Shown piece after piece: positions 1-64,000 of a DNA stretch of 64,000 bases. The stretch comes from Planctomycetota bacterium. Its GTDB lineage: Bacteria; Planctomycetota; MHYJ01; WSZJ01; JACPWG01. The notes beneath the pieces were generated by a model that searched no databases, was not told the DNA's origin, and was given only the letters and a program-made list of their open reading frames with translations. How positions within the stretch are numbered: position 1 is the first letter of the stretch; each line of letters begins with the position of its first letter. The DNA is taken from positions 52,429 to 116,428 of the forward strand of contig JACPWG010000194.1 of assembly GCA_016197205.1 (NCBI GenBank), given 5' to 3'. Both the position numbers and the translations under genes were made by a program.

Positions 1-584
1 TGCTCGGCTCCGCGGGGAGCGACTACGGGAAAGCCCTGAGGTGGTCGCTGGAGACCCGCTTCGAGCGTTTCCTCGTCAGCGAGGTCGCCACGCGCAACCA
101 GCTCCTGCACGAAGGCGTCGCGATCTACGAGAACCGCTCCGCCTCGACCACGGACATCCTGCACGAGTATTTCCTTCCGCCCGAGCGATTCGAGAGCTTC
201 CTGGAGGCCCTCCGCCGCCTCGTGCCCCCGCATCGTTCCGAGGGGCTGGACCTGCTGAATGTAACGGTCCGCGACCTGCAGCGAGACGACGTGAGCTTCC
301 TCCGCTACGCGGACCGCGACCTCTTCGCCTTCGTGCTGCTTTGGCGTTATGCGCGCACGCCCGCGGCCGACGCGGCCATGGAACGCATGACGCGGGAGCT
401 GCTGGACGCCGTGCTCGCGCTCGGCGGTCGCTACTACCTGCCCTATCGACTCCACGCGACGCCGGCGCAGCTCCGGACCGCCTACCCCCAGGTGGATGCG
501 TTCTTCCGGGCCAAGCGCCGGTACGACCCGGACGAGCTTTTCCAGAACCTCTTCTACCTCCAGTACGGGGCCGAGCCCCGATAG
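1..584 (+). CDS. FAD-linked oxidase, C-terminal substrate-binding domain (PCMH/vanillyl-alcohol-oxidase superfamily); 5' end lies outside the window
   Basis: Frame 3 is open from nt 3 to the TAG at 582-584. Translation ...YLPYRLHATPAQLRTAYPQVDAFFRAKRRYDPDELFQNLFYLQY resembles the C-terminal tails of ALO/GulLO-like FAD oxidases. No start codon in window. Confidence 0.55.
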   Translation, partial: LGSAGSDYGKALRWSLETRFERFLVSEVATRNQLLHEGVAIYENRSASTTDILHEYFLPPERFESFLEALRRLVPPHRSEGLDLLNVTVRDLQRDDVSFLRYADRDLFAFVLLWRYARTPAADAAMERMTRELLDAVLALGGRYYLPYRLHATPAQLRTAYPQVDAFFRAKRRYDPDELFQNLFYLQYGAEPR

Positions 585-585
585 G

Positions 586-1536
586 ATGCGCGACGTGGAT
601 GCCCGCTCCCTCGCCCGTCTCGCCGACCTGAAGCAGGCCCTCGGCTCGATCATCCTCGGCAAGGCCGACGTGGTGGATCGCCTGCTCGCGGCGCTCCTCG
701 CGCGCGGGCACGTGCTCATCGAGGACGTCCCCGGGGTCGGCAAGACGACGCTCGCCCGCGCCCTCGCCCGGTCGATCGCCTGCGCGTTCAAGCGGATCCA
801 GTTCACCCCGGACCTCCTGCCGTCCGACATCACCGGCATCTCCGTGCTGGACCCGGAGAAGCGGGAGTTCCAGTTCCGTCCCGGGCCGATCTTCACGAAC
901 GTCCTCCTCGCCGACGAAATCAACCGCAGCACGCCGCGGACGCAGAGCGCGCTGCTGGAGGCGATGAACGACGGCCAGGTGACGGTGGACGGCGTATCGC
1001 GGCCGCTCGCGCCCCCCTTCCTCGTGCTCGCCACGCAGAACCCGCTGGAATACGCGGGGACCTTCCCGTTGCCGGAGAGCCAGCTCGACCGTTTCCTGAT
1101 GCGCCTGCACATGGGCTATCCGTCGCGCGCGGAAGAGCGGGCGCTGCTTGAGGCGCCGCGCGGTACGGCGGAGATCGAACGGCTCGCGCCCGTGCTCTCC
1201 GGCGCCGAGGTCGTGGAGCTCTCGCGTCGGGTGGCCGGGGTCCGCGTGGAGGAGCCCCTCTGTGAGTACATCCTCTCCCTCGTCGAGGCGACGCGGAGGC
1301 ACACGGCGCTCGTAGCGGGCGTGAGTCCCCGCGGCTCGTCGGCCCTGTATCGCGCCGTCCAGGCGCTGGCCCTCGTGCGGGGCCGCGCCTACGCGATCCC
1401 GGATGACGTGAAAGAACTGGCCCTCCCGGTCCTCGCCCACCGTGTGCTGCCCAAGAGCCGTCGCCTTGGCGAGGGGCACGGGACGTCGGCCGCCGTGATC
1501 GAAGAGCTTCTCGGAAAAATGCGGTGCCCGGGGTGA
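586..1536 (+). CDS. MoxR-family AAA+ ATPase
   Basis: ATG at 586 lies 1 nt after the upstream stop. Walker A GVGKT, then LLADEINRSTPRTQSALLEAM...LVLATQNP..GT.PLPESQLDRF, characteristic of MoxR/RavA ATPases. Confidence 0.9.
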   Translation: MRDVDARSLARLADLKQALGSIILGKADVVDRLLAALLARGHVLIEDVPGVGKTTLARALARSIACAFKRIQFTPDLLPSDITGISVLDPEKREFQFRPGPIFTNVLLADEINRSTPRTQSALLEAMNDGQVTVDGVSRPLAPPFLVLATQNPLEYAGTFPLPESQLDRFLMRLHMGYPSRAEERALLEAPRGTAEIERLAPVLSGAEVVELSRRVAGVRVEEPLCEYILSLVEATRRHTALVAGVSPRGSSALYRAVQALALVRGRAYAIPDDVKELALPVLAHRVLPKSRRLGEGHGTSAAVIEELLGKMRCPG

Positions 1537-1573
1537 GCGGCCGACCGACCGACGCCCCGACAGCCCCGGCTCC

Positions 1574-1601
1574 TTGAAAACCCTGTGCTCCCTGCTATAA
1601 T
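1574..1601 (+). promoter_or_regulatory. sigma70-like promoter (TTGAAA-16 nt-TATAAT) about 160 nt upstream of the GGDEF gene
   Basis: Read directly: ccTTGAAAaccctgtgctccctgcTATAATgg. Implies a long 5' leader. Confidence 0.5.
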
Positions 1602-1760
1602 GGCGGTCAAGGTCGCGCTTTCTCCCTTCGACCGCGGTCGCCCCGGCCTCGCCTCCTCTCCGATTCGGGCCTCGGCCCCGCCTCGGGGTGCTGTGCCCGG
1701 CCACGTCGTTGCGCCGCGCTTGCTCCATCCACTCGGCCCGCTTGACGAGGCGTCCACCGG

Positions 1761-4700
1761 ATGAAAGGACCCGACCTCTCCCAGGAGGCCCTCTCCCGCC
1801 TCGTCTTCACCGACGACCTTACCGGCCTCTATAACCGCCGGTACTTCTCCCAGTACCTCACCCACGAAGTCGACTGGGAAGGGCGGCGCTCCGCCGGCCT
1901 CTCCCTTCTCATGATCGACGTCGATCACTTCAAGGAGGTCAACGACCGGCACGGCCACCTCGCGGGAGACCGCGCGCTCCGGGCGGTCGGCCAGGCGATC
2001 CGGGAGGGCGTGCGCAACGACGACATCGTCGTGCGCTATGCCGGGGATGAGTTCTGCGTCCTTCTGCCTCAGGCGGCCAAGTCGGTCGCGGTCGACGTGG
2101 GCGAAAAGATCCGCGCCCGGCTCACGGCCGTCCCCTTCCGCGCGAGCGACGGCGCGGACCCCCACCCGCTCTCCGTCTCCATCGGCGCGTCCACCTTCCC
2201 CGAGGATGGACGGAACGCCGAGGCGCTCATCGAGGCGGCGGACAAGGCGCTCTACTGTTCGAAGCGCCTGGGCCGCGACCGCGTCGCCGCCGCGGGCGCG
2301 ATCGATCTCGAGTTGACGCGTGAGCTCGACGCCCTCCGCTGTTTTCCCTGTCCCCGCTTCGTCGGGCGCCAGGCGGAACTTGCCGCCTTCGACGACGCCC
2401 TCGGCGTCGTCGCCGCCGGCCGCAATCTCCTCCTCATGCTCCGGGGCGCGCGCGGGATCGGCAAAACCCGCCTCCTTTCGGAAATCGCCAGGAGCCGGGC
2501 GGACGCCACCTGCCTCCTCGAACGCTGCTCCGAGGTCGACCAGACCGTCCCGTTCAAGCCGCTCCTTTCGCTGCTCGAAAAACAGCTTCGCCGGGACCCG
2601 CGCGAGGCGGACCGCGTCGCGGAACGCATTTTCGAAGAGCACCTCGCGGCCCTGTCCGAAGTGATCCCCGCGCTCGCCGCCGTCCGCGCCCGCCGGCCGC
2701 TCCGTCCCACGTTTTCCCCGAGGGAAAAGCGGCGGTACGTCTTCGAAGGGGTCGTGAACCTGCTCTGGACGCTTTCGATCCCGCGACCGCTGCTCGTCAT
2801 GCTCGATGAATTCCAGAACCTGGACGAGGGGACGGCGCAGGTCCTCGAGTGCCTCGCCCTGCTGGGCCGCGGCCGCGTGCTCGTGGTGGGCGCCTTCGCG
2901 GTGGCCGAGGACATGGGCCCGCGGCTCGCCGGCTCCCCGGCCGGCAAGACGCTCGAGGCGCTCGGCGCGACCGACCGGCTCCGCCAGCTCGAGGTCGGCC
3001 CGCTCGACCTCGCCGGCGTCACGGCGGTGATCGACGCCATCCTCCCGGGGAGGCCTGCGTCGCCGCAGCTCGATTCGTCCCTCTTCGAGGCGAGCGGAGG
3101 GAATCCGCTCTACGTCGAGGAGGCGCTCAAGGCCCTCATCCGGCTGCAGGTCGTCCGGCCCTCGGGCCAGGGCTGGAGCATCGGCGACGCGACCGCGGCC
3201 GACCTGCCCGGCAGCCTCGAGGCGGTGATTCAGCGCGACCTCGGCTCGCTCGATCCGGAGACCGCGAAGGTCCTCGCCGAGGCGGTCGTCATTGGGCCGA
3301 ACTTCGGCCTCGACCTGCTCAAGGACGTCGCCGGCGTGAACGAAGGGGAGGCCCTGGAGATCGTGGAGCGGGCGAAGCGCCAGCGGCTCATCGGCAACGC
3401 CGACGGGCCCGACGAGTGGCAGTTCGTGTCCAGCCGCCTCCACGAAGTGACGTACGCCGCCGCCAGCCCCTCCTTCCGCAAGGAGACCCACCGGCGCGTC
3501 GGCACCTCGCACGAGGCGCGGCACAAGGACAACGCGGACCGCGTCGCGCAGGCGCTCGAACACCACTTCCGCCTCGCCGGCGAGTTGGCCAAGGCCACCG
3601 CCTATGCCGAGCGCGTGGCCCAGCACGCGCGCGAATATTTCCACCGCACCGAGGCCGCGGAGTACAAGGGGCACATCCGCCACCTGATCCCGGAGTGCAC
3701 CGAGCCGGTCCCCGAGGACGTGCTGCCCCTTTGCGCCGGCGTGCTGAAAGGCCTTTGCACTTTCGTCAAGATCACGAAAATGTATCCGCCCGGCAGCCAG
3801 CTCATCACGCAGGCCGCGGAGGCGCTCCGTCGCTCCCTCGGGGAAGCGTTCGTCCGCGTGCCCGCCTTCTCCTGCTCCCTGCCCAAGGACATCCTCCTCC
3901 TGAACACCGTCCCGCTCGACCCCGTCGTCGTCGGGGACGCGGTTCGCGAGCTGCAGGCCATCCTGCGCGAGCACTATATCCTCTCCCTCACGCTGACCCA
4001 CTCGACGGACGCCCAGGAGGTGGAGGAGCTGGTGCGCGGCCTGGCCAAGCCCTTCGATCCCAACGTCGCGGGGCCGGAGTACTGGGTCCGCTTTCTCGAT
4101 GAGCATCACATCGACGACATCGGGCTCGTGCAGCGCGCGTTCGAGGTCGCCGAAGAGAAGGAGCACCCCGTCGCCCTGGCGCTCAAGGAGGGCGCGGACC
4201 GGCCGCTCGACGACGCCCAGCTCCCCGTCCTGCGCGACGTGCTACGCTACCTCAGCGCGACGGTCTCGAACCTGCGCCTCTATCCGGAGGGGAGCCAGCT
4301 CATCACCGTCGCCCTCGACCTCCTCGCCCAGGCGCTCGACGGGCTCTTCGGCGTCCACCCCGTGCTTACGCTCTCCGAGGTCGAAAGCACGCTGCTGGTG
4401 AACGGCGTCGTCGCGAATCCCAAAGCGCTCGGGACCGTGGTCGGCGAGTGCGGCCGCATCCTCCGCGAGCATCAAATCACCAGCCTGACGTTCGTCAAGG
4501 GCGTATCGAAGCAGGAGCTTTCCAAGTTCGTGCAGGCGCTCTCCGAGGCCGCGCGCGAAGAGGAAGGCACGGCCGGGTACTGGGAGGGCTGGTTCGGGAA
4601 GCAGGGGATCTTCCACGTCGCGGCCGGCGTGAAGGTCTACGAAGCGACGGAGGTCTTCCGCCGCTCCCTGTCCGGCGAGGAGGCTGCCGAGGCCCCGCGG

Positions 4701-6065
4701 CCCGCCCCCGCCGCCGCGCCGCCGGAGGCCGGCCCCCACCCGGCCGGTCCGCGCACGCCGCGCACGGAGGCCGTGCACCGCGCCTCGGCCTGGCTCCGCG
4801 CGGACCCGGAATCCCTGCTCGCGCCCGAGCTGCTGAAGGAACTGGCGCCGACGCTGGAGATCCTCCTGCTCGACCAGGAGGCCGCCGTCGCCGGCCGCCT
4901 CATCGGGCGTCTCGCGGGGAACTTCCTGCACCGCCTCGCCCAGACGCTCGTCGCCACGGCGGAGGCCTACCTCGTGCTGCTCGAGAAGGCGCCGCGCCCC
5001 GTCCGCGACTTCCTCCTCCCGCGCTCGCTCACGAGCGTCGTGGACGCCCTGCGCGGCGAGACGAACGTGCCGGCCTTCGGCAAGCTCGTGGACCTCGCGG
5101 TGGAGCTGACGCGGGAGTTCGTCGCGGACCGGAACTACGAGGCGGCGAAGCGCACGATCTGGGCGATGGGAAAGCAGCGCCAGGGGAAGGACGTCGCGAC
5201 GCCGGAGCTGCGGAAACTCGCCGAGGAAGGGCTGCGGCGGATCGTCGAGGGGGACTCCGGGGACCAGCTCATCCGCGACCTCCGCTCGGTGGAGGAGGCG
5301 ACCCAGTCCCTCGCGGTGCAGGTGATCACGGGCTTCGGCTCGGCGGCCGTCCGCCGGCTCGTGAACGCGATCATGGAGACGGAGGAGTACCCGCTGCGCA
5401 AGGTCTTCGCCATCATCCTGCGCGAAGCGGGGGAGCAGGCCAAGGGGGAGCTGGTCAAGGAGCTGAACCCGTTTGCCCCGAGCGACCGCTACGCGCGCAT
5501 CCTCGAGGTGCTCGACACGGTCTCTACGTCGGTCGAGACGGAAGCGTTGTCGGCCCTCCGGCACCGGGACGAAAAGGTCCGGCGCGAGGCCGTGAACCTC
5601 CTGCGGCGCCTGCCGCGCGACCGGTCCGTGAAGTTGCTCGGCCAGGTCCTCCAGGACGACGACCCCGCGGTGGTGACCTCCGGGGTGATCGTGCTCGGGG
5701 AGCTGCGCTACCGGGAGATGGCCGACTCGCTCGTACGGATCCTGGATCTGGCGAAGGACGAACGGCTGTTGCGGGAGACCTGCGTGGCGGCGGCCAAACT
5801 GAACGACGAGCGGCTGATCCCCGCGCTCGGCCGGGTCCTGTGTCGGACCGGGTTCCTGGGGCTGTGGGGAGGCCTCCAGGAAGGGATGCGCGCGGCCGCG
5901 GCCTGGGCGCTCGGCGAATTCGCCAACCCCGACGCCGTCGCGCTGCTGAACAAGGCGTCGAACGATCGGAGCGCGCAGGTGCGCTCGGCGGCCAAGATGG
6001 GCTTGAGGGCGCGCGGTTCGCCTCTGCCCGTGGGCGATGCCCCTCGGCCGCCGCTGCCCGGCTAG
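1761..6065 (+). CDS. Multidomain signalling protein: N-terminal GGDEF diguanylate-cyclase domain (AGDEF variant with RxxD I-site), STAND/AAA_16 P-loop NTPase, long helical TPR-like region, C-terminal HEAT/PBS-lyase repeats
   Basis: GGDEF domain: LTGLYNRRYF...LLMIDVDHFKEVNDRHGHLAGDRALRAV...RNDDIVVRYAGDEFCVLLP. P-loop NTPase: Walker A GARGIGKT, Walker B LLVMLDEF. C-terminal repeats: EKVRREAVNLLRRLP...LLGQVLQDDDPAVV. Confidence 0.85.
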   Translation: MKGPDLSQEALSRLVFTDDLTGLYNRRYFSQYLTHEVDWEGRRSAGLSLLMIDVDHFKEVNDRHGHLAGDRALRAVGQAIREGVRNDDIVVRYAGDEFCVLLPQAAKSVAVDVGEKIRARLTAVPFRASDGADPHPLSVSIGASTFPEDGRNAEALIEAADKALYCSKRLGRDRVAAAGAIDLELTRELDALRCFPCPRFVGRQAELAAFDDALGVVAAGRNLLLMLRGARGIGKTRLLSEIARSRADATCLLERCSEVDQTVPFKPLLSLLEKQLRRDPREADRVAERIFEEHLAALSEVIPALAAVRARRPLRPTFSPREKRRYVFEGVVNLLWTLSIPRPLLVMLDEFQNLDEGTAQVLECLALLGRGRVLVVGAFAVAEDMGPRLAGSPAGKTLEALGATDRLRQLEVGPLDLAGVTAVIDAILPGRPASPQLDSSLFEASGGNPLYVEEALKALIRLQVVRPSGQGWSIGDATAADLPGSLEAVIQRDLGSLDPETAKVLAEAVVIGPNFGLDLLKDVAGVNEGEALEIVERAKRQRLIGNADGPDEWQFVSSRLHEVTYAAASPSFRKETHRRVGTSHEARHKDNADRVAQALEHHFRLAGELAKATAYAERVAQHAREYFHRTEAAEYKGHIRHLIPECTEPVPEDVLPLCAGVLKGLCTFVKITKMYPPGSQLITQAAEALRRSLGEAFVRVPAFSCSLPKDILLLNTVPLDPVVVGDAVRELQAILREHYILSLTLTHSTDAQEVEELVRGLAKPFDPNVAGPEYWVRFLDEHHIDDIGLVQRAFEVAEEKEHPVALALKEGADRPLDDAQLPVLRDVLRYLSATVSNLRLYPEGSQLITVALDLLAQALDGLFGVHPVLTLSEVESTLLVNGVVANPKALGTVVGECGRILREHQITSLTFVKGVSKQELSKFVQALSEAAREEEGTAGYWEGWFGKQGIFHVAAGVKVYEATEVFRRSLSGEEAAEAPRPAPAAAPPEAGPHPAGPRTPRTEAVHRASAWLRADPESLLAPELLKELAPTLEILLLDQEAAVAGRLIGRLAGNFLHRLAQTLVATAEAYLVLLEKAPRPVRDFLLPRSLTSVVDALRGETNVPAFGKLVDLAVELTREFVADRNYEAAKRTIWAMGKQRQGKDVATPELRKLAEEGLRRIVEGDSGDQLIRDLRSVEEATQSLAVQVITGFGSAAVRRLVNAIMETEEYPLRKVFAIILREAGEQAKGELVKELNPFAPSDRYARILEVLDTVSTSVETEALSALRHRDEKVRREAVNLLRRLPRDRSVKLLGQVLQDDDPAVVTSGVIVLGELRYREMADSLVRILDLAKDERLLRETCVAAAKLNDERLIPALGRVLCRTGFLGLWGGLQEGMRAAAAWALGEFANPDAVALLNKASNDRSAQVRSAAKMGLRARGSPLPVGDAPRPPLPG

Positions 6066-6410
6066 GCGCCGGACGCGGACCTGCGACCCCTCAAACGGCA
6101 CTCGTCTCTGATCGCCGAAGTCTGTTCATTCGCGGAAAGGAAATTTCGGGGCCTGTCCGGAAAGCCTTGTGGCACACGGGGTGGAACCATGACGCGGCGT
6201 GACCTCGACTTGCTTGGTTGCGACTCTGCAGCGTTGGGACCCTACCGGTGAACTTCTTGAAAGCGTGTCCAGATTCGCAGGCGACGAAACCACAAAGACT
6301 CGAAGTCACGAAGACCACAAAGGCGCTTTTCGGCCGAGCCAAACTCGCCCCCCTCAGTGACGGTCCTTCGTGGTCTTCGTGCCTTGGTGGCTTGGTGGTT
6401 TCGTCGTCCC

Positions 6411-6980
6411 ATGAAGATCCACTTGCAACCTGAGCGTTACAACCTGGTCCCGATCTTCACCGGCATGCGGATGGACGAGATCCAGGAAATCCTGGCGATC
6501 ACGGGCGAAGCGAACTACGAACCGGGCGACCGCATCACCGAAGAAGGGGAGGACGGCGACGAGTTCTACATCGTCCTCGAAGGGCGTGTGGAGATCCGCA
6601 AGCGCCTGCCGAGCGGCGACGAGGAGACCATCGCGCTTCTGGAGGCCGGCGCCGTCTTCGGCGAGTCGTGCATCATGGATCACCGCAAGCGCATCTCGAG
6701 CGCGGTGGCCGCCGCCCGCACCGTGCTCTCGACGATCCGCAAAACCGATTTCGAGAACTTCCTTCGCGCCGAGCGGATTTCCGCGTACAAGGTCCTGGAG
6801 AATTTCCTGCGGATCGTGAGCGACCGGCTCCGGAAGATGAATGACATCGTGTCCCGGCTGCTCATCGACATGGAGGAGCGGCAGGAAGTGACGAAGGTCG
6901 TTCGTGCCGACACCGCCGAGCTCCGGCGAAAACTGCTCCAGCACACCCACGCGATGCCGGGGAAGCCCAGCCCGTCGTAA
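6411..6980 (+). CDS. Stand-alone cyclic-nucleotide-binding (cNMP) domain protein without an HTH
   Basis: [49 protein letters not shown] matches the cNMP_binding fold (G..GD.FYII..G.V...FGE). The start was placed at the internal ATG 6411 (MKIHL). Confidence 0.8.
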
Positions 6981-7096
6981 CAACCGCGAGCTCGTCCGCG
7001 CGCCTGGGCGGGAGCGGCGACCGGCGTGCGAGGGGACGAACCGCGAAGTACGCCCCTTGCGCGAGTTTCTTTCCGGCCCGCGGCGAGGAGTCCCGG

Positions 7097-8245
7097 ATGG
7101 GCAGCACGTTCGGCCATCTCTTCCGCGTGACGACCTGGGGGGAGTCGCACGGCGGCGCCGTGGGGTGCACGGTGGACGGCTGCCCGCCCCTCCTGCCGCT
7201 CGCGGAGGCGGACGTGCAGCGGGAGCTGGACCGGCGGCGGCCCGGGCAGAGCCGGCTCACGACGCAGCGCAAGGAAAGCGACACGGCGCGGATCCTCTCG
7301 GGCGTGTTCGAAGGGCGGACGCTCGGCACGCCGATCGAGATCCTCGTGGAGAACGAGGACGCGCGCCCCGAGGCCTATGAGGCGATGAAGGACCTGTACC
7401 GGCCGTCGCACGCCGACTACACGTACGAGGCGAAATACGGGATCCGCAATTGGCAAGGTGGCGGCCGTGCGAGCGCGCGGGAGACGGTGGGCAGGGTCGC
7501 CGCGGGGGCGATCGCCCGGAAACTGCTCGCGCTCGAGTGCGGGATCGAAATCGTCGCGTACGTGAAGCAGGTCCGCGACGTCGTCGCTCAGGTGAATCCC
7601 CTAGGCGCGAAGGCCGCGGCCGTCGAGCGGACCCCGGTGCGTTGCCCGGACGCGGCTGCGGCGGCGCGCATGATCGCCCTCATCGACGAGGTGCGCTCGC
7701 GCGGCGATTCCGTCGGGGGGATCGTCGAGTGCGTGGCGCGCGGCGTGCCGGCCGGCCTCGGCGAACCGGTCTTCGACAAGCTGGAGGCGGACCTGGCGAA
7801 GGCGATGCTGTCGCTGCCCGCCTCGAAGGGCTTCGAGCTCGGGTCGGGTTTCGCGGGCATCCTGCTCACGGGTTCGGAGCACAACGACGCGTTCATCGCG
7901 CGGGCGGGGCGCATCCGGACCCGGACCAACCGCTCGGGCGGGATCCAAGGCGGGATTTCGAACGGCGAGCCGATCGTGCTCCGCGTGGCCTTCAAGCCGA
8001 CCGCGACGATCCTCCAGCCCCAGGAGACCGTGGACCGGCGAGGCCGCCGGGCCGTCCTCGCCGCGCGCGGCCGTCACGACCCCTGCGTCCTTCCGCGCGC
8101 CGTCCCGATCGTCGAGGCGATGGTTGCCCTCGTTCTCGCCGATCACTGGCTCCGGCAGCGGGCCATCCGGCCCGCGCCGCCCGGGCCCTCGCGTCGCCGG
8201 TCGCGCCCAGGCACAGTCCCGAAAGGCCGAGCCCGCCGTTCGTAG
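7097..8245 (+). CDS. aroC: Chorismate synthase
   Basis: [31 protein letters not shown]...[39 protein letters not shown]...[25 protein letters not shown], a canonical AroC signature. It carries a ~30-aa basic C-terminal extension. Confidence 0.95.
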
Positions 8246-8605
8246 TTCCGCCTGCAGGCGGACCGTTGCGCGGCGCGACTCTGGACCCTGGAACCATGGG
8301 TCGGGCAGTGAGTCGGCATTGTGGTGCAGGGCTTCCGCCCTGCACTTGCTCGCGCACGGCAGGTACGAATCGTCTCCCGGAGGTTCCCCAGGAGTTGCGC
8401 CCGCACACTACCGGCTCGGTGACGGCTACCCGGGTTGTCCCGTCGGTACAGGGCGGAAGCCCTGCACCACCAGGACTCCTGGCCGGCGTCGAAGACACCT
8501 GGAGCGTTTGCCCCCTTCCGGGTCGCAGGTTGCAGGGGGCGAGGCTTCGCTCGTCTTCGTCGCCAAGTGGCGGTCGCGGAGGTAGGCCCGGAGCCTGCCA
8601 ACCTC
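8246..8605. other. Structured GC-rich non-coding interval between the convergent genes aroC and the AsmA-like gene. It contains a 14-nt palindrome CCGCCTGCAGGCGG and two perfect inverted copies of a 22-nt hairpin about 115 nt apart. Candidate small element or ncRNA.
   Basis: gtgcagggcTTCCgccctgcac at ~8311 and its exact reverse complement gtacagggcGGAAgccctgcac at ~8448. Both overlapping six-frame ORFs are P/R/G-rich shadow frames. Confidence 0.35.
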
Positions 8606-10855
8606 TCACCGCCGCTCCCTCGGCGGTCGCTCGACCGGCGCGCCGCCGTCGCCGCCGCGCACGCCGAGAAAGCGCCGCATCGGCGAGGTCAGGAGCTTCA
8701 GCGGAACGACCGACGACCGCGGCTCCCCTAGGCTCCCCGTGATCTCCACTTCCAGGAGCTGTCCCTTCACGGTGTCCAGGATTTTCTGGGTGATCGGACC
8801 CAGGATCGGGATCCCCGAGGTCTCCCCGCCGAGCCGTGGCACCAGGTGCAACTCCAGGTCGTCGCCGTCCAGTCGGGAATAGCCGTCGCCGCAGCCGCTC
8901 AGCGCCGGACCGGACAGGAGCACCTCCTTGTAATGGATGCGCTGCCCTTCGAGCGCGAAGTCCACGCGCCCCTCCGTGACGCTCGTGTCCTTGTCCCCGG
9001 CGTTCTGCACCGCGCGCACGAAGGCCGAGATCACGGGGATCGGGTCCGCCTTGCCCCGGCTCAGCCACAAGTACCCTCCGCCTCCCAGCCCCGCCCCGGC
9101 CCTACCGCTCTGCGTGAGCCGGGCCCTCCCTTCGAGCTTCCCGAGCAGCCGCTGGTCGCGCAGCGGCGTCTCGGACGACAGGCGGTCCGCCCCGACGCCC
9201 GCGATTTCGACGGTGACTTCCGACCCAGCGCCCGCGCGGACGCCGACCGTGCCCGAAAGCGTAAGGCGCCCGCCCGCGACGCTCCCCTCGAGCCCCTCGA
9301 GCGAGAGGCCCGCGGGCCCGGAACGCGCCCGCCCCCGGAACTCTTCCACGCGGAGATGGGCCACCTCGCCGCCCCTGCACGGGATGCGCAGGTCCACCAT
9401 GCCGTCACGCACTTCCCATGTGCCTGCAATGGACGCCAGCGTGCCCGGCCAGGAGCGGAACAGGGTGTCCGCAGTGTCTGCACCGGCCGTCGCAACCGCG
9501 CCCCCGCCACCTCCTCCGGACGCGCCCCGGCTGCCCTTGGGCCGGCCGGGCGCACCCCCGAGGTCGCCGAGCGCGAGCGTGAAGCCGACCCCCTCGAGCA
9601 CAAGGCTCCCGAAGGCAGGCTCCGTTTCCGCCGTCGCGCCCGCCGTGACACGACGGCAGGCGATCCCGCGCAATCGGCCGTCCCACTCCGGCGCCGCCTC
9701 CCACGTGACCCCTTCGGCGTGCGTGTCGCCGCCCGATTCCCGCCGAACCGTCTCCGCGTAGCCGGCCCCTTCCGTCCGCCCGCCGGCCTCCAGCACCCGG
9801 ACGCCAAGGTCTCGCACGACCCAAGCCGGCGGCCCACCCGTCGGGCCCGCCGCCAGGGGAGGCGGTGGACCCGTCGAGCCGCCCTGCCCGGTTTCGCCCG
9901 AAGCGCCGCGCGCGGCGTCGGGCTGTACGACGGCGCGGACCCCCACCACCTCCCACTTCGCCATCGTGGGGCCTACCGGAAACGCGCGCCATCGCGCCGA
10001 GGCCACGGAGAGTTCCTTCACGTTCCGGAGCGCACTTTCCCCACCGGCCGCGTCGCCGGCCCCGGCTCCCGGCGCCCCGGAACCTGCGCGGCGCGGGTCG
10101 AATTTCGCTCGCACGAAGTCCGCCATCCATGCCTCTGGATCCGGCCGCTTCCAGGGGCCGGGATGGATCTCGGCCTCGACGGAATCGACTTCAAAGCTCG
10201 CCGCGCCTATCGCGCTGCGTTCCGCAAATTCGAAAGTCACCCCCTCCGCACGCAGCGCGACTCGGTCCCCCTCCGGCGGCTCCGTGCCGTACAACCCGAC
10301 CCCGGCGCGAAGGACCACCCGCGCAGCCGTCGCCCTGCGCAAGCCGCCGGGGCCGTCCCCGCCGGGGAATTCGAGCTCGAGCCCGTCGATCGCGGCCTCG
10401 CGGAGGTCACCGATGCGGAGCGTCCGCATCCGCGCCAGCATCGGCGGCCTTCCGTCCCGACCGCGCTCATGCCGCAACGTGACTCCTTGACCCACCACGA
10501 GGTGCACGTGCGCGGGGGTTTCCCCGCCCGGCCACCGATCGAGATAGGCGGTCGCCGCCTCCGCCCGGAGCTCGAGCTGGGCCATCGAGGGCCCCCAGTG
10601 CAGAACCACCGGCCCAGCCGCCACGCCGCTTCCGCCCACCAGGCCCGGTCGCTCAGCGCGCACCTCCTCCGCGTCCAGCTCCCCGCGGACAATGTCTTCA
10701 AGAGCCACCTGAAAAAGCACCGGCCAGGCGACCCACCCCGCCGCCCACAGGATCGCCGCGCCGGTGAGCAGGCGACGCAAACGGCGGCCGCCGCGGCGCC
10801 GAGCGGGCGCCGGCGCCGAGTCTGGGGGCGGCTTCGGTTCAAGGCTTGATGCCAT
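8606..10855 (-). CDS. AsmA-family outer-membrane assembly protein (N-terminal TM anchor, AsmA-like C-terminal domain)
   Basis: 750-aa ORF with an N-terminal hydrophobic segment (LLTGAAILWAAGWVAWPVLF). The C-terminus (LVPRLGGETSGIPILGPITQKILDTVKGQLLEVEITGSLGEPRSSVVPLK) resembles AsmA/TamB C-terminal motifs. ATG at 10855 preferred; alternative start at 10909. Confidence 0.55.
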   Translation of the reverse strand: MASSLEPKPPPDSAPAPARRRGGRRLRRLLTGAAILWAAGWVAWPVLFQVALEDIVRGELDAEEVRAERPGLVGGSGVAAGPVVLHWGPSMAQLELRAEAATAYLDRWPGGETPAHVHLVVGQGVTLRHERGRDGRPPMLARMRTLRIGDLREAAIDGLELEFPGGDGPGGLRRATAARVVLRAGVGLYGTEPPEGDRVALRAEGVTFEFAERSAIGAASFEVDSVEAEIHPGPWKRPDPEAWMADFVRAKFDPRRAGSGAPGAGAGDAAGGESALRNVKELSVASARWRAFPVGPTMAKWEVVGVRAVVQPDAARGASGETGQGGSTGPPPPLAAGPTGGPPAWVVRDLGVRVLEAGGRTEGAGYAETVRRESGGDTHAEGVTWEAAPEWDGRLRGIACRRVTAGATAETEPAFGSLVLEGVGFTLALGDLGGAPGRPKGSRGASGGGGGGAVATAGADTADTLFRSWPGTLASIAGTWEVRDGMVDLRIPCRGGEVAHLRVEEFRGRARSGPAGLSLEGLEGSVAGGRLTLSGTVGVRAGAGSEVTVEIAGVGADRLSSETPLRDQRLLGKLEGRARLTQSGRAGAGLGGGGYLWLSRGKADPIPVISAFVRAVQNAGDKDTSVTEGRVDFALEGQRIHYKEVLLSGPALSGCGDGYSRLDGDDLELHLVPRLGGETSGIPILGPITQKILDTVKGQLLEVEITGSLGEPRSSVVPLKLLTSPMRRFLGVRGGDGGAPVERPPRERR

Positions 10856-10896
10856 TTGTTTCTCCGCTTGCAGAACCCCTATTATCGGTTTCCGCG

Positions 10897-10925
10897 TTGC
10901 AAAGCTCAAGAGTCGAGGCTAAAAT
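10897..10925 (+). promoter_or_regulatory. Candidate sigma70 promoter TTGCAA-17 nt-TAAAAT for the methyltransferase gene
   Basis: ttGCAAagctcaagagtcgaggcTAAAATcg lies in the divergent intergenic region between the AsmA-like gene and 10992. Confidence 0.3.
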
Positions 10926-10991
10926 CGCCAAGGCCATCGGAGAAACGGTCGGAAAAAAACGGACACGCGCTCACGCGGAAGCCAAGGCAGC

Positions 10992-11768
10992 ATGAAAGAC
11001 ACCCCGCGGAACCCGGACCGTGTCACGCTGGAACCGGTCTTCCGTCGCTACGAAGCCGACCCCCTCTGGGGCTGCGAGCGCGTGCTCGGAAACCCCTACT
11101 ACCGTCGCGAGCTCGCCCTCCTGGCCCAGACCGCGGGGGAGCGGCCCATCGAGCACCTCCTGGACGTCGGCGCAGGTTTCGGCCGCGCGTCGTCGGCCCT
11201 GCTCGCAACGGCGCGACGCGTCCTGCTCCTGGACGGTTCGCTTCGCATGTTGCGGCAGAGCCCCGGCGACCGGGACGCGCCGGCGCGCCGGCTGCGGGTC
11301 CGCGGCGACATCTCCCGCGCGTGGCCCGTCCGCCCCGAGGCCTTCGATCTCGCCGTAGGGCTGCAGATCCTCAACCACATGCCGGACCTCACGGCCTTTT
11401 TCGCGGAGCTCCGGCGCGCACTCGTCCCTGGTGGGCGCGCGATCCTTTCCTTCGGAAACGCGCGCTCCTGGATCGAGGCCAAGGAGCGTCTGCGCGAAGG
11501 CCTCGGACGCCTGGTCCGCGGGAGAAATCCCTTCTCGCCCTTCCTTGCCTCGGTCGAGGAGCGAATCCGCGTGCACGGCTTCTGTCGCCACTCGCCCGCG
11601 ACCGTCTTCGCCGCCTGTCGCGCGGCCGGCCTGTCCGTTCGGATCGCCGGCGCCGCCGGCCTTGCAAGCCCGGTCCGCAGGCTCGCAGGCCTCGATCGCC
11701 TGACTCGCTTTCCACTCTTCCGGGGGCTCAGCCATCTCGTTCTCATCGAATGCGCGAAACCGGGGTAG
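10992..11768 (+). CDS. Class I SAM-dependent methyltransferase
   Basis: Motif I LLDVGAGFGR is followed by LLLDGS..ML and a post-I acidic loop. Fits the Methyltransf_11/25-like fold. Confidence 0.8.
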   Translation: MKDTPRNPDRVTLEPVFRRYEADPLWGCERVLGNPYYRRELALLAQTAGERPIEHLLDVGAGFGRASSALLATARRVLLLDGSLRMLRQSPGDRDAPARRLRVRGDISRAWPVRPEAFDLAVGLQILNHMPDLTAFFAELRRALVPGGRAILSFGNARSWIEAKERLREGLGRLVRGRNPFSPFLASVEERIRVHGFCRHSPATVFAACRAAGLSVRIAGAAGLASPVRRLAGLDRLTRFPLFRGLSHLVLIECAKPG

Positions 11769-11865
11769 CCGGCGTGGACCGCGGCCCGCGGTCGCGTGCG
11801 CGGTCTGCCTGCTCCTCGTCGCCGCCCCTCTCGGCTTTCGCCTCGTTCGGCCGGAACCTCCCTCC

Positions 11866-13080
11866 GTGCACGTGGGGGGCGACGCCTCTTACGACGGCCG
11901 GTTCAAACAGGACCCCCGCTTTCTCGCGCTCCTCGCAGCCGCCCCCGCCGCGCGCGCCCGTGCGATCGCCGTCGTGAACCGGCGCCTCGCCCTGGGCTAC
12001 GCCGACGACGGCGAAATCCTTCTCCGGTTCCGCGACGCGCTCGACCTTTCGCAGCGCCGCCTCCGCCTCGTGCCCGGCGACCCGTTCGTCACCGCCGAGG
12101 AAACCGGACCCGCGGGTCCGCGCGTGCACATTACGGCCGGCGTGGAGGCGCTCGTCTCCGGCGCGGCCGACCTCCAGGTCGAGCTGGTGCATGAGCTGAC
12201 CCACGCGATCTTCCTCGTCCGCATGGGGGGGGCGTTCGCCCGGCTGCCGGCTTGGCTGCGTGAAGGGATCGCGCTCTGGGCCGCCGGCCAGGGACCCGCG
12301 CGGGTCCGGTACTACCTGGCGAAGCGCGAATTCTTCGACGAGCCCGCGCTGCTTGTCAACGGCCTCGATGGACCCCATGGCCTCCGGGACTACCCCGAAG
12401 ACTTCCTTGCCTTCGACTACCTGGAGTCGCGAGGCGGGGAGCAGGCCGTGCAGCGCCTTGCGGCGTCGCTCGCCGCGCGACGGCCCTGGGAGGAGGCCTT
12501 GTTGGAGGCGGCGGGGGAGGAGTGGCCGAATTTTCGCACCGCCGCTCGAGCGTATGCGGTCTCGGCCCTCGGTCGACTCGCGGACCCTGGCCTCGCCGAC
12601 TACCGCCTCCTCGTGAAAGCCGCCGACGCGCTTCCGCTCCCGGAGGCCGCCGCGCGCGTCGAGGCCCTCGCGGCCGGCTTCGAAAAAATGCACCCGGGTT
12701 CGGCCCACGCGCGGTCCGCGTCCTACTTTCGCGGCAAGGCGCTGCGCGCCCTCGATCGTGCAGCGGACGCGCTGGTTGCCTTCGAGCGCGTGCTCGGACC
12801 GGGCGAGGGCGGGGCCTGCGGCTTTGAAGACGAGGCGCATTTCCAGCTCGGGGAAATGGAGGAGGAGGCCGGCCGCTGGGTCCAAGCCTCCGCATGCTTC
12901 GCCCGCGTCGCGAACGAATATCCGGGGAGTCGGGTGCTCGGCCCGGCGCTGTATCGGTGGGGACTGGCCCTGCACAAGGCACGTCGTTTCGCCGCCGCGC
13001 GCGAAGTGCTGGAACACGCGCTCGCCTCCTTCCCCGAGGACCCGCTCTCCCGCGATGCGCGGATCGCCATCCGGAGGTAG
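11866..13080 (+). CDS. Putative secreted zinc metallopeptidase (HExxH) with C-terminal TPR-like repeats; N-terminus unresolved
   Basis: VELVHELTHAIFLV contains HELTH (HExxH). C-terminal helical repeats follow (AHFQLGEMEEEAGRWVQASACFARVANEYPGSRVLGPALYRWGLALHKARRFAAAREVLEHALASFP). In frame upstream of the GTG at 11866 there is a signal-peptide-like stretch (VCLLLVAAPLGF) with no ATG/GTG/TTG. Confidence 0.55.
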   Translation: MHVGGDASYDGRFKQDPRFLALLAAAPAARARAIAVVNRRLALGYADDGEILLRFRDALDLSQRRLRLVPGDPFVTAEETGPAGPRVHITAGVEALVSGAADLQVELVHELTHAIFLVRMGGAFARLPAWLREGIALWAAGQGPARVRYYLAKREFFDEPALLVNGLDGPHGLRDYPEDFLAFDYLESRGGEQAVQRLAASLAARRPWEEALLEAAGEEWPNFRTAARAYAVSALGRLADPGLADYRLLVKAADALPLPEAAARVEALAAGFEKMHPGSAHARSASYFRGKALRALDRAADALVAFERVLGPGEGGACGFEDEAHFQLGEMEEEAGRWVQASACFARVANEYPGSRVLGPALYRWGLALHKARRFAAAREVLEHALASFPEDPLSRDARIAIRR

Positions 13081-13126
13081 CCGCCGAGTCAAAGCGAAGC
13101 TCCGGGTGATCAGCCCCCGAAATCGG

Positions 13127-13154
13127 TTGACTTCCCACCCCCCCCTGCTAAAAT
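13127..13154 (+). promoter_or_regulatory. sigma70-like promoter TTGACT-16 nt-TAAAAT upstream of rpsB, implying a ~200-nt leader
   Basis: ggTTGACTtcccacccccccctgcTAAAATacc. Confidence 0.45.
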
Positions 13155-13358
13155 ACCCCGACTTTTCGCCTCCCCTGGACGAGGCGTTTTCCGCTCGAAC
13201 GGAGGTCGGGGGCCGGCTCCCCGGGACGCGTCGTCCCGAACCGACCGATGAGCGCCGCCGCGACGCCAGTCCGCGTCGCCTTCCCGTGCGCGCCTCCTTC
13301 CGAGCGCATCCCACCCCGGGATCTCCCCCGCTCCCGGCGACAATGGAAGGAGCGCTCC

Positions 13359-14309
13359 ATGGCCATCGTTTCCATCAAGGACCTCGTCGGGTCCGGGGTC
13401 CACTTCGGGCACCGCGTCAGCCGGTGGAACCCGAAGATGAAGCCCTACATCTTCGGCAAGCGGAACCTCATCCACATCATCGACCTCAAGGCCACGGTCC
13501 GCGGCCTCGTCGCGGCGTGCAACTTCGTCAAGAGGGTCGCCGCCCGCGGGGGCATGATCCTCTTCGTGGGCACCAAGCGCCAGGCCAAGAACGTCGTCGA
13601 GGCGGAGGCCAAGCGCTGTAACATGCCCTACGCCAACGAGCGCTGGATCGGCGGCACGCTCACCAACTACAAGACCATTCACGCCCGGCTCCAGCGCCTG
13701 CTTCAGCTTGAGGCGATGCAGACCGACGGGACGCTCGAGCGCTACGGCAAGAAGGAGCGGTCGCAGCTCCTGCGCGAATTGCGCAAGCTGAAGCGCAACC
13801 TCGACGGCATCCGGACCATGGACAAGCTGCCCGCCGCGATGTTCATCGTCGACGTCAAGCGGGAGAAAAACGCGCTCCAGGAAGCCCGCAAGATGGGCGT
13901 GCCCACGATCGCGCTCATCGACACCGACGGCGATCCGGACCTCGTGGACATCCGGATCCCCGGCAACGACGACGCGATGCGCGTGATCCAGATCGTGTCG
14001 GGCAAGATGGCCGAGGCCATCACCGAGGGGAGGAAGGACTACGTGCCGCCGCCGGAGAGGCCGGTGGAGGCCGTCAGTTTCGGACGGGACATGGGCCGCC
14101 GCGGCGGTCGCGATACCGGCCGTCGCCCCGGAGGCGGGCCCCGGCGCGAGGAGCGCGGACCGTCCTCGGCTCCCGCTTCCGCCCCCGCGCCGGCCCCGTC
14201 CGCCCCCGCCGCGCCGGCCGCGCCCCCGGCTGCCGGTGGCACGAACCCGTCGGCGCCGCCCCCCGCGGCGGGCGGCGCTCCGCAGGCACCGCCTCCGGCG
14301 ACCCCGTAA
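13359..14309 (+). CDS. rpsB: 30S ribosomal protein S2 with a long Ala/Pro-rich C-terminal tail
   Basis: MAIVSIKDLVGSGVHFGHRVSRWNPKMKPYIFGKRNLIHIIDL...FVGTKRQA. GGAAGGAG Shine-Dalgarno sequence 6 nt upstream of the ATG at 13359. Confidence 0.95.
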   Translation: MAIVSIKDLVGSGVHFGHRVSRWNPKMKPYIFGKRNLIHIIDLKATVRGLVAACNFVKRVAARGGMILFVGTKRQAKNVVEAEAKRCNMPYANERWIGGTLTNYKTIHARLQRLLQLEAMQTDGTLERYGKKERSQLLRELRKLKRNLDGIRTMDKLPAAMFIVDVKREKNALQEARKMGVPTIALIDTDGDPDLVDIRIPGNDDAMRVIQIVSGKMAEAITEGRKDYVPPPERPVEAVSFGRDMGRRGGRDTGRRPGGGPRREERGPSSAPASAPAPAPSAPAAPAAPPAAGGTNPSAPPPAAGGAPQAPPPATP

Positions 14310-14478
14310 CGCCGCCCAGGCCCACGGCCTTCCCCTCGCTGCCGCCGCCCGTGCCTGGGCGCGGCGGGACGGCCCTGTCCGTGCCCCGGCTGGGCCCTCC
14401 CCCCCGGGACGCGCGGCGCCACGTCCTCTCTCTGTGAACTCGAGCGGACTCCACGGGGGTCCGAGGAAGGAAAAGGAA

Positions 14479-15099
14479 ATGCCCATCGACGCGAAACTGG
14501 TGATGAAGCTGCGGGAAGCGACCGGCGCCCCCGTCATGGAATGCCGCGCCGCCCTCGAGGCGTGCGACAGCGACCTGACCAAGGCCGCCGAGTGGCTGAA
14601 GAAGCGCGGCATCGAGAAGGCCGGCGAGAAGTCCGCTCGCGAGACCAAGCAGGGCAAGATCGGCGTCTACGTCCATGGCGCGGACAAGACCGCCGCCTTC
14701 CCGGCCGGCAAGGGCGCCGCCATGGTCGACCTCCGCTGCGAAACCGATTTCGTCGCGAAGAACCCCGAATTCGACGAGCTGCTCCGCGACCTCTGCCTCC
14801 AGGTGTACGCGATGGACCCCACCTGGGTGAGCCGCGAGGACATCCCGGCGGCGGCGCTGCAGGCGGAGAAGGACAAGGCGGCCGCCGAGGTCAAGGGGAA
14901 GCCGCCCGAGATCGTGGCGAAGATCGTCGAGGGCAAGCTGGAGAAGAACTTCTTCGCCGCCAAGTGCCTCCTCGATCAGAATTTCGTGAAGGACGCGGAG
15001 GGCAAGACCAAGGTCGCGGATCTGGTGAAGGCGAAAATCGCGAAGTTCAAGGAGAACATCACCGTTCGTCGGTTCACCAAGTTCGAGATCGGCTCGTAG
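14479..15099 (+). CDS. tsf: Elongation factor Ts (short form)
   Basis: MPIDAKLVMKLREATGAPVMECRAALEACDSDLTKAAEWLKKRGIEKAGEK...GKIGVYVHGADKTAA. AGGAAGG RBS upstream. Confidence 0.95.
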   Translation: MPIDAKLVMKLREATGAPVMECRAALEACDSDLTKAAEWLKKRGIEKAGEKSARETKQGKIGVYVHGADKTAAFPAGKGAAMVDLRCETDFVAKNPEFDELLRDLCLQVYAMDPTWVSREDIPAAALQAEKDKAAAEVKGKPPEIVAKIVEGKLEKNFFAAKCLLDQNFVKDAEGKTKVADLVKAKIAKFKENITVRRFTKFEIGS

Positions 15100-15115
15100 A
15101 CGGCGGTAGGGCGGC

Positions 15116-15829
15116 ATGGCCTCTCAAAAGCTCCGGCGGGTCCTCCTCAAGATCAGCGGGGAGGGCTTTTGCAAGGTGGCCGACCGCGGCATTGACATCG
15201 CCGAGGTGAGCGCGGTCGCCGACGAGATCGTCTCCGCCCACGAGCTGCGGGTCCAGTTGGCGGTCGTGGTCGGGGGGGGCAACATCGTTCGCGGCGCCGA
15301 ACTCTCCGAACAGGGCGTCGACCAGGCAACCGGCGATTACATGGGCATGCTGGCCACCGTCGTGAATGCCCTCGCCCTGCAGGACCTGCTGGAGCGGCGC
15401 GGCGTGCCGACGCGCGTCCTGACCGCGATCCCCATGCAGTCCGTCGCGGAGCCGTTCATCCGGCGACGCGGGATCCGCCACCTCGAAAAGGGCCGGATCG
15501 TCATCCTCGCCGCGGGGACCGGAAACCCGCACTTCACCACCGATACCGCGGCCGCGCTCCGCGCGACCGAGCTCCACGCGGACGCGCTGCTCAAGGCGAC
15601 CAAGGTCGACGGCGTGTACACCGCCGATCCGAAAAAGGACCCGACCGCGAAGAAGTACGATTCCCTTTCCTACATGGAAGTCCTGAACAACCACCTGCGG
15701 GTGATGGACTCCACCGCCATCTCGATGTGCATGGAGAACCGGATCCCGATCATCGTTTTCAACCTCAAGAAGAAGGGGAACATCGTCCGGGCCATCCGCG
15801 GGAAACAGATCGGGACACGCATCCAGTAG
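15116..15829 (+). CDS. pyrH: UMP kinase
   Basis: [11 protein letters not shown]...[11 protein letters not shown]...[17 protein letters not shown]...[21 protein letters not shown]. Confidence 0.95.
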
Positions 15830-15846
15830 CCGATCGGAGGTCGAAC

Positions 15847-16407
15847 ATGCCCTACGACGACATTTTTCTCGAAGCCCAGGACCGGATGGAAAAGGCCATC
15901 GAGGTGATGGTCAACGAGTTCAAGGGCATCCGCACGGGCCGCGCCACGCCCGGCCTCGTGGAGAACATCCGCGTGGAGGCCTACGGCGCCCCCATGACCC
16001 TCAAGTCGCTCGCGACCATCTCGGTCCCGGACGCCCGCATGATCCTCGTGAAGCCCTTTGATCCGAGCACGCTCTCCGCGATCGAAAAGGCGATCCAGAA
16101 GTCCGACGTCGGCCTGAATCCGTCGAGCGACGGCAAGGTCCTGCGCCTCGCCGTGCCGCCCCTCTCCGAGGACCGGCGCAAGCAGCTCGTCAAGGGCGTG
16201 AAGGAGATCGCCGAAAAGGCCAAGGTCGCCGTCCGGAACGTGCGCCGCGACTCGAACAAGCAGGCGGAGGAGGAGAAGAAGGACAGCGCCCTCACCGAGG
16301 ACGAGGCCTTCAAGCTCAAGGAAGAGATCCAGAAGTCGACCGAGGAGAGCGAGAAGAAGATCGAGGACCTCCTCCAGCGGAAGTCGAAGGAGATCCTGGA
16401 AGTCTAG
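15847..16407 (+). CDS. frr: Ribosome recycling factor
   Basis: MPYDDIFLEAQDRMEKAIEVMVNEFKGIRTGRATPGLVENIRVEAYGAPMTLKSLATISVPDARMILVKPFDPS. Confidence 0.95.
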   Translation: MPYDDIFLEAQDRMEKAIEVMVNEFKGIRTGRATPGLVENIRVEAYGAPMTLKSLATISVPDARMILVKPFDPSTLSAIEKAIQKSDVGLNPSSDGKVLRLAVPPLSEDRRKQLVKGVKEIAEKAKVAVRNVRRDSNKQAEEEKKDSALTEDEAFKLKEEIQKSTEESEKKIEDLLQRKSKEILEV

Positions 16408-16937
16408 GCCCGGGGGCGGGGAAGGGGAGGGGGGCGGGGCGATGCGGGTCGGAGACGGCTCGCGCTACGCATGCTTCGCACCCTGCCTGCCGGCATCCCG
16501 CTATCCTACGGCGGCCATCCCCTTCTCGGCGGCACGAACGAGCCTCAACCCACCAAAGGTCCTCTGCGCCTCTGCGCCTCCGTAGTGAAAAAAGTCAACA
16601 ACCCGAACTGAGGCTAAACTCGACCGACGGCGGCAAATGGCTAGATCATGGCTCCGCCTCCCAGCTAGACGCAGGCGAAATTTGAGATTTGCAATTTGAC
16701 TTTTTGCAATTTGAAATTCGACCCGGCTGCGTGGGGCGAACGCGAGACTTTTACACAGAGACGCGGAGACGCAGAGGCCGGACGCTGAGTCTACCGTCCT
16801 CTACCGGCGATGATCTCTGGCAACGCACGGAGAGATTGGTTTTAGCTTCACTTCGGCTTGTTGAAAAAACCGTTCACTCCCTCTCGCCGTCACCCCACTT
16901 CTCTACCGTCTCCTCCCGACCCACCCCTCACCTCGCT
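16408..16937. repeat. 530-bp convergent intergenic region containing an inverted pair of the dispersed CTCTGCG motif and AT-rich caatttgaaatttga repeats
   Basis: cctctgcgcctctgcgcctcc at ~16560 and its inverted copy acagagacgcggagacgcagagg at ~16728 flank gcaatttgactttttgcaatttgaaattcga. No ORF in any frame has protein-like composition. Confidence 0.4.
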
Positions 16938-19250
16938 TCACTCCTCCCCGGCCAGCGACACCCTCACCCGCCCCGCCAGCCACGGCAGCTCCAGCGTCTC
17001 CTCCCGGAAACCGCCGACGCGCAACGACACTCCGAGCGGCCCGGGGTTGACCTCGATGCGCAGCTCTTCGCCCGCCCTCCGCATCCGCCCGCCGCCGGCC
17101 AGGAGCGCACCGCCCAAATAGGCGGCGCCCGACTGCTCAAGGCCAGGAAGCCGCCGAGCCAGCAGCCGGCAGGCCTGCTGGGCGAGCAGCATGGCCAGCC
17201 GGCACTCGTGCCCTTCCCCCGCCTCGTCGGGCAGTCGTTGCGCCTGGACCAAGTGGACCCATTCCCCCGTAAAACCACGGCGACGCGTGCGGGACCGCTC
17301 GTCCGCGTCGCGCGCCTCGCCGAACGAAGCCACCTCCGCGCCGAACTCCGCAGCGAGCGCGCGGCGCCCCCACCGCCCGAGCACGCGGCCGTCGACCGTG
17401 AGGCCGAGGCCCGGCCTCCCCCCGCGGCTTGCCTCGAGGGCGCCGCAATCGGTCAACCCGCGACGCGCCAGCGCCGCGGCCCCGCCCGCGTTCGCCTCCC
17501 CGATGCCCAGCCAGAGGCCCGTCGCGCACTCCTGAAACACCGCCGGACGCGGAGCGGTGTCGCCCGACCCGCGTCGAGGGTGATCGCCGGAGAGGGGGAG
17601 CGTGTCGACGCCCCCGGCGGGCGCGTCCGGGACGTGGAGCAGGAACCGTCCCCCGCCCAGGCGGCCCGATGCCCTCAGGCGCACGAGGAGCCCCCGCTGC
17701 GCGCGGAGCGCCGCCAGTCGATCCGGACCTCGGAACCCCGCCGCCAAATCCGCGTCCCGGGCGGCCCCGTTCAGCCCGACCACCGCGGGCAGCCGTTCGT
17801 CCAGCCGGGCGAGGCGGCCCGGCCAGCCCCCGAGGGCCGAGAGCAGGGCCGCGAGGAGGATGTGTCGCGCCTGCGTCTCCGCCACTCCCGCTTCGCGGAG
17901 GGACTCCCAGGCGCCCAGTTCCGAAAACGGACCGAGCAGCAGCGCGACCCCCGCCGTGTTGGACGACTCGTCGAAAATCCGCTCCGTGTCCTCCACCCGC
18001 CCGCCCAAAGCGCGCTCGAGCGCCTCGACCGGCCGCGACTCCCTGCTGTCGGCGAGCGGCCCCGCCCCCCGGACCTCCGGCCCCCGGACGTCCGCGTGTC
18101 GGCGGCCGTCCGCGGTCGGCCGACTCCCGGCCTCTCCGCGGTCCAAGCGACAGGCCAGGACCTCCTCCAGCCAGCCGCCCCCGCCCGGGCCCGCCGCGGA
18201 CCGCAAGGCCGTCAGGAAGTCCCGTCTCCCCAGCAGGCGCTCCACTTGCGCCACCTCGGCGGTGGGGAGGCTCTCCTCTCCCCGCAGGTACCGTAGCACG
18301 GAGGCCGGGTAGGGTAAATGCCGTAGGAGTGCGCGAAGCCGAGCCAGAAGGTCCAGCACGGCAGCGAGCCACGCGCGCTCGCGCGGCTCGCAGGTCGTCG
18401 GCAGGGCGAGAACCCAAGCGCGAAGCCGTTGGGCCGCGTTCCCCGCCGGCCCCCCGCCGCCCCCCGGGCTCCAACCGCCTCCCGTCCTCGCTCCTTCAGC
18501 GCGGGGGGCCGCATCCAGCGCGCGCGCCGCGAGCGCCGCGAGCTCTCTCAGCCTGCCACCCGTCGGCCACGGGCCCTGCCTTTCCGCCGCCTCCGCGGCC
18601 GCGGAGAGAAGCCGGCCGCACCCCTCCTCGCCGAGAAGGCGGACCAGCGCGTCCATCTCCCCCTGGTCCCGGAACGCCAGCAGGATGTCGCCGAGGTCCG
18701 CGGCGCATCGCGTCAGCGCTGCGAGCGCCCCCGCGCCGGGTGGGAGCGCACGCAGGGCCTCGTAACAGCGGAAATACCACCGATCCCAGGCGCGGCCGTC
18801 GAGAAGCTCGGCCAGAAAAGCGGCGACGAAATGCGAGGGGGTCGGAAAGCGAACGACCGGCGGGCCCTCCGGGGAGGCGGTCGCGAACCGCGCGCAGGCG
18901 GGGTCCTGGAGACTGCGGGCGAGCCCCTGCGAGACGGCGTCCGCCCAGGCGCGTGCGGCCGGCGCCCCGCCGTCCGGACCGCGACCGACGGCGCATTCCG
19001 TTGCCAGGGCCAGGTCCACCTCCACGCGCCGGACAAGGACCAACTCCTCCCCCGGCACAAGAAGTCCGCCCAGCGCGGGCTCGAGTTCGGCCGCCAGTCG
19101 CTCGGCCGCGCGGTCCAGCGCCCGCTTCAGGACCGACCCGCCCTCGTCCCCCTCCTCGTCGAGCAGATACTCGCAGACGTGGCGCGCGACGACGATCCCG
19201 CCGGGGACCGCCGCGTCCCGTGCGAAATCGGGCGATGCCCAGGCTTGCAT
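16938..19250 (-). CDS. Hypothetical 770-aa protein, last gene of the CIS-like island; candidate tail-length determinator (tape-measure-like) by position only
   Basis: ATG at 19250. Ala/Leu/Arg/Glu-rich composition predicted helical. The complementary-strand ORF 17429..19717 is a Pro/Arg-rich shadow frame. No family was recognised. Confidence 0.5.
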   Translation of the reverse strand: MQAWASPDFARDAAVPGGIVVARHVCEYLLDEEGDEGGSVLKRALDRAAERLAAELEPALGGLLVPGEELVLVRRVEVDLALATECAVGRGPDGGAPAARAWADAVSQGLARSLQDPACARFATASPEGPPVVRFPTPSHFVAAFLAELLDGRAWDRWYFRCYEALRALPPGAGALAALTRCAADLGDILLAFRDQGEMDALVRLLGEEGCGRLLSAAAEAAERQGPWPTGGRLRELAALAARALDAAPRAEGARTGGGWSPGGGGGPAGNAAQRLRAWVLALPTTCEPRERAWLAAVLDLLARLRALLRHLPYPASVLRYLRGEESLPTAEVAQVERLLGRRDFLTALRSAAGPGGGGWLEEVLACRLDRGEAGSRPTADGRRHADVRGPEVRGAGPLADSRESRPVEALERALGGRVEDTERIFDESSNTAGVALLLGPFSELGAWESLREAGVAETQARHILLAALLSALGGWPGRLARLDERLPAVVGLNGAARDADLAAGFRGPDRLAALRAQRGLLVRLRASGRLGGGRFLLHVPDAPAGGVDTLPLSGDHPRRGSGDTAPRPAVFQECATGLWLGIGEANAGGAAALARRGLTDCGALEASRGGRPGLGLTVDGRVLGRWGRRALAAEFGAEVASFGEARDADERSRTRRRGFTGEWVHLVQAQRLPDEAGEGHECRLAMLLAQQACRLLARRLPGLEQSGAAYLGGALLAGGGRMRRAGEELRIEVNPGPLGVSLRVGGFREETLELPWLAGRVRVSLAGEE

Positions 19251-19289
19251 CGGCTACCGCCTTAAGGCCTGTGACGTTCTCGGGGGCGC

Positions 19290-19683
19290 CCGCCATGCCG
19301 CCCGACCGTCCGCCTGCGGGCGGAACCACGAAAGGCGGCGTCGGCCCACGACAACTGCGGCCGCACTCGGACAACGGGCCACGAGTGGCCTGTTGCCGAG
19401 CTCCAGACACGAGGCCTGGGGGCGCGGGCCTCCCTCCTCCGCTCGCTCGCCGCGAGCTACGGAGCGCAGGCCCGCCCGCGAGAACGGCCCCATGGGTTGC
19501 GACCCGCCGTGGCAGGGTGGACGACGGGGTCCATCGTTCGTCAACGGGCCACGAGTGGCCTGTTGCCGAAGTCCAGATACGATGCCTGGGGGCGCGGGCC
19601 TCCGGCCCGCGCGAACGTCCGCACGGCGTACGACACGCCGTGACAGAGTTGACGACTGTGTCCGAAGTTCGTCAACGGGCCCC
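19290..19683. repeat. Tandem REP-like palindromic repeats (two full units plus a partial one)
   Basis: Unit: gacaacgggccacgagtggcctgttgccgagctccagacacgaggcctgggggcgcgggcctcc, with palindrome GGCCACGAGTGGCC. It repeats at ~19366 and ~19541, with a partial third copy at ~19660. cctgggggcgcgggcctccggcccgcg also occurs at 22540, 26300 and 63930. Confidence 0.6.
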
Positions 19684-20228
19684 TAGACGAACTCCACCGA
19701 GAGCTGGCCGGGCATGAGGTGGAGGTTTTCGTTGAAGACCCGGATCACCGCGACGCGTGACTCGCGACCCGACACCAGCCGGACCCTCGCCGCCCCGTTT
19801 CGAAGCTGCACCATCCAAATCTGCTTTCCTTCCGGATCCGTGAGCAGGCCGCCGTCCGTCCGCAGGTACACCCGGTCGTGGTCCGCGTCGCTCGCGAGCG
19901 AGTTTCCCTCCAGGTCCACCTTCTGGATTAGGATCGACGTGAAACTCTTTCCGTCCGCGCGGATCTCCGGGATGCCGTCCACCGGGTGCTTTCCCGGCGC
20001 GTCGCACGTCAGCACGAGACGCGCCGGCGGCGAGAAGTCCGGGTTCTCCAGGATCTTGCCCTCGACCGGATTCACCCGAAACGCCGCCAGCGGCTTCCGG
20101 CCCGGGTCGAAGTCCGCGACCAGCTTGTCCTGGTCTCCCACCGGCACCATGTACTCCTCGGCCCCCATGCACTGCCGGAGCCCCACGATCTTGCCGGAAC
20201 TCCGCTCGTACAGGATTTCGCTTCGCAT
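19683..20228 (-). CDS. Hypothetical 181-aa beta-rich protein downstream of the fibre genes (candidate fibre-assembly or tip accessory protein)
   Basis: ATG at 20228. No tube (F.VEIDG), PAAR or gp25 motifs were found. The chaperone idea rests on position only. Confidence 0.45.
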   Translation of the reverse strand: MRSEILYERSSGKIVGLRQCMGAEEYMVPVGDQDKLVADFDPGRKPLAAFRVNPVEGKILENPDFSPPARLVLTCDAPGKHPVDGIPEIRADGKSFTSILIQKVDLEGNSLASDADHDRVYLRTDGGLLTDPEGKQIWMVQLRNGAARVRLVSGRESRVAVIRVFNENLHLMPGQLSVEFV

Positions 20229-20431
20229 GGCTCGTCGCTCCTATCGCGCTCCGGCCGCACTTCGCGCCCGCGACCTTCGCCTTCCGCCATTTGAAATTTG
20301 ACTTTTTGCAATTTGGAATTTGAAATCGAGACTCTTTCGCGACTCCGTCTCTCGCGCCTGTACTCCACGTCGTCCCTGTCACGTTGCCTGAGCCGCCCCC
20401 GCCACGCTCATGCACCACGCCATCCGCGGGT

Positions 20432-22189
20432 CTACCCCCGCGGCGCCGTCCCCGGCGGCACCCGCCAGAGCTGGATCGTCAAGAGCACCGGGTGCAACGT
20501 AAGCCCGGCGACCGGCGCCCCCGAGGCCGCCGTGGAAAGGGCGGGGCTCGCCCCGCGGATCACCCGCAGCGTGTCCTCTGAGGCCAGCTCCACCGAGTAC
20601 CCGTAGGTCTCGCCGCCGAGGCCGAGCGGGCTCAGGTGCTCGCCCGTCGCCGTCACACGCCGCACGTAGGCCATGATCAGAAGGTCGGTCGTGCGCAGGC
20701 CGTGGAAGAGCGTCATGACCGCGGGCGCGGTCCCCTGCTCGAGTTGCACCCAGCCCGAGCGGAAATCCGGCACCGGGAGCCGGAACTTCACGTCCGTCAG
20801 CCCGCGCACCGTGAGGTTGCCCTCCACGACCACGTCTTCCTTCGCCGTGAACCGCTTCTGCACGCCCAGGTTGCGCCGGACCTCCAGGTCGCCGTGCGTC
20901 GTGACGTCGTCGTACAGCCCGACTTTTCGCCGCGCCCCGTCGGCGCTGTAGTTGCCGACGACCATCAGCTCCTTGTACGCGTCATTGTCGTTCACGATCG
21001 CCGCGCCGCCGGTCGGCTCGGTCGGCGTGATCGGCGACCAGGTCGTGTACCGCGGCAGCACCTTCCGCGTCTGCACGTCCCCCTCCGCCTCCACGTGCCG
21101 CAGCCAGAGGTCGGCCGGATGACCGGCGTCCGCGACCAGGGCGAATTTCTGCTTGTTCGTCAGGATCGTCGCCGCCTGTTGGTTCGGGGAGGCGAGCAGA
21201 TGGAGCGCATCGCGCCCCTCCTGCATCACGCCGCGCTCCCGCAGGTCCACCGTGATTTTTCCCCGGAAAATCGCCTGGTTCTGCACGGACAGGTCTCCTT
21301 GCGTCACCAGCGCCTCGTCAGCCAGGATCGACTTCCCTCGGAAGAGGTCCTTGTCCACGACCACGCGATTCCCGCCCTTGCCGTCGTTCGTGCGGACCAC
21401 GAGGTCGTGCGACGCGGTCCCGCGGTTCTCGTCCGCCGTCTTCGTGACGAGCGAGGAGTCGTTCTCGTTCGCTTCCAGCACCAGCCGGCCGCGCCCGTCC
21501 CCGATCGACCGCCCCACGGTCACCCGCCCGCGCACCGCCGCGTCCCCGGCGAACCGCGCGACCGCCGCGGCGATCCGGAGCTGCGCGGCGTCCGAGGGCG
21601 GCCGCACCTCCTCCGCGACCACGCCCACGTGTTTGCGCGCGCCGTTGTCCGCGTCCACGATTTTTCCGCCGTCCCAGAAGAGCCGGCCCACCGGGACCGG
21701 CCAGCGTCCCTTCTCCGGGTCGTCCGGGAGCGGGTCCGAGGGCTTCGGCGGGTTGGGGAAGGCCGGCTGGTCCCCCAGCAGCAGCCGGTACGTCTCGGTC
21801 CAGCGCGAGAAGGCCTCCGGGTCGGTCCCCGCTCCGGTCACGTTCGCCTGCAGCCGGTGGTAGGTCACCCACACCACGAAGGCGCCTTGTTTTTCGCGGA
21901 AGCCGCGCGCGACGAACTCCATCTCGTCGATGCGGGCCTCCTTGAGCACCAGGATCTCCCGGCCGAAACCGTCGACCGCCATCCCGGGCTCCAGGAAATA
22001 CTGCGGGCCCGCCGCGCCCTCCGCTTTCCGCTTGACGAGCGTGAGGCCGCTCACGATCCCCCAGGTGTGCTCGCCGATCGCATGTCGGCGCCGCATCTCC
22101 ATGTGGTACCGCTGCTCGTCCAGGAGGTCCTCCGGCGTCAGGAGCTGGCGCGCGCGGTAGAACAGGCGTTGCACTTCATCGCCGGGCAT
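20432..22189 (-). CDS. Fibre/receptor-binding-like protein C (585 aa) whose N-terminal ~90 aa are paralogous to the N-terminus of the 22640..25057 protein
   Basis: ATG at 22189, GGAGG Shine-Dalgarno 6 nt upstream. N-terminus LTPEDLLDEQRYHMEMRRRHAIGEHTWGIVSGLTLV...YFLEPGMAVDGFGREILV aligns with LLEVRDFQDEQAYHTGRRWFHAAALHGWGTVAGLWV...VLVEPGLALDGLGREILL of the neighbouring protein. The C-terminal parts are unrelated. Confidence 0.65.
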   Translation of the reverse strand: MPGDEVQRLFYRARQLLTPEDLLDEQRYHMEMRRRHAIGEHTWGIVSGLTLVKRKAEGAAGPQYFLEPGMAVDGFGREILVLKEARIDEMEFVARGFREKQGAFVVWVTYHRLQANVTGAGTDPEAFSRWTETYRLLLGDQPAFPNPPKPSDPLPDDPEKGRWPVPVGRLFWDGGKIVDADNGARKHVGVVAEEVRPPSDAAQLRIAAAVARFAGDAAVRGRVTVGRSIGDGRGRLVLEANENDSSLVTKTADENRGTASHDLVVRTNDGKGGNRVVVDKDLFRGKSILADEALVTQGDLSVQNQAIFRGKITVDLRERGVMQEGRDALHLLASPNQQAATILTNKQKFALVADAGHPADLWLRHVEAEGDVQTRKVLPRYTTWSPITPTEPTGGAAIVNDNDAYKELMVVGNYSADGARRKVGLYDDVTTHGDLEVRRNLGVQKRFTAKEDVVVEGNLTVRGLTDVKFRLPVPDFRSGWVQLEQGTAPAVMTLFHGLRTTDLLIMAYVRRVTATGEHLSPLGLGGETYGYSVELASEDTLRVIRGASPALSTAASGAPVAGLTLHPVLLTIQLWRVPPGTAPRG

Positions 22190-22236
22190 CGTCGCCTCCT
22201 CGGGTTCGTTTGGTGGGTTGCGGCTCCGCCGCGTTA

Positions 22237-22503
22237 GGGCCCGTAAGAAGATAACTTGCTCGTTGGACGCGCAGGGGGGCGACCTGAATTCTCAATGCTC
22301 AATTTTCAAGACTCAGACAAGGCTCAAGGTTCAATTCTCCATGACCACCATGGAACGTAGCCCGGGCAGGGAATTGCGGACTCTGAGCCTTGAACTTTGA
22401 GCCTTGTCTGAAAATTGATCCTTGAGCGTTGAGCCTTTTCCTGAGGAGCTCCCTGGTTTCCGAACTGCAGGAGCTGTTCCTGTACGCGCCCTTAGCGCCC
22501 GCG
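22237..22503 (+). mobile_element. MITE copy 1 (~267 bp, low GC) with terminal inverted repeats GGCCCGTAAG / CTTAGCGCCC and an internal ~45-bp hairpin
   Basis: ctcaatgctcaattttcaagactcagacaaggctcaaggttcaa pairs with ttgaactttgagccttgtctgaaaattgatccttgagcgttgag. The same element occurs at 37510-37756 (same orientation) and 30789-31052 (inverted) at about 90% identity. Confidence 0.65.
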
Positions 22504-22640
22504 CAAGAATTACTTTACATTTTCGTGGATCGACCGATGCCTGGGGGCGCGGGCCTCCGGCCCGCGCAGCGCGGCCCCGAGGGCCGCGCCCCCAGGAGCC
22601 TCGAGGTCCGAGTCTGCGCAGGTATTTTTTCGCGGGCGCT
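22494..22640. repeat. R1-prime: 147-bp direct repeat immediately downstream of the fibre-B stop; its partner R1 is at 26255-26400
   Basis: gcgcccgcgcaagaattactttacattttcgtggatcgaccgatgcctgggggcgcgggcctccggcccgcgcagcgcggccccgagggccgcgcccccaggagcctcgaggtccgagtctgcgcaggtattttttcgcgggcgc. Near identical to the 26255-26400 copy and contains a REP-like 15-bp-stem palindrome. Confidence 0.65.
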
Positions 22641-25057
22641 TAGGTGAGCGTGAACCAGCTTTCGAACGTCCCGCCCGCCGCCCCCGTCCCGGTCCGGTCG
22701 AGCGCGAAGGTCCCGTCCGGGTTCGGGAGGAACCGGGCCGCGGCCTCCACCGGCCGGTTGTTGCGGTCCAGGACCAGGTCCCCCCGCAGAACCAGCAGCA
22801 GGCGGTCTCCGGGCTTCACGAAGTCGCGGTAGTACGTCGACTCCTGCATCACGAGCGCGGCCGAGCGACCGTCCGCGCCGGGCCGGATCATCATCGGCGG
22901 CGAGGGGATCACGAAAAAAAGATACTCGCCTGTCTTCGGGTTGCTCCGCCGGATCCGGAGCTGCAGGGTCTCCTCGCGCAGGCACGCGGTGCGCACCTCG
23001 TGGTCGAAGACGACCTCCAGGCCGCGCAGCAGCTCGGGGCGCGCGATCGTCCCGCCGTGGGTCCAGTTGATGCGGACGATCCGGGTCCCCTCCGCGCCGG
23101 CCGCGGGGCCACCCGCCTGCCCTTCGACAGGCGCAGCCGGCGCCGCCGGCGCCGACGCCGCCGTGGGCGCGCCGGCCGAGGGCGCGAGCGCGGCGGGAAC
23201 GGCAGGTCCGCCGGGCGAGATGCGCGCCGACTCCGGGAAGGGGGCGCCGCGCGTCTGGGTGGACAGGCCCCGGATCGCCTCGGCGAGCACGTCCACCGGC
23301 GGCGCCAGCCGCCGCGCGACCCAGTTGTCGATCCGGTCCACGCCGATGCGCTCGCCGTCCGTGTACCTTGTGATCGCCGCAAGGAGGACCCGCTCCCCGC
23401 CCGCGCGCTCCCGCGGCTTCGCGACGGGCCTGCGCAGCAGGTCCAGCGTCGCCCCCTCTTCGAGCTCCACCAGCGTGACGGCGCCGCTGCCGGCCGCCAC
23501 GCCGCCCGGGTTCGCCACGTAGAGGCTCCGGCCCGTCGGGTCCAACGCAAGCCCCTGCGGGTTCTCGCCGACCTCGACGGCGAAGCCGAGCGCTTCCCCG
23601 CGCCCGGCGACCGCGGCCTCCACGTTGAGCACGCGCACCGAGCCCCGCCCTTCCCCCCCGGCCGCGTCCCCTGTGGCTACGAGCGCCCACTCGCCCGTCG
23701 CCGATACCAGCAGGTCCACCGGGGTCTGGGGGAGCTGCACCGTCGCGGCGCAGGTCGGGCCCGCGGGGGCGTCGAGGGTCCGGAGGTCGAGTATCTGCGC
23801 GCTCCGACCCCCGCGGCAGGTGACGACGAGCCAATGCCCCGCGGGCGTCACCGCGAGCCGGTCCGGTTCGGCGTCCGTCTTCACCTGGGCCGTCTTCGCC
23901 GGTCGCGCGTCCGCGACGGGCGCGGTCAGCCGCGTCGCGTCCAGGATCTCCACGCGGTCGTCCCCGGAGCATGCGACGAAGAGCCGGGCGCCGTCCGGCG
24001 TGAGCGCAAGCCCCCACGGCAGCCGGCCGGTGGGAAAGGCCGCGACCGGCGGCACGCCGCTCGGGCTCCGCGACCCTTGCAGGCTCCAGCAGAGCACCTG
24101 TCCCGTCCCGTCCGGCTCGCCGCGCCGCACGCCGAACAAGTGCCGCCCGTCCGCGCTCAGCCGCAGCGGACCCTTCTGCGCACCGGTCGCTCCGGCCACC
24201 GGAAACTCCGCGACGATCGCACGGTCCCGGCTCCGCTCCAACTCCTCCAGGTCCACTTCGAGGATGCGGTAGGGCGTCGAGGAGGTCTCCCGGGACGTGG
24301 AAATCCAGGCGCGCTTTCCGTCGGTCGAGACCGCCATCGACGCGGGCGCATTCCCGACGCTGATCGACGCGATCGGGGACTGGTTGTCCGCATGGAACAC
24401 GTGGAGCGTGCCCTGCTCCCCGCCGCCCAGGATCAGGAGCCGACGGCGGGACCCCACGAAGACCGCCTGGATCGGCCTGGGCACGACGATGGTGTGGGTC
24501 CACCGCATCCGGATGCGGGAGGGATCCGGCGGCGGCGGGGGAGGGAGCTCCTCCTCTCCCAGCACCTCGAGGGCGAACCCCTCCCGGATGCGATCCGGGG
24601 CGGCCGGCCCCGCGCCGCCCGGCTTGGCGACGCCCGCCGCACCCGCGCCCTGCGGCCTCGCGGCCTCCACCTCGGACTCGGCGTAGCGCGCGGCGATATA
24701 CAGCGTTCGCCCGAGCCCGGGAAACGCCTCCGCCGCTCCCCCCTTCGAGCGCGCGGCCGCGGCCACGTCCACCACCTGTTCCGACGAAAGCAAAATCTCC
24801 CGGCCCAGCCCGTCCAGCGCGAGCCCGGGCTCCACGAGGACCCGTCCGTCCGGTCCTGCCGGATGCGGCTTCACCCACAGCCCCGCGACCGTGCCCCAGC
24901 CGTGCAGGGCCGCGGCGTGGAACCAGCGGCGCCCGGTGTGGTAGGCCTGCTCGTCCTGGAAGTCGCGGACCTCGAGCAGCTTCCCCTTGAAATAGCGGAC
25001 GCGTTCGCCCGCGGCGCCGGGGACGCCGGCCGGTCCCGTTCCCACGCTCTCCGTCAC
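22640..25057 (-). CDS. Fibre/receptor-binding-like protein B (~806 aa): shared N-terminal anchor domain, YVTN/NHL-type beta-propeller repeats, and a C-terminal domain
   Basis: The real start is a GTG at 25057 that overlaps the TGA of the upstream gene (ctGTGAcgg). Upstream of 25057 the six-frame ORF is G/R/P-rich junk. Propeller-like repeats: DGKRAWISTSRE...YRILEVDL, DGRHLFGVRRG, DGARLFVACSGDDRVEILDA, AGHWLVVTCRGGRSAQILDL, RSLYVANPGG. Confidence 0.7.
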   Translation of the reverse strand: MTESVGTGPAGVPGAAGERVRYFKGKLLEVRDFQDEQAYHTGRRWFHAAALHGWGTVAGLWVKPHPAGPDGRVLVEPGLALDGLGREILLSSEQVVDVAAAARSKGGAAEAFPGLGRTLYIAARYAESEVEAARPQGAGAAGVAKPGGAGPAAPDRIREGFALEVLGEEELPPPPPPDPSRIRMRWTHTIVVPRPIQAVFVGSRRRLLILGGGEQGTLHVFHADNQSPIASISVGNAPASMAVSTDGKRAWISTSRETSSTPYRILEVDLEELERSRDRAIVAEFPVAGATGAQKGPLRLSADGRHLFGVRRGEPDGTGQVLCWSLQGSRSPSGVPPVAAFPTGRLPWGLALTPDGARLFVACSGDDRVEILDATRLTAPVADARPAKTAQVKTDAEPDRLAVTPAGHWLVVTCRGGRSAQILDLRTLDAPAGPTCAATVQLPQTPVDLLVSATGEWALVATGDAAGGEGRGSVRVLNVEAAVAGRGEALGFAVEVGENPQGLALDPTGRSLYVANPGGVAAGSGAVTLVELEEGATLDLLRRPVAKPRERAGGERVLLAAITRYTDGERIGVDRIDNWVARRLAPPVDVLAEAIRGLSTQTRGAPFPESARISPGGPAVPAALAPSAGAPTAASAPAAPAAPVEGQAGGPAAGAEGTRIVRINWTHGGTIARPELLRGLEVVFDHEVRTACLREETLQLRIRRSNPKTGEYLFFVIPSPPMMIRPGADGRSAALVMQESTYYRDFVKPGDRLLLVLRGDLVLDRNNRPVEAAARFLPNPDGTFALDRTGTGAAGGTFESWFTLT

Positions 25058-26217
25058 AGTCGCATGCCCTCTTCGCCGAGCACGGCGTCGACCCCGATCC
25101 GGGGCGCGGCCGGCCCCTCGGGGACGAGGGCCGGCCCCGGGCCCTCCTCCCCGACCCTGAAGTCGAAGAGCGTGTGCGCGGGCTTTTCCGCCTCCACCAC
25201 CCGGGCCAGGGCACGCCGCGCCGCGTCGTCCGCGCATTCGCCGGGGCGCAGCACGACCGTGAAGCGGTGCGCGTGCGCGTACCAGGCCTCCCGGTCCGGA
25301 TCCACCCCGACCCGGAAGGGCAGCTCGATGCCGGCACGCGGTTCCGCCTCGGTCGGCTCGGGCCGGCGCCGGAAGTGCTCCTCCAGGCTCGGCCGGCGGC
25401 CCAGGAAGGCCTCCAGCGCGTCCGCGATCCCCGCGGGCGTCCCCCGCGTCCGGAAGAGACGGCCCGCGCGCGCCAGAAAACGCCTCCGTGCCTCCGTAGG
25501 CCAGGCCGGGTCGTTCGCTACGCCCAGGATCCCCGCGAGCCACGGCAGGAAGTCCGCGGGCGCCGACAGCGGATCGAGCCGCGCCTGGAACTCCGTCGCG
25601 CCGCTCCGGATCGGCTCCAGCGCGCGGTCGAAGACCGAGACGAACCGTTCGAGGAAGCCGTCCCCCTTCGAGGATTCCCTGTAGACCGCCGGCAGGAAAC
25701 GCGCCGAGGTCACGCGCGGGAAGCGCACCGAGAGCGAGGCAAGCCTCGGCGTGGCCCGCGTGCCGCCGCGGAACGAAACCCGGATCCACAGGTACCGCCC
25801 CGCGCGGGACTGGACCAGGAACTCCGTCGGGTTCACCTGGGGCGACGACCACCCGTCCCCCGCCGCCGTCCCGGTCCCCGGCCTCGCGGGCGCGGGGTCC
25901 GCCGACTGCTCCGAAGTCAGCGTCTGGACGACCAGCGCGGTCCCCGTCGGGATGTCCGCTTCGAGCTCCACGCGGTGCCACGTGCAGCCCGCCTCCCCGC
26001 CGTCCAGCGGACCCAGGACCACCCGGCCCTCGGCCAAGAACCCCTGGCCGGAGCCGGGCGTGGCCGGAGGCAGGGTCCCGTCCGCCGGGAGCGGCAGCGA
26101 CCTGGACGCCAGCCGCAGCCCGTCCGGGAGCGCCTCCAGCCCCTCCATCCCCGCCCCGACCATGCGCCAGCCCGTCTCCGGGTCCAGGAGCAGGCAACGC
26201 AAGCCCGGGGTCATCAT
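25054..26217 (-). CDS. Baseplate wedge protein related to P2 gpI (Tail_P2_I-like region inside a longer protein)
   Basis: Start ATGATG at 26217. ...SAPADFLPWLAGILGVANDPAWPTEARRRFLARAGRLFRTRGTPAGIADALEAFLG resembles the P2 gpI core (FLPWLAW...W.E..KR......H..KGT.....AL). Sits between Baseplate_J and the fibre-like genes, as in P2 and Afp loci. Confidence 0.5.
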   Translation of the reverse strand: MMTPGLRCLLLDPETGWRMVGAGMEGLEALPDGLRLASRSLPLPADGTLPPATPGSGQGFLAEGRVVLGPLDGGEAGCTWHRVELEADIPTGTALVVQTLTSEQSADPAPARPGTGTAAGDGWSSPQVNPTEFLVQSRAGRYLWIRVSFRGGTRATPRLASLSVRFPRVTSARFLPAVYRESSKGDGFLERFVSVFDRALEPIRSGATEFQARLDPLSAPADFLPWLAGILGVANDPAWPTEARRRFLARAGRLFRTRGTPAGIADALEAFLGRRPSLEEHFRRRPEPTEAEPRAGIELPFRVGVDPDREAWYAHAHRFTVVLRPGECADDAARRALARVVEAEKPAHTLFDFRVGEEGPGPALVPEGPAAPRIGVDAVLGEEGMRL

Positions 26218-26254
26218 GCCTCTGTTCCCTGGAAGAAGGCCGAAGCGGTTCCTC

Positions 26255-26400
26255 GGCGCCCACGCAAGAACCACGTTACATTTTCGTGGATCGACCGATG
26301 CCTGGGGGCGCCGGCCTCCGGCCCGCGCAGCGCGGCCCAGAGGGCCGCGCCCCCAGGAGCCTCGAGGTCCGAGCCTGCGCAGTTATTTTTGCGCGGGCGC
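26255..26400. repeat. R1: 146-bp direct repeat immediately upstream of the gpI-like gene; partner of 22494-22640
   Basis: ggcgcccacgcaagaaccacgttacattttcgtggatcgaccgatgcctgggggcgccggcctccggcccgcgcagcgcggcccagagggccgcgcccccaggagcctcgaggtccgagcctgcgcagttatttttgcgcgggcgc. Confidence 0.65.
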
Positions 26401-26531
26401 TCGGTTGCTAGGGTATTCACCCTACGAACGTTCCTCTGCGTCTCCGCGCCTCCGTGTTTTCGTCTTTCGTCGCCCTTTCGGAGACCGTTCCCGCTTTGTT
26501 TTCCCCGCGCCCCACCCTCCTCCTCGCGTGC

Positions 26532-28451
26532 TCATCTCGCCACGACGGTCACTTCGTGGTCCCCGGACGTCACCAGGTCCGCCGCCGGGATCGCCACCTG
26601 CCCGTCCAGCGCGCACCGCTCGCCGTCGACGAGCACATGCGCCTCCAGCACGCGCCGCACCCCGGGGTGCCCCAGCAGCACCCGGTACGCCTCCGCGGGA
26701 TGCACGGCGCCGCCGAAGGGCCAGCCCTTCCCCTCCGGTCCGCCCCGCAGCGGGTGGAACCAGGTCGCGAGCGCCGCTTCGAGGTCCGCCTGGATGCGAC
26801 CCGGATCGGCGTCGGCGCGCGCCTCGACCTGCGCCCGCACCTGCGCCACGTGATACCCCGGCCCGACGACGTGCACCTCGGTCGTGATCAGCCGGTGCTC
26901 CTCCAGATGACGCTGCACGGCCTCGAGGGTCGCGCGCGACGGCTTCGGGCTTGACCCTCGCGCATCCGGTACGGCCACGACCGTCACGGCCCCGGGGAAC
27001 TCCACGCCCGGGTGTCGCGGATGCCGTAGCGGCAGTGCCCGCGCGCGCAGGATCCGAACCCCCGGTGTCCCGCGCGCGAGCTCCTCGAAATCCGCGGCAG
27101 TGACGGCGCGGTCCCCGGCCCGCAGGATCCCCGGCGCCCGCGCACGCAGCGCCTCCAACCCTTCCTCCTCCGCGCCGCCGTGCGCCGGGAAGAGGTTCGT
27201 GACGGTGTCCAGCCCCGGCACCGGGGTCGAAATGCGCGTGACCCGGCCCGCGGGCACGTTGCCGCGCGGCCCGCCGCCGTAACGGTACGACGCCGCGCGC
27301 ACGTTGTTCCTCCCCGTCGCGGGAATCCGGCCGTGCTTCCCGTCGCCGAAGCGGACCTCCCCCTTCAGCCGGTGGAGCGTGAAGTGGCGCTCCCCGCGTT
27401 GCGAGCCGCCGAGCGAGGACTTCTCCTCCCAGCGTTCCCAGCCGCGCCCCTCGTCCACGTCCAGGGAGAGGGTTCCGGCCAGGACCGGCGCGTGCTGGAG
27501 TCGGAAGCACTGCTCCGGCGTCCCGTCGCTCGAGCCGAGCACCTCCTCCCGGACCGTCACCGCCTGCGTCGCTTCGAGGGTGTTCGGCACGAGGCGCGCA
27601 ACCGAGGGCGCCGCGTCGTAGTCCGGCCGCACCACGCGCGCGCGGAACCAGTAAAGGTCGGCGGTTTCGATCCCCGCTTTTCCCCGCGCCAGTTCTCCGA
27701 CTTCCGCGAAAAGCAGGTTGCCGCCTCCGGTCAGGCCGCGCGAGTCGTCGCGCAGGACCCGCACCGAAGCCCAGGTCTTCCCGTCCCACGCCTCCCAGGC
27801 CAGGGCGTCGGCGAGGTGTCCCGGCCCCGGCGCGTGGCCGCAGGCGCCTTCCCCCGACGACTCCGCGCCGCCCGCCGGGAACACCGCGAGGCGGAGCGAG
27901 GCCCGGGGGAAGCGTCCCGGCGTTTCGAAGCCGAGGTAGAGCGCGCTCCCCTCCACCACGCGGGGCCCGAAGGGGAACCACGCCTCCAGCCCCAGGTCGT
28001 TCGCCGGCGTCTCGAGGACGTATTCCACCCCATCGAAGGACTGCACCGAACGCAGCGCGATGGGGAGCACCAGGAGTTCTTCGTCGGTTTCGAAGTAGAC
28101 GGGACCGTCGTCCCCCGGGCTCTCGACCTCGCACCGGGTTCCCGCCGGGACGGACAACGGCTCCTTGCGCTCCGCGCCCGCCCCGAACGTGAGCCACGCG
28201 CGCGCGGGCAGCGCCGGCCGCGGCTCGAGGCCCAGGAGCCGAAGCAGCTCGCGGTGACTGCGGTCCGGGACGCGATTGACCTGGTAGAGCAGCGCCTCGC
28301 CCATCCAGGCGAAGAGCGAGAGGAGCGTCATCCCGGGATCGCTCTCGCTGCGGTCCGTCCATTCCGGGGCGTAGCGCGGGATGAGGGCCACCATCTCCCG
28401 GAAGAGGTCGTCGTGCGTCCGTGGGTCGAGGCGCGGAACGTCGAAGGCCAT
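26532..28451 (-). CDS. Baseplate J-like protein (gp6/gpJ family, Afp11-like)
   Basis: ATG at 28451: MAFDVPRLDPRTHDDLFREMVALIPRYAPEWTDRSESDPGMTLLSLFAWMGEALLYQVNRVPDRSHRELLRLLG is a typical Baseplate_J N-terminus. The 238 codons upstream in the six-frame ORF are Arg-rich junk overlapping the gp25-like and spike-like genes. Confidence 0.8.
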   Translation of the reverse strand: MAFDVPRLDPRTHDDLFREMVALIPRYAPEWTDRSESDPGMTLLSLFAWMGEALLYQVNRVPDRSHRELLRLLGLEPRPALPARAWLTFGAGAERKEPLSVPAGTRCEVESPGDDGPVYFETDEELLVLPIALRSVQSFDGVEYVLETPANDLGLEAWFPFGPRVVEGSALYLGFETPGRFPRASLRLAVFPAGGAESSGEGACGHAPGPGHLADALAWEAWDGKTWASVRVLRDDSRGLTGGGNLLFAEVGELARGKAGIETADLYWFRARVVRPDYDAAPSVARLVPNTLEATQAVTVREEVLGSSDGTPEQCFRLQHAPVLAGTLSLDVDEGRGWERWEEKSSLGGSQRGERHFTLHRLKGEVRFGDGKHGRIPATGRNNVRAASYRYGGGPRGNVPAGRVTRISTPVPGLDTVTNLFPAHGGAEEEGLEALRARAPGILRAGDRAVTAADFEELARGTPGVRILRARALPLRHPRHPGVEFPGAVTVVAVPDARGSSPKPSRATLEAVQRHLEEHRLITTEVHVVGPGYHVAQVRAQVEARADADPGRIQADLEAALATWFHPLRGGPEGKGWPFGGAVHPAEAYRVLLGHPGVRRVLEAHVLVDGERCALDGQVAIPAADLVTSGDHEVTVVAR

Positions 28452-28486
28452 GGGCGTGCACTTCCTCTCGTGAGCTCCACACCGCG

Positions 28487-28921
28487 CTACAGCGGGTGCG
28501 GGTAAACCGTTTTTCCCGTCTCGCCGGTGGAACGGCTGCGATACTCCACTTCGAGCAGGACGCGCTTCTCGTCCTCCGGCGCGAACCGCGCGTGGACCGC
28601 AACCACGTCGATGCGCGGCTCGCACCGTTCCAGGGCCTCGCGGGCCAGATACTCCGCGGCGCCGAGGCTGCGCGAATAGCCGGGCGCCAGCCCGGCCTGG
28701 GCGAGTTTCGAGCCGAAGCTCGGGCTCATCAAGCTCTCCCCGCGCGCGGTCCCGAGGACGATCCAGATCGACTCCTCGAGCCGCCGCGTCTCGCCGGAGA
28801 GCGCGATGCCGCCTCCCGCCGTCGGACGAACGGGAAAGGCCCAGCCCCGCGGGGAACGGCCGCCATCGACGATCATGCGAGGCCTCGGAATGCGAGGAGC
28901 CACGAACCGCGCCGGTGCCAT
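28487..28921 (-). CDS. GPW/gp25-family baseplate wedge protein (Afp9-like)
   Basis: LEESIWIVLGTARGESLMSPSFGSKLAQAGL...AAEYLAREALERCEPRIDVVAV is the gp25 lysozyme-like signature (I..SI..IL.T..GER...P.FG..L). ATG at 28921 preferred; alternatives are GTG 28960 or ATG 28876. Confidence 0.8.
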   Translation of the reverse strand: MAPARFVAPRIPRPRMIVDGGRSPRGWAFPVRPTAGGGIALSGETRRLEESIWIVLGTARGESLMSPSFGSKLAQAGLAPGYSRSLGAAEYLAREALERCEPRIDVVAVHARFAPEDEKRVLLEVEYRSRSTGETGKTVYPHPL

Positions 28922-28969
28922 CCGCGGCGTTCGCCGCTCCAGCCGGCGGAACGAAAGCACGAAACGGCT

Positions 28970-29830
28970 CTACGGGGTCTCCACCCGCAGACCGCGCAGC
29001 CGGACCCGGTAGCCGTCGCGGCCGAACCGATGGACGGTCGAAGTCAAGCGGTACAGCCCGTCCTCCGGACCGCCCGCACGAAGCTCCGCGAGCCGTCCGG
29101 CGCGCAGCCTGGCGTCGCCGGGAGCCACGCACTCGAGCTCGTCGGCCCCGCCGCCGGACGTCCACTTGAGCTGGGCCAACCCCTCGTCCGCGCCGAGTAC
29201 GGGGCGCGCCGAGACCGGTTGCGGGAGGGGCTCCACGACCAGCGTGCGGTCCGCGAGCGCGACGTCGAACCCCAGGCCGCGCGCCACGCGCCGCAAAAAG
29301 GGTGCATCCGGCTCGCCGCGCTGCGCGAGAGGTGCGGAGAACGGCGGCCCGTCGCTTGCCCTCACGGCCAGGCCGAGGGAGCCGGCAACCGCTCGGGCCA
29401 ATTCCCCGAGGCAGCGCGCTTCGTGCTGCAGCGTCCGGGCCGGTCCCGCGATGGCGACGAGGCGGTCCGCGCCGCGGACCCGAAGGACCCGGTCGCCGAC
29501 CGGTCCGCGTTCGGTCTCCAGCGCGGAGACTTCGCCGTCGAGCACGCGCTCGGTCGCGCCCCGCCGCCCGAACCGCAGTTCCGCGGCGCTGCCGGGCCGC
29601 GCGCGCAGGTCCTCCGGCGCGACTTCGCCCGCGGCGGCGTTGGCCGTCCAGGTGACCTCGAACACGTCGAGCCCGCCCAGGCCGTCACGGAAGGCCACGG
29701 TGGCCAGGGCCGCCCCCGCACCGCGCGTGGCGTCGCCCGAGCCGGCGCGCCGACGTCCGTCCAGGAGCAGTGCCCACTCCCCGGCCACGAAGAGCGCGGC
29801 GGCAGGGAGGACCGACGCCCGCGCGGTCAC
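28970..29830 (-). CDS. Baseplate hub/spike-like protein (gpD/gp27/VgrG-position protein, 286 aa); family assignment is tentative
   Basis: Sits between the LysM tube initiator and the gp25-like gene, the position of Afp8/VgrG. The GTG start at 29830 overlaps the TGA of the LysM gene (GTGA coupling). Too short for a full VgrG; no beta-helix spike repeats were seen. Confidence 0.4.
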   Translation of the reverse strand: MTARASVLPAAALFVAGEWALLLDGRRRAGSGDATRGAGAALATVAFRDGLGGLDVFEVTWTANAAAGEVAPEDLRARPGSAAELRFGRRGATERVLDGEVSALETERGPVGDRVLRVRGADRLVAIAGPARTLQHEARCLGELARAVAGSLGLAVRASDGPPFSAPLAQRGEPDAPFLRRVARGLGFDVALADRTLVVEPLPQPVSARPVLGADEGLAQLKWTSGGGADELECVAPGDARLRAGRLAELRAGGPEDGLYRLTSTVHRFGRDGYRVRLRGLRVETP

Positions 29831-30423
29831 GAGAACTCTCCGGGAGGGGGGAGGTCGAGGACGTCCCCCGGCCGGAGCGCAAGCGGGTCCTCGATGCCGT
29901 TGTGCGCGGCCAGCTCGGGCCAGCGCCGGGGGTCGCGGTACGCCTCGGCGGCGATGCGCGGCAGCGTCTCACCGTCCTTCACCACGTGTCGGCGGCTCCA
30001 GGACCGGCGCTCTTCGAGCGACCCCGGCCGGGCCGACCGGCCGCGCAGCGACAGCCGTACCGTGGCGCGCCGCGGCGTCCCGTCCGCGTCGAAGAGGAGG
30101 ATGCGGGCCGACGAGAGCTCCACGCGTCCGACGAACTCGAGATCGGGTCCCCACGTGAAGCGGCAGAGGGGGCTCCGCCCGTCCGGACCGGCGCCGAGCC
30201 CGGCATGGAAGCGGTCCAGGTCCTCCCGGACGCTCCCCGCGCGCGTCGTGCGGTCAAAAAAAAGTTCGACGACCAGCCGCTCGTTCGCCCGCTCGGACGC
30301 GTGCGGCGCGCGGCGCTCCAGCAGCAGCTCGGGCGGATTGAATTGGACTTCGACCGGGAGGTCGCCGGTATCCAGGTTGGCGAGCGCGGCCTTGGCCAGA
30401 GAGCTCAAACGGGCTCCCTCCAT
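29827..30423 (-). CDS. Tail tube initiator with a C-terminal LysM domain (Afp7/gp53-like)
   Basis: ATG at 30423 (MEGARLSSLAKAALANLDTGDLPVEVQFNPPELLLERR...RLVVELFFD). C-terminal LysM: HVVKDGETLPRIAAEAYRDPRRWPELAAHNGIEDPLALRPGDVLDLP. Confidence 0.7.
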   Translation of the reverse strand: MEGARLSSLAKAALANLDTGDLPVEVQFNPPELLLERRAPHASERANERLVVELFFDRTTRAGSVREDLDRFHAGLGAGPDGRSPLCRFTWGPDLEFVGRVELSSARILLFDADGTPRRATVRLSLRGRSARPGSLEERRSWSRRHVVKDGETLPRIAAEAYRDPRRWPELAAHNGIEDPLALRPGDVLDLPPPGEFS

Positions 30424-30581
30424 GGGTGGGCCGCGCGGTCGAGCCTGCGCTCGAGCGCCTCCTCGTCGGCGGCTTCCAGGAGCGCCGCGCGGACGGCCGC
30501 CTCGACCGCTTCCGCGTCGAGTCCCGCAGGGGTTCCGCCCACGCGCACGCGACTCACAAGTTCCTGCACGATGAGGGGCAT
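30405..30581 (-). CDS. Small (~58 aa) hypothetical protein between tube 2 and the LysM initiator (Afp6-position)
   Basis: MPLIVQELVSRVRVGGTPAGLDAEAVEAAVRAALLEAADEEALERRLDRAAHPWREPV. Overlaps the LysM gene start by 19 nt. Support is weak, with only position and protein-like composition. Confidence 0.25.
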   Translation of the reverse strand: MPLIVQELVSRVRVGGTPAGLDAEAVEAAVRAALLEAADEEALERRLDRAAHPWREPV

Positions 30582-30788
30582 TCGATCCCTTCTCCGTTCG
30601 CGACGATCCAGGGCTTCCCCCGGAACCCATGCGCGGTCAACCCGCGTACACCGGGAGAGACGCCCTCCGGCGCCCCCCTGGCGCGGGAGGGCCGGGCCTT
30701 CGCCCACCGAAGCGGGCTGCGGCCCGCGGAGGCGGCGTGAGGGCGGCGGCACCCGGCTTCGACCTGGGTTGCGGCTCCCCCGTCTTGG

Positions 30789-31052
30789 GGCCCGTGAAGA
30801 AACAACTCACGCAGCTCGGAAACCGGGGAGTTCCTCAGGAAATGGCTCAAGGCCCAATGATCAATTTTCAGGCAAGGCTCAACGTTCAAAGCTCAGAGTC
30901 CGCGATTTCGTGCCCGGGCTACGTTCCGTGGTGGTCATTGAGAATTGAACCTTTGAGCCTTGTCTGAGTCTTGAAAATTGACCATTGAGAATTCTTGTCG
31001 CCTCCCTGCGCGTCAAACGAGCAAGTCATTCTCTTTTTTTGCGGGCCCTTAC
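30789..31052 (-). mobile_element. MITE copy 2 (inverted orientation), inserted directly after tube gene 2; its terminal repeat overlaps the tube-2 stop codon
   Basis: The reverse complement aligns to copy 1 across the internal hairpin (ctcaatggtcaattttcaagactcagacaaggctcaaaggttcaattctcaatgaccacc...). The terminal gcgggcccTTAcgcc includes the TAA of 31049-31051. Confidence 0.6.
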
Positions 31053-31555
31053 GCCTTCGCTTCCACCGGAATCGACTCCAGTCCCGAGTGGGCCAGCTCC
31101 AGCCGCTCCATGGCCACGCGCTCGCCCAGGGCGTCCAGGTGCGGTCCGGCCCACCGGACCGGCACGGCGTCGCGAAACGCCCACGCGCGCACCGGCTCGC
31201 CCGCGCCGTCCAGGATGCAGACCACGCCGTCGCGTGAAACGCCCGCGCCGCGGCGGAAGGCCTCCACCCAGTCCCACAGCGCGGTCGACCCGTCGAGCCC
31301 CCGCCGGAGCAGGAGCTTGCCGGGCGCGGGGGGGCCGGGGAACCGGTGGACCCGGTCGTTGACGCCCCCCTCGCGGTATTCGAAGAATTCCAGGGCGACC
31401 TCGAGCCCCGAGCACTCGGCGAAGCCGAGGCTCCCCGCGAGGTCGGCGGCGCGGAGTCCCCGCGTCGACAGGTCGCGCAGCCGGTCCGCGCCGGGGAAGA
31501 CGACCCCGAATCGGAACGCGGGATGCGGTTCGCTGTGGTGCCTACCTGAGGTCAT
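31049..31555 (-). CDS. Contractile-tail tube protein, T4 gp19 family (tube paralog 2, Afp5-like)
   Basis: FRFGVVF...GFAECSGLEVALEFFEYREGGVNDRVHRFPGPPAPGKLLLRRGL...LWDW...RDGVVCILDGAGEPVRAWAFRDAVPVRWAGPHLDALGERVAMERLELAHSGLE matches the consensus F.VEIDG...EYREGG...PG...NI.LKRG...LW.W...NG.I.L.D...W.F..AWP.KW.GP.L.A..NEVAIE.LEL.HEG. Confidence 0.85.
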   Translation of the reverse strand: MTSGRHHSEPHPAFRFGVVFPGADRLRDLSTRGLRAADLAGSLGFAECSGLEVALEFFEYREGGVNDRVHRFPGPPAPGKLLLRRGLDGSTALWDWVEAFRRGAGVSRDGVVCILDGAGEPVRAWAFRDAVPVRWAGPHLDALGERVAMERLELAHSGLESIPVEAKA

Positions 31556-31561
31556 CGGCCG

Positions 31562-32044
31562 TTACACCAGCTTCAGGCCTTCGTGGACGATCTCCAGCGA
31601 CTCGATTGCGACTTCGCTCGCGCGCGCGTTCAGCGTCGGCCCTTCCCAGCGGCTCGGCCAGCCCTCCGAGAACTCCCAGCGGAGCGCGGGCTTCCTGCTC
31701 TCGTCGAGGAGGACGATGGCGCCGTTGCGCCGCTCGACCGCGCCGTCCAGCGCCTTCTTCCGCCATTCCCAGAGACCCCGGTCCTGGCTCAGGCCGCGCT
31801 TGAGGACGATGTTGCCGAACCGCCGGAGGCCGGCCAATTTTCGGGGGCTCGCCCCCGGGTCCGTGCCTTCGCGGTATTCCATGACCGTCGTGTCGCTCGT
31901 CAGGCCCGCGCATTCGGTGAAGCCCGCGCGCGTGACGCCATCGATTTCCACGATGAAGTTGAAGCTGCCGTACGGCGCTCCAGCGTGGGCGGGACCTCCC
32001 AGCCCCTGGAGGCTTCCATCCTCACCGGACGCACCTGGTAGCAG
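31562..32044 (-). CDS. Contractile-tail tube protein, T4 gp19 family (tube paralog 1, Afp1-like); start codon unresolved
   Basis: GSFNFIVEIDGVTRAGFTECAGLTSDTTVMEYREGTDPGASPRKLAGLRRFGNIVLKRGLSQDRGLWEWRKKALDGAVERRNGAIVLLDESRKPALRWEFSEGWPSRWEGPTLNARASEVAIESLEIVHEGLKLV. No ATG/GTG/TTG is in frame between the DUF4255 stop (31900) and GSFNF (31969). A CTG at ~32044 or an overlap with the DUF4255 gene is possible. Confidence 0.8.
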   Translation of the reverse strand: MLPGASGEDGSLQGLGGPAHAGAPYGSFNFIVEIDGVTRAGFTECAGLTSDTTVMEYREGTDPGASPRKLAGLRRFGNIVLKRGLSQDRGLWEWRKKALDGAVERRNGAIVLLDESRKPALRWEFSEGWPSRWEGPTLNARASEVAIESLEIVHEGLKLV

Positions 32045-32520
32045 GCCGAGAGCCGCATCGGTTTGGCCAGCGCCTCCCAGATCCGCACGAGCTCGCCCGT
32101 CCCGGGGGACTCCAAGAGCACCCGGAACCGCTCGGCGGATCGCTCCAGCCCGCCGCGAAGGGCAGGCCCCTCGAGCACGGGATGGTCGTGGAAGAGCTGC
32201 AACACTTCTCCGAGGATCCGGTGCTCCACGCCCCGCTCCCGCGCATAGGCGGTAAGCAGGTAGTGGAGCGTGACCGACAGCGGCGTCGCTCCGGGTTCGC
32301 GCCCGGGAAAGTCCGACGCGCCGGCGTTCTTGAGGTAGGGATCCTCGGAGATCCGGTACAGAAACAGGGAGATCTGCGGGATGTTCGTGACCTGCATGTC
32401 CTCCGGCGACTCGATCCGAATTTGATCGATCGACCGGAACTGCCGGTCCTGGTGGAAGTGCTCCCACAGGACCTGCACCAGGGACTCGCTCACATCCCCG
32501 ATCACGCTGGACGTGGCCAT
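31900..32520 (-). CDS. DUF4255-family protein (tail terminator/cap-like, Afp16-like)
   Basis: ATG at 32520 with a GGGAGGG Shine-Dalgarno 6 nt upstream. MATSSVIGDVSESLVQVLWEHFHQDRQF...IRIESPEDMQVTNIPQISLFLYRISEDPYLKN resembles DUF4255 N-termini. Its 3' end overlaps the tube-1 N-terminal region in another frame. Confidence 0.65.
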   Translation of the reverse strand: MATSSVIGDVSESLVQVLWEHFHQDRQFRSIDQIRIESPEDMQVTNIPQISLFLYRISEDPYLKNAGASDFPGREPGATPLSVTLHYLLTAYARERGVEHRILGEVLQLFHDHPVLEGPALRGGLERSAERFRVLLESPGTGELVRIWEALAKPMRLSACYQVRPVRMEASRGWEVPPTLERRTAASTSSWKSMASRARASPNARA

Positions 32521-32553
32521 CGGCCCTCCCGCGCCTGGGTTGGAATCCGGCGC

Positions 32554-32581
32554 ATTATACGTCACGGCCCTCGAAATTCAA
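32554..32581 (-). promoter_or_regulatory. Canonical sigma70 promoter (TTGAAT-16 nt-TATAAT) ~35 nt upstream of the DUF4255 start codon
   Basis: Minus strand reads ctcgtagttcTTGAATttcgagggccgtgacgTATAATgcgccggattccaacccaggcgcGGGAGGGccgATG. Confidence 0.5.
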
Positions 32582-32792
32582 GAACTACGAGCAGAGGACC
32601 CCGCGCCGCGAGGTCGCTTCTGGCGCCGTGGCAGGATGCACAGGCTGTGAGGCCGTGTCCAGCGCGTCCGCTCGACCGGAAATCCTCTGCGTCTCCGCGC
32701 CTCTGTGTTTTCGTCCCCCTGTCGAGCCACCCCGGCCCTGCCGCCCCCGCCCAGGTCCTCGTTTCCGCTCCCGACCTCGGCCCCGCGGCGTC

Positions 32793-33923
32793 TCAAATGC
32801 CGTACAGCGCGGTCGCATTCCCCGCCACCAACCGCGCGAGCTGCGTGAGCGAGAGATTGAGCTGCTGCATGTTGTTGAAATACACCCGGTAGTCGTGCCG
32901 CCGATCGTCCTCCGGCGTGATGCCGATCGGCGCGTCCGACTCGAAGAGCATCCGCTCCACCCCGAGCTGCGTGATCGCCCGCTCCACCCAGTTGAACTCC
33001 GCCCAGCTCATCCCGAGATACAGGTTCGGCGCCTGCTTCGCCACCCGCACCGCGTCCTCGTGCCCGTGCCGCCCCCACGAGATGTGCATCCCCATGTGCA
33101 CCATGTGGATCTTCGCGCGCGGGAATTTCAGCGCCAGTTTGAGGATCATCTTCGGATGGGCGTACGAATCGGCCGCCGTGTGGAACTGCAGCGGCACGTT
33201 GCGCTCGATCGCCAGGTCCATGAACTTGTGCATCGGCGGCTCGTCCACGCGAAAACGGTCCGCGCTCGGGTGGAACTTGATCCCCAGGAACCCCGCGTCG
33301 AGCGCGCCGGCCACGCGCTTCACGTCCTCCTCCGCCGGCGGCGCGCAGAAGTATACGCCCCGCAGGTTCCCGTTCTCGCGGATCACCTCCGGGTCGGGCG
33401 TGCACGCCAGCGCGCGGTCCACGAAGTAGGTCTCCATCCGTGCCTGCACCGGCAGCAGGTACTTCGCGGTGTGGGCGTGCACGTGCGCGTCCACCACCTC
33501 CGGGACGCGGAAGAGGTCGATGTAGAATTTCCATTTCCGGCCGAGGTTGTCGTCCCACTCGCGGCGCGAGCTGCGGAAGGCGAAGAGCAGGTTGTGCGAG
33601 TCCCCGGGCGCCGGCACCGGGACGTGCGCCTCCCAGTACTCGTCGGGCCGCCGGCTCATCTCGATCTCCGGCTCCGTCTCCCGCAGATCCTCCGCGCCCG
33701 TCCGGTTATACGCGTAGTTGAGGTACAGCCGCTCCGCGGAGGCCAGCTTGCCTCGGTAAAAGATCGTAAGCACGTTCTCCGCGATGCGCGAGCGGTCCAC
33801 GTCCACCGGGACGCGTCGAGGCAGGAAGGCCGGTCCCGGGGCGGCCGCCGGCCCCTCGCCCGCCCTGGTCGCTTCCAGCACCGCCGCCGGCGCCCGCGTC
33901 CGGCTCGTGTCGGTCTCGCTCAT
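32793..33923 (-). CDS. Amidohydrolase-2 family metal-dependent hydrolase (TIM barrel) with an extra ~120-aa N-terminal domain
   Basis: The ATG at 33923 overlaps the DUF2851 stop (ATGA). ...VVDAHVHAHTAKYLLP...LGIKFHPSADRF...LQFHTAADSY...ESDAPIG has the HxH...H...D motif pattern of Amidohydro_2. Confidence 0.7.
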   Translation of the reverse strand: MSETDTSRTRAPAAVLEATRAGEGPAAAPGPAFLPRRVPVDVDRSRIAENVLTIFYRGKLASAERLYLNYAYNRTGAEDLRETEPEIEMSRRPDEYWEAHVPVPAPGDSHNLLFAFRSSRREWDDNLGRKWKFYIDLFRVPEVVDAHVHAHTAKYLLPVQARMETYFVDRALACTPDPEVIRENGNLRGVYFCAPPAEEDVKRVAGALDAGFLGIKFHPSADRFRVDEPPMHKFMDLAIERNVPLQFHTAADSYAHPKMILKLALKFPRAKIHMVHMGMHISWGRHGHEDAVRVAKQAPNLYLGMSWAEFNWVERAITQLGVERMLFESDAPIGITPEDDRRHDYRVYFNNMQQLNLSLTQLARLVAGNATALYGI

Positions 33924-42394: not shown

Positions 42395-44296
42395 TCACCC
42401 GCGCACCCCGAATTCCTCCATCCATACTTCCAGGCAGAGCAACGCCAGGAGCCCGGGCCCCCGGTCCGCCCGCCCCGCATCGTGCTCCGCCAGCAGGCCC
42501 TCCACGGCCGCGGGACGGAAGAGACCCCGCCTCCGTACCCGCTCCACGCTGAGGAGGTCGCGCGCCATCTCCCGGAGGGGGCCGCGGAGCCACTCGCCGA
42601 TCGGGACTTCGAAGCCGCGTTTGCGGCCCCGCACGATCGAAGCCGGCGCCCGCCCGCGAAGCCACCGCCGCATGAGCCACTTCGTCCGCCCGCCGCGCAC
42701 TTTCAGCCGGTCGCCGAGCGAGAAGGCCCAACCCGCCAGGCGATGATCGAGGAGCGGGACGCGCACTTCCAGCCCGTGCGCCATGGAGAGTCGATCCACT
42801 TTCGTCAGCAGGTCGTCCACGAGCAGGGTCTCCACGTCCACCCAGGCCGCACGACGAATCCCCGCGTCGAAGGGATTCGCCGCGAAGAGGGCGTCAAACG
42901 CGCCCGCCCCCCCGGCGTCCCCGCCGTCGGTCAGGAGGCCCGCGCGCGCTTCCGGCTCCAGCAACGCGAACCACTCCAAATACCGACGGGCCTCCGGCAG
43001 CGCCGCCGTCCGCGCGAACTTCCGGACGCGGCGCACCGCCCCCCGCCAGCCGCGCCGGCCCTCGCACGCCGCGCCGGTCAGCGCCCTCCCCAGCCCCGCC
43101 CGCAGCGTCGCGGGGATGCGCGCCCAGCGGCGTGCCCAGCCGTCCCAGAAGTACCGTCCGTAGCCGCCGAAAAGTTCGTCCCCTCCTTCGCCGGCAAGAG
43201 CGACCTTCACCTGGCGCCGCGCCGCGCGGCACAGCTCCCACAACGGCAGCGCCGCTTCGTCCGCCAGCGGTTCGTCCAGCGCGCGCACGATCTCTCGCAA
43301 CTCGTCCGCCGCGCGCGCATGCACGACCTCCTCCCGATGTCGCGTGCCGAAGTGCGCCGCCGCCGTGCGCGCCGCAGGCAGCTCGTCGTACGTTTCGTGG
43401 TCGAAACCGATCGTGAACGTGGAGACCCCCCGCGTCCCCGTCTCGGCGAGCGCCGCGAGCAGCGTGGTCGAGTCGAGCCCGCCGCTCAAGAAGAGACCCA
43501 CCGGGACGTCCGCCACGACTTGCCTCCGGACCGAGTCCGTCACCAGCTCGCCGTAGCGCGCGAGCACCTGCTCGTCGTCCAGGTCCTTTTCCCCCGCTCC
43601 GCCCGCGCCCGCCCGTTCCGCCTCCGCGGCGAGGCTCCACCACCGGCGCTCGCTTCGCCGCCCGTCGCGGAACTCCACGACCGTACCCGGCGGCACCCGC
43701 TCCAGGCCGCGAAAAAAAGAGGCCCGTCCCGGCCGGTAGCCGAGCGCCAGGTACGGGGCCAAGGCCGGCCGGTCCAGCTCGGGCGGCACAAGCCCCGCGC
43801 CGATCAGGGCCTTCGCCTCCGACGCGAACGACACGCCGCCCGCGTCCTCGGCCAGGTACAGGGGCTTCACGCCCAGGCGGTCGCGCGCCAGCACGAGCCG
43901 TCGCTCCGTCGGGTCCCAGAGCGCGAAGGCGAAGATCCCGTTCAGCCGGTCAAGGACGTCCAGGCCCCATTCCTCGTACCCGTGTACGAGGACCTCCGTG
44001 TCCGTGCGGCTCCGGAAGCGGTGTCCTTTCGCGGCCAGCTCGGCCCGCAGTTCGACGAAGTTGTAGAGCTCGCCGTTGTAGACCAGCCGCACCCGCCCGT
44101 CCTCGTTCGCCATCGGCTGCAGCCCGTCCGCCGACAGGTCGAAGATCGCGAGTCGCGCGTGCGCGAGCGCGACCGGTCCCTCGGCCCAGGAGCCTTCCCC
44201 GTCGGGCCCCCGGTGGCGCAGCAGGTCCCGCATCCGCTCCACGCGGCCGAGGTCGACGTTCCCCGCCCAGCGGTATTCTCCGGAAAAGCCGCACAT
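42395..44296 (-). CDS. asnB: Asparagine synthase (glutamine-hydrolysing)-like amidotransferase, of the kind found in polysaccharide loci
   Basis: ATG at 44296. MCGFSGEY (N-terminal Cys nucleophile)...RLAIFDLS...RGPDGEG...SGGLDSTT (PP-loop). Confidence 0.9.
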   Translation of the reverse strand: MCGFSGEYRWAGNVDLGRVERMRDLLRHRGPDGEGSWAEGPVALAHARLAIFDLSADGLQPMANEDGRVRLVYNGELYNFVELRAELAAKGHRFRSRTDTEVLVHGYEEWGLDVLDRLNGIFAFALWDPTERRLVLARDRLGVKPLYLAEDAGGVSFASEAKALIGAGLVPPELDRPALAPYLALGYRPGRASFFRGLERVPPGTVVEFRDGRRSERRWWSLAAEAERAGAGGAGEKDLDDEQVLARYGELVTDSVRRQVVADVPVGLFLSGGLDSTTLLAALAETGTRGVSTFTIGFDHETYDELPAARTAAAHFGTRHREEVVHARAADELREIVRALDEPLADEAALPLWELCRAARRQVKVALAGEGGDELFGGYGRYFWDGWARRWARIPATLRAGLGRALTGAACEGRRGWRGAVRRVRKFARTAALPEARRYLEWFALLEPEARAGLLTDGGDAGGAGAFDALFAANPFDAGIRRAAWVDVETLLVDDLLTKVDRLSMAHGLEVRVPLLDHRLAGWAFSLGDRLKVRGGRTKWLMRRWLRGRAPASIVRGRKRGFEVPIGEWLRGPLREMARDLLSVERVRRRGLFRPAAVEGLLAEHDAGRADRGPGLLALLCLEVWMEEFGVRG

Positions 44297-44301
44297 CGAC
44301 G

Positions 44302-45159
44302 TCACCGCCTCGCCGTGAGAAGGAGGGAACGGCCCAAAAGCCCCGCGAACGGCAGTCGCGAGAGCCACCGGTCGAGCGCCAGGCCGCCCCCGGCGCCGAA
44401 CGGCGAGTTCAGGATCGGGCGGGCCTCCGCGTTCGTGAAGCCGGCCCGCGCGACCATCTCCAGCAGCTCGGAGGGGCGGAACCGATGATACGGCAGCCCC
44501 GCGCTGTGCCGGCCGTCCTGCGGGCCCAGCCGGTGCCTGAGGTTGTAGTTGTAGACGTTCAGCACGAGCCGTCCTCCCGGCCGGAGCACGCGCGCCGCCT
44601 CGTCCAGCGCCGCCTGCCGCGCCTCCGGGCGCGGGACGTATTGCAGCACGTCGTTCGAGACCACGAGGTCGAACCGCCCGTCGGCGAGCGGCACGCGCTC
44701 CACCCCGCCTCGCAAAAACAAACATGCAGCGTCGCCGCGGGCCGGCGCGTGCTTCCGCCGGCACAGCTCCAGCGACCGGCTCGAGAAGTCGAGCGCCACC
44801 ACCCGCGCGAAGCGGCGCCAGAGCATTTCCGTCACGCGACCGGTGCCCGCCCCCAGGTCCAACGCCGCGCCGCCCGACGGGCCGGTCAGCCCTTCCCCCA
44901 CGTGCGCCAGGTCCAGGCCTCCCGCGATGCGGAGCCGGACGTCGTCGTACCCCTCCGCCTCGCGGTCGCGCAGCTCGAGCTCGCCCGCCTGCTCGACGGC
45001 CGCGCCCCCTTCCCACGAGAGCACGTCGTACACGCCGCCCGCGGGTGCGAGGCTCAGCCCGCACGTCATGCACCGGAAAGTCGCCGGCCCTGCGACGGCC
45101 TCGGCGGCCAGCGTCCCTCCATCGCGCGGGCAGTGGAGCAGGTCGTGCCACGTCGTCAT
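44302..45159 (-). CDS. SAM-dependent methyltransferase with an N-terminal Zn-ribbon
   Basis: LLHCPRDGGTL...FRCMTCG (CxxC...CxxC) is followed by the SAM motif LDLGAGTGRVT. The ATG at 45159 overlaps the upstream stop (ATGA). Confidence 0.8.
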   Translation of the reverse strand: MTTWHDLLHCPRDGGTLAAEAVAGPATFRCMTCGLSLAPAGGVYDVLSWEGGAAVEQAGELELRDREAEGYDDVRLRIAGGLDLAHVGEGLTGPSGGAALDLGAGTGRVTEMLWRRFARVVALDFSSRSLELCRRKHAPARGDAACLFLRGGVERVPLADGRFDLVVSNDVLQYVPRPEARQAALDEAARVLRPGGRLVLNVYNYNLRHRLGPQDGRHSAGLPYHRFRPSELLEMVARAGFTNAEARPILNSPFGAGGGLALDRWLSRLPFAGLLGRSLLLTARR

Positions 45160-46130
45160 GCCTCGCCTCGCGTCCCGCGTCGGTCGCGTAGCCACCGCGC
45201 CGCGAGCAGCCCGGCCGCCACGCAGGCCGGAAATCTCGACCACTCCCAGATGCCGGTCAGCGGCTCCGCCTCGCCCCCCATCCGGCGTTTGAACTCGTAC
45301 ACCGGAGAACGAGGGTCGGCCCCTTCCAGGTCGTAGCGACGGTAGCCGACCCCGCGCGCCCATCTGCAGATCTCCCAGTGCAGCCGGTTCGCCGCGCCGG
45401 CCTCCCCTCCCTCGCCCGGCCCCAGCGAGCCTCCCCACGCGTAAGCGCAGGACCCGCCCGCCCCCAGGACCGCCGCCCCCGCGATCGCGCCACCCGCGGA
45501 CCCGTCCACGAGAAAGATCCGCGCGCCCCGCCCATCGCCCCCCTCGCGTACGAGCGCGAGGAGCAGCTCCCGCCCGACGCGTTCCGGGAGGTCTTTTCTG
45601 CGACTCATCCGGCCGTGCAGGCCCAGGAACTCCTCCACCAGCGCCGCCTCGGTCCCTGACCGCACGCGAAGCCCGGCCCGCACGCCGCGGTCCAGGTTTC
45701 TTCGCCAATTCTCCGACATCCGCGCCCGCAGCTCCGACTCCTCGCGCGTGAGGTCGAGCCAGAAGGTGCCGGGCACCGTCTCCTCGTTCAGCAAGCTGCG
45801 GCGAAAGCCCGCGGCCGCGAGCGCCGCGTCCCTCTCCGGTTCGCGCGCATGGTACGGGCTCACCCAGACGATCGCGCACGCGTGCCTCGCGGCCCACCTC
45901 CGGATCGCCCGCAGCACGCCCCCCATCCGTGCCGACCCCTCCTCGCGCGCGATCGGACCCCGCGGCACCCACAGGACGCCGAGCCCCAGCCCTGGAAGCC
46001 TTCTCGCCAGTCCTTGTGCCATTGCGCTCGGCCGCTCGAACGGACCTTCCAGCCACCGCACCGCCGTCCAGCCCGCCGTCTCTTTGGCCTTCCCCCACTC
46101 CCACGACTGGGCGAACGTCGCTCGCTCCAT
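45156..46130 (-). CDS. FemAB-family (GNAT-fold) protein, putative aminoacyl/acyl transferase
   Basis: ATG at 46130 (MERATFAQSWEWGKAKETAGW...). The pairing of ...FLVDG and ...YAWGGS resembles the FemAB/Acetyltransf_6 fold. The upstream part of the six-frame ORF lies in AT-rich repeats. Confidence 0.55.
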   Translation of the reverse strand: MERATFAQSWEWGKAKETAGWTAVRWLEGPFERPSAMAQGLARRLPGLGLGVLWVPRGPIAREEGSARMGGVLRAIRRWAARHACAIVWVSPYHAREPERDAALAAAGFRRSLLNEETVPGTFWLDLTREESELRARMSENWRRNLDRGVRAGLRVRSGTEAALVEEFLGLHGRMSRRKDLPERVGRELLLALVREGGDGRGARIFLVDGSAGGAIAGAAVLGAGGSCAYAWGGSLGPGEGGEAGAANRLHWEICRWARGVGYRRYDLEGADPRSPVYEFKRRMGGEAEPLTGIWEWSRFPACVAAGLLAARWLRDRRGTRGEA

Positions 46131-46139
46131 CGTGGCCAA

Positions 46140-46345
46140 CGCGGCGTTCCACAATTCTCGATTGGAGATTTGAGATTGGACAATTGAGATTTGAATCCCG
46201 AGTTTCGAGCCGTTATCCGCACTCACGGGACCTTCTCTCGCCTCAGAGCCAGGTTCGCTATCCACGCACGGCCCCCTCCACCTGCGAGGTCCCTCCCGTG
46301 CCCCCGCAATTTGAAATTTGAAATTTGCAATTTGAATTTTGAAAT
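46140..46345. repeat. AT-rich caatttgaaatttga-type repeat cluster in a 70% GC genome
   Basis: gattggagatttgagattggacaattgagatttgaatc and gcaatttgaaatttgaaatttgcaatttgaattttgaaatgg. Related copies occur at ~16680 and ~20290. Confidence 0.45.
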
Positions 46346-46405
46346 GGCGCCCCCCGTCCCCTCCCGTCGACTCTCGCGCCAGGTACCGTCAATCCCCGTC
46401 GTGCC

Positions 46406-47242
46406 CTATCCACGCCTCTCCCTCCCCACCTTCCACGCCCCCCACGCTCCCTTCGCCCGCGCAGCCCACGTTAGGTAGTCCCATTCTCCCTGGATCTTCG
46501 CCCAGAGATCTTCGCTCGTGTCTTCCGGTTCCACCACGATCCTCGGCGCGCGAAAAAGATCCGAGTCTCGTCCGACGTGCCCGTGGAGCGTCGTCCAGCC
46601 CGCCGCGAAGCCCGCCTCCGCGAGGAGCAGCGCGGCATCCGGCCGCAGGTCCGCTGCCCCACCCCATGGATATGCCAGTTCCCGCGCGGCCTCGCCGAGT
46701 GCGCTCCGCAGCGCCTCTTGCGAGGCCTGGAGGTCCGAGCGCACTTCGGCGACGCTCAGCTCCGGCAGCCTTCGGTGCGCGTGCGTGTGCGAACCGATCC
46801 GGACGCCGCCGTCCGCGAGCCGCCGCACGTCGTCCCGCGAGAGCATCCGGCGCCCGCGGTACACGCCGTCCGGACAGGCCTCGGGTGTTGGTCCGATGCG
46901 ACCGGTGGCGATGAAAAGAGTTGCCGGCACGCGGTACTCGCTCAACAGGGGAAGCGCGACGGTCAGGTTGTCCCGGTAGCCGTCGTCGAACGTGACCCGC
47001 ACGCGCGGCGCATCCGTCGGGTCCCCCGGGAAGCCCGTCTCCGGCCAGTCCGTGCGGCACTGCTCGGTGATCAACCGAAGGTGCGCACGGAAGCGCTCCT
47101 CGGGTATCGCGGGTCCCTCCCCGGGTCCGACCGCGTGGTAGACCAGCACGGAGCCCGTGCGCGACCGGTCGGGGGGCGCGAAGGCGCGTCCGGCCCCCCA
47201 AAGCCTCCCCAGCGATCGCTTGAACCGGCCGGTGCTTCCCAT
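46406..47242 (-). CDS. Polysaccharide deacetylase (NodB homology domain)
   Basis: ATG at 47242. VRVTFDDGYRDNLTVALPLLSEYRVPATLFIATGRIG...GVRIGSHTHAH. Confidence 0.8.
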   Translation of the reverse strand: MGSTGRFKRSLGRLWGAGRAFAPPDRSRTGSVLVYHAVGPGEGPAIPEERFRAHLRLITEQCRTDWPETGFPGDPTDAPRVRVTFDDGYRDNLTVALPLLSEYRVPATLFIATGRIGPTPEACPDGVYRGRRMLSRDDVRRLADGGVRIGSHTHAHRRLPELSVAEVRSDLQASQEALRSALGEAARELAYPWGGAADLRPDAALLLAEAGFAAGWTTLHGHVGRDSDLFRAPRIVVEPEDTSEDLWAKIQGEWDYLTWAARAKGAWGAWKVGRERRG

Positions 47243-47250
47243 CCGTTCCC

Positions 47251-48753
47251 TCACCTCGGCAAGCCGGCGAGCGCGGCGACGGACGGCGGGCGCACGACCT
47301 GCACGGCCGCGCTGCCCGCTGCGTCGCCGGCCGTGGGCCCCGTCGCTTGCGTCCGGCCGCGCAGCGCCAGGACGCAGTAGGTCCAGAAGAGGAGCGCCTC
47401 CGCGTTGCCGAACGAGAACAGCCAGCTTTCGAACATCGCCACGGAGATGCCCATGATCAGCAGGATCTGCAGCTGCCGACCGATCGTTTCCCACCCCGCG
47501 CGCCAACGCCAACGGGCCAGGAAGGTCGTCCGGGCCGTCCAGCCGGCCAAGAGCAGGCCGATCAACCCTCCGATCACGCCCAGGTCCGCTCCGAGCTGCA
47601 GGAAGGTGTTGTGGAGGTGCCCGCCGAGGACCGTCATGAGCCGCTCCTCGGTGACGCCCTCGCCTCCCATGCGGTAGTAGGGCAGCACGTAGTCCGACGT
47701 GCCGAACCCGTGTCCCAGCGCGAACCGGTGCTCGATCGCCGACCACCCGGCGATCCAGCGCTCGAGCCGGTCGCTCCCCGTCGCGAGCGTGGAGCTCCGG
47801 AAGACCGTCGTCTCCAGGAAGCCCTCGGGTTTCTCCTCCAGCACCAGGTAGAGGCCGGCGGAGACGAAGAGGACCACCCCGAGCGCGCGTGCCCGCCGCC
47901 CCCCGGAGAGGAGCATGCCGAGCGAAACTCCCAGCAGGGAAGACCGCGAGCCCGAAAACAAGAGCGCGCCTGCAGCGAGCGCCGCCGCCGCTGCCGTCCG
48001 CCGCTGCGCCTGCCTCCCCCGCGCGGCCCCGGCCTCCCCGCCGGCCCCCGAGCCCGCGCCCCACGGCAGGAGGAGCGGCAGGAGCAACGCCATGCAAAGC
48101 CCCACTTCGTTCGGATTGCCGTAGATCCCCTGGAAGCGCGTGCCGTTGAGCGCGCTCGGGGCGTCGAGCACGAGCAGGCCTACCCCGGCGACCGCCCCCG
48201 CCAGGTGGATCGTCACCACCGTGGAGAGCATCCGCCGCACGTGGTCCGGGTTCTCGGCCCGCCGCCACAGGCAGAAGCAGACGAAAAAAAAGGCTACTGC
48301 TATGCTGCCCGCCCGGCCGAGCGTGAGCACCGGCGCGATCGACCAGGTCGCGGAGAGCAGGCTGACGGCGACGAAGAGCCCGGCCAGGCCGTGGAAGCGC
48401 GTGAAAGGCCGGTACGCCCGGCGGCTGCGTGCCACACGGGGAAGCTCCAGCAAGACCCAGGCGATGGGGCAGGCCCAGCGCGCGTAGCGCACCTCCTCCA
48501 CGAGCGGGGCCGGCGAAATCGCCGCGACCAGGAGGAAGAAGATGCTTCCCACGAACAGCCAGTGGCGGTCCCGCAGCCCCTGTACGAGCAGCAGCCCCGC
48601 CAGTCCCAAGATCAGCGGGCGGAGCAGCACCTGCTGGTCGTAGGCCGCGAGCTGGTGGAGAGCGAGGAAGACCGTGCTCAGGCCCAGCACGCGCGGCCAC
48701 GAGACCGTCGGGGGCAGGATGAGCGGGTCCGCGGACACTTCTCTCTGTGTCAC
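47251..48753 (-). CDS. O-antigen ligase/polymerase family (Wzy_C) polytopic membrane protein
   Basis: About 12 predicted TM segments, with a periplasmic loop containing NGTRFQGIYGNPNEVGLCMALLLPLLL. Confidence 0.75.
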   Translation of the reverse strand: MTQREVSADPLILPPTVSWPRVLGLSTVFLALHQLAAYDQQVLLRPLILGLAGLLLVQGLRDRHWLFVGSIFFLLVAAISPAPLVEEVRYARWACPIAWVLLELPRVARSRRAYRPFTRFHGLAGLFVAVSLLSATWSIAPVLTLGRAGSIAVAFFFVCFCLWRRAENPDHVRRMLSTVVTIHLAGAVAGVGLLVLDAPSALNGTRFQGIYGNPNEVGLCMALLLPLLLPWGAGSGAGGEAGAARGRQAQRRTAAAAALAAGALLFSGSRSSLLGVSLGMLLSGGRRARALGVVLFVSAGLYLVLEEKPEGFLETTVFRSSTLATGSDRLERWIAGWSAIEHRFALGHGFGTSDYVLPYYRMGGEGVTEERLMTVLGGHLHNTFLQLGADLGVIGGLIGLLLAGWTARTTFLARWRWRAGWETIGRQLQILLIMGISVAMFESWLFSFGNAEALLFWTYCVLALRGRTQATGPTAGDAAGSAAVQVVRPPSVAALAGLPR

Positions 48754-48757
48754 CCTG

Positions 48758-49978
48758 TCACCTCGAGGAATTCGCGAAATTGGCGTAATTCGCGGTTCCG
48801 TTCTTCCTTGCCTTGCCGAGCGCGTGAAAAATCGCCGCCTCGAACGCCGGCACGAACGCCTCCTGCGTCCAACCCGCGATGACCGTCTGCGCCCGTGCCC
48901 CCAGCCTTGCGCGAAGCGCGGGGTCCGAAAGCAGGCGTACCAGCGCGTCCGCCCATTCGCGGTCCGACCCCGCGGGCACGCGGTAGCCGGTCTCGCCCGG
49001 AAGCACCAGGTCGTGGGCTGCGCCGACCCGGTCGCTCGCGAGGACCGGCAGACCGAAGGCCATCGCCTCGTTCACCACGATCCCCCACGGCTCTTCGAGA
49101 GACGGCAGCACGAGCAGATCCGCGGCCGCATAGAAGCGGGCGAGCTCCGCAGGCGCGACGCTGCCGAAGAACCGCACGCGCCCGCCGCACGCCCGCTCCG
49201 CTCGCGACTCCAGCTCCGCGCGAAGCGGCCCGTCCCCGACCAACGCGAGCCGTGCGTCGGGGAGGCGCCCCAGGACGGCGGAGAACGCGCCCAGCAGCGA
49301 CGCCACCCCTTTCACCGCGACCAGCCGGCCTACGAAGAGCGCCAGGGGCCCATGCCCGAGGCCCAGCTCCGCGCGCAGCGCCGCGCGACGCGGGGCCAGC
49401 TCGCGTGCGCGCTCCGCGAGCCGCCGCACGTCCGGCGTGTTCGGGAAGCGGAAGATGTCCGCGGGCTGCGCGCCGAGGCCGAGCAGGTCTTCGCGCGCGA
49501 GAATTCCCGTGACCTGCAGCGCCGTCGCGCGACGCACCAGGAAACCCACCACGAGCCGGCGAAGCATGCGCGCCCAGGCAGGACGGGGGGCGAGGCCGTG
49601 GCTTTCCGTCGCCAGGATCCAGGGCAACCTCCGACAGACGCACCAGGCGATCGCCGCCTGCATCCCTTGCAGGTAGTAGCCGCCGATGACCACCACGTCC
49701 GGCCGAAACGCGGCGAGACGCGACGTCGCGCCCGGGTTCAGATGCATCGTCGTCAGGTTGGCCGCGCGCACGACCAGGCCGCGACCCGCCAGCACCTCCG
49801 AGTCCACGCCGTCCGCGTCGAGGGCGCCCCAGTCACGGCCCGCTTCGCGCGCGGCGCAGTAAAACACCTTGAGCCGGACCCGGCCGCTCCGCGCCACCTT
49901 GCCCAGGAACGGGGACGCATACGGGGTCGGGACCGCGAGCACGACGGCCACTCGGGGCGGCGGCGCGGGCTCGTTCAT
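48758..49978 (-). CDS. GT4-family glycosyltransferase
   Basis: The ATG at 49978 overlaps the upstream stop (ATGA). ...LFVGRLVAVKGVASLLGAF...LLVLPSLEEPWGIVVNEAMAFGLPVLASD. Confidence 0.85.
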   Translation of the reverse strand: MNEPAPPPRVAVVLAVPTPYASPFLGKVARSGRVRLKVFYCAAREAGRDWGALDADGVDSEVLAGRGLVVRAANLTTMHLNPGATSRLAAFRPDVVVIGGYYLQGMQAAIAWCVCRRLPWILATESHGLAPRPAWARMLRRLVVGFLVRRATALQVTGILAREDLLGLGAQPADIFRFPNTPDVRRLAERARELAPRRAALRAELGLGHGPLALFVGRLVAVKGVASLLGAFSAVLGRLPDARLALVGDGPLRAELESRAERACGGRVRFFGSVAPAELARFYAAADLLVLPSLEEPWGIVVNEAMAFGLPVLASDRVGAAHDLVLPGETGYRVPAGSDREWADALVRLLSDPALRARLGARAQTVIAGWTQEAFVPAFEAAIFHALGKARKNGTANYANFANSSR

Positions 49979-51105
49979 GCTTCGCTCTCCAGGTCCGCGA
50001 GGCCGCGCCCCTCGGCCAGGCAGCGCAAGAGACGGAGCGTGCGCTCCCCGACGCGTTCCCAGGTGAAGCGCGCCCGGACACGCTCGGCCCCCCGGTCTCC
50101 CATCCTGTGTCGCTCCTCCGGCGCCGTCCCGGCGAAGGCCCGGATGGCGGTCGCGAGCGCGCCCGCGTCCCCCGGCGGCACGCGCCAGCCCGTGTCGGGC
50201 GACACCAGGGTGGCCACCGCTCCCACGTCGGTCGCGATCACCGGCAGTCCCGCCGCCATCGCTTCCAGCAACACGGTCGGCATGCCCTCGTACAGGCTGG
50301 GGAGCACATACCCGTCCGCCGTCCGGTAGGCCGCCATCAACTCCGCATCGGGCAATTCCCCCAGGAACCGCACCCGCGAAGTCGCGCAGGCGCTGCGCAG
50401 CGCGCCCTCCTCCGGTCCCTTGCCGACGATGTCCAACTCCACCCTCGTCGAAGCCAGTCGGTTCATCGCCTCCACGAGGACGCGGAAACCCTTGTTCGGA
50501 AAAAACCGGCCGACCGCCAGCAGCCGCGGCCGTTCGGCGCCGGCCGACCCGTCCGTCCGCCGCCCGACGTACGAAGGGTCCACCGCATTCGGGACGACCA
50601 CCACCCTGCCCGCGGGCACGCGCATCCCGCGGCGGATCATCCCCGTCAATTTTCCGCCGAGCGACACGACCGCGTCGGCCCTGCGCGCCATGCGCACCAT
50701 GATCAGGCGAAAAAGGTACCCCGTGGCGACGTTCCACGCGCCCCGCGCCGACCACATCTCCAGCCCGTGCGGATTCAGCGCCCACGGGACGCGCGCGCCC
50801 CCCGTCCCGGCCCATAGGGTGAGCCCCTGCGCGTAGGCGACGTCCGGTGGACGCGCCTCGAGATGCCGACGCACCCGCTTCGAATAGACCCAACACGCGG
50901 CCAGGTACTCCATGCGCCCGGGAAAGGGCACGTACACGGACCGGAACGGGTACTGCTCCGGCCGGAAGAGCGACGGCGGCGTCGGATGCAGCACCGTCAG
51001 CTCGACCCCCCGCCTCGCCAGCTCCAGCGCCAGGCAACGCGAATGGCGCTGGATACCGCCGATGACGTGCGGGAAAAGTCCGTCCGTGACCAAGGTGACC
51101 TTCAT
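49975..51105 (-). CDS. GT4-family glycosyltransferase
   Basis: MKVTLVTDGLFPHVIGGIQRHS...YVLPSLYEGMPTVLLEAMAAGLPVIATD. The dispersed CTCTGCG motif lies ~35 bp upstream. Confidence 0.85.
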   Translation of the reverse strand: MKVTLVTDGLFPHVIGGIQRHSRCLALELARRGVELTVLHPTPPSLFRPEQYPFRSVYVPFPGRMEYLAACWVYSKRVRRHLEARPPDVAYAQGLTLWAGTGGARVPWALNPHGLEMWSARGAWNVATGYLFRLIMVRMARRADAVVSLGGKLTGMIRRGMRVPAGRVVVVPNAVDPSYVGRRTDGSAGAERPRLLAVGRFFPNKGFRVLVEAMNRLASTRVELDIVGKGPEEGALRSACATSRVRFLGELPDAELMAAYRTADGYVLPSLYEGMPTVLLEAMAAGLPVIATDVGAVATLVSPDTGWRVPPGDAGALATAIRAFAGTAPEERHRMGDRGAERVRARFTWERVGERTLRLLRCLAEGRGLADLESEA

Positions 51106-51272
51106 CCAGTGACTCAAACCCGCAATGGGGATTCAATCCACTCAGGTTCCTCTGCGCCTCTGCGTCTCTGCGTTAAATAAAAGCTGACAACCCAGCCACT
51201 GTCTCCACTTCCGCGCCACTTGGAGAGGCTGTCTCCCTCGCGAGCCATGCTCGAAAAATTCGATGTCCCTCA

Positions 51273-52214
51273 TCATGGACTCGCCTCTCCCCTCACCAGC
51301 TCCGCGAGCCCAGCCCTCAGCTCGACCTCCGCCCTCCAGCCCACCTCCTCAGCGGCGCGCCGCGCGTCCGCCACCAAGTGCGGCCGATCCGAGGCGCGCC
51401 GGCGTCCCGCGACGGGCACCGGTTCCACGGTCGTCCCGACGATCGCCGAAAAGTGGTCCAGCAGCTCCCGCACCGAGGCCTCCCGCCCGGTCCCGAGGTT
51501 GTACACGCGGAAGGGTTGCGGCGACCGCTCCGTGACGGCCAGGATCCCGCGCGCCACGTCCCGCACGTGGACGTAGTCGCGCTTCGGCTCGAGGTTCCCG
51601 ACCTCCACCCGCGTCGCGCCGCGCCGAAGCTGCGCGACCAGCTCCGGCACTACGTGCGGATTCGTCTCCCCGGGCCCGTACACGTTGAAGAGCCGGCCCA
51701 CGACGGTGCGCACGGCCGTCCGCCGGTGGTAGAGCTCGGCCAGGTCCTCCACGAGCAGCTTCGTCATGCCGTACACGTCGGTCGGCCCAGGCTCGTCCTC
51801 CTCGCGATGCGGCCCGTCTCCGATGGGGTACACGGCCGCGGTCGAAGCCACGAAAACCGCCTCCGGAGGGTGCCTCTCCAGGGCGGCGAGGACGTTGCGC
51901 GTGCCGAGGGCGTTCACCTGCACGGTGCGGACCGGTTCCCGGTTGCACAGCGGTATGAAGTGCAGCGCGGCCAGGTGGATCGCAGCCTGCGGCCGGAACG
52001 ACTCGACGGCGTCCCGCACGCGCGCCGCCTCCGACACGTCTACCCGGAGCGCCTCCACGCCCGCCAGCCCGCGGATCGAGGCCTCGGTGCCCGTCGAAAA
52101 ATCGTCCACGACTCGGACCCGCGCCCCGCGTTCCGACAGTCGCGCGACGACGTGAGCGCCGATGAACCCGGCCCCGCCGGTTACGAGCACCCGCGTGCCG
52201 TCGCTCAACTTCAT
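51273..52214 (-). CDS. NAD-dependent epimerase/dehydratase (SDR family)
   Basis: ATG at 52214. VLVTGGAGFIGAHVV...YGMTK (YxxxK). Confidence 0.9.
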   Translation of the reverse strand: MKLSDGTRVLVTGGAGFIGAHVVARLSERGARVRVVDDFSTGTEASIRGLAGVEALRVDVSEAARVRDAVESFRPQAAIHLAALHFIPLCNREPVRTVQVNALGTRNVLAALERHPPEAVFVASTAAVYPIGDGPHREEDEPGPTDVYGMTKLLVEDLAELYHRRTAVRTVVGRLFNVYGPGETNPHVVPELVAQLRRGATRVEVGNLEPKRDYVHVRDVARGILAVTERSPQPFRVYNLGTGREASVRELLDHFSAIVGTTVEPVPVAGRRRASDRPHLVADARRAAEEVGWRAEVELRAGLAELVRGEASP

Positions 52215-53467
52215 GGACTCACCCCCTGCCGCCCGCCCGGCGCCAGCGCCTCGCGGTACATCGCCTCCAACAGGCGCGCGTGCCGCTCCGGGCTGTGCTC
52301 CTCGTCGAGCCTGCGCAGCGCCGCTTCCCCCTTGGAGCGGATCCGTTCGGGCGCACGGCAGATCTCCTTCATCGTCCGATACAGCCCGTCCTCGATCGTC
52401 TTGCGCAGCCGCTCCCGCTCCGCCGCCGTCGTGCTGCGCGCGTAGCCCCGCGCGTCCTTCGGGACCGGCAGCACCCAGCCGACCTCCTCCCGGTTGATCT
52501 CCGGCAAGGCGCGCACGTCGGTAGTGATCACCGGGCACCCGCAGGCCTGCGCCTCGAGGACCGAGTAGCCGTAGGTCTCCGCGTACGAGGGGAGCAGCCC
52601 GACGTGACTCCGGGCGAGAAGGGCCAGGACCTCCGCGTTCGGGAGCGCCTCGTAGTGCCGCACGAAGGCCGCGGCTGCCAGCTCCGCGCGCGCGCGTTCG
52701 GCGTCCTCTTGCGTCGTGAACGATGCGTAGCGGTCCGGTTCAAGGTTCGACACCACGTGGAGCTGGAGGGCATGCCCTTCCTTCGCCAATCGAGCCGCGG
52801 CGCGGAGCGCCTCCCGCCCGCCCTTGCGAAAGAACTCGCCGCCCACGAACGTGAACTCGAGCCGGTCCCTCGACAAGGGCTTGTCGTCGTAGGACGCCAC
52901 CTGTCGCCGCTGCGGAGGCGGGAGGATCCCCATCTTCCCTCGGATGCGTGTCTCCACGCGCGGGTGGCGTCGCAGCACGTCCGCTTCGATGTCGTAGGCG
53001 TTTTGGCTGAGCGCCAGGATGCGACGGCACTCCGGCCTCGCCAGCAGGGACAGCCCGAACTCCGAGTCGGTCCCCCAGCGAGGCAGCGCGGTCTCGTACG
53101 TGACCATCCAGGGCGTCCTCGACAGACTCACCGCGTTGAAGAAGTGATGGAGGTCGACGGTCCTCCCGGTCAGCTTCGTTTCCAGATGGAGGTTCTGCCA
53201 AAACCTGGAGACCCGGTTGAAGGCGCGGTAGAGCACGTACCGGAGCGGCGCGAAGGCGTCGTGAACCCGCCGCGGCTCGATCCCCGGATGCCGCACGCCG
53301 GCGATGCTCCGGACGGTATTGTAGTCGGTCGAGTGGTACCCGACCCGGATGGGCCGGCGAGCCCTCGCGCTGCCGTCCTCGGCGCAGGCGCCTCGTAGGT
53401 TCTCGGTGTCTTCGGCGTTTTTGGCGGCTCGTCCTCCGTCGCTTCTGCGCATGCCGCGCGCGTTCAT
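52211..53467 (-). CDS. Glycosyltransferase, GT1/GT4-like C-terminal domain
   Basis: The ATG at 53467 overlaps the upstream stop (ATGA). ...HVGLLPSYAETYGYSVLEAQACGCPVITTD. Confidence 0.65.
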   Translation of the reverse strand: MNARGMRRSDGGRAAKNAEDTENLRGACAEDGSARARRPIRVGYHSTDYNTVRSIAGVRHPGIEPRRVHDAFAPLRYVLYRAFNRVSRFWQNLHLETKLTGRTVDLHHFFNAVSLSRTPWMVTYETALPRWGTDSEFGLSLLARPECRRILALSQNAYDIEADVLRRHPRVETRIRGKMGILPPPQRRQVASYDDKPLSRDRLEFTFVGGEFFRKGGREALRAAARLAKEGHALQLHVVSNLEPDRYASFTTQEDAERARAELAAAAFVRHYEALPNAEVLALLARSHVGLLPSYAETYGYSVLEAQACGCPVITTDVRALPEINREEVGWVLPVPKDARGYARSTTAAERERLRKTIEDGLYRTMKEICRAPERIRSKGEAALRRLDEEHSPERHARLLEAMYREALAPGGRQGVSP

Positions 53468-54642
53468 GCGAGCACCCGGGAGGCCGTCTGCGCCCACGTG
53501 TGGCTCTCCAGCACTTTGCGCTGAAAACTCGAGGCGAGCCGGGCCGCGAGCGCCGGATCCGCAAGCAGCTTCCAGATCGCGACCGCCAGCCCCGCGCTCG
53601 TGGGCTGCACCAGGAGGCCGTCCTCGCCGTCCACCATGACGTCTCGCACAGGCCCCGTGTCGGGCGCGACCACCGGCCTGCCGAGCGCTCCGTATTCGAA
53701 GAGCTTCACCGGCGAGCCGTACCAGTTCGAGCCCGCCATGACGGCGACCTCCATCGCCGCGATCAGGCCGAACACGTCGCGGTGCGGGACGCTGCCGGTG
53801 AAGGTCACGCGCCCGGCCACGCCGCTGCGTCCTGCCAGCTCGCGCAGTTTGGGGAGGGCCTCCCCGTCCCCGACCAGCAGCAACGTCAGCCGCGGATCCC
53901 GCTCCGCGATCGACGCGAACGCCTCGACGAGCAGCTCGACCCGGTGCCAGTGGAAAATCGAACCTGCGAAGCCAACGACCCGACGACCTTCGAGCCGGTG
54001 GCGGACGCGCAGGCGCGGGGCTTCGACCGCGCCCGCCGCGGCCTCCGCGGGATGCACCGCGTTCGGCTCGACGACGAACCGGGCCCGCGCCACGGCGTGT
54101 TCACGCGCGAGGTAGTCGCGGAGCGCGGTCGACACCACGACGATACGGTCCGTTCCTCGGAGCTGCCGGCCTTCGACGTGCCGCGCGCAGCCTGCCAGGG
54201 CGGAACCCGAAGCCGCGAGCTGCGCCTTCTCCTGGAGGTACGGGGCGTTCACTTCGAGCACGTGCCGGATGCCGCGACGACGGGCGACCCGCACACCGGC
54301 CCCGTGGAGGTACGTCGAGCGCTCGTAGAGCAGCTCCGGGCGAAAGCGCCTCACGGCCTCGTCCAGCCGGCGGGCCGCGCGCTCTTCGTGCAGGAGAAGC
54401 GCAAGATCCTTCAGCGTCTCGCGTGCGGTCGGCGGCAACAGCGAACGGACGCGGTCCCGGATCCGGCTCGACGTCGCCGGCCCCGGGGCGACCTCCCCGA
54501 GCACGACCGGGTCCACGACGTGACCGAGAGCGCGAAACGCGCCGATCATCTCGCGCATGTGGGTCCCGTAGCCCGCCGGGTCGTGAAGACCCAGGCCCGG
54601 GTGTCCCGAATAGTAGAGGATCCGCACGGATGGGGGAACCAC
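53464..54642 (-). CDS. GT4-family glycosyltransferase
   Basis: VRILYYSGHPGLG...VVGFAGSIFHWHRVELLV...AVMAGSNWYGSPVKLFEYGALGRPVVAPD. Confidence 0.8.
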   Translation of the reverse strand: MVPPSVRILYYSGHPGLGLHDPAGYGTHMREMIGAFRALGHVVDPVVLGEVAPGPATSSRIRDRVRSLLPPTARETLKDLALLLHEERAARRLDEAVRRFRPELLYERSTYLHGAGVRVARRRGIRHVLEVNAPYLQEKAQLAASGSALAGCARHVEGRQLRGTDRIVVVSTALRDYLAREHAVARARFVVEPNAVHPAEAAAGAVEAPRLRVRHRLEGRRVVGFAGSIFHWHRVELLVEAFASIAERDPRLTLLLVGDGEALPKLRELAGRSGVAGRVTFTGSVPHRDVFGLIAAMEVAVMAGSNWYGSPVKLFEYGALGRPVVAPDTGPVRDVMVDGEDGLLVQPTSAGLAVAIWKLLADPALAARLASSFQRKVLESHTWAQTASRVLA

Positions 54643-54778
54643 GAAGGGGGGCGCTTCGAGTGACCCATTCGAAAGCGCGGGAGTCTACTATGCCGCCCTC
54701 GGGAATGCAACGGGGTTTTCGACCAGGTGCGGAGCGGGGGAGAGCCGCTACGGAACCGCGAGGCCTGCTACCGCGGTT

Positions 54779-56386
54779 CTACCTGAGAGGCGTGGCCCGC
54801 GCCAGGAGGAGGACTTCGCGCGGCGCGGGCGTCCGACCCAGCACCGAGTATCGACACCACTCGAGCAGGCCGCCCAGTGGGCCGAGCGCCGCGGGGTAGG
54901 GATTCGCCCGGAAATGCGCGTGCGCTTCGAGGCGGCCGACCAGGTCCTCTCGCCGGTAGAGGGTGTTCGCTTCGGCGAGCAGCCATGCGCCGTCCGGGGG
55001 ACTGGCCGCGTCGAGGGCGCGCACTTCCACGATCGAACTGAGGTACCACTCCGCGACCCGGGCGAGGGCGTCCCGCTCCCGTTGGCTGCGATCGGTGAGC
55101 ACGGGGGAGGGGTCGAAGGAAGCCGCGCGAGCCGCTGCGACGAGCGGCGCGGTCGTCGATTGATAGGGCGGGACGCGGAGCAGCGTGCAGGGAACGGTTG
55201 CAAGGACGAGCGCGACGAAGAACGCGGAGACGCGTGTTCCCGACCGGCCGCCGCGCTCAAGCGCGCCTCCGATCCAGCCGCCCGCCATGCCCGCCAGCGG
55301 CGCGAGCAGGTGCGTGAGGAAGCGCTCCAGTGGGGGGACCTTCGTCATCCGCAGCCAGGACGCGGTCAGCAGGAAGACCACGACCGCGACCGCCGGGAGC
55401 GCGCGTCGACCCCCGCGGAGCGCGGCGACGAGCGCCGGGAGCGCGAACCACGCGAGCACTCCCGAGTCGGCCCAGGGGCTGAAGAGCCGGAGCGGCAGCC
55501 AGGCGAAGCGACCGGCCGCCGCGGCCCAGCCCGGCTCTTCGCTGATCTCGTGCAGGTGCGTGATCGCTCCGGAGCCCACGCGTTCGCGCACCCACGGGTC
55601 GCCGAAGGCCAGCCAGCACCCGGTCCAAACCGCCAGCACGCAACCCACCGCGACCGCCAGGGCCGTCGCGGTGGGGCGCCGGCGATGACCCCGCCACACC
55701 TGCCAACCCAGGCAGGCCGCGAACCCCGGCGCGAAGGACAGCGCGGACATGCACGACAGATCGGCCATGCCCAGGGCGATTCCCGCAGCGACCCCGCGCC
55801 ACACTCCGCCGTCCCCCGGTCCCCCGCTTTCCTCCGGCTCGTCCAGCAGGAAGAGCGCGATCCCCGCCCATAGGGCGAGCACCGTATCCTTGTTGAGCGT
55901 GGTGGCCAACGTGAGCCACGTGGGAGTCGACGCCAGCCCCAGGACCGCGAAGACCCCGCCCCAGCGCGACCCCCGCGCCCCCCACCGGTACGCCAGCCCG
56001 GCGAGTCCGAGCGCCACCGCCATCGGGAAAGCCACGCTCGCGGCCATGGACTTGCCCGCGACCCAATAGACCGCTGCCTGCGGCACGTACGTCCCCCACC
56101 GGTGCGTGTACGCCTGGTAGCCCCCGATTTGCCCCAGCCGCCCATCGAGCAAGGCGATCGCCCGCGAGTGGTACGAAATCGAATCATGCCGGTCCACGTC
56201 GAAGAGCGTCGCCGCCAACGCGAGCGCCGCGCACGCGACGACCACCCCAAACACCGCCGGGAGCCACCGCCGACCGTCGTTCTCCGGTTCCTCTCCGCCG
56301 TTGCACGCTCCCTGTCCGCTTCTCCGCGAGGCGTCGTCTTTTTTGGGATTTGGGATTTGGGATCTGGGATTTTCGTCGCTCAGCAC
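54779..56386 (-). CDS. GT39/ArnT-like (PMT_2) polytopic membrane glycosyltransferase; start uncertain
   Basis: Many TM helices (LPAVFGVVVACAALALAATLF, VYWVAGKSMAASVAFPMAVALGLAGLAY...). Candidate GTG starts at 56386 or ~56240. The N-terminal 250 codons of the six-frame ORF are junk. Confidence 0.55.
   Translation of the reverse strand: MLSDENPRSQIPNPKKDDASRRSGQGACNGGEEPENDGRRWLPAVFGVVVACAALALAATLFDVDRHDSISYHSRAIALLDGRLGQIGGYQAYTHRWGTYVPQAAVYWVAGKSMAASVAFPMAVALGLAGLAYRWGARGSRWGGVFAVLGLASTPTWLTLATTLNKDTVLALWAGIALFLLDEPEESGGPGDGGVWRGVAAGIALGMADLSCMSALSFAPGFAACLGWQVWRGHRRRPTATALAVAVGCVLAVWTGCWLAFGDPWVRERVGSGAITHLHEISEEPGWAAAAGRFAWLPLRLFSPWADSGVLAWFALPALVAALRGGRRALPAVAVVVFLLTASWLRMTKVPPLERFLTHLLAPLAGMAGGWIGGALERGGRSGTRVSAFFVALVLATVPCTLLRVPPYQSTTAPLVAAARAASFDPSPVLTDRSQRERDALARVAEWYLSSIVEVRALDAASPPDGAWLLAEANTLYRREDLVGRLEAHAHFRANPYPAALGPLGGLLEWCRYSVLGRTPAPREVLLLARATPLR
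56344..56371. repeat. Tandem heptanucleotide repeat (TGGGATT)x4 at the 5' end of, or just upstream of, the GT39-like gene
   Basis: ttttGGGATTTGGGATTTGGGATCTGGGATTttcg. Confidence 0.7.
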
Positions 56387-57642
56387 GCCAACTCCTCCGC
56401 CACTCCACCCACGTCGCCCTCGCCGGCCATTCCACGCGCGTGCGCCTCCTCCAGCAAGAGCGCATCGATCAAGAATTTCGCCCCCCACGACACCAGCGTC
56501 AGCCCATGGTAGTCCCCATCGACTGGATACGCCCCCGCGACCGCGCCGTCCAGCAGCGGCTCGTCCGGGCGCGCGAGCTGCGTCCGCCGAACGAACCGGG
56601 TCAGCCGTCCGGCCGCGTCGAGCCCGCCCGGCAGCTCCGGCAGCCCGGCCGCCGCCAGGCGGTACACGAGACCGGCGAGCTGCGCATTCCCGGTCAGGCA
56701 GTCGAACTCCCCCGTCGCCGCGAAGTCGTCTCCGAATGCGCCCGGCATCCGGCCTTCCGGGTCCACGTGTCGAAGCAGGGCGGCGACGCCCTCCAGCACG
56801 AACTCCTCGAGCTCTCGCGCGAGGCCGTCTTCCACGCCCGCGAAGAGCGCGCGGCACTCGAGGCAACCTCGCAGGGCATAGCAGATGTGGTGGGGATACG
56901 CCCCAGGATGCCCCGGGTGCGCGTACTCCGGCAGCCAGCCGCCCGGGCGCCGACGGTCGAGCAGCCGGCGCATGAATCGTCGCGCGGCGTCGACCGCGGC
57001 CGGTTCGCCGGCTGCCCGGCCCACGAGGAGCAGCGGCCACGCCGCGCGCGCGTGGTGGGCGTTTCGCGGCATGCTCGCATAGCTTGCGAAACTACCGTCC
57101 GGCTCCTGGACGGACGCCACCCACTTGCAGGCTCGGACCGCCGCCGCCCGATACGCCTCGTCGCCGAATGCGCGGAAGGCCGACCACAGCCCGAGCACGA
57201 TCTGGCAGGTGTTGAAGACCACGGGCGGCTGCGGCGCCGCGCCGACCTGCGAGCCAGGGAAGCCGCCGTCCGGGAGCTGGACCGTCAGCAGCCAGTCGGC
57301 CATGCGACGCGCCCGCTCGCGCCCGTCGTCGGCCTCGCCGCGCGCCGCGCACGCGAGGATCGTCGGCAGGATGTAGCCCGTCGTCTCCGGGTACGCGCCC
57401 CCGACAGCCCGCCGGACGTCCCCTCGCTCGGCATAGTGGAGCAGGTTCACCCCGGACGCCACGCCGCCCGTGCCCGTCGCGTCCTGGAGTCGGAAGAGCC
57501 AGCGGAGCGCCGCGCCTCGAGCCTCGCGCGCACCCGGGCACTCGGCCGCCGGTCGGAGCGGCGAGCCCAGCGCGTACGCCAGGTCGGGCCGTAGCCGCGC
57601 GTTCATGGCCTTCCGGAAGCGATTCAGCGCCCTCAGCAGCAT
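56380..57642 (-). CDS. alpha/alpha-toroid repeat protein (prenyltransferase/squalene-oxidase-like or terpene-cyclase-like fold); function unknown
   Basis: ATG at 57642. Repeats of the type LLTVQLPDGGFPGSQVGAAPQPPVVFNTCQIVLGLWSA...ACKWVASVQEPDGSF. Weak family assignment. Confidence 0.45.
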   Translation of the reverse strand: MLLRALNRFRKAMNARLRPDLAYALGSPLRPAAECPGAREARGAALRWLFRLQDATGTGGVASGVNLLHYAERGDVRRAVGGAYPETTGYILPTILACAARGEADDGRERARRMADWLLTVQLPDGGFPGSQVGAAPQPPVVFNTCQIVLGLWSAFRAFGDEAYRAAAVRACKWVASVQEPDGSFASYASMPRNAHHARAAWPLLLVGRAAGEPAAVDAARRFMRRLLDRRRPGGWLPEYAHPGHPGAYPHHICYALRGCLECRALFAGVEDGLARELEEFVLEGVAALLRHVDPEGRMPGAFGDDFAATGEFDCLTGNAQLAGLVYRLAAAGLPELPGGLDAAGRLTRFVRRTQLARPDEPLLDGAVAGAYPVDGDYHGLTLVSWGAKFLIDALLLEEAHARGMAGEGDVGGVAEELAC

Positions 57643-58799
57643 GCGACCTCGCGGTAGAGCCGCGCGAGCCGCTCGCCCTGCGCCCGCGCATCGAATTCCT
57701 CCTCCATGCGGCGCCGCGCCGCGGCCCCCAGCTCCCCCCATCGCTCCGGGTGCTCCACGTACCACCGCAGCTGCGCGACCAGCCCGTCGACGTCCCCCTC
57801 CGCCGCAAGCATCCCCGTGCGGCCGTGTTGGACCACCTCCGGGATGTCGCAGTGCGTCGTGGCGACAATCGGCATGCCCGTGGCCGACATCTCGATCACC
57901 GTCACCGGCGCCCCGCCCTCCGTGTCCCCGTCCGAGGCCGTCCGGCTCGCGGCCAGGAACACGTGGCTGCGGTACGCCTCTTCGAAGACGGTCCGGTGCG
58001 GCTGGAAGCCCAGCAGTCGCACCTGGTCGGCAAGCCCGAGCCGCGCGATCGCCTCGAGGATCCGGCCCTTCTCGGCGATCGAGCGCGGGGCATCCACCGC
58101 GTCCCCCACCAGGACGATCTCGAGCGGCACCTCGTCCCTCAGCTGGCGCAGCGCGGCGAGCGCGTCCGGGATCCCTTTCTTCTCGTGGAAGCTCGCCGCG
58201 ATCAGGACGCGGAGGGGCGCGCCGCGGCGCCACGAGCGAGGGCGAAACTCCAGTTCCTGCAGCGACACGCCCAAGTGATGGACGCGCACCTTTCGCTCCG
58301 GGCAGCCGAGCGCGACGAGGCAGCGTGCCATGTGGGGCCCTTCGCAAAGAAAGAGGTCCCCCTGGGCGAACAGCTCCCGGTAGCGTTCTCTCCACTCCGG
58401 CTCCCGTTGCGGGAGCATGTTCACGTCGAAGCCGTAGAACGTGACGACGTGCCGCAGGCCCGCCCGCCGTGTCGCCTCCAGCTGCCTCCAGGCCGTGTCG
58501 CCGAAGTGCGAGTGCAGCACCCGCGCCCCGAGCGCACGCGCGCGCTCCACGAGAAACGCGTACGGGTCGCGCAGCCGGAGTTTTCGCAGGCCGCGCTCCC
58601 AGTATTCGCGCAGCCCGCCGTCGCGCACGTGGTGGAGGTTCGGGAGCGCGAACTGGTCCAGGTTCGCGACCGACTCGCAGACCACGTGGCAGTCGATGTC
58701 GCGCGGTAGGTTGCGGACCTGCGTGTACATCCACGTCTGGGTCAAGGGGAGCCAGACGGGGAAGCCGTGGACGACGACGAGCGGTTGGGAATCAGGCAC
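57633..58799 (-). CDS. GT4-family glycosyltransferase
   Basis: MPDSQPLVVVHGFPVW...HVFLAASRTASDGDTEGGAPVTVIEMSATGMPIVAT. Confidence 0.85.
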   Translation of the reverse strand: MPDSQPLVVVHGFPVWLPLTQTWMYTQVRNLPRDIDCHVVCESVANLDQFALPNLHHVRDGGLREYWERGLRKLRLRDPYAFLVERARALGARVLHSHFGDTAWRQLEATRRAGLRHVVTFYGFDVNMLPQREPEWRERYRELFAQGDLFLCEGPHMARCLVALGCPERKVRVHHLGVSLQELEFRPRSWRRGAPLRVLIAASFHEKKGIPDALAALRQLRDEVPLEIVLVGDAVDAPRSIAEKGRILEAIARLGLADQVRLLGFQPHRTVFEEAYRSHVFLAASRTASDGDTEGGAPVTVIEMSATGMPIVATTHCDIPEVVQHGRTGMLAAEGDVDGLVAQLRWYVEHPERWGELGAAARRRMEEEFDARAQGERLARLYREVACC

Positions 58800-59391
58800 C
58801 GGTCGCCGGCTCCAGGCTGCGCACCTTGCGTGCGGGGACCCCTGCGTAGAGGCACCGCGGCTCCGCGTCCGCGCGGAGAAGGCTGTGGGCCGCGAGTACT
58901 CCCTCCGCGGCCATGGTCACGCCGAGAAGCACCGTGGCCCGCGTGCCCAGCCAGGCGCCGTGGCCCACCCGGATCGCGCCTGTGCGGCGCGGGTACCTCG
59001 TTTCGAGCCAGGGGGAGCGGTTGCAGTCCTCGTGCGTGAGGAAGGCCGCCTGCGCGGAGACCACCGCGTTGTCCTCGATCGTCACCGACTCGGTCAGGTC
59101 GAAGTACACTCCGTCGCCGATGTAGCAGCGCGCGCCGATGCGCAGGTTGCGGAAGTCGCCCGGCGCGGAGGAGTACTCGTAGGCGTTTTCGATGAGGACG
59201 CTGCGCTTGAAGGTCGTGCCTTCGCCCACGGTCGCGCCGAAGGCGCGGAGCAGGCGCGCGCTCACGCTCGGGTTCGGGTTGCGCAGGTAGCGCACGACGA
59301 GGCCGAGTCCCAGCCACCGAGAGAGGGCGCGGACGACGAGGAACTCCAGCGTCGCCACGCGGGAGGACAGGCGCTCCACCACTTGACGCAT
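58792..59391 (-). CDS. Hexapeptide-repeat (LbH) O-acetyltransferase
   Basis: ATG at 59391. Hexapeptide repeats: IGARCYIGDGVYFDLTESVTIEDNAVVSAQAAFLTHED...IRVGHGAWLGTRATVLLGVTMAAEGVLAAHSLL. Confidence 0.8.
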   Translation of the reverse strand: MRQVVERLSSRVATLEFLVVRALSRWLGLGLVVRYLRNPNPSVSARLLRAFGATVGEGTTFKRSVLIENAYEYSSAPGDFRNLRIGARCYIGDGVYFDLTESVTIEDNAVVSAQAAFLTHEDCNRSPWLETRYPRRTGAIRVGHGAWLGTRATVLLGVTMAAEGVLAAHSLLRADAEPRCLYAGVPARKVRSLEPATGA

Positions 59392-59572
59392 GGCTTCCGG
59401 GCCCTCCGACAGCGGCGCGGCGCGAGCGAGGATACCGAGCGTGGCCGGGTTCAAACGGGACAGGCGAGCCACCGAGCACGCCGAAAACACCGAGTGTGGC
59501 GGCGAGTCGTTCGGCGTCTTCGGCGCGTTGGGCGGCTCGTCCACCGTAGGCCCGCATGCGGGGCGGAGCATC

Positions 59573-61237
59573 CTAGCCGCTCGCCGGGGCCGGCGCAACG
59601 GAATTCCCGTCGGGAGCCGGGCCCGCGAGCGGATCGTCGTTGAGGTCGTGCCAGAGCGTCCGGAGTCGCGCCCGGTCGACCCCGCCGACGAACCGGGTGA
59701 CGACCGCGAAGAGGCCCAGCAGCGCGAACTTGGGGAGGAGCGCATACCCCGAGTCGAGCGCTTCGACCCAGCGGTCCAGGCCGTAGGCGAGGGAAAAACC
59801 GAGGAGAGCGCCGGCCAGCGGCCGGCTCAGGAGCGTGGGCACGTAGTGGCGCCGCGCCAGCCGCTGCGCGAGCACGAGGACGAACAGGCCGGAGAGCACG
59901 GTCCCCATCGCCGCGCCCAGCGCACCCAGCCTCGGGACCAGCGCGAGGTCCAGGGCCATGACGAAGAGGCCGGGCAGCACCGTGAGCCTCCACAGACGGG
60001 TGGGACTGTGGTAGAAGACCGGGAGCGTGAGTACGATGAAGATCGGCCTGCAAAGCTGGTAAGGGAGGACCGCGCAGGCCACCGCGGCGGCCTGGCTGTA
60101 GCTCGCCGGCAGCAGGAGCCGGATCACCGGCGGCACGAAGAGGCAGGCCAAGAGCACCACGACCGAGACGACCAGAAAGGCCCCGGGCAGCACGCGAGAA
60201 CAATACTCGCGTGCCGCGTCATTGCCGCGCGCCAGCAACCGATAGCCGCGCGGGGAGAAGCTCTGACCGAACGCGAAGAGCGCCACCTCGAGGGGCATGA
60301 CGAATTTCTGACCCACGTCGAAGAGACCGACCGCGGTCAGGCCCTCGGGTGCGAAGCGCTCCAGCACGTAGCGGTCGCAGCCGGAGAGGAAGGCGCACAG
60401 AAAGGAATACGGCAGGAGCTTGGCGCCGTAGCCGAGGAGCTGCCGCAGGATCGCCCAGTCCCAGTGGAACCCGTACCGGCGGGCCGTAACGCCCAGGAAG
60501 TAGAGCCAGATCAGGCACGCCGCCGCCGCCTGTCCGCCCAGGAGTCCCACCGCCCCCGCCTTGAGGTAGAGTAGACCGAAGCAGATGAAAGAGAACGAGA
60601 GCGCGAACGTGACCAGGCGGTACGTCGTGTACCGGACCGGGGCCTCCTCCATGGCGTAGACGCCGAGGTTCAGGTTCGGGTAGGTGTACAGGTAGGCCCC
60701 GAGCAGCCCCAACGCCATGTACGGGAAGAAGAGGCCCTCGCCGTGCACGAGCGTGAGCCGGCACACGGTGTCGCCGACGAGACACGCCAGCCCGAGTCCG
60801 AGGAGGTTCACCAGCGCCGAGTAGGTGGCCAGCGAGCCGATCAGCCGCGAGAGGCCGCCGGGCACCTTTTCGTAAGTGGGGTAGAAGCGCTGGAGCGCGC
60901 CCGCGGTCCCGAGTCCGAAAAAAAGAGCTGCCCAGGTCGCGGCCTGCTGCACGAGCGCGAGCGTGCCGTAGTCGGCCGGGGTCAGGACCCGCGTATAGAG
61001 CGGGAGCATGAAGAAATTGATCGCCTTGACGAGGACGTCGCCGAGCGCGTAGAGGACCGCGTTCGCGAAGAGCGCGCGGCGTGGGGCGGCCCCCGCGGGT
61101 GCTGCACCGGCGGCGGGCGGTGGGGCGGGGCTCGCCGCGGTCGCCGCCGGGTGTGCGACGGCCGGCTCCGCTTCGGAGACGCACGGCGGGGCCTCGGGCC
61201 CGAAGGCCTTTGGGTCAGGGAGCGAGGATGAAGTCAA
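59573..61237 (-). CDS. Wzx-type polysaccharide flippase (MOP superfamily); start uncertain
   Basis: ~12 TM helices beginning LFANAVLYALGDVLVKAINFFMLPLYTRVLTPADYGTLALV. No ATG/GTG precedes the first TM downstream of the neighbouring stop. Candidate TTG at ~61237. Confidence 0.75.
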   Translation of the reverse strand: MTSSSLPDPKAFGPEAPPCVSEAEPAVAHPAATAASPAPPPAAGAAPAGAAPRRALFANAVLYALGDVLVKAINFFMLPLYTRVLTPADYGTLALVQQAATWAALFFGLGTAGALQRFYPTYEKVPGGLSRLIGSLATYSALVNLLGLGLACLVGDTVCRLTLVHGEGLFFPYMALGLLGAYLYTYPNLNLGVYAMEEAPVRYTTYRLVTFALSFSFICFGLLYLKAGAVGLLGGQAAAACLIWLYFLGVTARRYGFHWDWAILRQLLGYGAKLLPYSFLCAFLSGCDRYVLERFAPEGLTAVGLFDVGQKFVMPLEVALFAFGQSFSPRGYRLLARGNDAAREYCSRVLPGAFLVVSVVVLLACLFVPPVIRLLLPASYSQAAAVACAVLPYQLCRPIFIVLTLPVFYHSPTRLWRLTVLPGLFVMALDLALVPRLGALGAAMGTVLSGLFVLVLAQRLARRHYVPTLLSRPLAGALLGFSLAYGLDRWVEALDSGYALLPKFALLGLFAVVTRFVGGVDRARLRTLWHDLNDDPLAGPAPDGNSVAPAPASG

Positions 61238-62315
61238 GGTACTCCCCCCGGAGGCCGTCCCAACTGAAGCGCTCCTCGAACACGCGGCGATTCCGCTCGC
61301 CTTTGGCGCGCCGCCAGGCCCCGTCGCTCGCGTGGTCGCGCACGAAGTTCGCCAACCTCCCCGTCGCATTCATGTCGATGCACGCCTCCGGGTCCTGCAC
61401 GATCCAGCGGAACAGTTCGCGATCATGCACGGCGACCGGCAACCCGGCGCGCATCGCCTCCACGACCACCAGCCCGAACCCCTCCTGCGTGGCCCCGAGG
61501 ACGAAGAGGTCGGCCATCCGGTACACGGCGTCGATGTCCTCCGGCGGGACGTAGAGGTGACGGAAGCGGTCGCCGAGCCGTTCGCGCGCGTGGTCGAGCA
61601 GCGCCCCGTCCTCCGGGGCGCCGCACAACACCAGCCCCCACTCCGCGGGCATGCGCTCGGCCTCTTCGATCACGTAGTCCATCCGCTTGTGCGGGCGCTT
61701 CACCACTCCCACCGACAGGGCGACGAGCGGCGTGCCGATCCCGTATCGTTCGCGCAGGCGGGCCTTCTCCCCGCCTCCGGCCCCGAGCGGAGTTCTCGGG
61801 AGGAAGTGCGGCAGCAGCCGGACTCGACTCCGCCCTCCTGGTCGCGAAGAGGACCGGCGGAAATTCTCGACGTTCACCTCCTGGATCCGGTCCGCGATCC
61901 CCAGGTAGTGCTCCGGGTCCATCCAGACTCCATGCGTGAAGAGGAGCCGCGGCGCCCCCGGGAGCACCCGACGGAACCGGTGGAGCATTCTTGCGAGCGT
62001 GGCATCCAGCGTCAGCAGCCGATCGTAGCGGCGACCGAGCAAGACGGTGTGCACGAGGAAGGCCGCAGCAAAAAAAAGTGACTCCCAGGCATACGCATCG
62101 CCGCGCAGGCGGCCCAGCAGCCCGCACAGTCGGGAGCGCCGCGAAGGCACCGTCAGTCGTGCCTCCCCTTCCGCCGCCGCGCCGTCACGCTTGAAGAGCA
62201 GGACCTCCGCCGTCCCGGCCAGGTCCGCCCTCAGCCGCGTGAAGAGCAGCCGGCAGTGGACTTCGTACCCGCGGCGTACCGAGTCCAGGCCCGAGCAGAG
62301 GATCGCGATTCTCAT
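61215..62315 (-). CDS. GT4-family glycosyltransferase
   Basis: MRIAILCSGLDSVRRGYEVH...DLFVLGATQEGFGLVVVEAMRAGLPVAVHD. Confidence 0.8.
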   Translation of the reverse strand: MRIAILCSGLDSVRRGYEVHCRLLFTRLRADLAGTAEVLLFKRDGAAAEGEARLTVPSRRSRLCGLLGRLRGDAYAWESLFFAAAFLVHTVLLGRRYDRLLTLDATLARMLHRFRRVLPGAPRLLFTHGVWMDPEHYLGIADRIQEVNVENFRRSSSRPGGRSRVRLLPHFLPRTPLGAGGGEKARLRERYGIGTPLVALSVGVVKRPHKRMDYVIEEAERMPAEWGLVLCGAPEDGALLDHARERLGDRFRHLYVPPEDIDAVYRMADLFVLGATQEGFGLVVVEAMRAGLPVAVHDRELFRWIVQDPEACIDMNATGRLANFVRDHASDGAWRRAKGERNRRVFEERFSWDGLRGEYLDFILAP

Positions 62316-62465
62316 GGTGGCTACCCGGTCCTTCAGAACGCGGCGGCGCCGCAGAAAGAAACGGAACCGCGACCCATTCGACTCGGCCTTCGGCCTCGCT
62401 CAGGGCGAGGGAGCGGCCTCGAGGTATCCTTCGTTTCCCCGAGGCTCGATTTGTCACCCCGGGAT

Positions 62466-63881
62466 CTACGTCCGCCTCGCCGACCGCGCGACGGTCTCCC
62501 TCAGCACGTCTGCCAGCCGCCCCGCCAACTCGCGCCGCGAGAAGCCCCGCACCGCCTCACGCGGCGCCCGCGGCATCCGGCCGCCCGCGAGGAAAGCCTC
62601 GAAGTGGCGGCGGAGTGCGCCCGAGATCCCTTCGACATCCTCCCCGCGCAGCGAACAGCCCGCGGCCAGCCCCCGTACGAGCGCGTCCTGGTCCCCCGCC
62701 GGCCCCAGCGCGAGCACCGGCCGGCCCGCGGCGAAGTACTCGAAGAGCTTGCCCGGCACGGCCCACGCATAGCCCGGATGGTTGACCTGCACGGACAGGA
62801 GCAGGTCCGCCTCCCGCATGCGGCGCACGGTCTCGCCGTGGTCGCGGGCTCCGAGCGTGCGCAGCCAAGGCGTCAAGGCGTGGCGCGCGAATTCGGCCTC
62901 GGCCTCGGCGTCTTTGGGGCCCAGGAGCACGACCTCCAGGGCGGTCGCGAGCCGTGGGTGCGCCTCGAGCGCGCGCCGCAGCGCGGGGCAGAAGCCCGCG
63001 AGCGACCGGCCGTACAGGCTCCCCGCGTGAAGGATGCGGAAGGTCCCGTCGGATGGCGCCGGCGCCTCGTCCGGAAAGTCCTCTTCGTCGAAGCCGTTCG
63101 GCAGCACCGTCAGCTTGCCCGCCGTCCCGGTCGGGCCGATCGACTCGAGGTGGCCCGCCAGGAGGCCGGACGTGGCGAGCACCCGGTCGGCCGCTCCGAG
63201 CACCCGCGCCTCCAGTGCACGCTCCGCGCGCGCATGCCACCGAGTAAGGGACGGGAGGTACGGGTCGCCCGTCCACATGTCGCGGTAGTCGACGATCCAG
63301 GGCAGGCGCGTGAGAAATTTCGCCGCCAAGGCCCCGGCTGCCACCGAGAACGGGGGCGAGGTCGTGAGCATGCACGCGATCGATGGGCGTCGGCGGACCG
63401 CCGCGAGCGCAGCGGCGGTCATCCACGGCGTCCAGGCCGCGCCGTCGTCGACCAGGCCCAGTCCCCGGAAAAGGCTCAGAAACGGGGAATAGCGGCGCTG
63501 AAACGGCCGCGCCGGCGCCGGCGGACCCGCCCCGGCCGCGGAAGCGGCATCGGGCATCCATGCGAGAAGCGCACTCTTGAGGTCCGAGAGAAGCCTTCGC
63601 GCCGGTTGCAGGTCCGCGGCGAACGTCCGGGTGACCCGAATCGCGGGCTCCACCACGTCGCCCTCGAGGAACGGATGCTCCGGCGCGGGCGCGCGAGGCG
63701 TCACGACCTCCACGTCCCAGCCGAACCGGGGGAGGTATTTCACGAGCTTGGCGATGCGGATGACCCCACCGCCGGGCGTGGGCGGAAACCGCTGGGTGAG
63801 CACGAGCAACGTCGGCCGGTCGTCGCCGGGACGCCCCCGCGTCCGTTCGGGCCCGTCCGACTCCGTCGCGCGGACGGCCAT
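62466..63881 (-). CDS. GT4-family glycosyltransferase
   Basis: PTLLVLTQRFPPTPGGGVIRIAKLVKYLPRFGWDVEVVTP...LLLSVQVNHPGYAWAVPGKLFEYFAAGRPVLAL. Confidence 0.8.
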   Translation of the reverse strand: MAVRATESDGPERTRGRPGDDRPTLLVLTQRFPPTPGGGVIRIAKLVKYLPRFGWDVEVVTPRAPAPEHPFLEGDVVEPAIRVTRTFAADLQPARRLLSDLKSALLAWMPDAASAAGAGPPAPARPFQRRYSPFLSLFRGLGLVDDGAAWTPWMTAAALAAVRRRPSIACMLTTSPPFSVAAGALAAKFLTRLPWIVDYRDMWTGDPYLPSLTRWHARAERALEARVLGAADRVLATSGLLAGHLESIGPTGTAGKLTVLPNGFDEEDFPDEAPAPSDGTFRILHAGSLYGRSLAGFCPALRRALEAHPRLATALEVVLLGPKDAEAEAEFARHALTPWLRTLGARDHGETVRRMREADLLLSVQVNHPGYAWAVPGKLFEYFAAGRPVLALGPAGDQDALVRGLAAGCSLRGEDVEGISGALRRHFEAFLAGGRMPRAPREAVRGFSRRELAGRLADVLRETVARSARRT

Positions 63882-63924
63882 CGCTGTCCTCCTCGCGTCG
63901 CGTCGATGAACTCCCGGGACGCTT

Positions 63925-64000
63925 CCTGGGGGCGGGGGCCTCCCGCTTTTGCTCGCTCACCCGCGAGCTACGGAGGGCAGGCCGGCCCGCGCGAGCCTGC
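63925..64000. repeat. REP-like GC palindrome, a further member of the dispersed family
   Basis: cctgggggcgggggcctcccgcttttgctcgctcacccgcgagctacggagggcaggccggcccgcgcgag. Compare 19420 gcctgggggcgcgggcctccctcctccgctcgctcgccgcgagctacggagcgcaggcccgcccgcgaga. Confidence 0.4.

What the first reader, a model, noticed from the sequence alone, without database searches (positions are those of the whole stretch)
20432..26400. Two fibre-like paralogs share a ~90-aa N-terminal anchor domain but have unrelated C-termini, separated by a MITE and bracketed by 147-bp direct repeats
Proteins 22640-25057 (YVTN beta-propeller, C-terminal domain) and 20432-22189 start with the same conserved module (DEQ.YH...H..G.W.......PG.A.DG.GREIL) and then diverge completely. 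The gpI-like wedge plus the fibre-B pair is exactly bounded by near-identical 147-bp direct repeats (26255-26400 and 22494-22640). MITE copy 1 sits between fibre B and fibre C. This is the architecture expected for exchangeable receptor-binding modules docking to one baseplate site. Recombination between the direct repeats could delete or swap the wedge-fibre cassette, giving dual or alternative target specificity.
Basis: seen in the sequence. Interest (0 to 1): 0.72.

Follow-up and report, generated by a model that had tools for sequence, protein, structure and literature searches.

The report
Two-fibre injection-system baseplate plus stray MITEs
Two neighbouring genes of a phage-tail-like injection system in a Planctomycetes genome share a baseplate-docking head and carry different binding ends, which is a recently published, widespread design, and the "direct repeats" around one of them are two separate insertions of a small mobile element, not a swap mechanism.

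Summary
Proteins 22640-25057 and 20432-22189 (minus strand) share an N-terminal module (43% identity over 103 aa, E 2e-15) and nothing else. Two 145-bp repeats (93.8% identical) flank gpI plus fibre B, and a 255-bp MITE lies between the fibres.

The shared module is the TssK/Cis19/Alg19-type "shoulder" domain that docks fibres onto the Tail_P2_I (TssG-like) wedge protein. It best fits the eBAP3 class of Nachmias et al. 2026, who already report multi-fibre loci and model attachment through wedge-protein loops that takes up to four fibres per baseplate. In every related metagenomic locus with enough flank, 3-4 such paralogs sit in tandem, and their N-termini group by array position, not by locus. 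The paralogs are therefore old, fixed partners rather than exchangeable cassettes.

R1 is a MITE-like element with terminal inverted repeats. Each copy has its own target duplication (TTA/TTA and TCG/TCG). R1 and the MITE are absent from the fibre B-fibre C spacer of a sister genome, which is 77 bp long. Deleting between the R1 copies would remove the docking adaptor itself.

Side notes: the cluster has no sheath or ATPase gene in 64 kb, and a third genome keeps only fibre B at this site.

The parts
25054..26217 (-). gpI-like wedge/adaptor protein (Tail_P2_I; Cis12/TssG analogue), 387 aa
   Evidence: Pfam Tail_P2_I at E 1.7e-14. NCBIfam CIS12_fam at E 1e-38 (133.6 bits, below the 860-bit cut-off) and TIGR02242. 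A homolog sits directly upstream of the first fibre paralog in all related loci.
22640..25057 (-). Fibre B, 805 aa: shoulder-type N-terminal anchor, 7-bladed YVTN propeller, Ala/Pro linker, C-terminal beta domain
   Evidence: dN/dS is 0.42-0.44 against orthologs.
24731..25024 (-). Fibre B N-terminal anchor module (aa 12-109)
   Evidence: HMM match. Matches positions 5-89 of NCBIfam CIS13_fam at E 7.7e-16.
23453..24514 (-). Fibre B beta-propeller (aa about 182-535)
   Evidence: AF2 pLDDT 70-90. Foldseek top hit 1l0q (YVTN); YncE also matches.
22643..23092 (-). Fibre B C-terminal beta domain (aa 656-805), no family match
   Evidence: AF2 pLDDT about 50-74 per 10-residue block. No Pfam hit at E<=5. 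Conserved in L004 (68% aa identity by tblastn) and aligned end to end in L008 (54% over the whole protein).
20432..22189 (-). Fibre C, 585 aa: shoulder-type N-terminal anchor plus an unmodelled, family-less distal part
   Evidence: dN/dS is 0.41 overall, 0.21 in the N-terminus and 0.53 in the C-terminus.
21620..22189 (-). Fibre C shoulder domain (aa 1 to about 190)
   Evidence: Most 10-residue blocks between residues 40 and 190 have pLDDT 80-89. Foldseek hits TssK (6n38, 5y0e, 5m30, 5mwn; probability 0.98-1.0) and Anabaena Cis19 (7b5h AA/AB/AC; probability 0.93-0.99).
22495..22639 (.). R1 copy 1, MITE-like element, flanked by TTA (22492-22494) and TTA (22640-22642, which is the stop codon of fibre B)
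   Evidence: Alignment of the two copies with flanks. Terminal inverted repeats GCGCCCGCGCAAGAA / GCGCCCGCGAAAAAA. Folds as a rod, -98 kcal/mol, z -5.4. Absent from the orthologous site in L004.
26256..26400 (.). R1 copy 2, flanked by TCG (26253-26255) and TCG (26401-26403), 38 nt upstream of the gpI start codon
22237..22491 (.). MITE copy 1 (255 bp), flanked by TTA (22234-22236) and TTA (22492-22494), abutting R1
30788..31040 (.). MITE copy 2, between tube gene 2 and the small ORF/LysM gene. The same spacer is 52 bp in the sister MAG.
37508..37760 (.). MITE copy 3, between unrelated housekeeping genes (a DUF2520 protein and a glycosyltransferase)
26532..28451 (-). Baseplate J-like wedge protein (Cis11 analogue)
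   Evidence: Pfam Baseplate_J at E 1.6e-23. TIGR02243 at E 4e-108.
19683..20228 (-). p181, conserved partner gene downstream of the fibres
   Evidence: 86% aa identity to L004 with dN/dS 0.10. Homolog L006_164 occupies the same position.
16938..19250 (-). p770, second conserved downstream gene, no family match
   Evidence: Homologs in L004 and L006_518. No Pfam, NCBIfam or PHROG hit.

Best explanation
This region is the baseplate-periphery module of a contractile-injection-system (eCIS-type) gene cluster in a Planctomycetes MAG. Fibre B and fibre C are two ancient paralogs. Both begin with a TssK/Cis19/Alg19-like 'shoulder' domain, which best fits the eBAP3 class.

Inferred mechanism: each paralog forms a trimer whose shoulder clamps a loop of the Tail_P2_I (TssG-like) wedge protein encoded just upstream. 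Both fibres then sit on every particle at separate docking points. They present a YVTN propeller plus a C-terminal beta domain (fibre B) and an unrelated distal part (fibre C) as two different binders.

R1 and the 255-bp MITE are unrelated passengers. They are small non-autonomous transposable elements with similar terminal inverted repeats. They landed in intergenic spacers of this genome: R1 exactly on the fibre B stop codon, the MITE into the duplicated TTA beside it, and a second R1 between J and gpI.

Shown here: the homology, the domain fold, the tandem conservation, and the insertion signatures. Inferred: trimerisation, loop docking, simultaneous occupancy, and the binding role of the distal parts.
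For: - Shared module: E 2e-15 between the two proteins.
- Both N-termini match positions 5-89 of NCBIfam CIS13_fam.
- A profile of the module hits the N-terminus of Anabaena Cis19 (All3314, 7b5h; E 6e-6) and of AlgoCIS Alg19 (9wt0; E 0.049).
- The fibre C model matches TssK and 7b5h by fold.
- The Alg19 shoulder binds the C-terminal loop of Alg12, as TssK binds TssG (PMC13314943).
- Published for eBAP3: a shoulder-like domain of about 200 aa, Tail_P2_I loop attachment, up to four fibres, 23.4% of loci multi-fibre (PMC12923769).
- The module occurs in 13,056 50%-identity clusters. It gave only 1 hit in 2.9 million viral contigs.
- All 25 related loci with enough upstream flank carry 3-4 tandem paralogs after a Tail_P2_I gene.
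- The modules cluster by array position.
- Tail_P2_I length rises with fibre number: 266-455 aa for 1 fibre, 387 aa for 2, 579-1210 aa for 3-4.
- The sister MAG keeps fibre B, a 77-bp spacer, then fibre C.
- Both fibres are under purifying selection.
- R1 has terminal inverted repeats and copy-specific flanking duplications. The local layout is TTA-MITE-TTA-R1-TTA. Removing both elements leaves a 44-nt spacer with GAGGAGG just upstream of the fibre C ATG.
Against: - No experiment or multimer model was run here, so simultaneous occupancy and loop docking are inferred from published systems.
- The authors' eBAP3 HMM was not available, so the eBAP3 versus eBAP4 assignment rests on context and fold.
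- The distal 400 aa of fibre C could not be modelled (pLDDT below 50).
- The cluster lacks sheath, ATPase and tape-measure genes within 64 kb. Whether a working particle is made at all is therefore unproven.
- Fibre B branches near, not inside, the position-1 clade.
- Only two full R1 copies were seen, both next to this gene pair. Their spread across the rest of the genome is unknown.
Confidence: 0.7

Rival explanations
1. B and C are alternative receptor-binding proteins for one docking site, and homologous recombination between the two R1 direct repeats deletes or swaps the gpI-fibre B cassette to change target range.
For: The R1 copies are direct, 93.8% identical over 145 bp, and hold identical blocks of 36, 26 and 34 nt, which is enough for rare RecA-type recombination. 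They do bracket gpI plus fibre B. Presence/absence variation of CIS genes exists among relatives (L008).
Against: Each R1 copy keeps its own matching flanks, TTA/TTA and TCG/TCG, so no exchange between the copies is recorded. R1 is absent from the sister MAG, which still has B followed by C. The deletion would remove the Tail_P2_I adaptor that fibre C itself would need. The paralogs are ancient and position-specific. The gene-content boundaries in L008 do not coincide with R1 on the upstream side. Contigs assembled from the same sample match the window at 99.95-100% identity and show no alternative junction, although they break inside the repeats. No recombinase, invertase or reverse transcriptase was found among the window genes scanned.
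Confidence: 0.06
2. Decaying or re-purposed remnant. The cluster is no longer a working contractile system because it has no sheath, ATPase or tape measure, and the 'fibres', fibre B especially, now act on their own, for example as surface or adhesion proteins.
For: No sheath, ATPase or tape-measure gene lies anywhere in the 64 kb. The same sheath-less order occurs in the sister MAG, whereas a distant locus has two sheath genes between the cap and the tubes. A third genome keeps only a fibre B homolog at the syntenic site. MITEs have accumulated in the spacers of the cluster.
Against: All cluster genes are intact and under purifying selection between the two MAGs, with dN/dS 0.10-0.50, comparable to the neighbouring housekeeping genes at 0.19-0.35. 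gp25 and the Pvc16-type cap are retained, and in known systems both work with a sheath. These MAG contigs are short, and missing genes may simply lie elsewhere, since the rest of the genome could not be searched. The anchor module of the orphan fibre B is also conserved (dN/dS 0.40).
Confidence: 0.15
3. R1 is a functional RNA element rather than a mere passenger. A very stable hairpin placed 3' of J and 3' of fibre B would split the operon transcript into segments of different stability, as REP elements do in E. coli operons.
For: R1 folds into a rod of -98 kcal/mol, z -5.4. Both copies lie on the transcribed strand downstream of an ORF, 131 nt after J and immediately after fibre B.
Against: There is no U-tract or terminator-like site and no Rfam match. 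R1 is absent from the sister MAG. Position after an ORF is what any intergenic insertion in a co-directional cluster would show. No expression data exist.
Confidence: 0.09

Closest known systems
eBAP3-type multi-fibre eCIS loci (Nachmias et al., Nat Commun 2026, PMC12923769)
   Same: An N-terminal shoulder-like anchor of about 200 aa. Fibre genes lie directly downstream of a Tail_P2_I gene in a locus with Baseplate_J, gp25 and Pvc16_N. A beta-propeller occurs in the fibre, with collagen repeats in orthologs. There is more than one fibre per locus, and the baseplate shows TssK/TssG-like homology.
   Different: The host phylum, Planctomycetota, is not mentioned in the main text or in the supplementary files held as text, some of which were cut when stored. 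This locus has two fibres, where the relatives sampled here have 3-4. No sheath or ATPase is present in the locus. MITEs are inserted in the spacers. The authors' HMM could not be run.
Cis19 (All3314) crown trimers of the Anabaena thylakoid-anchored CIS, and the Alg19 tail fibre of AlgoCIS (PDB 7b5h, 9wt0)
   Same: The N-terminal module is homologous by sequence profile (E 6e-6 and 0.049) and by fold. Both are trimeric baseplate-peripheral proteins. The Alg19 shoulder docks on a loop of the wedge protein Alg12.
   Different: Those systems use Afp11/12-type wedges (the eBAP4 class), have one such protein per locus of about 1450 aa with Ig/PKD chains, and their distal parts differ entirely.
TssK-TssG of type VI secretion baseplates (PDB 6n38, 5mwn)
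   Same: TssK structures are the best structural matches of the fibre C shoulder domain. In this system a wedge protein (TssG) binds TssK trimers.
   Different: Neither fibre has a TssK Pfam match, and no other T6SS genes are present. Here the paralogs differ and carry long distal domains.
Bacterial MITEs such as Correia, ERIC, RUP or Nezha elements (named from general knowledge, not tested against them)
   Same: R1 (145 bp) and the 255-bp element are short and non-coding, have terminal inverted repeats, fold as hairpins, carry short flanking duplications, sit in intergenic spacers, and occur in several diverged copies.
   Different: There is no sequence relation to any named family. No Rfam hit was found. 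No partner transposase lies in the window, and the copy number across the whole genome is unknown.
Phages and tailocins with several receptor-binding proteins on a shared N-terminal anchor, or with switchable fibres (Mu Gin, P1 Cin); named from general knowledge
   Same: A conserved N-terminal attachment part combined with variable distal binding parts.
   Different: The module is nearly absent from viral contigs, with 1 hit, and from PHROGs. No invertase and no inverted repeats flank the fibres; the repeats here are direct MITE copies.

Membership tests
eBAP3-type eCIS tail fibre (PMC12923769) | N-terminal domain of about 200 aa with a shoulder-like fold resembling the tCIS crown and TssK | tested here: met
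   In the fibre C model most 10-residue blocks between residues 40 and 190 have pLDDT 80-89. Foldseek hits TssK at probability about 1.0 and 7b5h Cis19 at 0.93-0.99. Fibre B shares the module at 43% identity.
eBAP3-type eCIS tail fibre (PMC12923769) | Match to the authors' eBAP3 HMM, as opposed to eBAP4 or eBAP5 | not testable with these tools
   The supplements hold gene-ID lists only, with no HMM or sequences. eBAP5 (DUF6519) is excluded because there is no Pfam hit. The sequence-profile hit to All3314, the eBAP4 prototype, shows the classes are related.
eBAP3-type eCIS tail fibre (PMC12923769) | Encoded downstream of a Tail_P2_I gene in a locus of the Tail_P2_I baseplate type | tested here: met
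   gpI (Tail_P2_I) ends at 25054, overlapping the fibre B start. Baseplate_J, gp25, CIS_tube and Pvc16_N lie upstream.
NCBIfam NF053767 CIS13 family (equivalog) | Whole-protein score at or above the curated cut-off of 370 bits | tested here: not met
   Fibre B scores 58.3 bits and fibre C 37.1 bits. Only profile positions 5-89 of 392 are matched.
T6SS TssK | TssK family sequence match and a T6SS gene context (TssF, TssG, TssB/C and others) | tested here: not met
   The fibres have no TssK Pfam hit, and no T6SS genes are in the window. Only the shoulder fold is shared.
Complete extracellular contractile injection system locus | Sheath gene(s) | tested here: not met
   No Phage_sheath hit among 48 of the 49 predicted genes of the window that were scanned. 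The gene order Pvc16_N-tube-tube leaves no room for one. The sister MAG is the same. The rest of the genome was not searchable.
Complete extracellular contractile injection system locus | Tube, cap, spike, gp25/J/I wedge, fibres | tested here: met
   Two Phage_T4_gp19 genes, Pvc16_N, CIS_tube+LysM, a VgrG-related protein, GPW_gp25, Baseplate_J and Tail_P2_I.
Complete extracellular contractile injection system locus | Cis15 AAA ATPase and a tape-measure protein | tested here: not met
   Neither is in the cluster. The only AAA protein in the window is a MoxR-type gene at 586-1536, which is unrelated. Related loci L006 and L039 carry the ATPase after the fibres.
MITE (for R1) | Terminal inverted repeats | tested here: met
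   GCGCCCGCGCAAGAA (22495-22509) against GCGCCCGCGAAAAAA (reverse complement of 22625-22639). The same holds for copy 2.
MITE (for R1) | Target-site duplication specific to each copy | tested here: met
   TTA at 22492-22494 and 22640-22642. TCG at 26253-26255 and 26401-26403. The exact length is ambiguous (2-5 nt) because the neighbouring bases CT..G are the same in both copies.
MITE (for R1) | Empty site in a relative | tested here: met
   Met for copy 1: in L004 the fibre B stop is followed by a 77-bp spacer without R1 or the MITE. No comparator sequence covers the site of copy 2.
MITE (for R1) | Many dispersed copies and a partner transposase | tested here: inconclusive
   There are two full copies, plus a 33-nt and a 20-nt hairpin-arm fragment, in 64 kb. 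No transposase is in the window.
Site-specific fibre switching (invertible or shufflon-type, or DGR) | Recombinase or reverse transcriptase with inverted repeats or template repeats at the fibre 3' ends | tested here: not met
   No such gene was found in the window. The repeats are direct and lie outside the coding sequence.

The most novel reading that the evidence does not exclude
The Planctomycetes cluster may be a sheath-less, ATPase-less derivative of an eCIS: cap, tube, spike, wedge and two fibres, kept under purifying selection in two genomes. Its first fibre persists alone at the same chromosomal site in a third genome. That would make it a non-contractile or otherwise re-purposed tail-like apparatus, or a stand-alone shoulder-propeller surface protein, rather than a conventional injection system whose missing genes lie elsewhere.
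Probability: 0.12. Interest if true: 0.7.

Novelty: new member of a known kind. Interest (0 to 1): 0.27.

Why it matters
As it stands, this adds a Planctomycetota example with two fibres to the multi-fibre, Tail_P2_I-type eCIS class catalogued in 2026.

It also adds a comparative point not seen in the parts of that paper read here. In the lineage sampled, the fibre paralogs form position-specific orthologous groups, and the Tail_P2_I adaptor is longer where there are more fibres. Both argue for simultaneous, site-specific docking rather than alternative use. That bears on how target range is encoded, and on engineering eCIS particles that carry two binders at once.

The MITE result is a caution. 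Direct repeats around a gene pair in a repeat-rich genome need flank analysis before they are read as a cassette mechanism.

The sheath-less but conserved cluster is the only item here that could turn out to be surprising.

Tried and rejected
- Exact look-ups of the window's own fibre B and fibre C proteins returned only short Logan contigs (1990 and 3691 bp) that break inside the repeats. The 120-kb source contig could not be read beyond the window.
- The full 27-sequence module alignment was too divergent for locus scanning. Both searches were rerun with subsets.
- Sequence searches of both fibres against the PDB found nothing for the N-terminus. Only the profile and the fold search did.
- Distal fibre C (aa 191-585) could not be modelled and has no Pfam or PHROG match even at E<=5.
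- The fold search of fibre B was swamped by propeller hits and said nothing about its C-terminal domain.
- R1 as an intrinsic terminator: rejected, because no T-run or terminator-like site is present.
- R1 or the MITE as a known RNA family: rejected.
- tRNA-linked integration: rejected, because the window has no tRNA genes.
- Phage origin of the module: rejected, with 1 hit in IMG/VR and none in PHROGs.

Full report
**Source and setting.** The window comes from a Planctomycetes metagenome-assembled genome. Fibre C is identical to a protein named 'MAG: hypothetical protein HYZ53_30970 [Planctomycetes bacterium]' on a 120,694-bp contig. GC content is about 70%.

A frame-bias gene call plus Pfam and NCBIfam scans show a co-directional minus-strand cluster. 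In order it encodes:
- Pvc16_N cap (31900-32520)
- two gp19-type tube genes (31562-31951 and 31049-31555)
- a small conserved ORF (30417-30581)
- a CIS_tube+LysM protein (29827-30408)
- a VgrG-related protein (28970-29830)
- gp25 (28487-28876)
- Baseplate_J (26532-28451)
- Tail_P2_I/gpI (25054-26217)
- fibre B (22640-25057)
- fibre C (20432-22189)
- two family-less genes, p181 (19683-20228) and p770 (16938-19250)

Housekeeping genes lie on both sides: frr, pyrH, tsf and rpsB on one, and an amidohydrolase, a DUF2851 protein and shikimate kinase on the other.

**Checking the observation.**
- The two proteins align over their first 103 residues at 43% identity (E 2e-15) and nowhere else.
- Fibre B continues into a seven-bladed YVTN/YncE-type propeller. 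After that come a disordered Ala/Pro-rich linker and a C-terminal beta domain of about 150 aa with no family match.
- Fibre C has no Pfam or PHROG match beyond the shared module.
- The two R1 copies are real. Their 145-bp cores, 22495-22639 and 26256-26400, are 93.8% identical.
- The MITE between the fibres (22237-22491) has two more copies in the window. One lies inside the cluster at 30788-31040. The other lies between unrelated genes at 37508-37760.

**What the shared N-terminus is.**
- Both N-termini match positions 5-89 of NCBIfam's CIS13 family model. The scores (37 and 58 bits) are far below its 370-bit cut-off, so only the N-terminus is shared.
- A profile built from 27 module sequences hits two solved structures. 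One is residues 14-88 of All3314 in PDB 7b5h (E 6e-6). The other is residues 13-80 of a 1443-aa 'PKD domain-containing protein' in 9wt0 (E 0.049).
- All3314 is Cis19, the trimeric 'crown' of the Anabaena thylakoid-anchored CIS (PMC8894136).
- The length and description of the second protein match Alg19, the AlgoCIS tail fibre. Its 'shoulder' domain folds like TssK and like lactococcal phage receptor-binding proteins, and it clamps the C-terminal loop of the wedge protein Alg12 (PMC13314943).
- An AlphaFold model of fibre C is confident mainly between residues 40 and 190. Its best PDB matches by fold are TssK (6n38, 5y0e, 5m30, 5mwn; probability 0.98-1.0) and the three Cis19 chains of 7b5h. Phage p2 receptor-binding protein appears further down the list.

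**This architecture is already published.** Nachmias et al. (Nat Commun 2026, PMC12923769) classify eCIS fibres by five N-terminal anchor domains, eBAP1-5.
- eBAP3 is a shoulder-like domain of about 200 aa found in 1420 genes. It often sits on fibres that combine a beta-propeller with a collagen-like shaft.
- eBAP3 and eBAP5 loci use Tail_P2_I adaptors. [quoted passage not shown]
- Their Tail_P2_I proteins resemble TssG, and their eBAP3 fibres resemble TssK.
- Of all loci, 23.4% have more than one fibre gene, with a maximum of five.
- Fibres B and C fit eBAP3 by fold, by gene context and by the propeller. Orthologs of fibre B carry collagen repeats.
- I could not run the authors' HMM, because the supplements hold only gene IDs. 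The eBAP3 versus eBAP4 assignment is therefore by context. eBAP5 (DUF6519) is excluded because there is no Pfam hit.

**Exchangeable cassettes or fixed partners?**
- The module is very common: 13,056 clusters at 50% identity. It is essentially absent from viral contigs, with 1 hit.
- A metagenome scan returned 80 loci. In all 25 loci with at least about 4.5 kb upstream of the match, three or four consecutive same-strand genes each begin with the module.
- A Tail_P2_I homolog immediately precedes each such array. One locus checked in full has the expected spike, gp25, J, P2_I and AAA-ATPase neighbours.
- In a neighbour-joining tree the modules fall into clades by position in the array, not by locus. 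Fibre C joins the last-position clade. Fibre B, together with its ortholog from L008, branches alone, closest in identity to position 1.
- The duplications therefore predate the divergence of these loci, and each paralog has kept its own N-terminal type.
- Tail_P2_I length tracks fibre number: 266-455 aa with one fibre (L087, L090), 387 aa with two (this window), and 579-1210 aa with three or four.
- The sister MAG (GCA_016220045.1) has fibre B, a 77-bp spacer, fibre C, p181, a 17-bp spacer and p770.
- Both fibres are under purifying selection, at dN/dS about 0.4. The fibre C anchor is the more constrained part (0.21 against 0.53 for its C-terminus).
- Taken together, this favours two different fibres docked at the same time on different points of each wedge. 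It does not favour alternatives competing for one site. Docking and co-occupancy remain inferences from published systems.

**What R1 and the MITE are.**
- Aligning the two R1 copies with their flanks shows that similarity starts and stops sharply at GCGCCCGCG...CGCGGGCGC, which are 15-nt imperfect terminal inverted repeats.
- Each copy is bracketed by its own short duplication: TTA...TTA for copy 1 and TCG...TCG for copy 2.
- The right-hand TTA of copy 1 is the stop codon (TAA) of fibre B.
- The 255-bp MITE has similar termini (GGGCCCGTAAGAA) and is itself bracketed by TTA. The local structure is TTA-MITE-TTA-R1-TTA.
- Removing both elements and one TTA each leaves a 44-nt fibre B-fibre C spacer with GAGGAGG just upstream of the fibre C ATG. 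This resembles the 77-bp spacer in the sister MAG, which contains neither element.
- MITE copy 2 likewise expands a 52-bp spacer of the sister MAG.
- R1 folds into a near-perfect rod (-98 kcal/mol, z -5.4). It is not terminator-like and matches no Rfam family.
- The two R1 copies are therefore independent insertions of a small non-autonomous element into neighbouring spacers of a genome whose intergenic regions hold several repeat families. They are not the borders of a duplicated or mobile cassette.
- Recombination between them is physically possible. It would delete gpI, the adaptor on which any fibre depends. The intact copy-specific flanks record no such exchange.
- Contigs assembled independently from the same sequencing run match the window at 99.95-100% identity. 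They simply break inside the repeats, so they neither show nor exclude rare variants.

**Two side observations outside the finding's coordinates.**
- First, no sheath, Cis15 ATPase or tape-measure gene lies anywhere in the 64 kb. The sister MAG has the same Pvc16_N-tube-tube-small ORF-LysM-VgrG-gp25-J order, with dN/dS of 0.19-0.50. A distant locus has two sheath genes between the cap and the tubes. The missing genes may lie elsewhere in these fragmented genomes, and I could not search them.
- Second, a third related genome (Logan contig L008) keeps the flanking housekeeping synteny at 71-86% nucleotide identity. Between the amidohydrolase gene and frr it has only a fibre B homolog (54% aa identity, anchor module intact). 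The window's gene order matches the canonical order of distant loci, so L008 most likely lost or relocated the other genes.
- These points leave a minority reading open: that the apparatus in this lineage is reduced or re-purposed.

**Verdict.** The anchor-plus-variable-tip reading is correct but already described in the literature. The one-site exchange and R1-recombination ideas are not supported. This is a new member, from a phylum not mentioned in the catalogue text I could search, of a known kind of multi-fibre eCIS baseplate, decorated by unrelated MITE insertions.

Noticed in passing
window 16938-32520 (whole cluster); L091 1-6553; L092: The injection-system cluster has cap, tubes, spike, wedge and fibres but no sheath, AAA ATPase or tape-measure gene anywhere in the 64 kb. 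The same sheath-less gene order is conserved in a sister MAG under purifying selection (dN/dS 0.19-0.50). A distant relative has two sheath genes between the cap and the tubes.
   Followed up: partly
L008 7145-9508 (Logan SRR22388351 contig): A related genome has the same housekeeping flanks (DUF2520, shikimate kinase, DUF2851 and amidohydrolase on one side, frr and pyrH on the other). Between them lies only a fibre B homolog (54% identity, anchor module intact) and no other injection-system gene.
   Followed up: partly
window 16560, 16758(-), 26432, 32683, 35577(-), 42208, 51148: A 21-nt motif, TCCTCTGCGYCTCYGCGYCTC, occurs 7 times (0.02 expected by chance), always in intergenic spacers. The longer repeat families that contain it are 49-63 nt. 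One copy sits beside R1 copy 2 in the J-gpI spacer. Its function is unknown; it may be another repeat family or a promoter-associated element.
   Followed up: partly
window 19350-19686: The p181-p770 spacer is 433 bp of 131/170-bp tandem-like repeats. They include a 33-nt stretch identical to the left hairpin arm of R1 (19580-19612 = 22535-22567). The same spacer is 17 bp in the sister MAG.
   Followed up: partly
window 22495-22509, 22625-22639, 26256-26270, 26386-26400, 22237-22249, 31034-31048: R1 and the 255-bp MITE have similar terminal inverted repeats (GCGCCCGCGCAAGAA against GGGCCCGTAAGAA), and one copy of each (R1 copy 1 and MITE copy 1) sits in a TTA target. This suggests one transposase family mobilises both. 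No transposase gene is in the window.
   Followed up: partly
L087, L090, window, and 3-4-fibre loci such as L006, L026, L034, L039: The length of the Tail_P2_I adaptor rises with the number of fibre paralogs that follow it: 266-455 aa for one, 387 aa for two, and 579-1210 aa for three or four. The longer ones often carry NHL repeats.
   Followed up: partly
window 30417-30581 (-): A conserved ORF of about 55 aa lies between tube gene 2 and the LysM-tube gene. It is 67% identical to a 58-aa ORF in the sister MAG and gives a weak DUF5908 hit at E 0.019. It may be the small spike-plug (Cis6-like) protein.
   Followed up: partly
window 19683-20228 and 16938-19250; L006 11609-13835: Two family-less genes, p181 and p770, follow the fibres both here and in distant loci (L006_164, which has a weak Invasin_D3 hit, and L006_518). 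p181 is the most conserved gene of the cluster (dN/dS 0.10). Their roles are unknown; a fibre chaperone or accessory role is one possibility.
   Followed up: partly
alignment A3 (module sequences from L006, P0022, P0025-P0029 and others): Position-1 and position-2 type modules carry conserved cysteines (C..CGL...C...DCCG) that are absent from fibre B and from the fibre C type. These may be disulfide or metal sites.
   Followed up: no
window 6282-6406: A separate hairpin with 42-nt arms (86% complementary, 41-nt loop) lies in the spacer upstream of the cNMP-binding protein gene. It is unrelated in sequence to R1 and the MITE.
   Followed up: no
window 32554-32581 (-): The best sigma-70-like match of the region (TTGAAT-16-TATAAT, 10 of 12) lies 34 nt upstream of the Pvc16_N start. 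It is a candidate promoter for the whole cluster.
   Followed up: no

Follow-up and report, generated by a model that had tools for sequence, protein, structure and literature searches.

Three homologous low-GC segments in the 64-kb stretch of DNA from an uncultured planctomycete analyzed here (hereafter, the window) very probably represent a family of MITEs, that is, non-autonomous, non-coding DNA transposons that would depend for their movement on a DDE-type transposase supplied in trans from another part of the genome. This family is termed F1 below. Its interpretation as a MITE family had been put forward in the original prediction, and it is sustained by the inverted ends of the elements, by direct 3-nt flanks, by the presence of a sister family (termed D2), and by sites for copies 2 and 3 that are empty in relatives. 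Bacterial MITEs have been defined as small (about 70-300 bp), non-coding elements with terminal inverted repeats and short target duplications (PMC3733652). The view of F1 as a new family of MITEs, one member of a small superfamily in this genome, is well supported; the kind that it represents is already known, and is ordinary selfish DNA. The current understanding of such systems is not changed by its identification.

The F1 copies, their ends and their target sites

Counted between the flanking trinucleotides, the three F1 copies are 248-261 nt in length (Table 1), somewhat shorter than the ~270 bp initially proposed. A search with nhmmer, using a profile built from the three copies, recovers them at 22233-22498 (+), 30783-31052 (-) and 37505-37764 (+), with E-values of 1e-93 to 4e-97, and returns no fourth copy in the 64-kb window; no further F1 copy is present in the 1.26 kb that Logan contigs add to the left of the window. 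The copies align over their whole length at 86-87% pairwise identity (83-93% in sub-blocks), which confirms the predicted homology and full-length alignability of the three segments while lowering the identity of ~90% that had been ascribed to them. Their GC content of 0.52-0.54 lies far below the 0.71 of the window, as predicted. The locations at gene joints (fibre B/fibre C, tube 2/initiator and GT4/DUF2520) also stand: copy 1 lies between the stop of an 805-aa beta-propeller 'fibre' gene and the start of a 585-aa gene, copy 2 between the stop of tube gene 2 and a 58-aa ORF that is followed by a LysM/CIS-tube gene, and copy 3 between the GT4 gene and the DUF2520 gene. Coding capacity is absent from F1, with stops in six of six frames, and the joined translations of the F1 consensus in six frames, a peptide query aimed at spurious ORFs called in other F1 copies, finds no match at E <= 1 among 5.8 billion proteins.

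Table 1. Positions of the F1 and D2 elements and of associated sequence features in the window; element lengths are those between the flanking trinucleotides.
Feature	Positions	Strand	Length and GC	Flanks and context
F1 copy 1	22237-22491	+	255 nt, GC 0.53	Flanks TTA 22234-22236 and TTA 22492-22494; upstream of the 585-aa gene (- strand, ATG at 22189)
F1 copy 2	30788-31048	-	261 nt, GC 0.52	Orientation opposite to that of copies 1 and 3; flanks TTA 31049-31051 (the TAA stop of tube gene 2, - strand) and TTG 30785-30787 (CAA on the - strand)
F1 copy 3	37509-37756	+	248 nt, GC 0.54	Flanks TTA 37506-37508 and TTC 37757-37759; within the DUF2520 5' leader, with the GTG start (37503-37501, - strand) 5 nt downstream
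D2-1	22495-22639	+	145 nt, GC 0.70	Ends GCGCCCGCGCAAGAATTAC and inverted match; flanks TTA 22492-22494 (shared with F1 copy 1) and TTA 22640-22642 (the TAA stop of the 805-aa gene, - strand)
D2-2	26256-26400	+	145 nt	Flanks TCG 26253-26255 and TCG 26401-26403
27-nt motif GGTTGCGGCTCCGCCGCGTTAGGGCCC	22216-22242	+		Spans the flank and the first bases of F1 copy 1
Promoter-like TTGACT-17-TAGAAT	37799-37827	-		Upstream of F1 copy 3; conserved in relatives L015 and L016

The predicted terminal inverted repeats do exist in all three copies (14-20 nt, GGGCCCGTAAGAA...), but they are imperfect within each copy. The left ends read GGGCCCG or GAGCCCG, followed by an A-rich stretch of the AAGAA type (TAAGAAGATAAC), and the right ends are an imperfect inverted match to them. 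In copy 1 the two ends are GGGCCCGTAAGAAG versus GGGCGCGTACAGGAA, the right end being degenerate (GTACAGGAA). An end pattern of the type GSGCCCG(N0-3)AAGAA is matched 20 times in the window, as compared with 4.7 matches expected from shuffles, and nine of these 20 matches are ends of F1 and D2 elements.

Read in element orientation, the trinucleotides that flank copies 1, 2 and 3 are TTA/TTA, TAA/CAA and TTA/TTC, respectively. As direct repeats they agree at three, two and two of the three positions, and as inverted repeats at two, one and one; a perfect 3-nt duplication is found in only one of the three copies. TTA and TAA together occupy 78 of 63,998 window positions (0.12%), yet, with F1 and D2 elements taken together, six flanks out of ten are TTA or TAA, and one pair reads TCG. 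The occurrence of TTA/TAA at most F1 flanks cannot be a chance event, and the flanks are read as the mark of insertions that duplicated a 3-nt target of the TWA type. TAA serves as the stop codon in only five of 45 called genes, and two of those five, tube gene 2 and the 805-aa gene, adjoin an element. By our own estimate from base composition, each of the two trinucleotides would be expected ~195 times in 64 kb; TTA occurs 35 times and TAA 43 times, which represents a strong depletion.

A transposase acting on these elements would recognize terminal inverted repeats of the GSGCCCG(N0-3)AAGAA type, insert at a 3-nt target, usually TTA or TAA, and duplicate that target. The scarcity of TTA and TAA in a genome of 71% GC would then funnel insertions to few sites; those used would be the TAA stops of tube gene 2 and of the 805-aa gene, a TAA that closely precedes a start codon (copy 3), and the TTA duplicate of a previous insertion (D2-1, adjoining copy 1). 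The window offers a clear case of how a shortage of targets at very high GC content could direct new insertions towards stop codons and places of previous insertion.

The 3-nt TWA duplication suggests a transposase of an IS5 or PIF-Harbinger-like type. A preference for TWA targets is characteristic of IS1031/IS427, and F1 is like IS5 elements (of the IS1031/IS427/ISL2 groups), PIF/Harbinger elements and Tourist-type MITEs in its 3-nt duplication, and may be like them in its putative TWA target. The F1 ends, which begin GGG/GAG/GGCC, may likewise resemble those of IS1031/IS427 and Tourist elements. Unlike IS5/Harbinger elements, one D2 copy carries a TCG duplication in place of TWA; this duplication, and the fact that just one of the three F1 duplications is perfect, count against the MITE reading. 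In canonical Harbinger elements the target duplication is of 3 bp, and IS5 is the prokaryotic family related to them (PMC12730594). Of a cognate transposase (IS630/Tc1 or IS5), as had been envisaged, the 64-kb window shows no sign: a Pfam scan of window proteins detects no transposase or recombinase, nor has any insertion sequence been found whose ends match those of F1, and this absence too counts against the MITE reading.

Among known bacterial MITEs, F1 is comparable to the Correia/NEMIS elements of Neisseria, the ERIC elements of Yersinia and other enterobacteria, the RUP elements of Streptococcus pneumoniae and the Nezha elements of cyanobacteria, all of which are short, non-coding and intergenic, with inverted ends, short target duplications and the capacity to form a hairpin, and which are often co-transcribed with neighboring genes. 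Unlike those elements, F1 has no sequence similarity to any collection searched, pairs along its whole length, and has a GC content ~18 points below that of its host; its duplication is also of 3 nt, whereas that of Correia and RUP elements is TA. The present analysis adds to the Planctomycetes a MITE superfamily of several families with GSGCCCG...AAGAA ends and a 3-nt duplication, a group for which a limited literature search turned up no description of MITEs.

Sister elements, empty sites and age

The two D2 elements, with a GC content of 70%, are 96% identical over 125 nt and 93% identical over 151 nt, and the pair looks younger than the F1 copies. The D2 interior, a 57-nt GC-rich palindrome, is unlike that of F1, but the ends (GCGCCCGCGCAAGAATTAC) are of the F1 type, and both elements have perfect 3-nt direct flanks, TTA/TTA in one case and TCG/TCG in the other. 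The combination of two interiors with common ends and the same duplication is as expected of one transposase serving several MITE families. D2-1 abuts F1 copy 1, such that a single TTA is common to both; a tandem insertion at a regenerated TTA would be natural with targets as scarce as these.

Other repeats in the window resemble these elements in part. At 19362-19685, a unit of about 170 nt is repeated in tandem; its ends read GGCCYGTTGMCGAA and ...TTCGTCAACGGGCC(C), and TAG comes next. A block, CCTGGGGGCGCGGGCCTCC, is common to these units, to the D2 family and to the right edge of the window (63882-63952), and the repeats at 19362-19685 and 63882-63952 probably constitute a third related element family.

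The 27-nt motif GGTTGCGGCTCCGCCGCGTTAGGGCCC, sought with up to five mismatches, occurs at only three sites in the window, all of them on the + strand: 6216-6242, beside an unrelated hairpin, 22216-22242, beside F1 copy 1, and 30767-30793, beside F1 copy 2. It is found on the same window side of copies 1 and 2 despite their inversion relative to one another, a placement that simple insertion would not predict. The motif may be a preferred target context, or the end of another element. Its candidacy as a longer terminal repeat was rejected, as the inverted mate that was sought yielded only a weak 10-nt match.

Comparison with relatives indicates that the elements arrived by insertion, as predicted, and are not conserved syntenic sequence. 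The copy 2 site is empty in L014 (GCA_016220045.1), which has the same gene order at this locus and a LysM/CIS-tube protein of 60% amino-acid identity; the distance from tube gene 2 to the 58-aa ORF is 51 nt in this relative, whereas the window has 467 nt there. Two other relatives, L015 and L016, whose DUF2520 proteins are 74% and 62% identical, respectively, have an empty site in place of copy 3. In both, the DUF2520 gene is preceded by TTGACW-17-TAGAAT and a ~40-nt leader before GTG CCC GAC; the window has the same promoter, followed by 42 nt of leader, the 248-nt element, TAACC, and GTG CCC GAC. The same GTG start is given in the NCBI annotation of this gene (P0050, 314 aa, 100% identical). 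The conserved promoter upstream places copy 3 inside a transcribed leader, and from this alignment of leaders copy 3 is read as an insertion into conserved sequence that separates the GAGGAGAG stretch from the start codon. No F1-like sequence was detected by nhmmer at any relative locus compared. These relatives are distant (60-74% protein identity), and their empty sites show absence rather than recent gain; copy 1 had no comparable locus.

A more elaborate version of the insertion model, which we regard as rather doubtful, holds that TWA-targeting MITEs were funnelled to TAA stops, start-codon sites and their own duplications and are tolerated there by folding out, with the fold of copy 3 bringing the Shine-Dalgarno-like GAGGAGAG near the GTG as a split ribosome-binding site. 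A loop-out that restores the ribosome-binding site at copy 3 is not supported by the minimum-energy fold of the leader, in which the outermost stem of the element is unformed. Copy 3 nevertheless places 248 nt between a ribosome-binding-like sequence and a start codon, where an effect on translation would be measurable. F1 may also have an effect on host transcripts.

The junctions of F1 with its surroundings were compared with Logan contigs from an independent assembly (run SRR12113391), which match the window at 100% identity, or at 99.8% in one case (L001). Contigs extend into copy 2 by 66 nt on one side and by 104 nt on the other (L001 and L018) and 44 nt into copy 1 from the side of the 585-aa gene (L019), and then stop. 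Three F1 junctions, both of copy 2 and one of copy 1, are thus confirmed by independent contigs and are not artefacts of MAG assembly. Contig breaks inside F1 are expected of a repeated hairpin, and F1 explains the short-read assembly breaks of this organism at these points. For purposes of annotation, the elements should be labelled as relics of mobile elements, and not as regulatory RNAs or contractile-injection-system genes.

Copies beyond the window were sought with TCAATTTTCAAGACTCAGA, a 19-mer that is invariant in all three F1 copies, as an exact-word query. Its six matches in 185,579 GTDB species-representative genomes and six in JGI metagenomes were all dismissed as chance matches, extending over 20-50 nt by nhmmer, and the scan of IMG/VR gave no match. 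Since these matches are due to chance only, the source MAG appears to be absent from the scanned collections. A blastn search of plasmids with copy 1 and D2-1 likewise returned no match. That only the three copies in the window are known counts against the MITE reading.

The age of the family departs from what was originally predicted. Copies 1, 2 and 3 carry 16, 10 and 13 private substitutions, respectively, in a star-like pattern with about equal distances. The ~13% divergence and the 10-16 private substitutions in each copy, the decay of two of the three duplications and the uncompensated mismatches in the stem all speak against recent mobility. The pattern of substitutions, the decayed duplications and the degenerate right end of copy 1 point instead to a single old burst, after which the copies would have decayed neutrally. 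A GC-ward mutation bias in F1 was set aside, the rates of 0.157 per AT site (AT-to-GC) and 0.108 per GC site (GC-to-AT) representing a small difference. The suggested enrichment in the CIS-like island is not upheld either: by our own calculation, three copies within 15.5 kb of 64 kb would arise by chance ~15% of the time. Copy 3, moreover, is not part of the CIS cluster, but occupies the leader of a DUF2520/shikimate-kinase operon.

Hairpin folding and alternative explanations

Each F1 copy pairs end to end into one long imperfect hairpin, in agreement with the predicted fold. Copy 1 folds at -117.7 kcal/mol (z = -6.8), with no shuffle as stable, and its opposite strand at -106.1 kcal/mol (z = -4.5). 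The inner inverted repeat has 49-nt arms with 80% complementarity; the long hairpin that had been described is therefore present, but its description as a near-perfect repeat of ~45 bp is not accurate. Judged from the three copies, the hairpin is best understood as a property of the palindromic build of the element and not as a conserved RNA structure.

Correia and ERIC elements have been reported to act as attenuators, RNase III sites or mRNA stabilizers. It is unlikely, in our assessment, that F1 is likewise a functional RNA or DNA structure under selection, placed between sub-operons to attenuate transcription, to be processed by RNase III or to stabilize the mRNA. All three copies do lie within transcription units or leaders on the - strand, and a stem of ~89 pairs, with the z-scores given above, can form on either strand and might plausibly be cut by an RNase specific for double strands. 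However, compensatory changes are found in none of the 89 predicted pairs (a comparison of three copies, with low power), 22 of them have lost their pairing in one copy, and covariation contributes an unfavorable term (+5.45). In element orientation, the more stable strand is the forward one in copy 1 and the reverse one in copies 2 and 3, which does not track host transcription; stability of the fold thus shows no consistent preference for the transcribed strand. No terminator-like site is found in or at any F1 copy, and no promoter-like site inside or at the elements; the T/A runs of F1 lie inside the terminal repeats, not 3' of the stem. Rfam gives no match to the F1 elements, either at the gathering score or at E <= 1, and relatives have the same gene junctions without the element. 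F1 would thus not be a conserved RNA, because it combines the lack of an Rfam match and of compensatory change with an inconsistent strand preference. The regulatory role suggested in the original prediction, as an attenuator or RNA-processing site, is not supported. Any side effect of F1 on transcripts would be a consequence of insertion, and not the reason for its sequence.

It is highly improbable that F1 represents REPIN- or REP-like palindromes, spread by a RAYT-type (HUH tyrosine) or IS200/IS605-type enzyme acting on single-stranded hairpins. The likeness to REPINs and REP-BIME is real insofar as the whole element is a long imperfect palindrome, is intergenic, and takes part in a mosaic arrangement (D2-1 beside copy 1, and the tandem units at 19362-19685), and REP families have been reported in Planctomycetes (PMC3733652). 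REPs, however, measure 20-40 bp, and one end of the palindrome is tagged with GTAG or CGTC (PMC3733652); F1, at 248-261 nt, lacks such a tag, its flanks reading GTTAG and GTAAG, and is bordered by 3-nt direct repeats. The window contains no gene for a RAYT or Y1 transposase. HUH enzymes are not known to make 3-nt direct repeats, nor are REPs known to be flanked by target-site duplications. Finally, it is scarcely credible that the F1 copies are invertons, that is, invertible promoter switches whose inverted repeats would be acted on by a site-specific invertase and whose two orientations would be ON and OFF states before surface-structure genes: short inverted repeats do surround a segment of ~250 nt, and both orientations occur, upstream of tail-fibre, CIS and polysaccharide-adjacent genes, but those repeats are degenerate within a copy, no promoter-like site is internal to the element, copy 3 lies downstream of a conserved promoter, no recombinase is present in the window, and neither direct 3-nt flanks nor insertion relative to relatives would be expected of an inverton.

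Gene neighborhood and other repeats in the window

Most called genes between 16.9 and 64 kb lie on the - strand. Window proteins are identical to NCBI entries MBI3273447 and MBI3273455, and to MBI3273453 apart from its start-codon residue. From ~32.5 to 16.9 kb, the genes encode a Pvc16-type cap protein, two gp19-type tube proteins, the product of the 58-aa ORF, a LysM/CIS-tube protein, a 286-aa protein, gp25 and baseplate J, and then a P2-gpI-like protein, the 805-aa beta-propeller protein, and proteins of 585, 181 and 770 aa. To the right of this cluster are genes for an amidohydrolase, DUF2851, shikimate kinase and DUF2520, and a large polysaccharide cluster; to its left are housekeeping genes, including rpsB, pyrH, frr and the chorismate synthase gene.

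The CIS-like cluster proper (19-33 kb) comprises cap, two tube, tube-initiator, gp25, baseplate J and gpI-like genes, and among the window proteins scanned Pfam returns no match to a sheath, tape-measure or AAA ATPase in this cluster. In L015, whose region at 5855-10394 was compared with window 16.9-32.6 kb, the amidohydrolase gene directly precedes an ortholog (55-63% identity) of the gene for the 805-aa beta-propeller protein, and frr comes next. The L015 locus is without the CIS core genes (26.3-32.6 kb) and without the genes for the 585-, 181- and 770-aa proteins (16.9-22.2 kb), which makes the CIS cluster an island that is present in some relatives and absent from others.

At 31976-31981, the window is without ~105 nt that are seen in Logan contig L001 (3610-3714) from the same run. 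The missing stretch is bounded by direct repeats (GGAGCG); with it go the Pvc16-like stop codon, the start codon of tube gene 1 and the spacer that separates them. It reflects either an error of MAG assembly or a real deletion variant. The 58-aa ORF between tube gene 2 and the LysM/CIS-tube gene (30405-30581, -; MPLIVQELVSRVRVGG...) is conserved, being found also in L014, and matches no Pfam family.

Several further repeats are found in the window. A hairpin at 6282-6406, with 42-nt arms that are 86% complementary and 8-nt periodic units (NCACRAAG), ends 4 nt before the ATG of a gene for a cNMP-binding-domain protein, and Logan contig L017 stops inside it. A low-GC hairpin of CACAGATT units lies at 35689-35778, in the spacer that separates the gene for shikimate kinase from that for DUF2851; the corresponding spacers of L015 contain GCAGATYG / CAATCTRC arrays. 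Arrays of the octamer CTCTGCGY give 10 matches in the window (at 16562, 16762, 26434, 32685, 35565, 35803, 42210, 42218, 51150 and 51158) against 0.18 expected, and the octamer is present also at the left end of L017. Most of these matches fall in intergenic gaps of a rough gene map, those at 42210 and 42218 being within a called ORF whose start is perhaps over-extended, and several of the arrays lie upstream of promoter-like sites. Relatives have other octamer arrays at equivalent intergenic places (L014, 1349-1685; L015, 4265-4445 and 7031-7144).

Lastly, the N-terminal ~70 residues of the 585-aa protein (21926-22129, -) resemble the N-terminus of the beta-propeller family (22640-25057, -), with 46% identity to residues 31-96 of the 787-aa protein of L015. 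This similarity suggests that the two fibre-like proteins, of the 585-aa and beta-propeller types, may have a common attachment domain.
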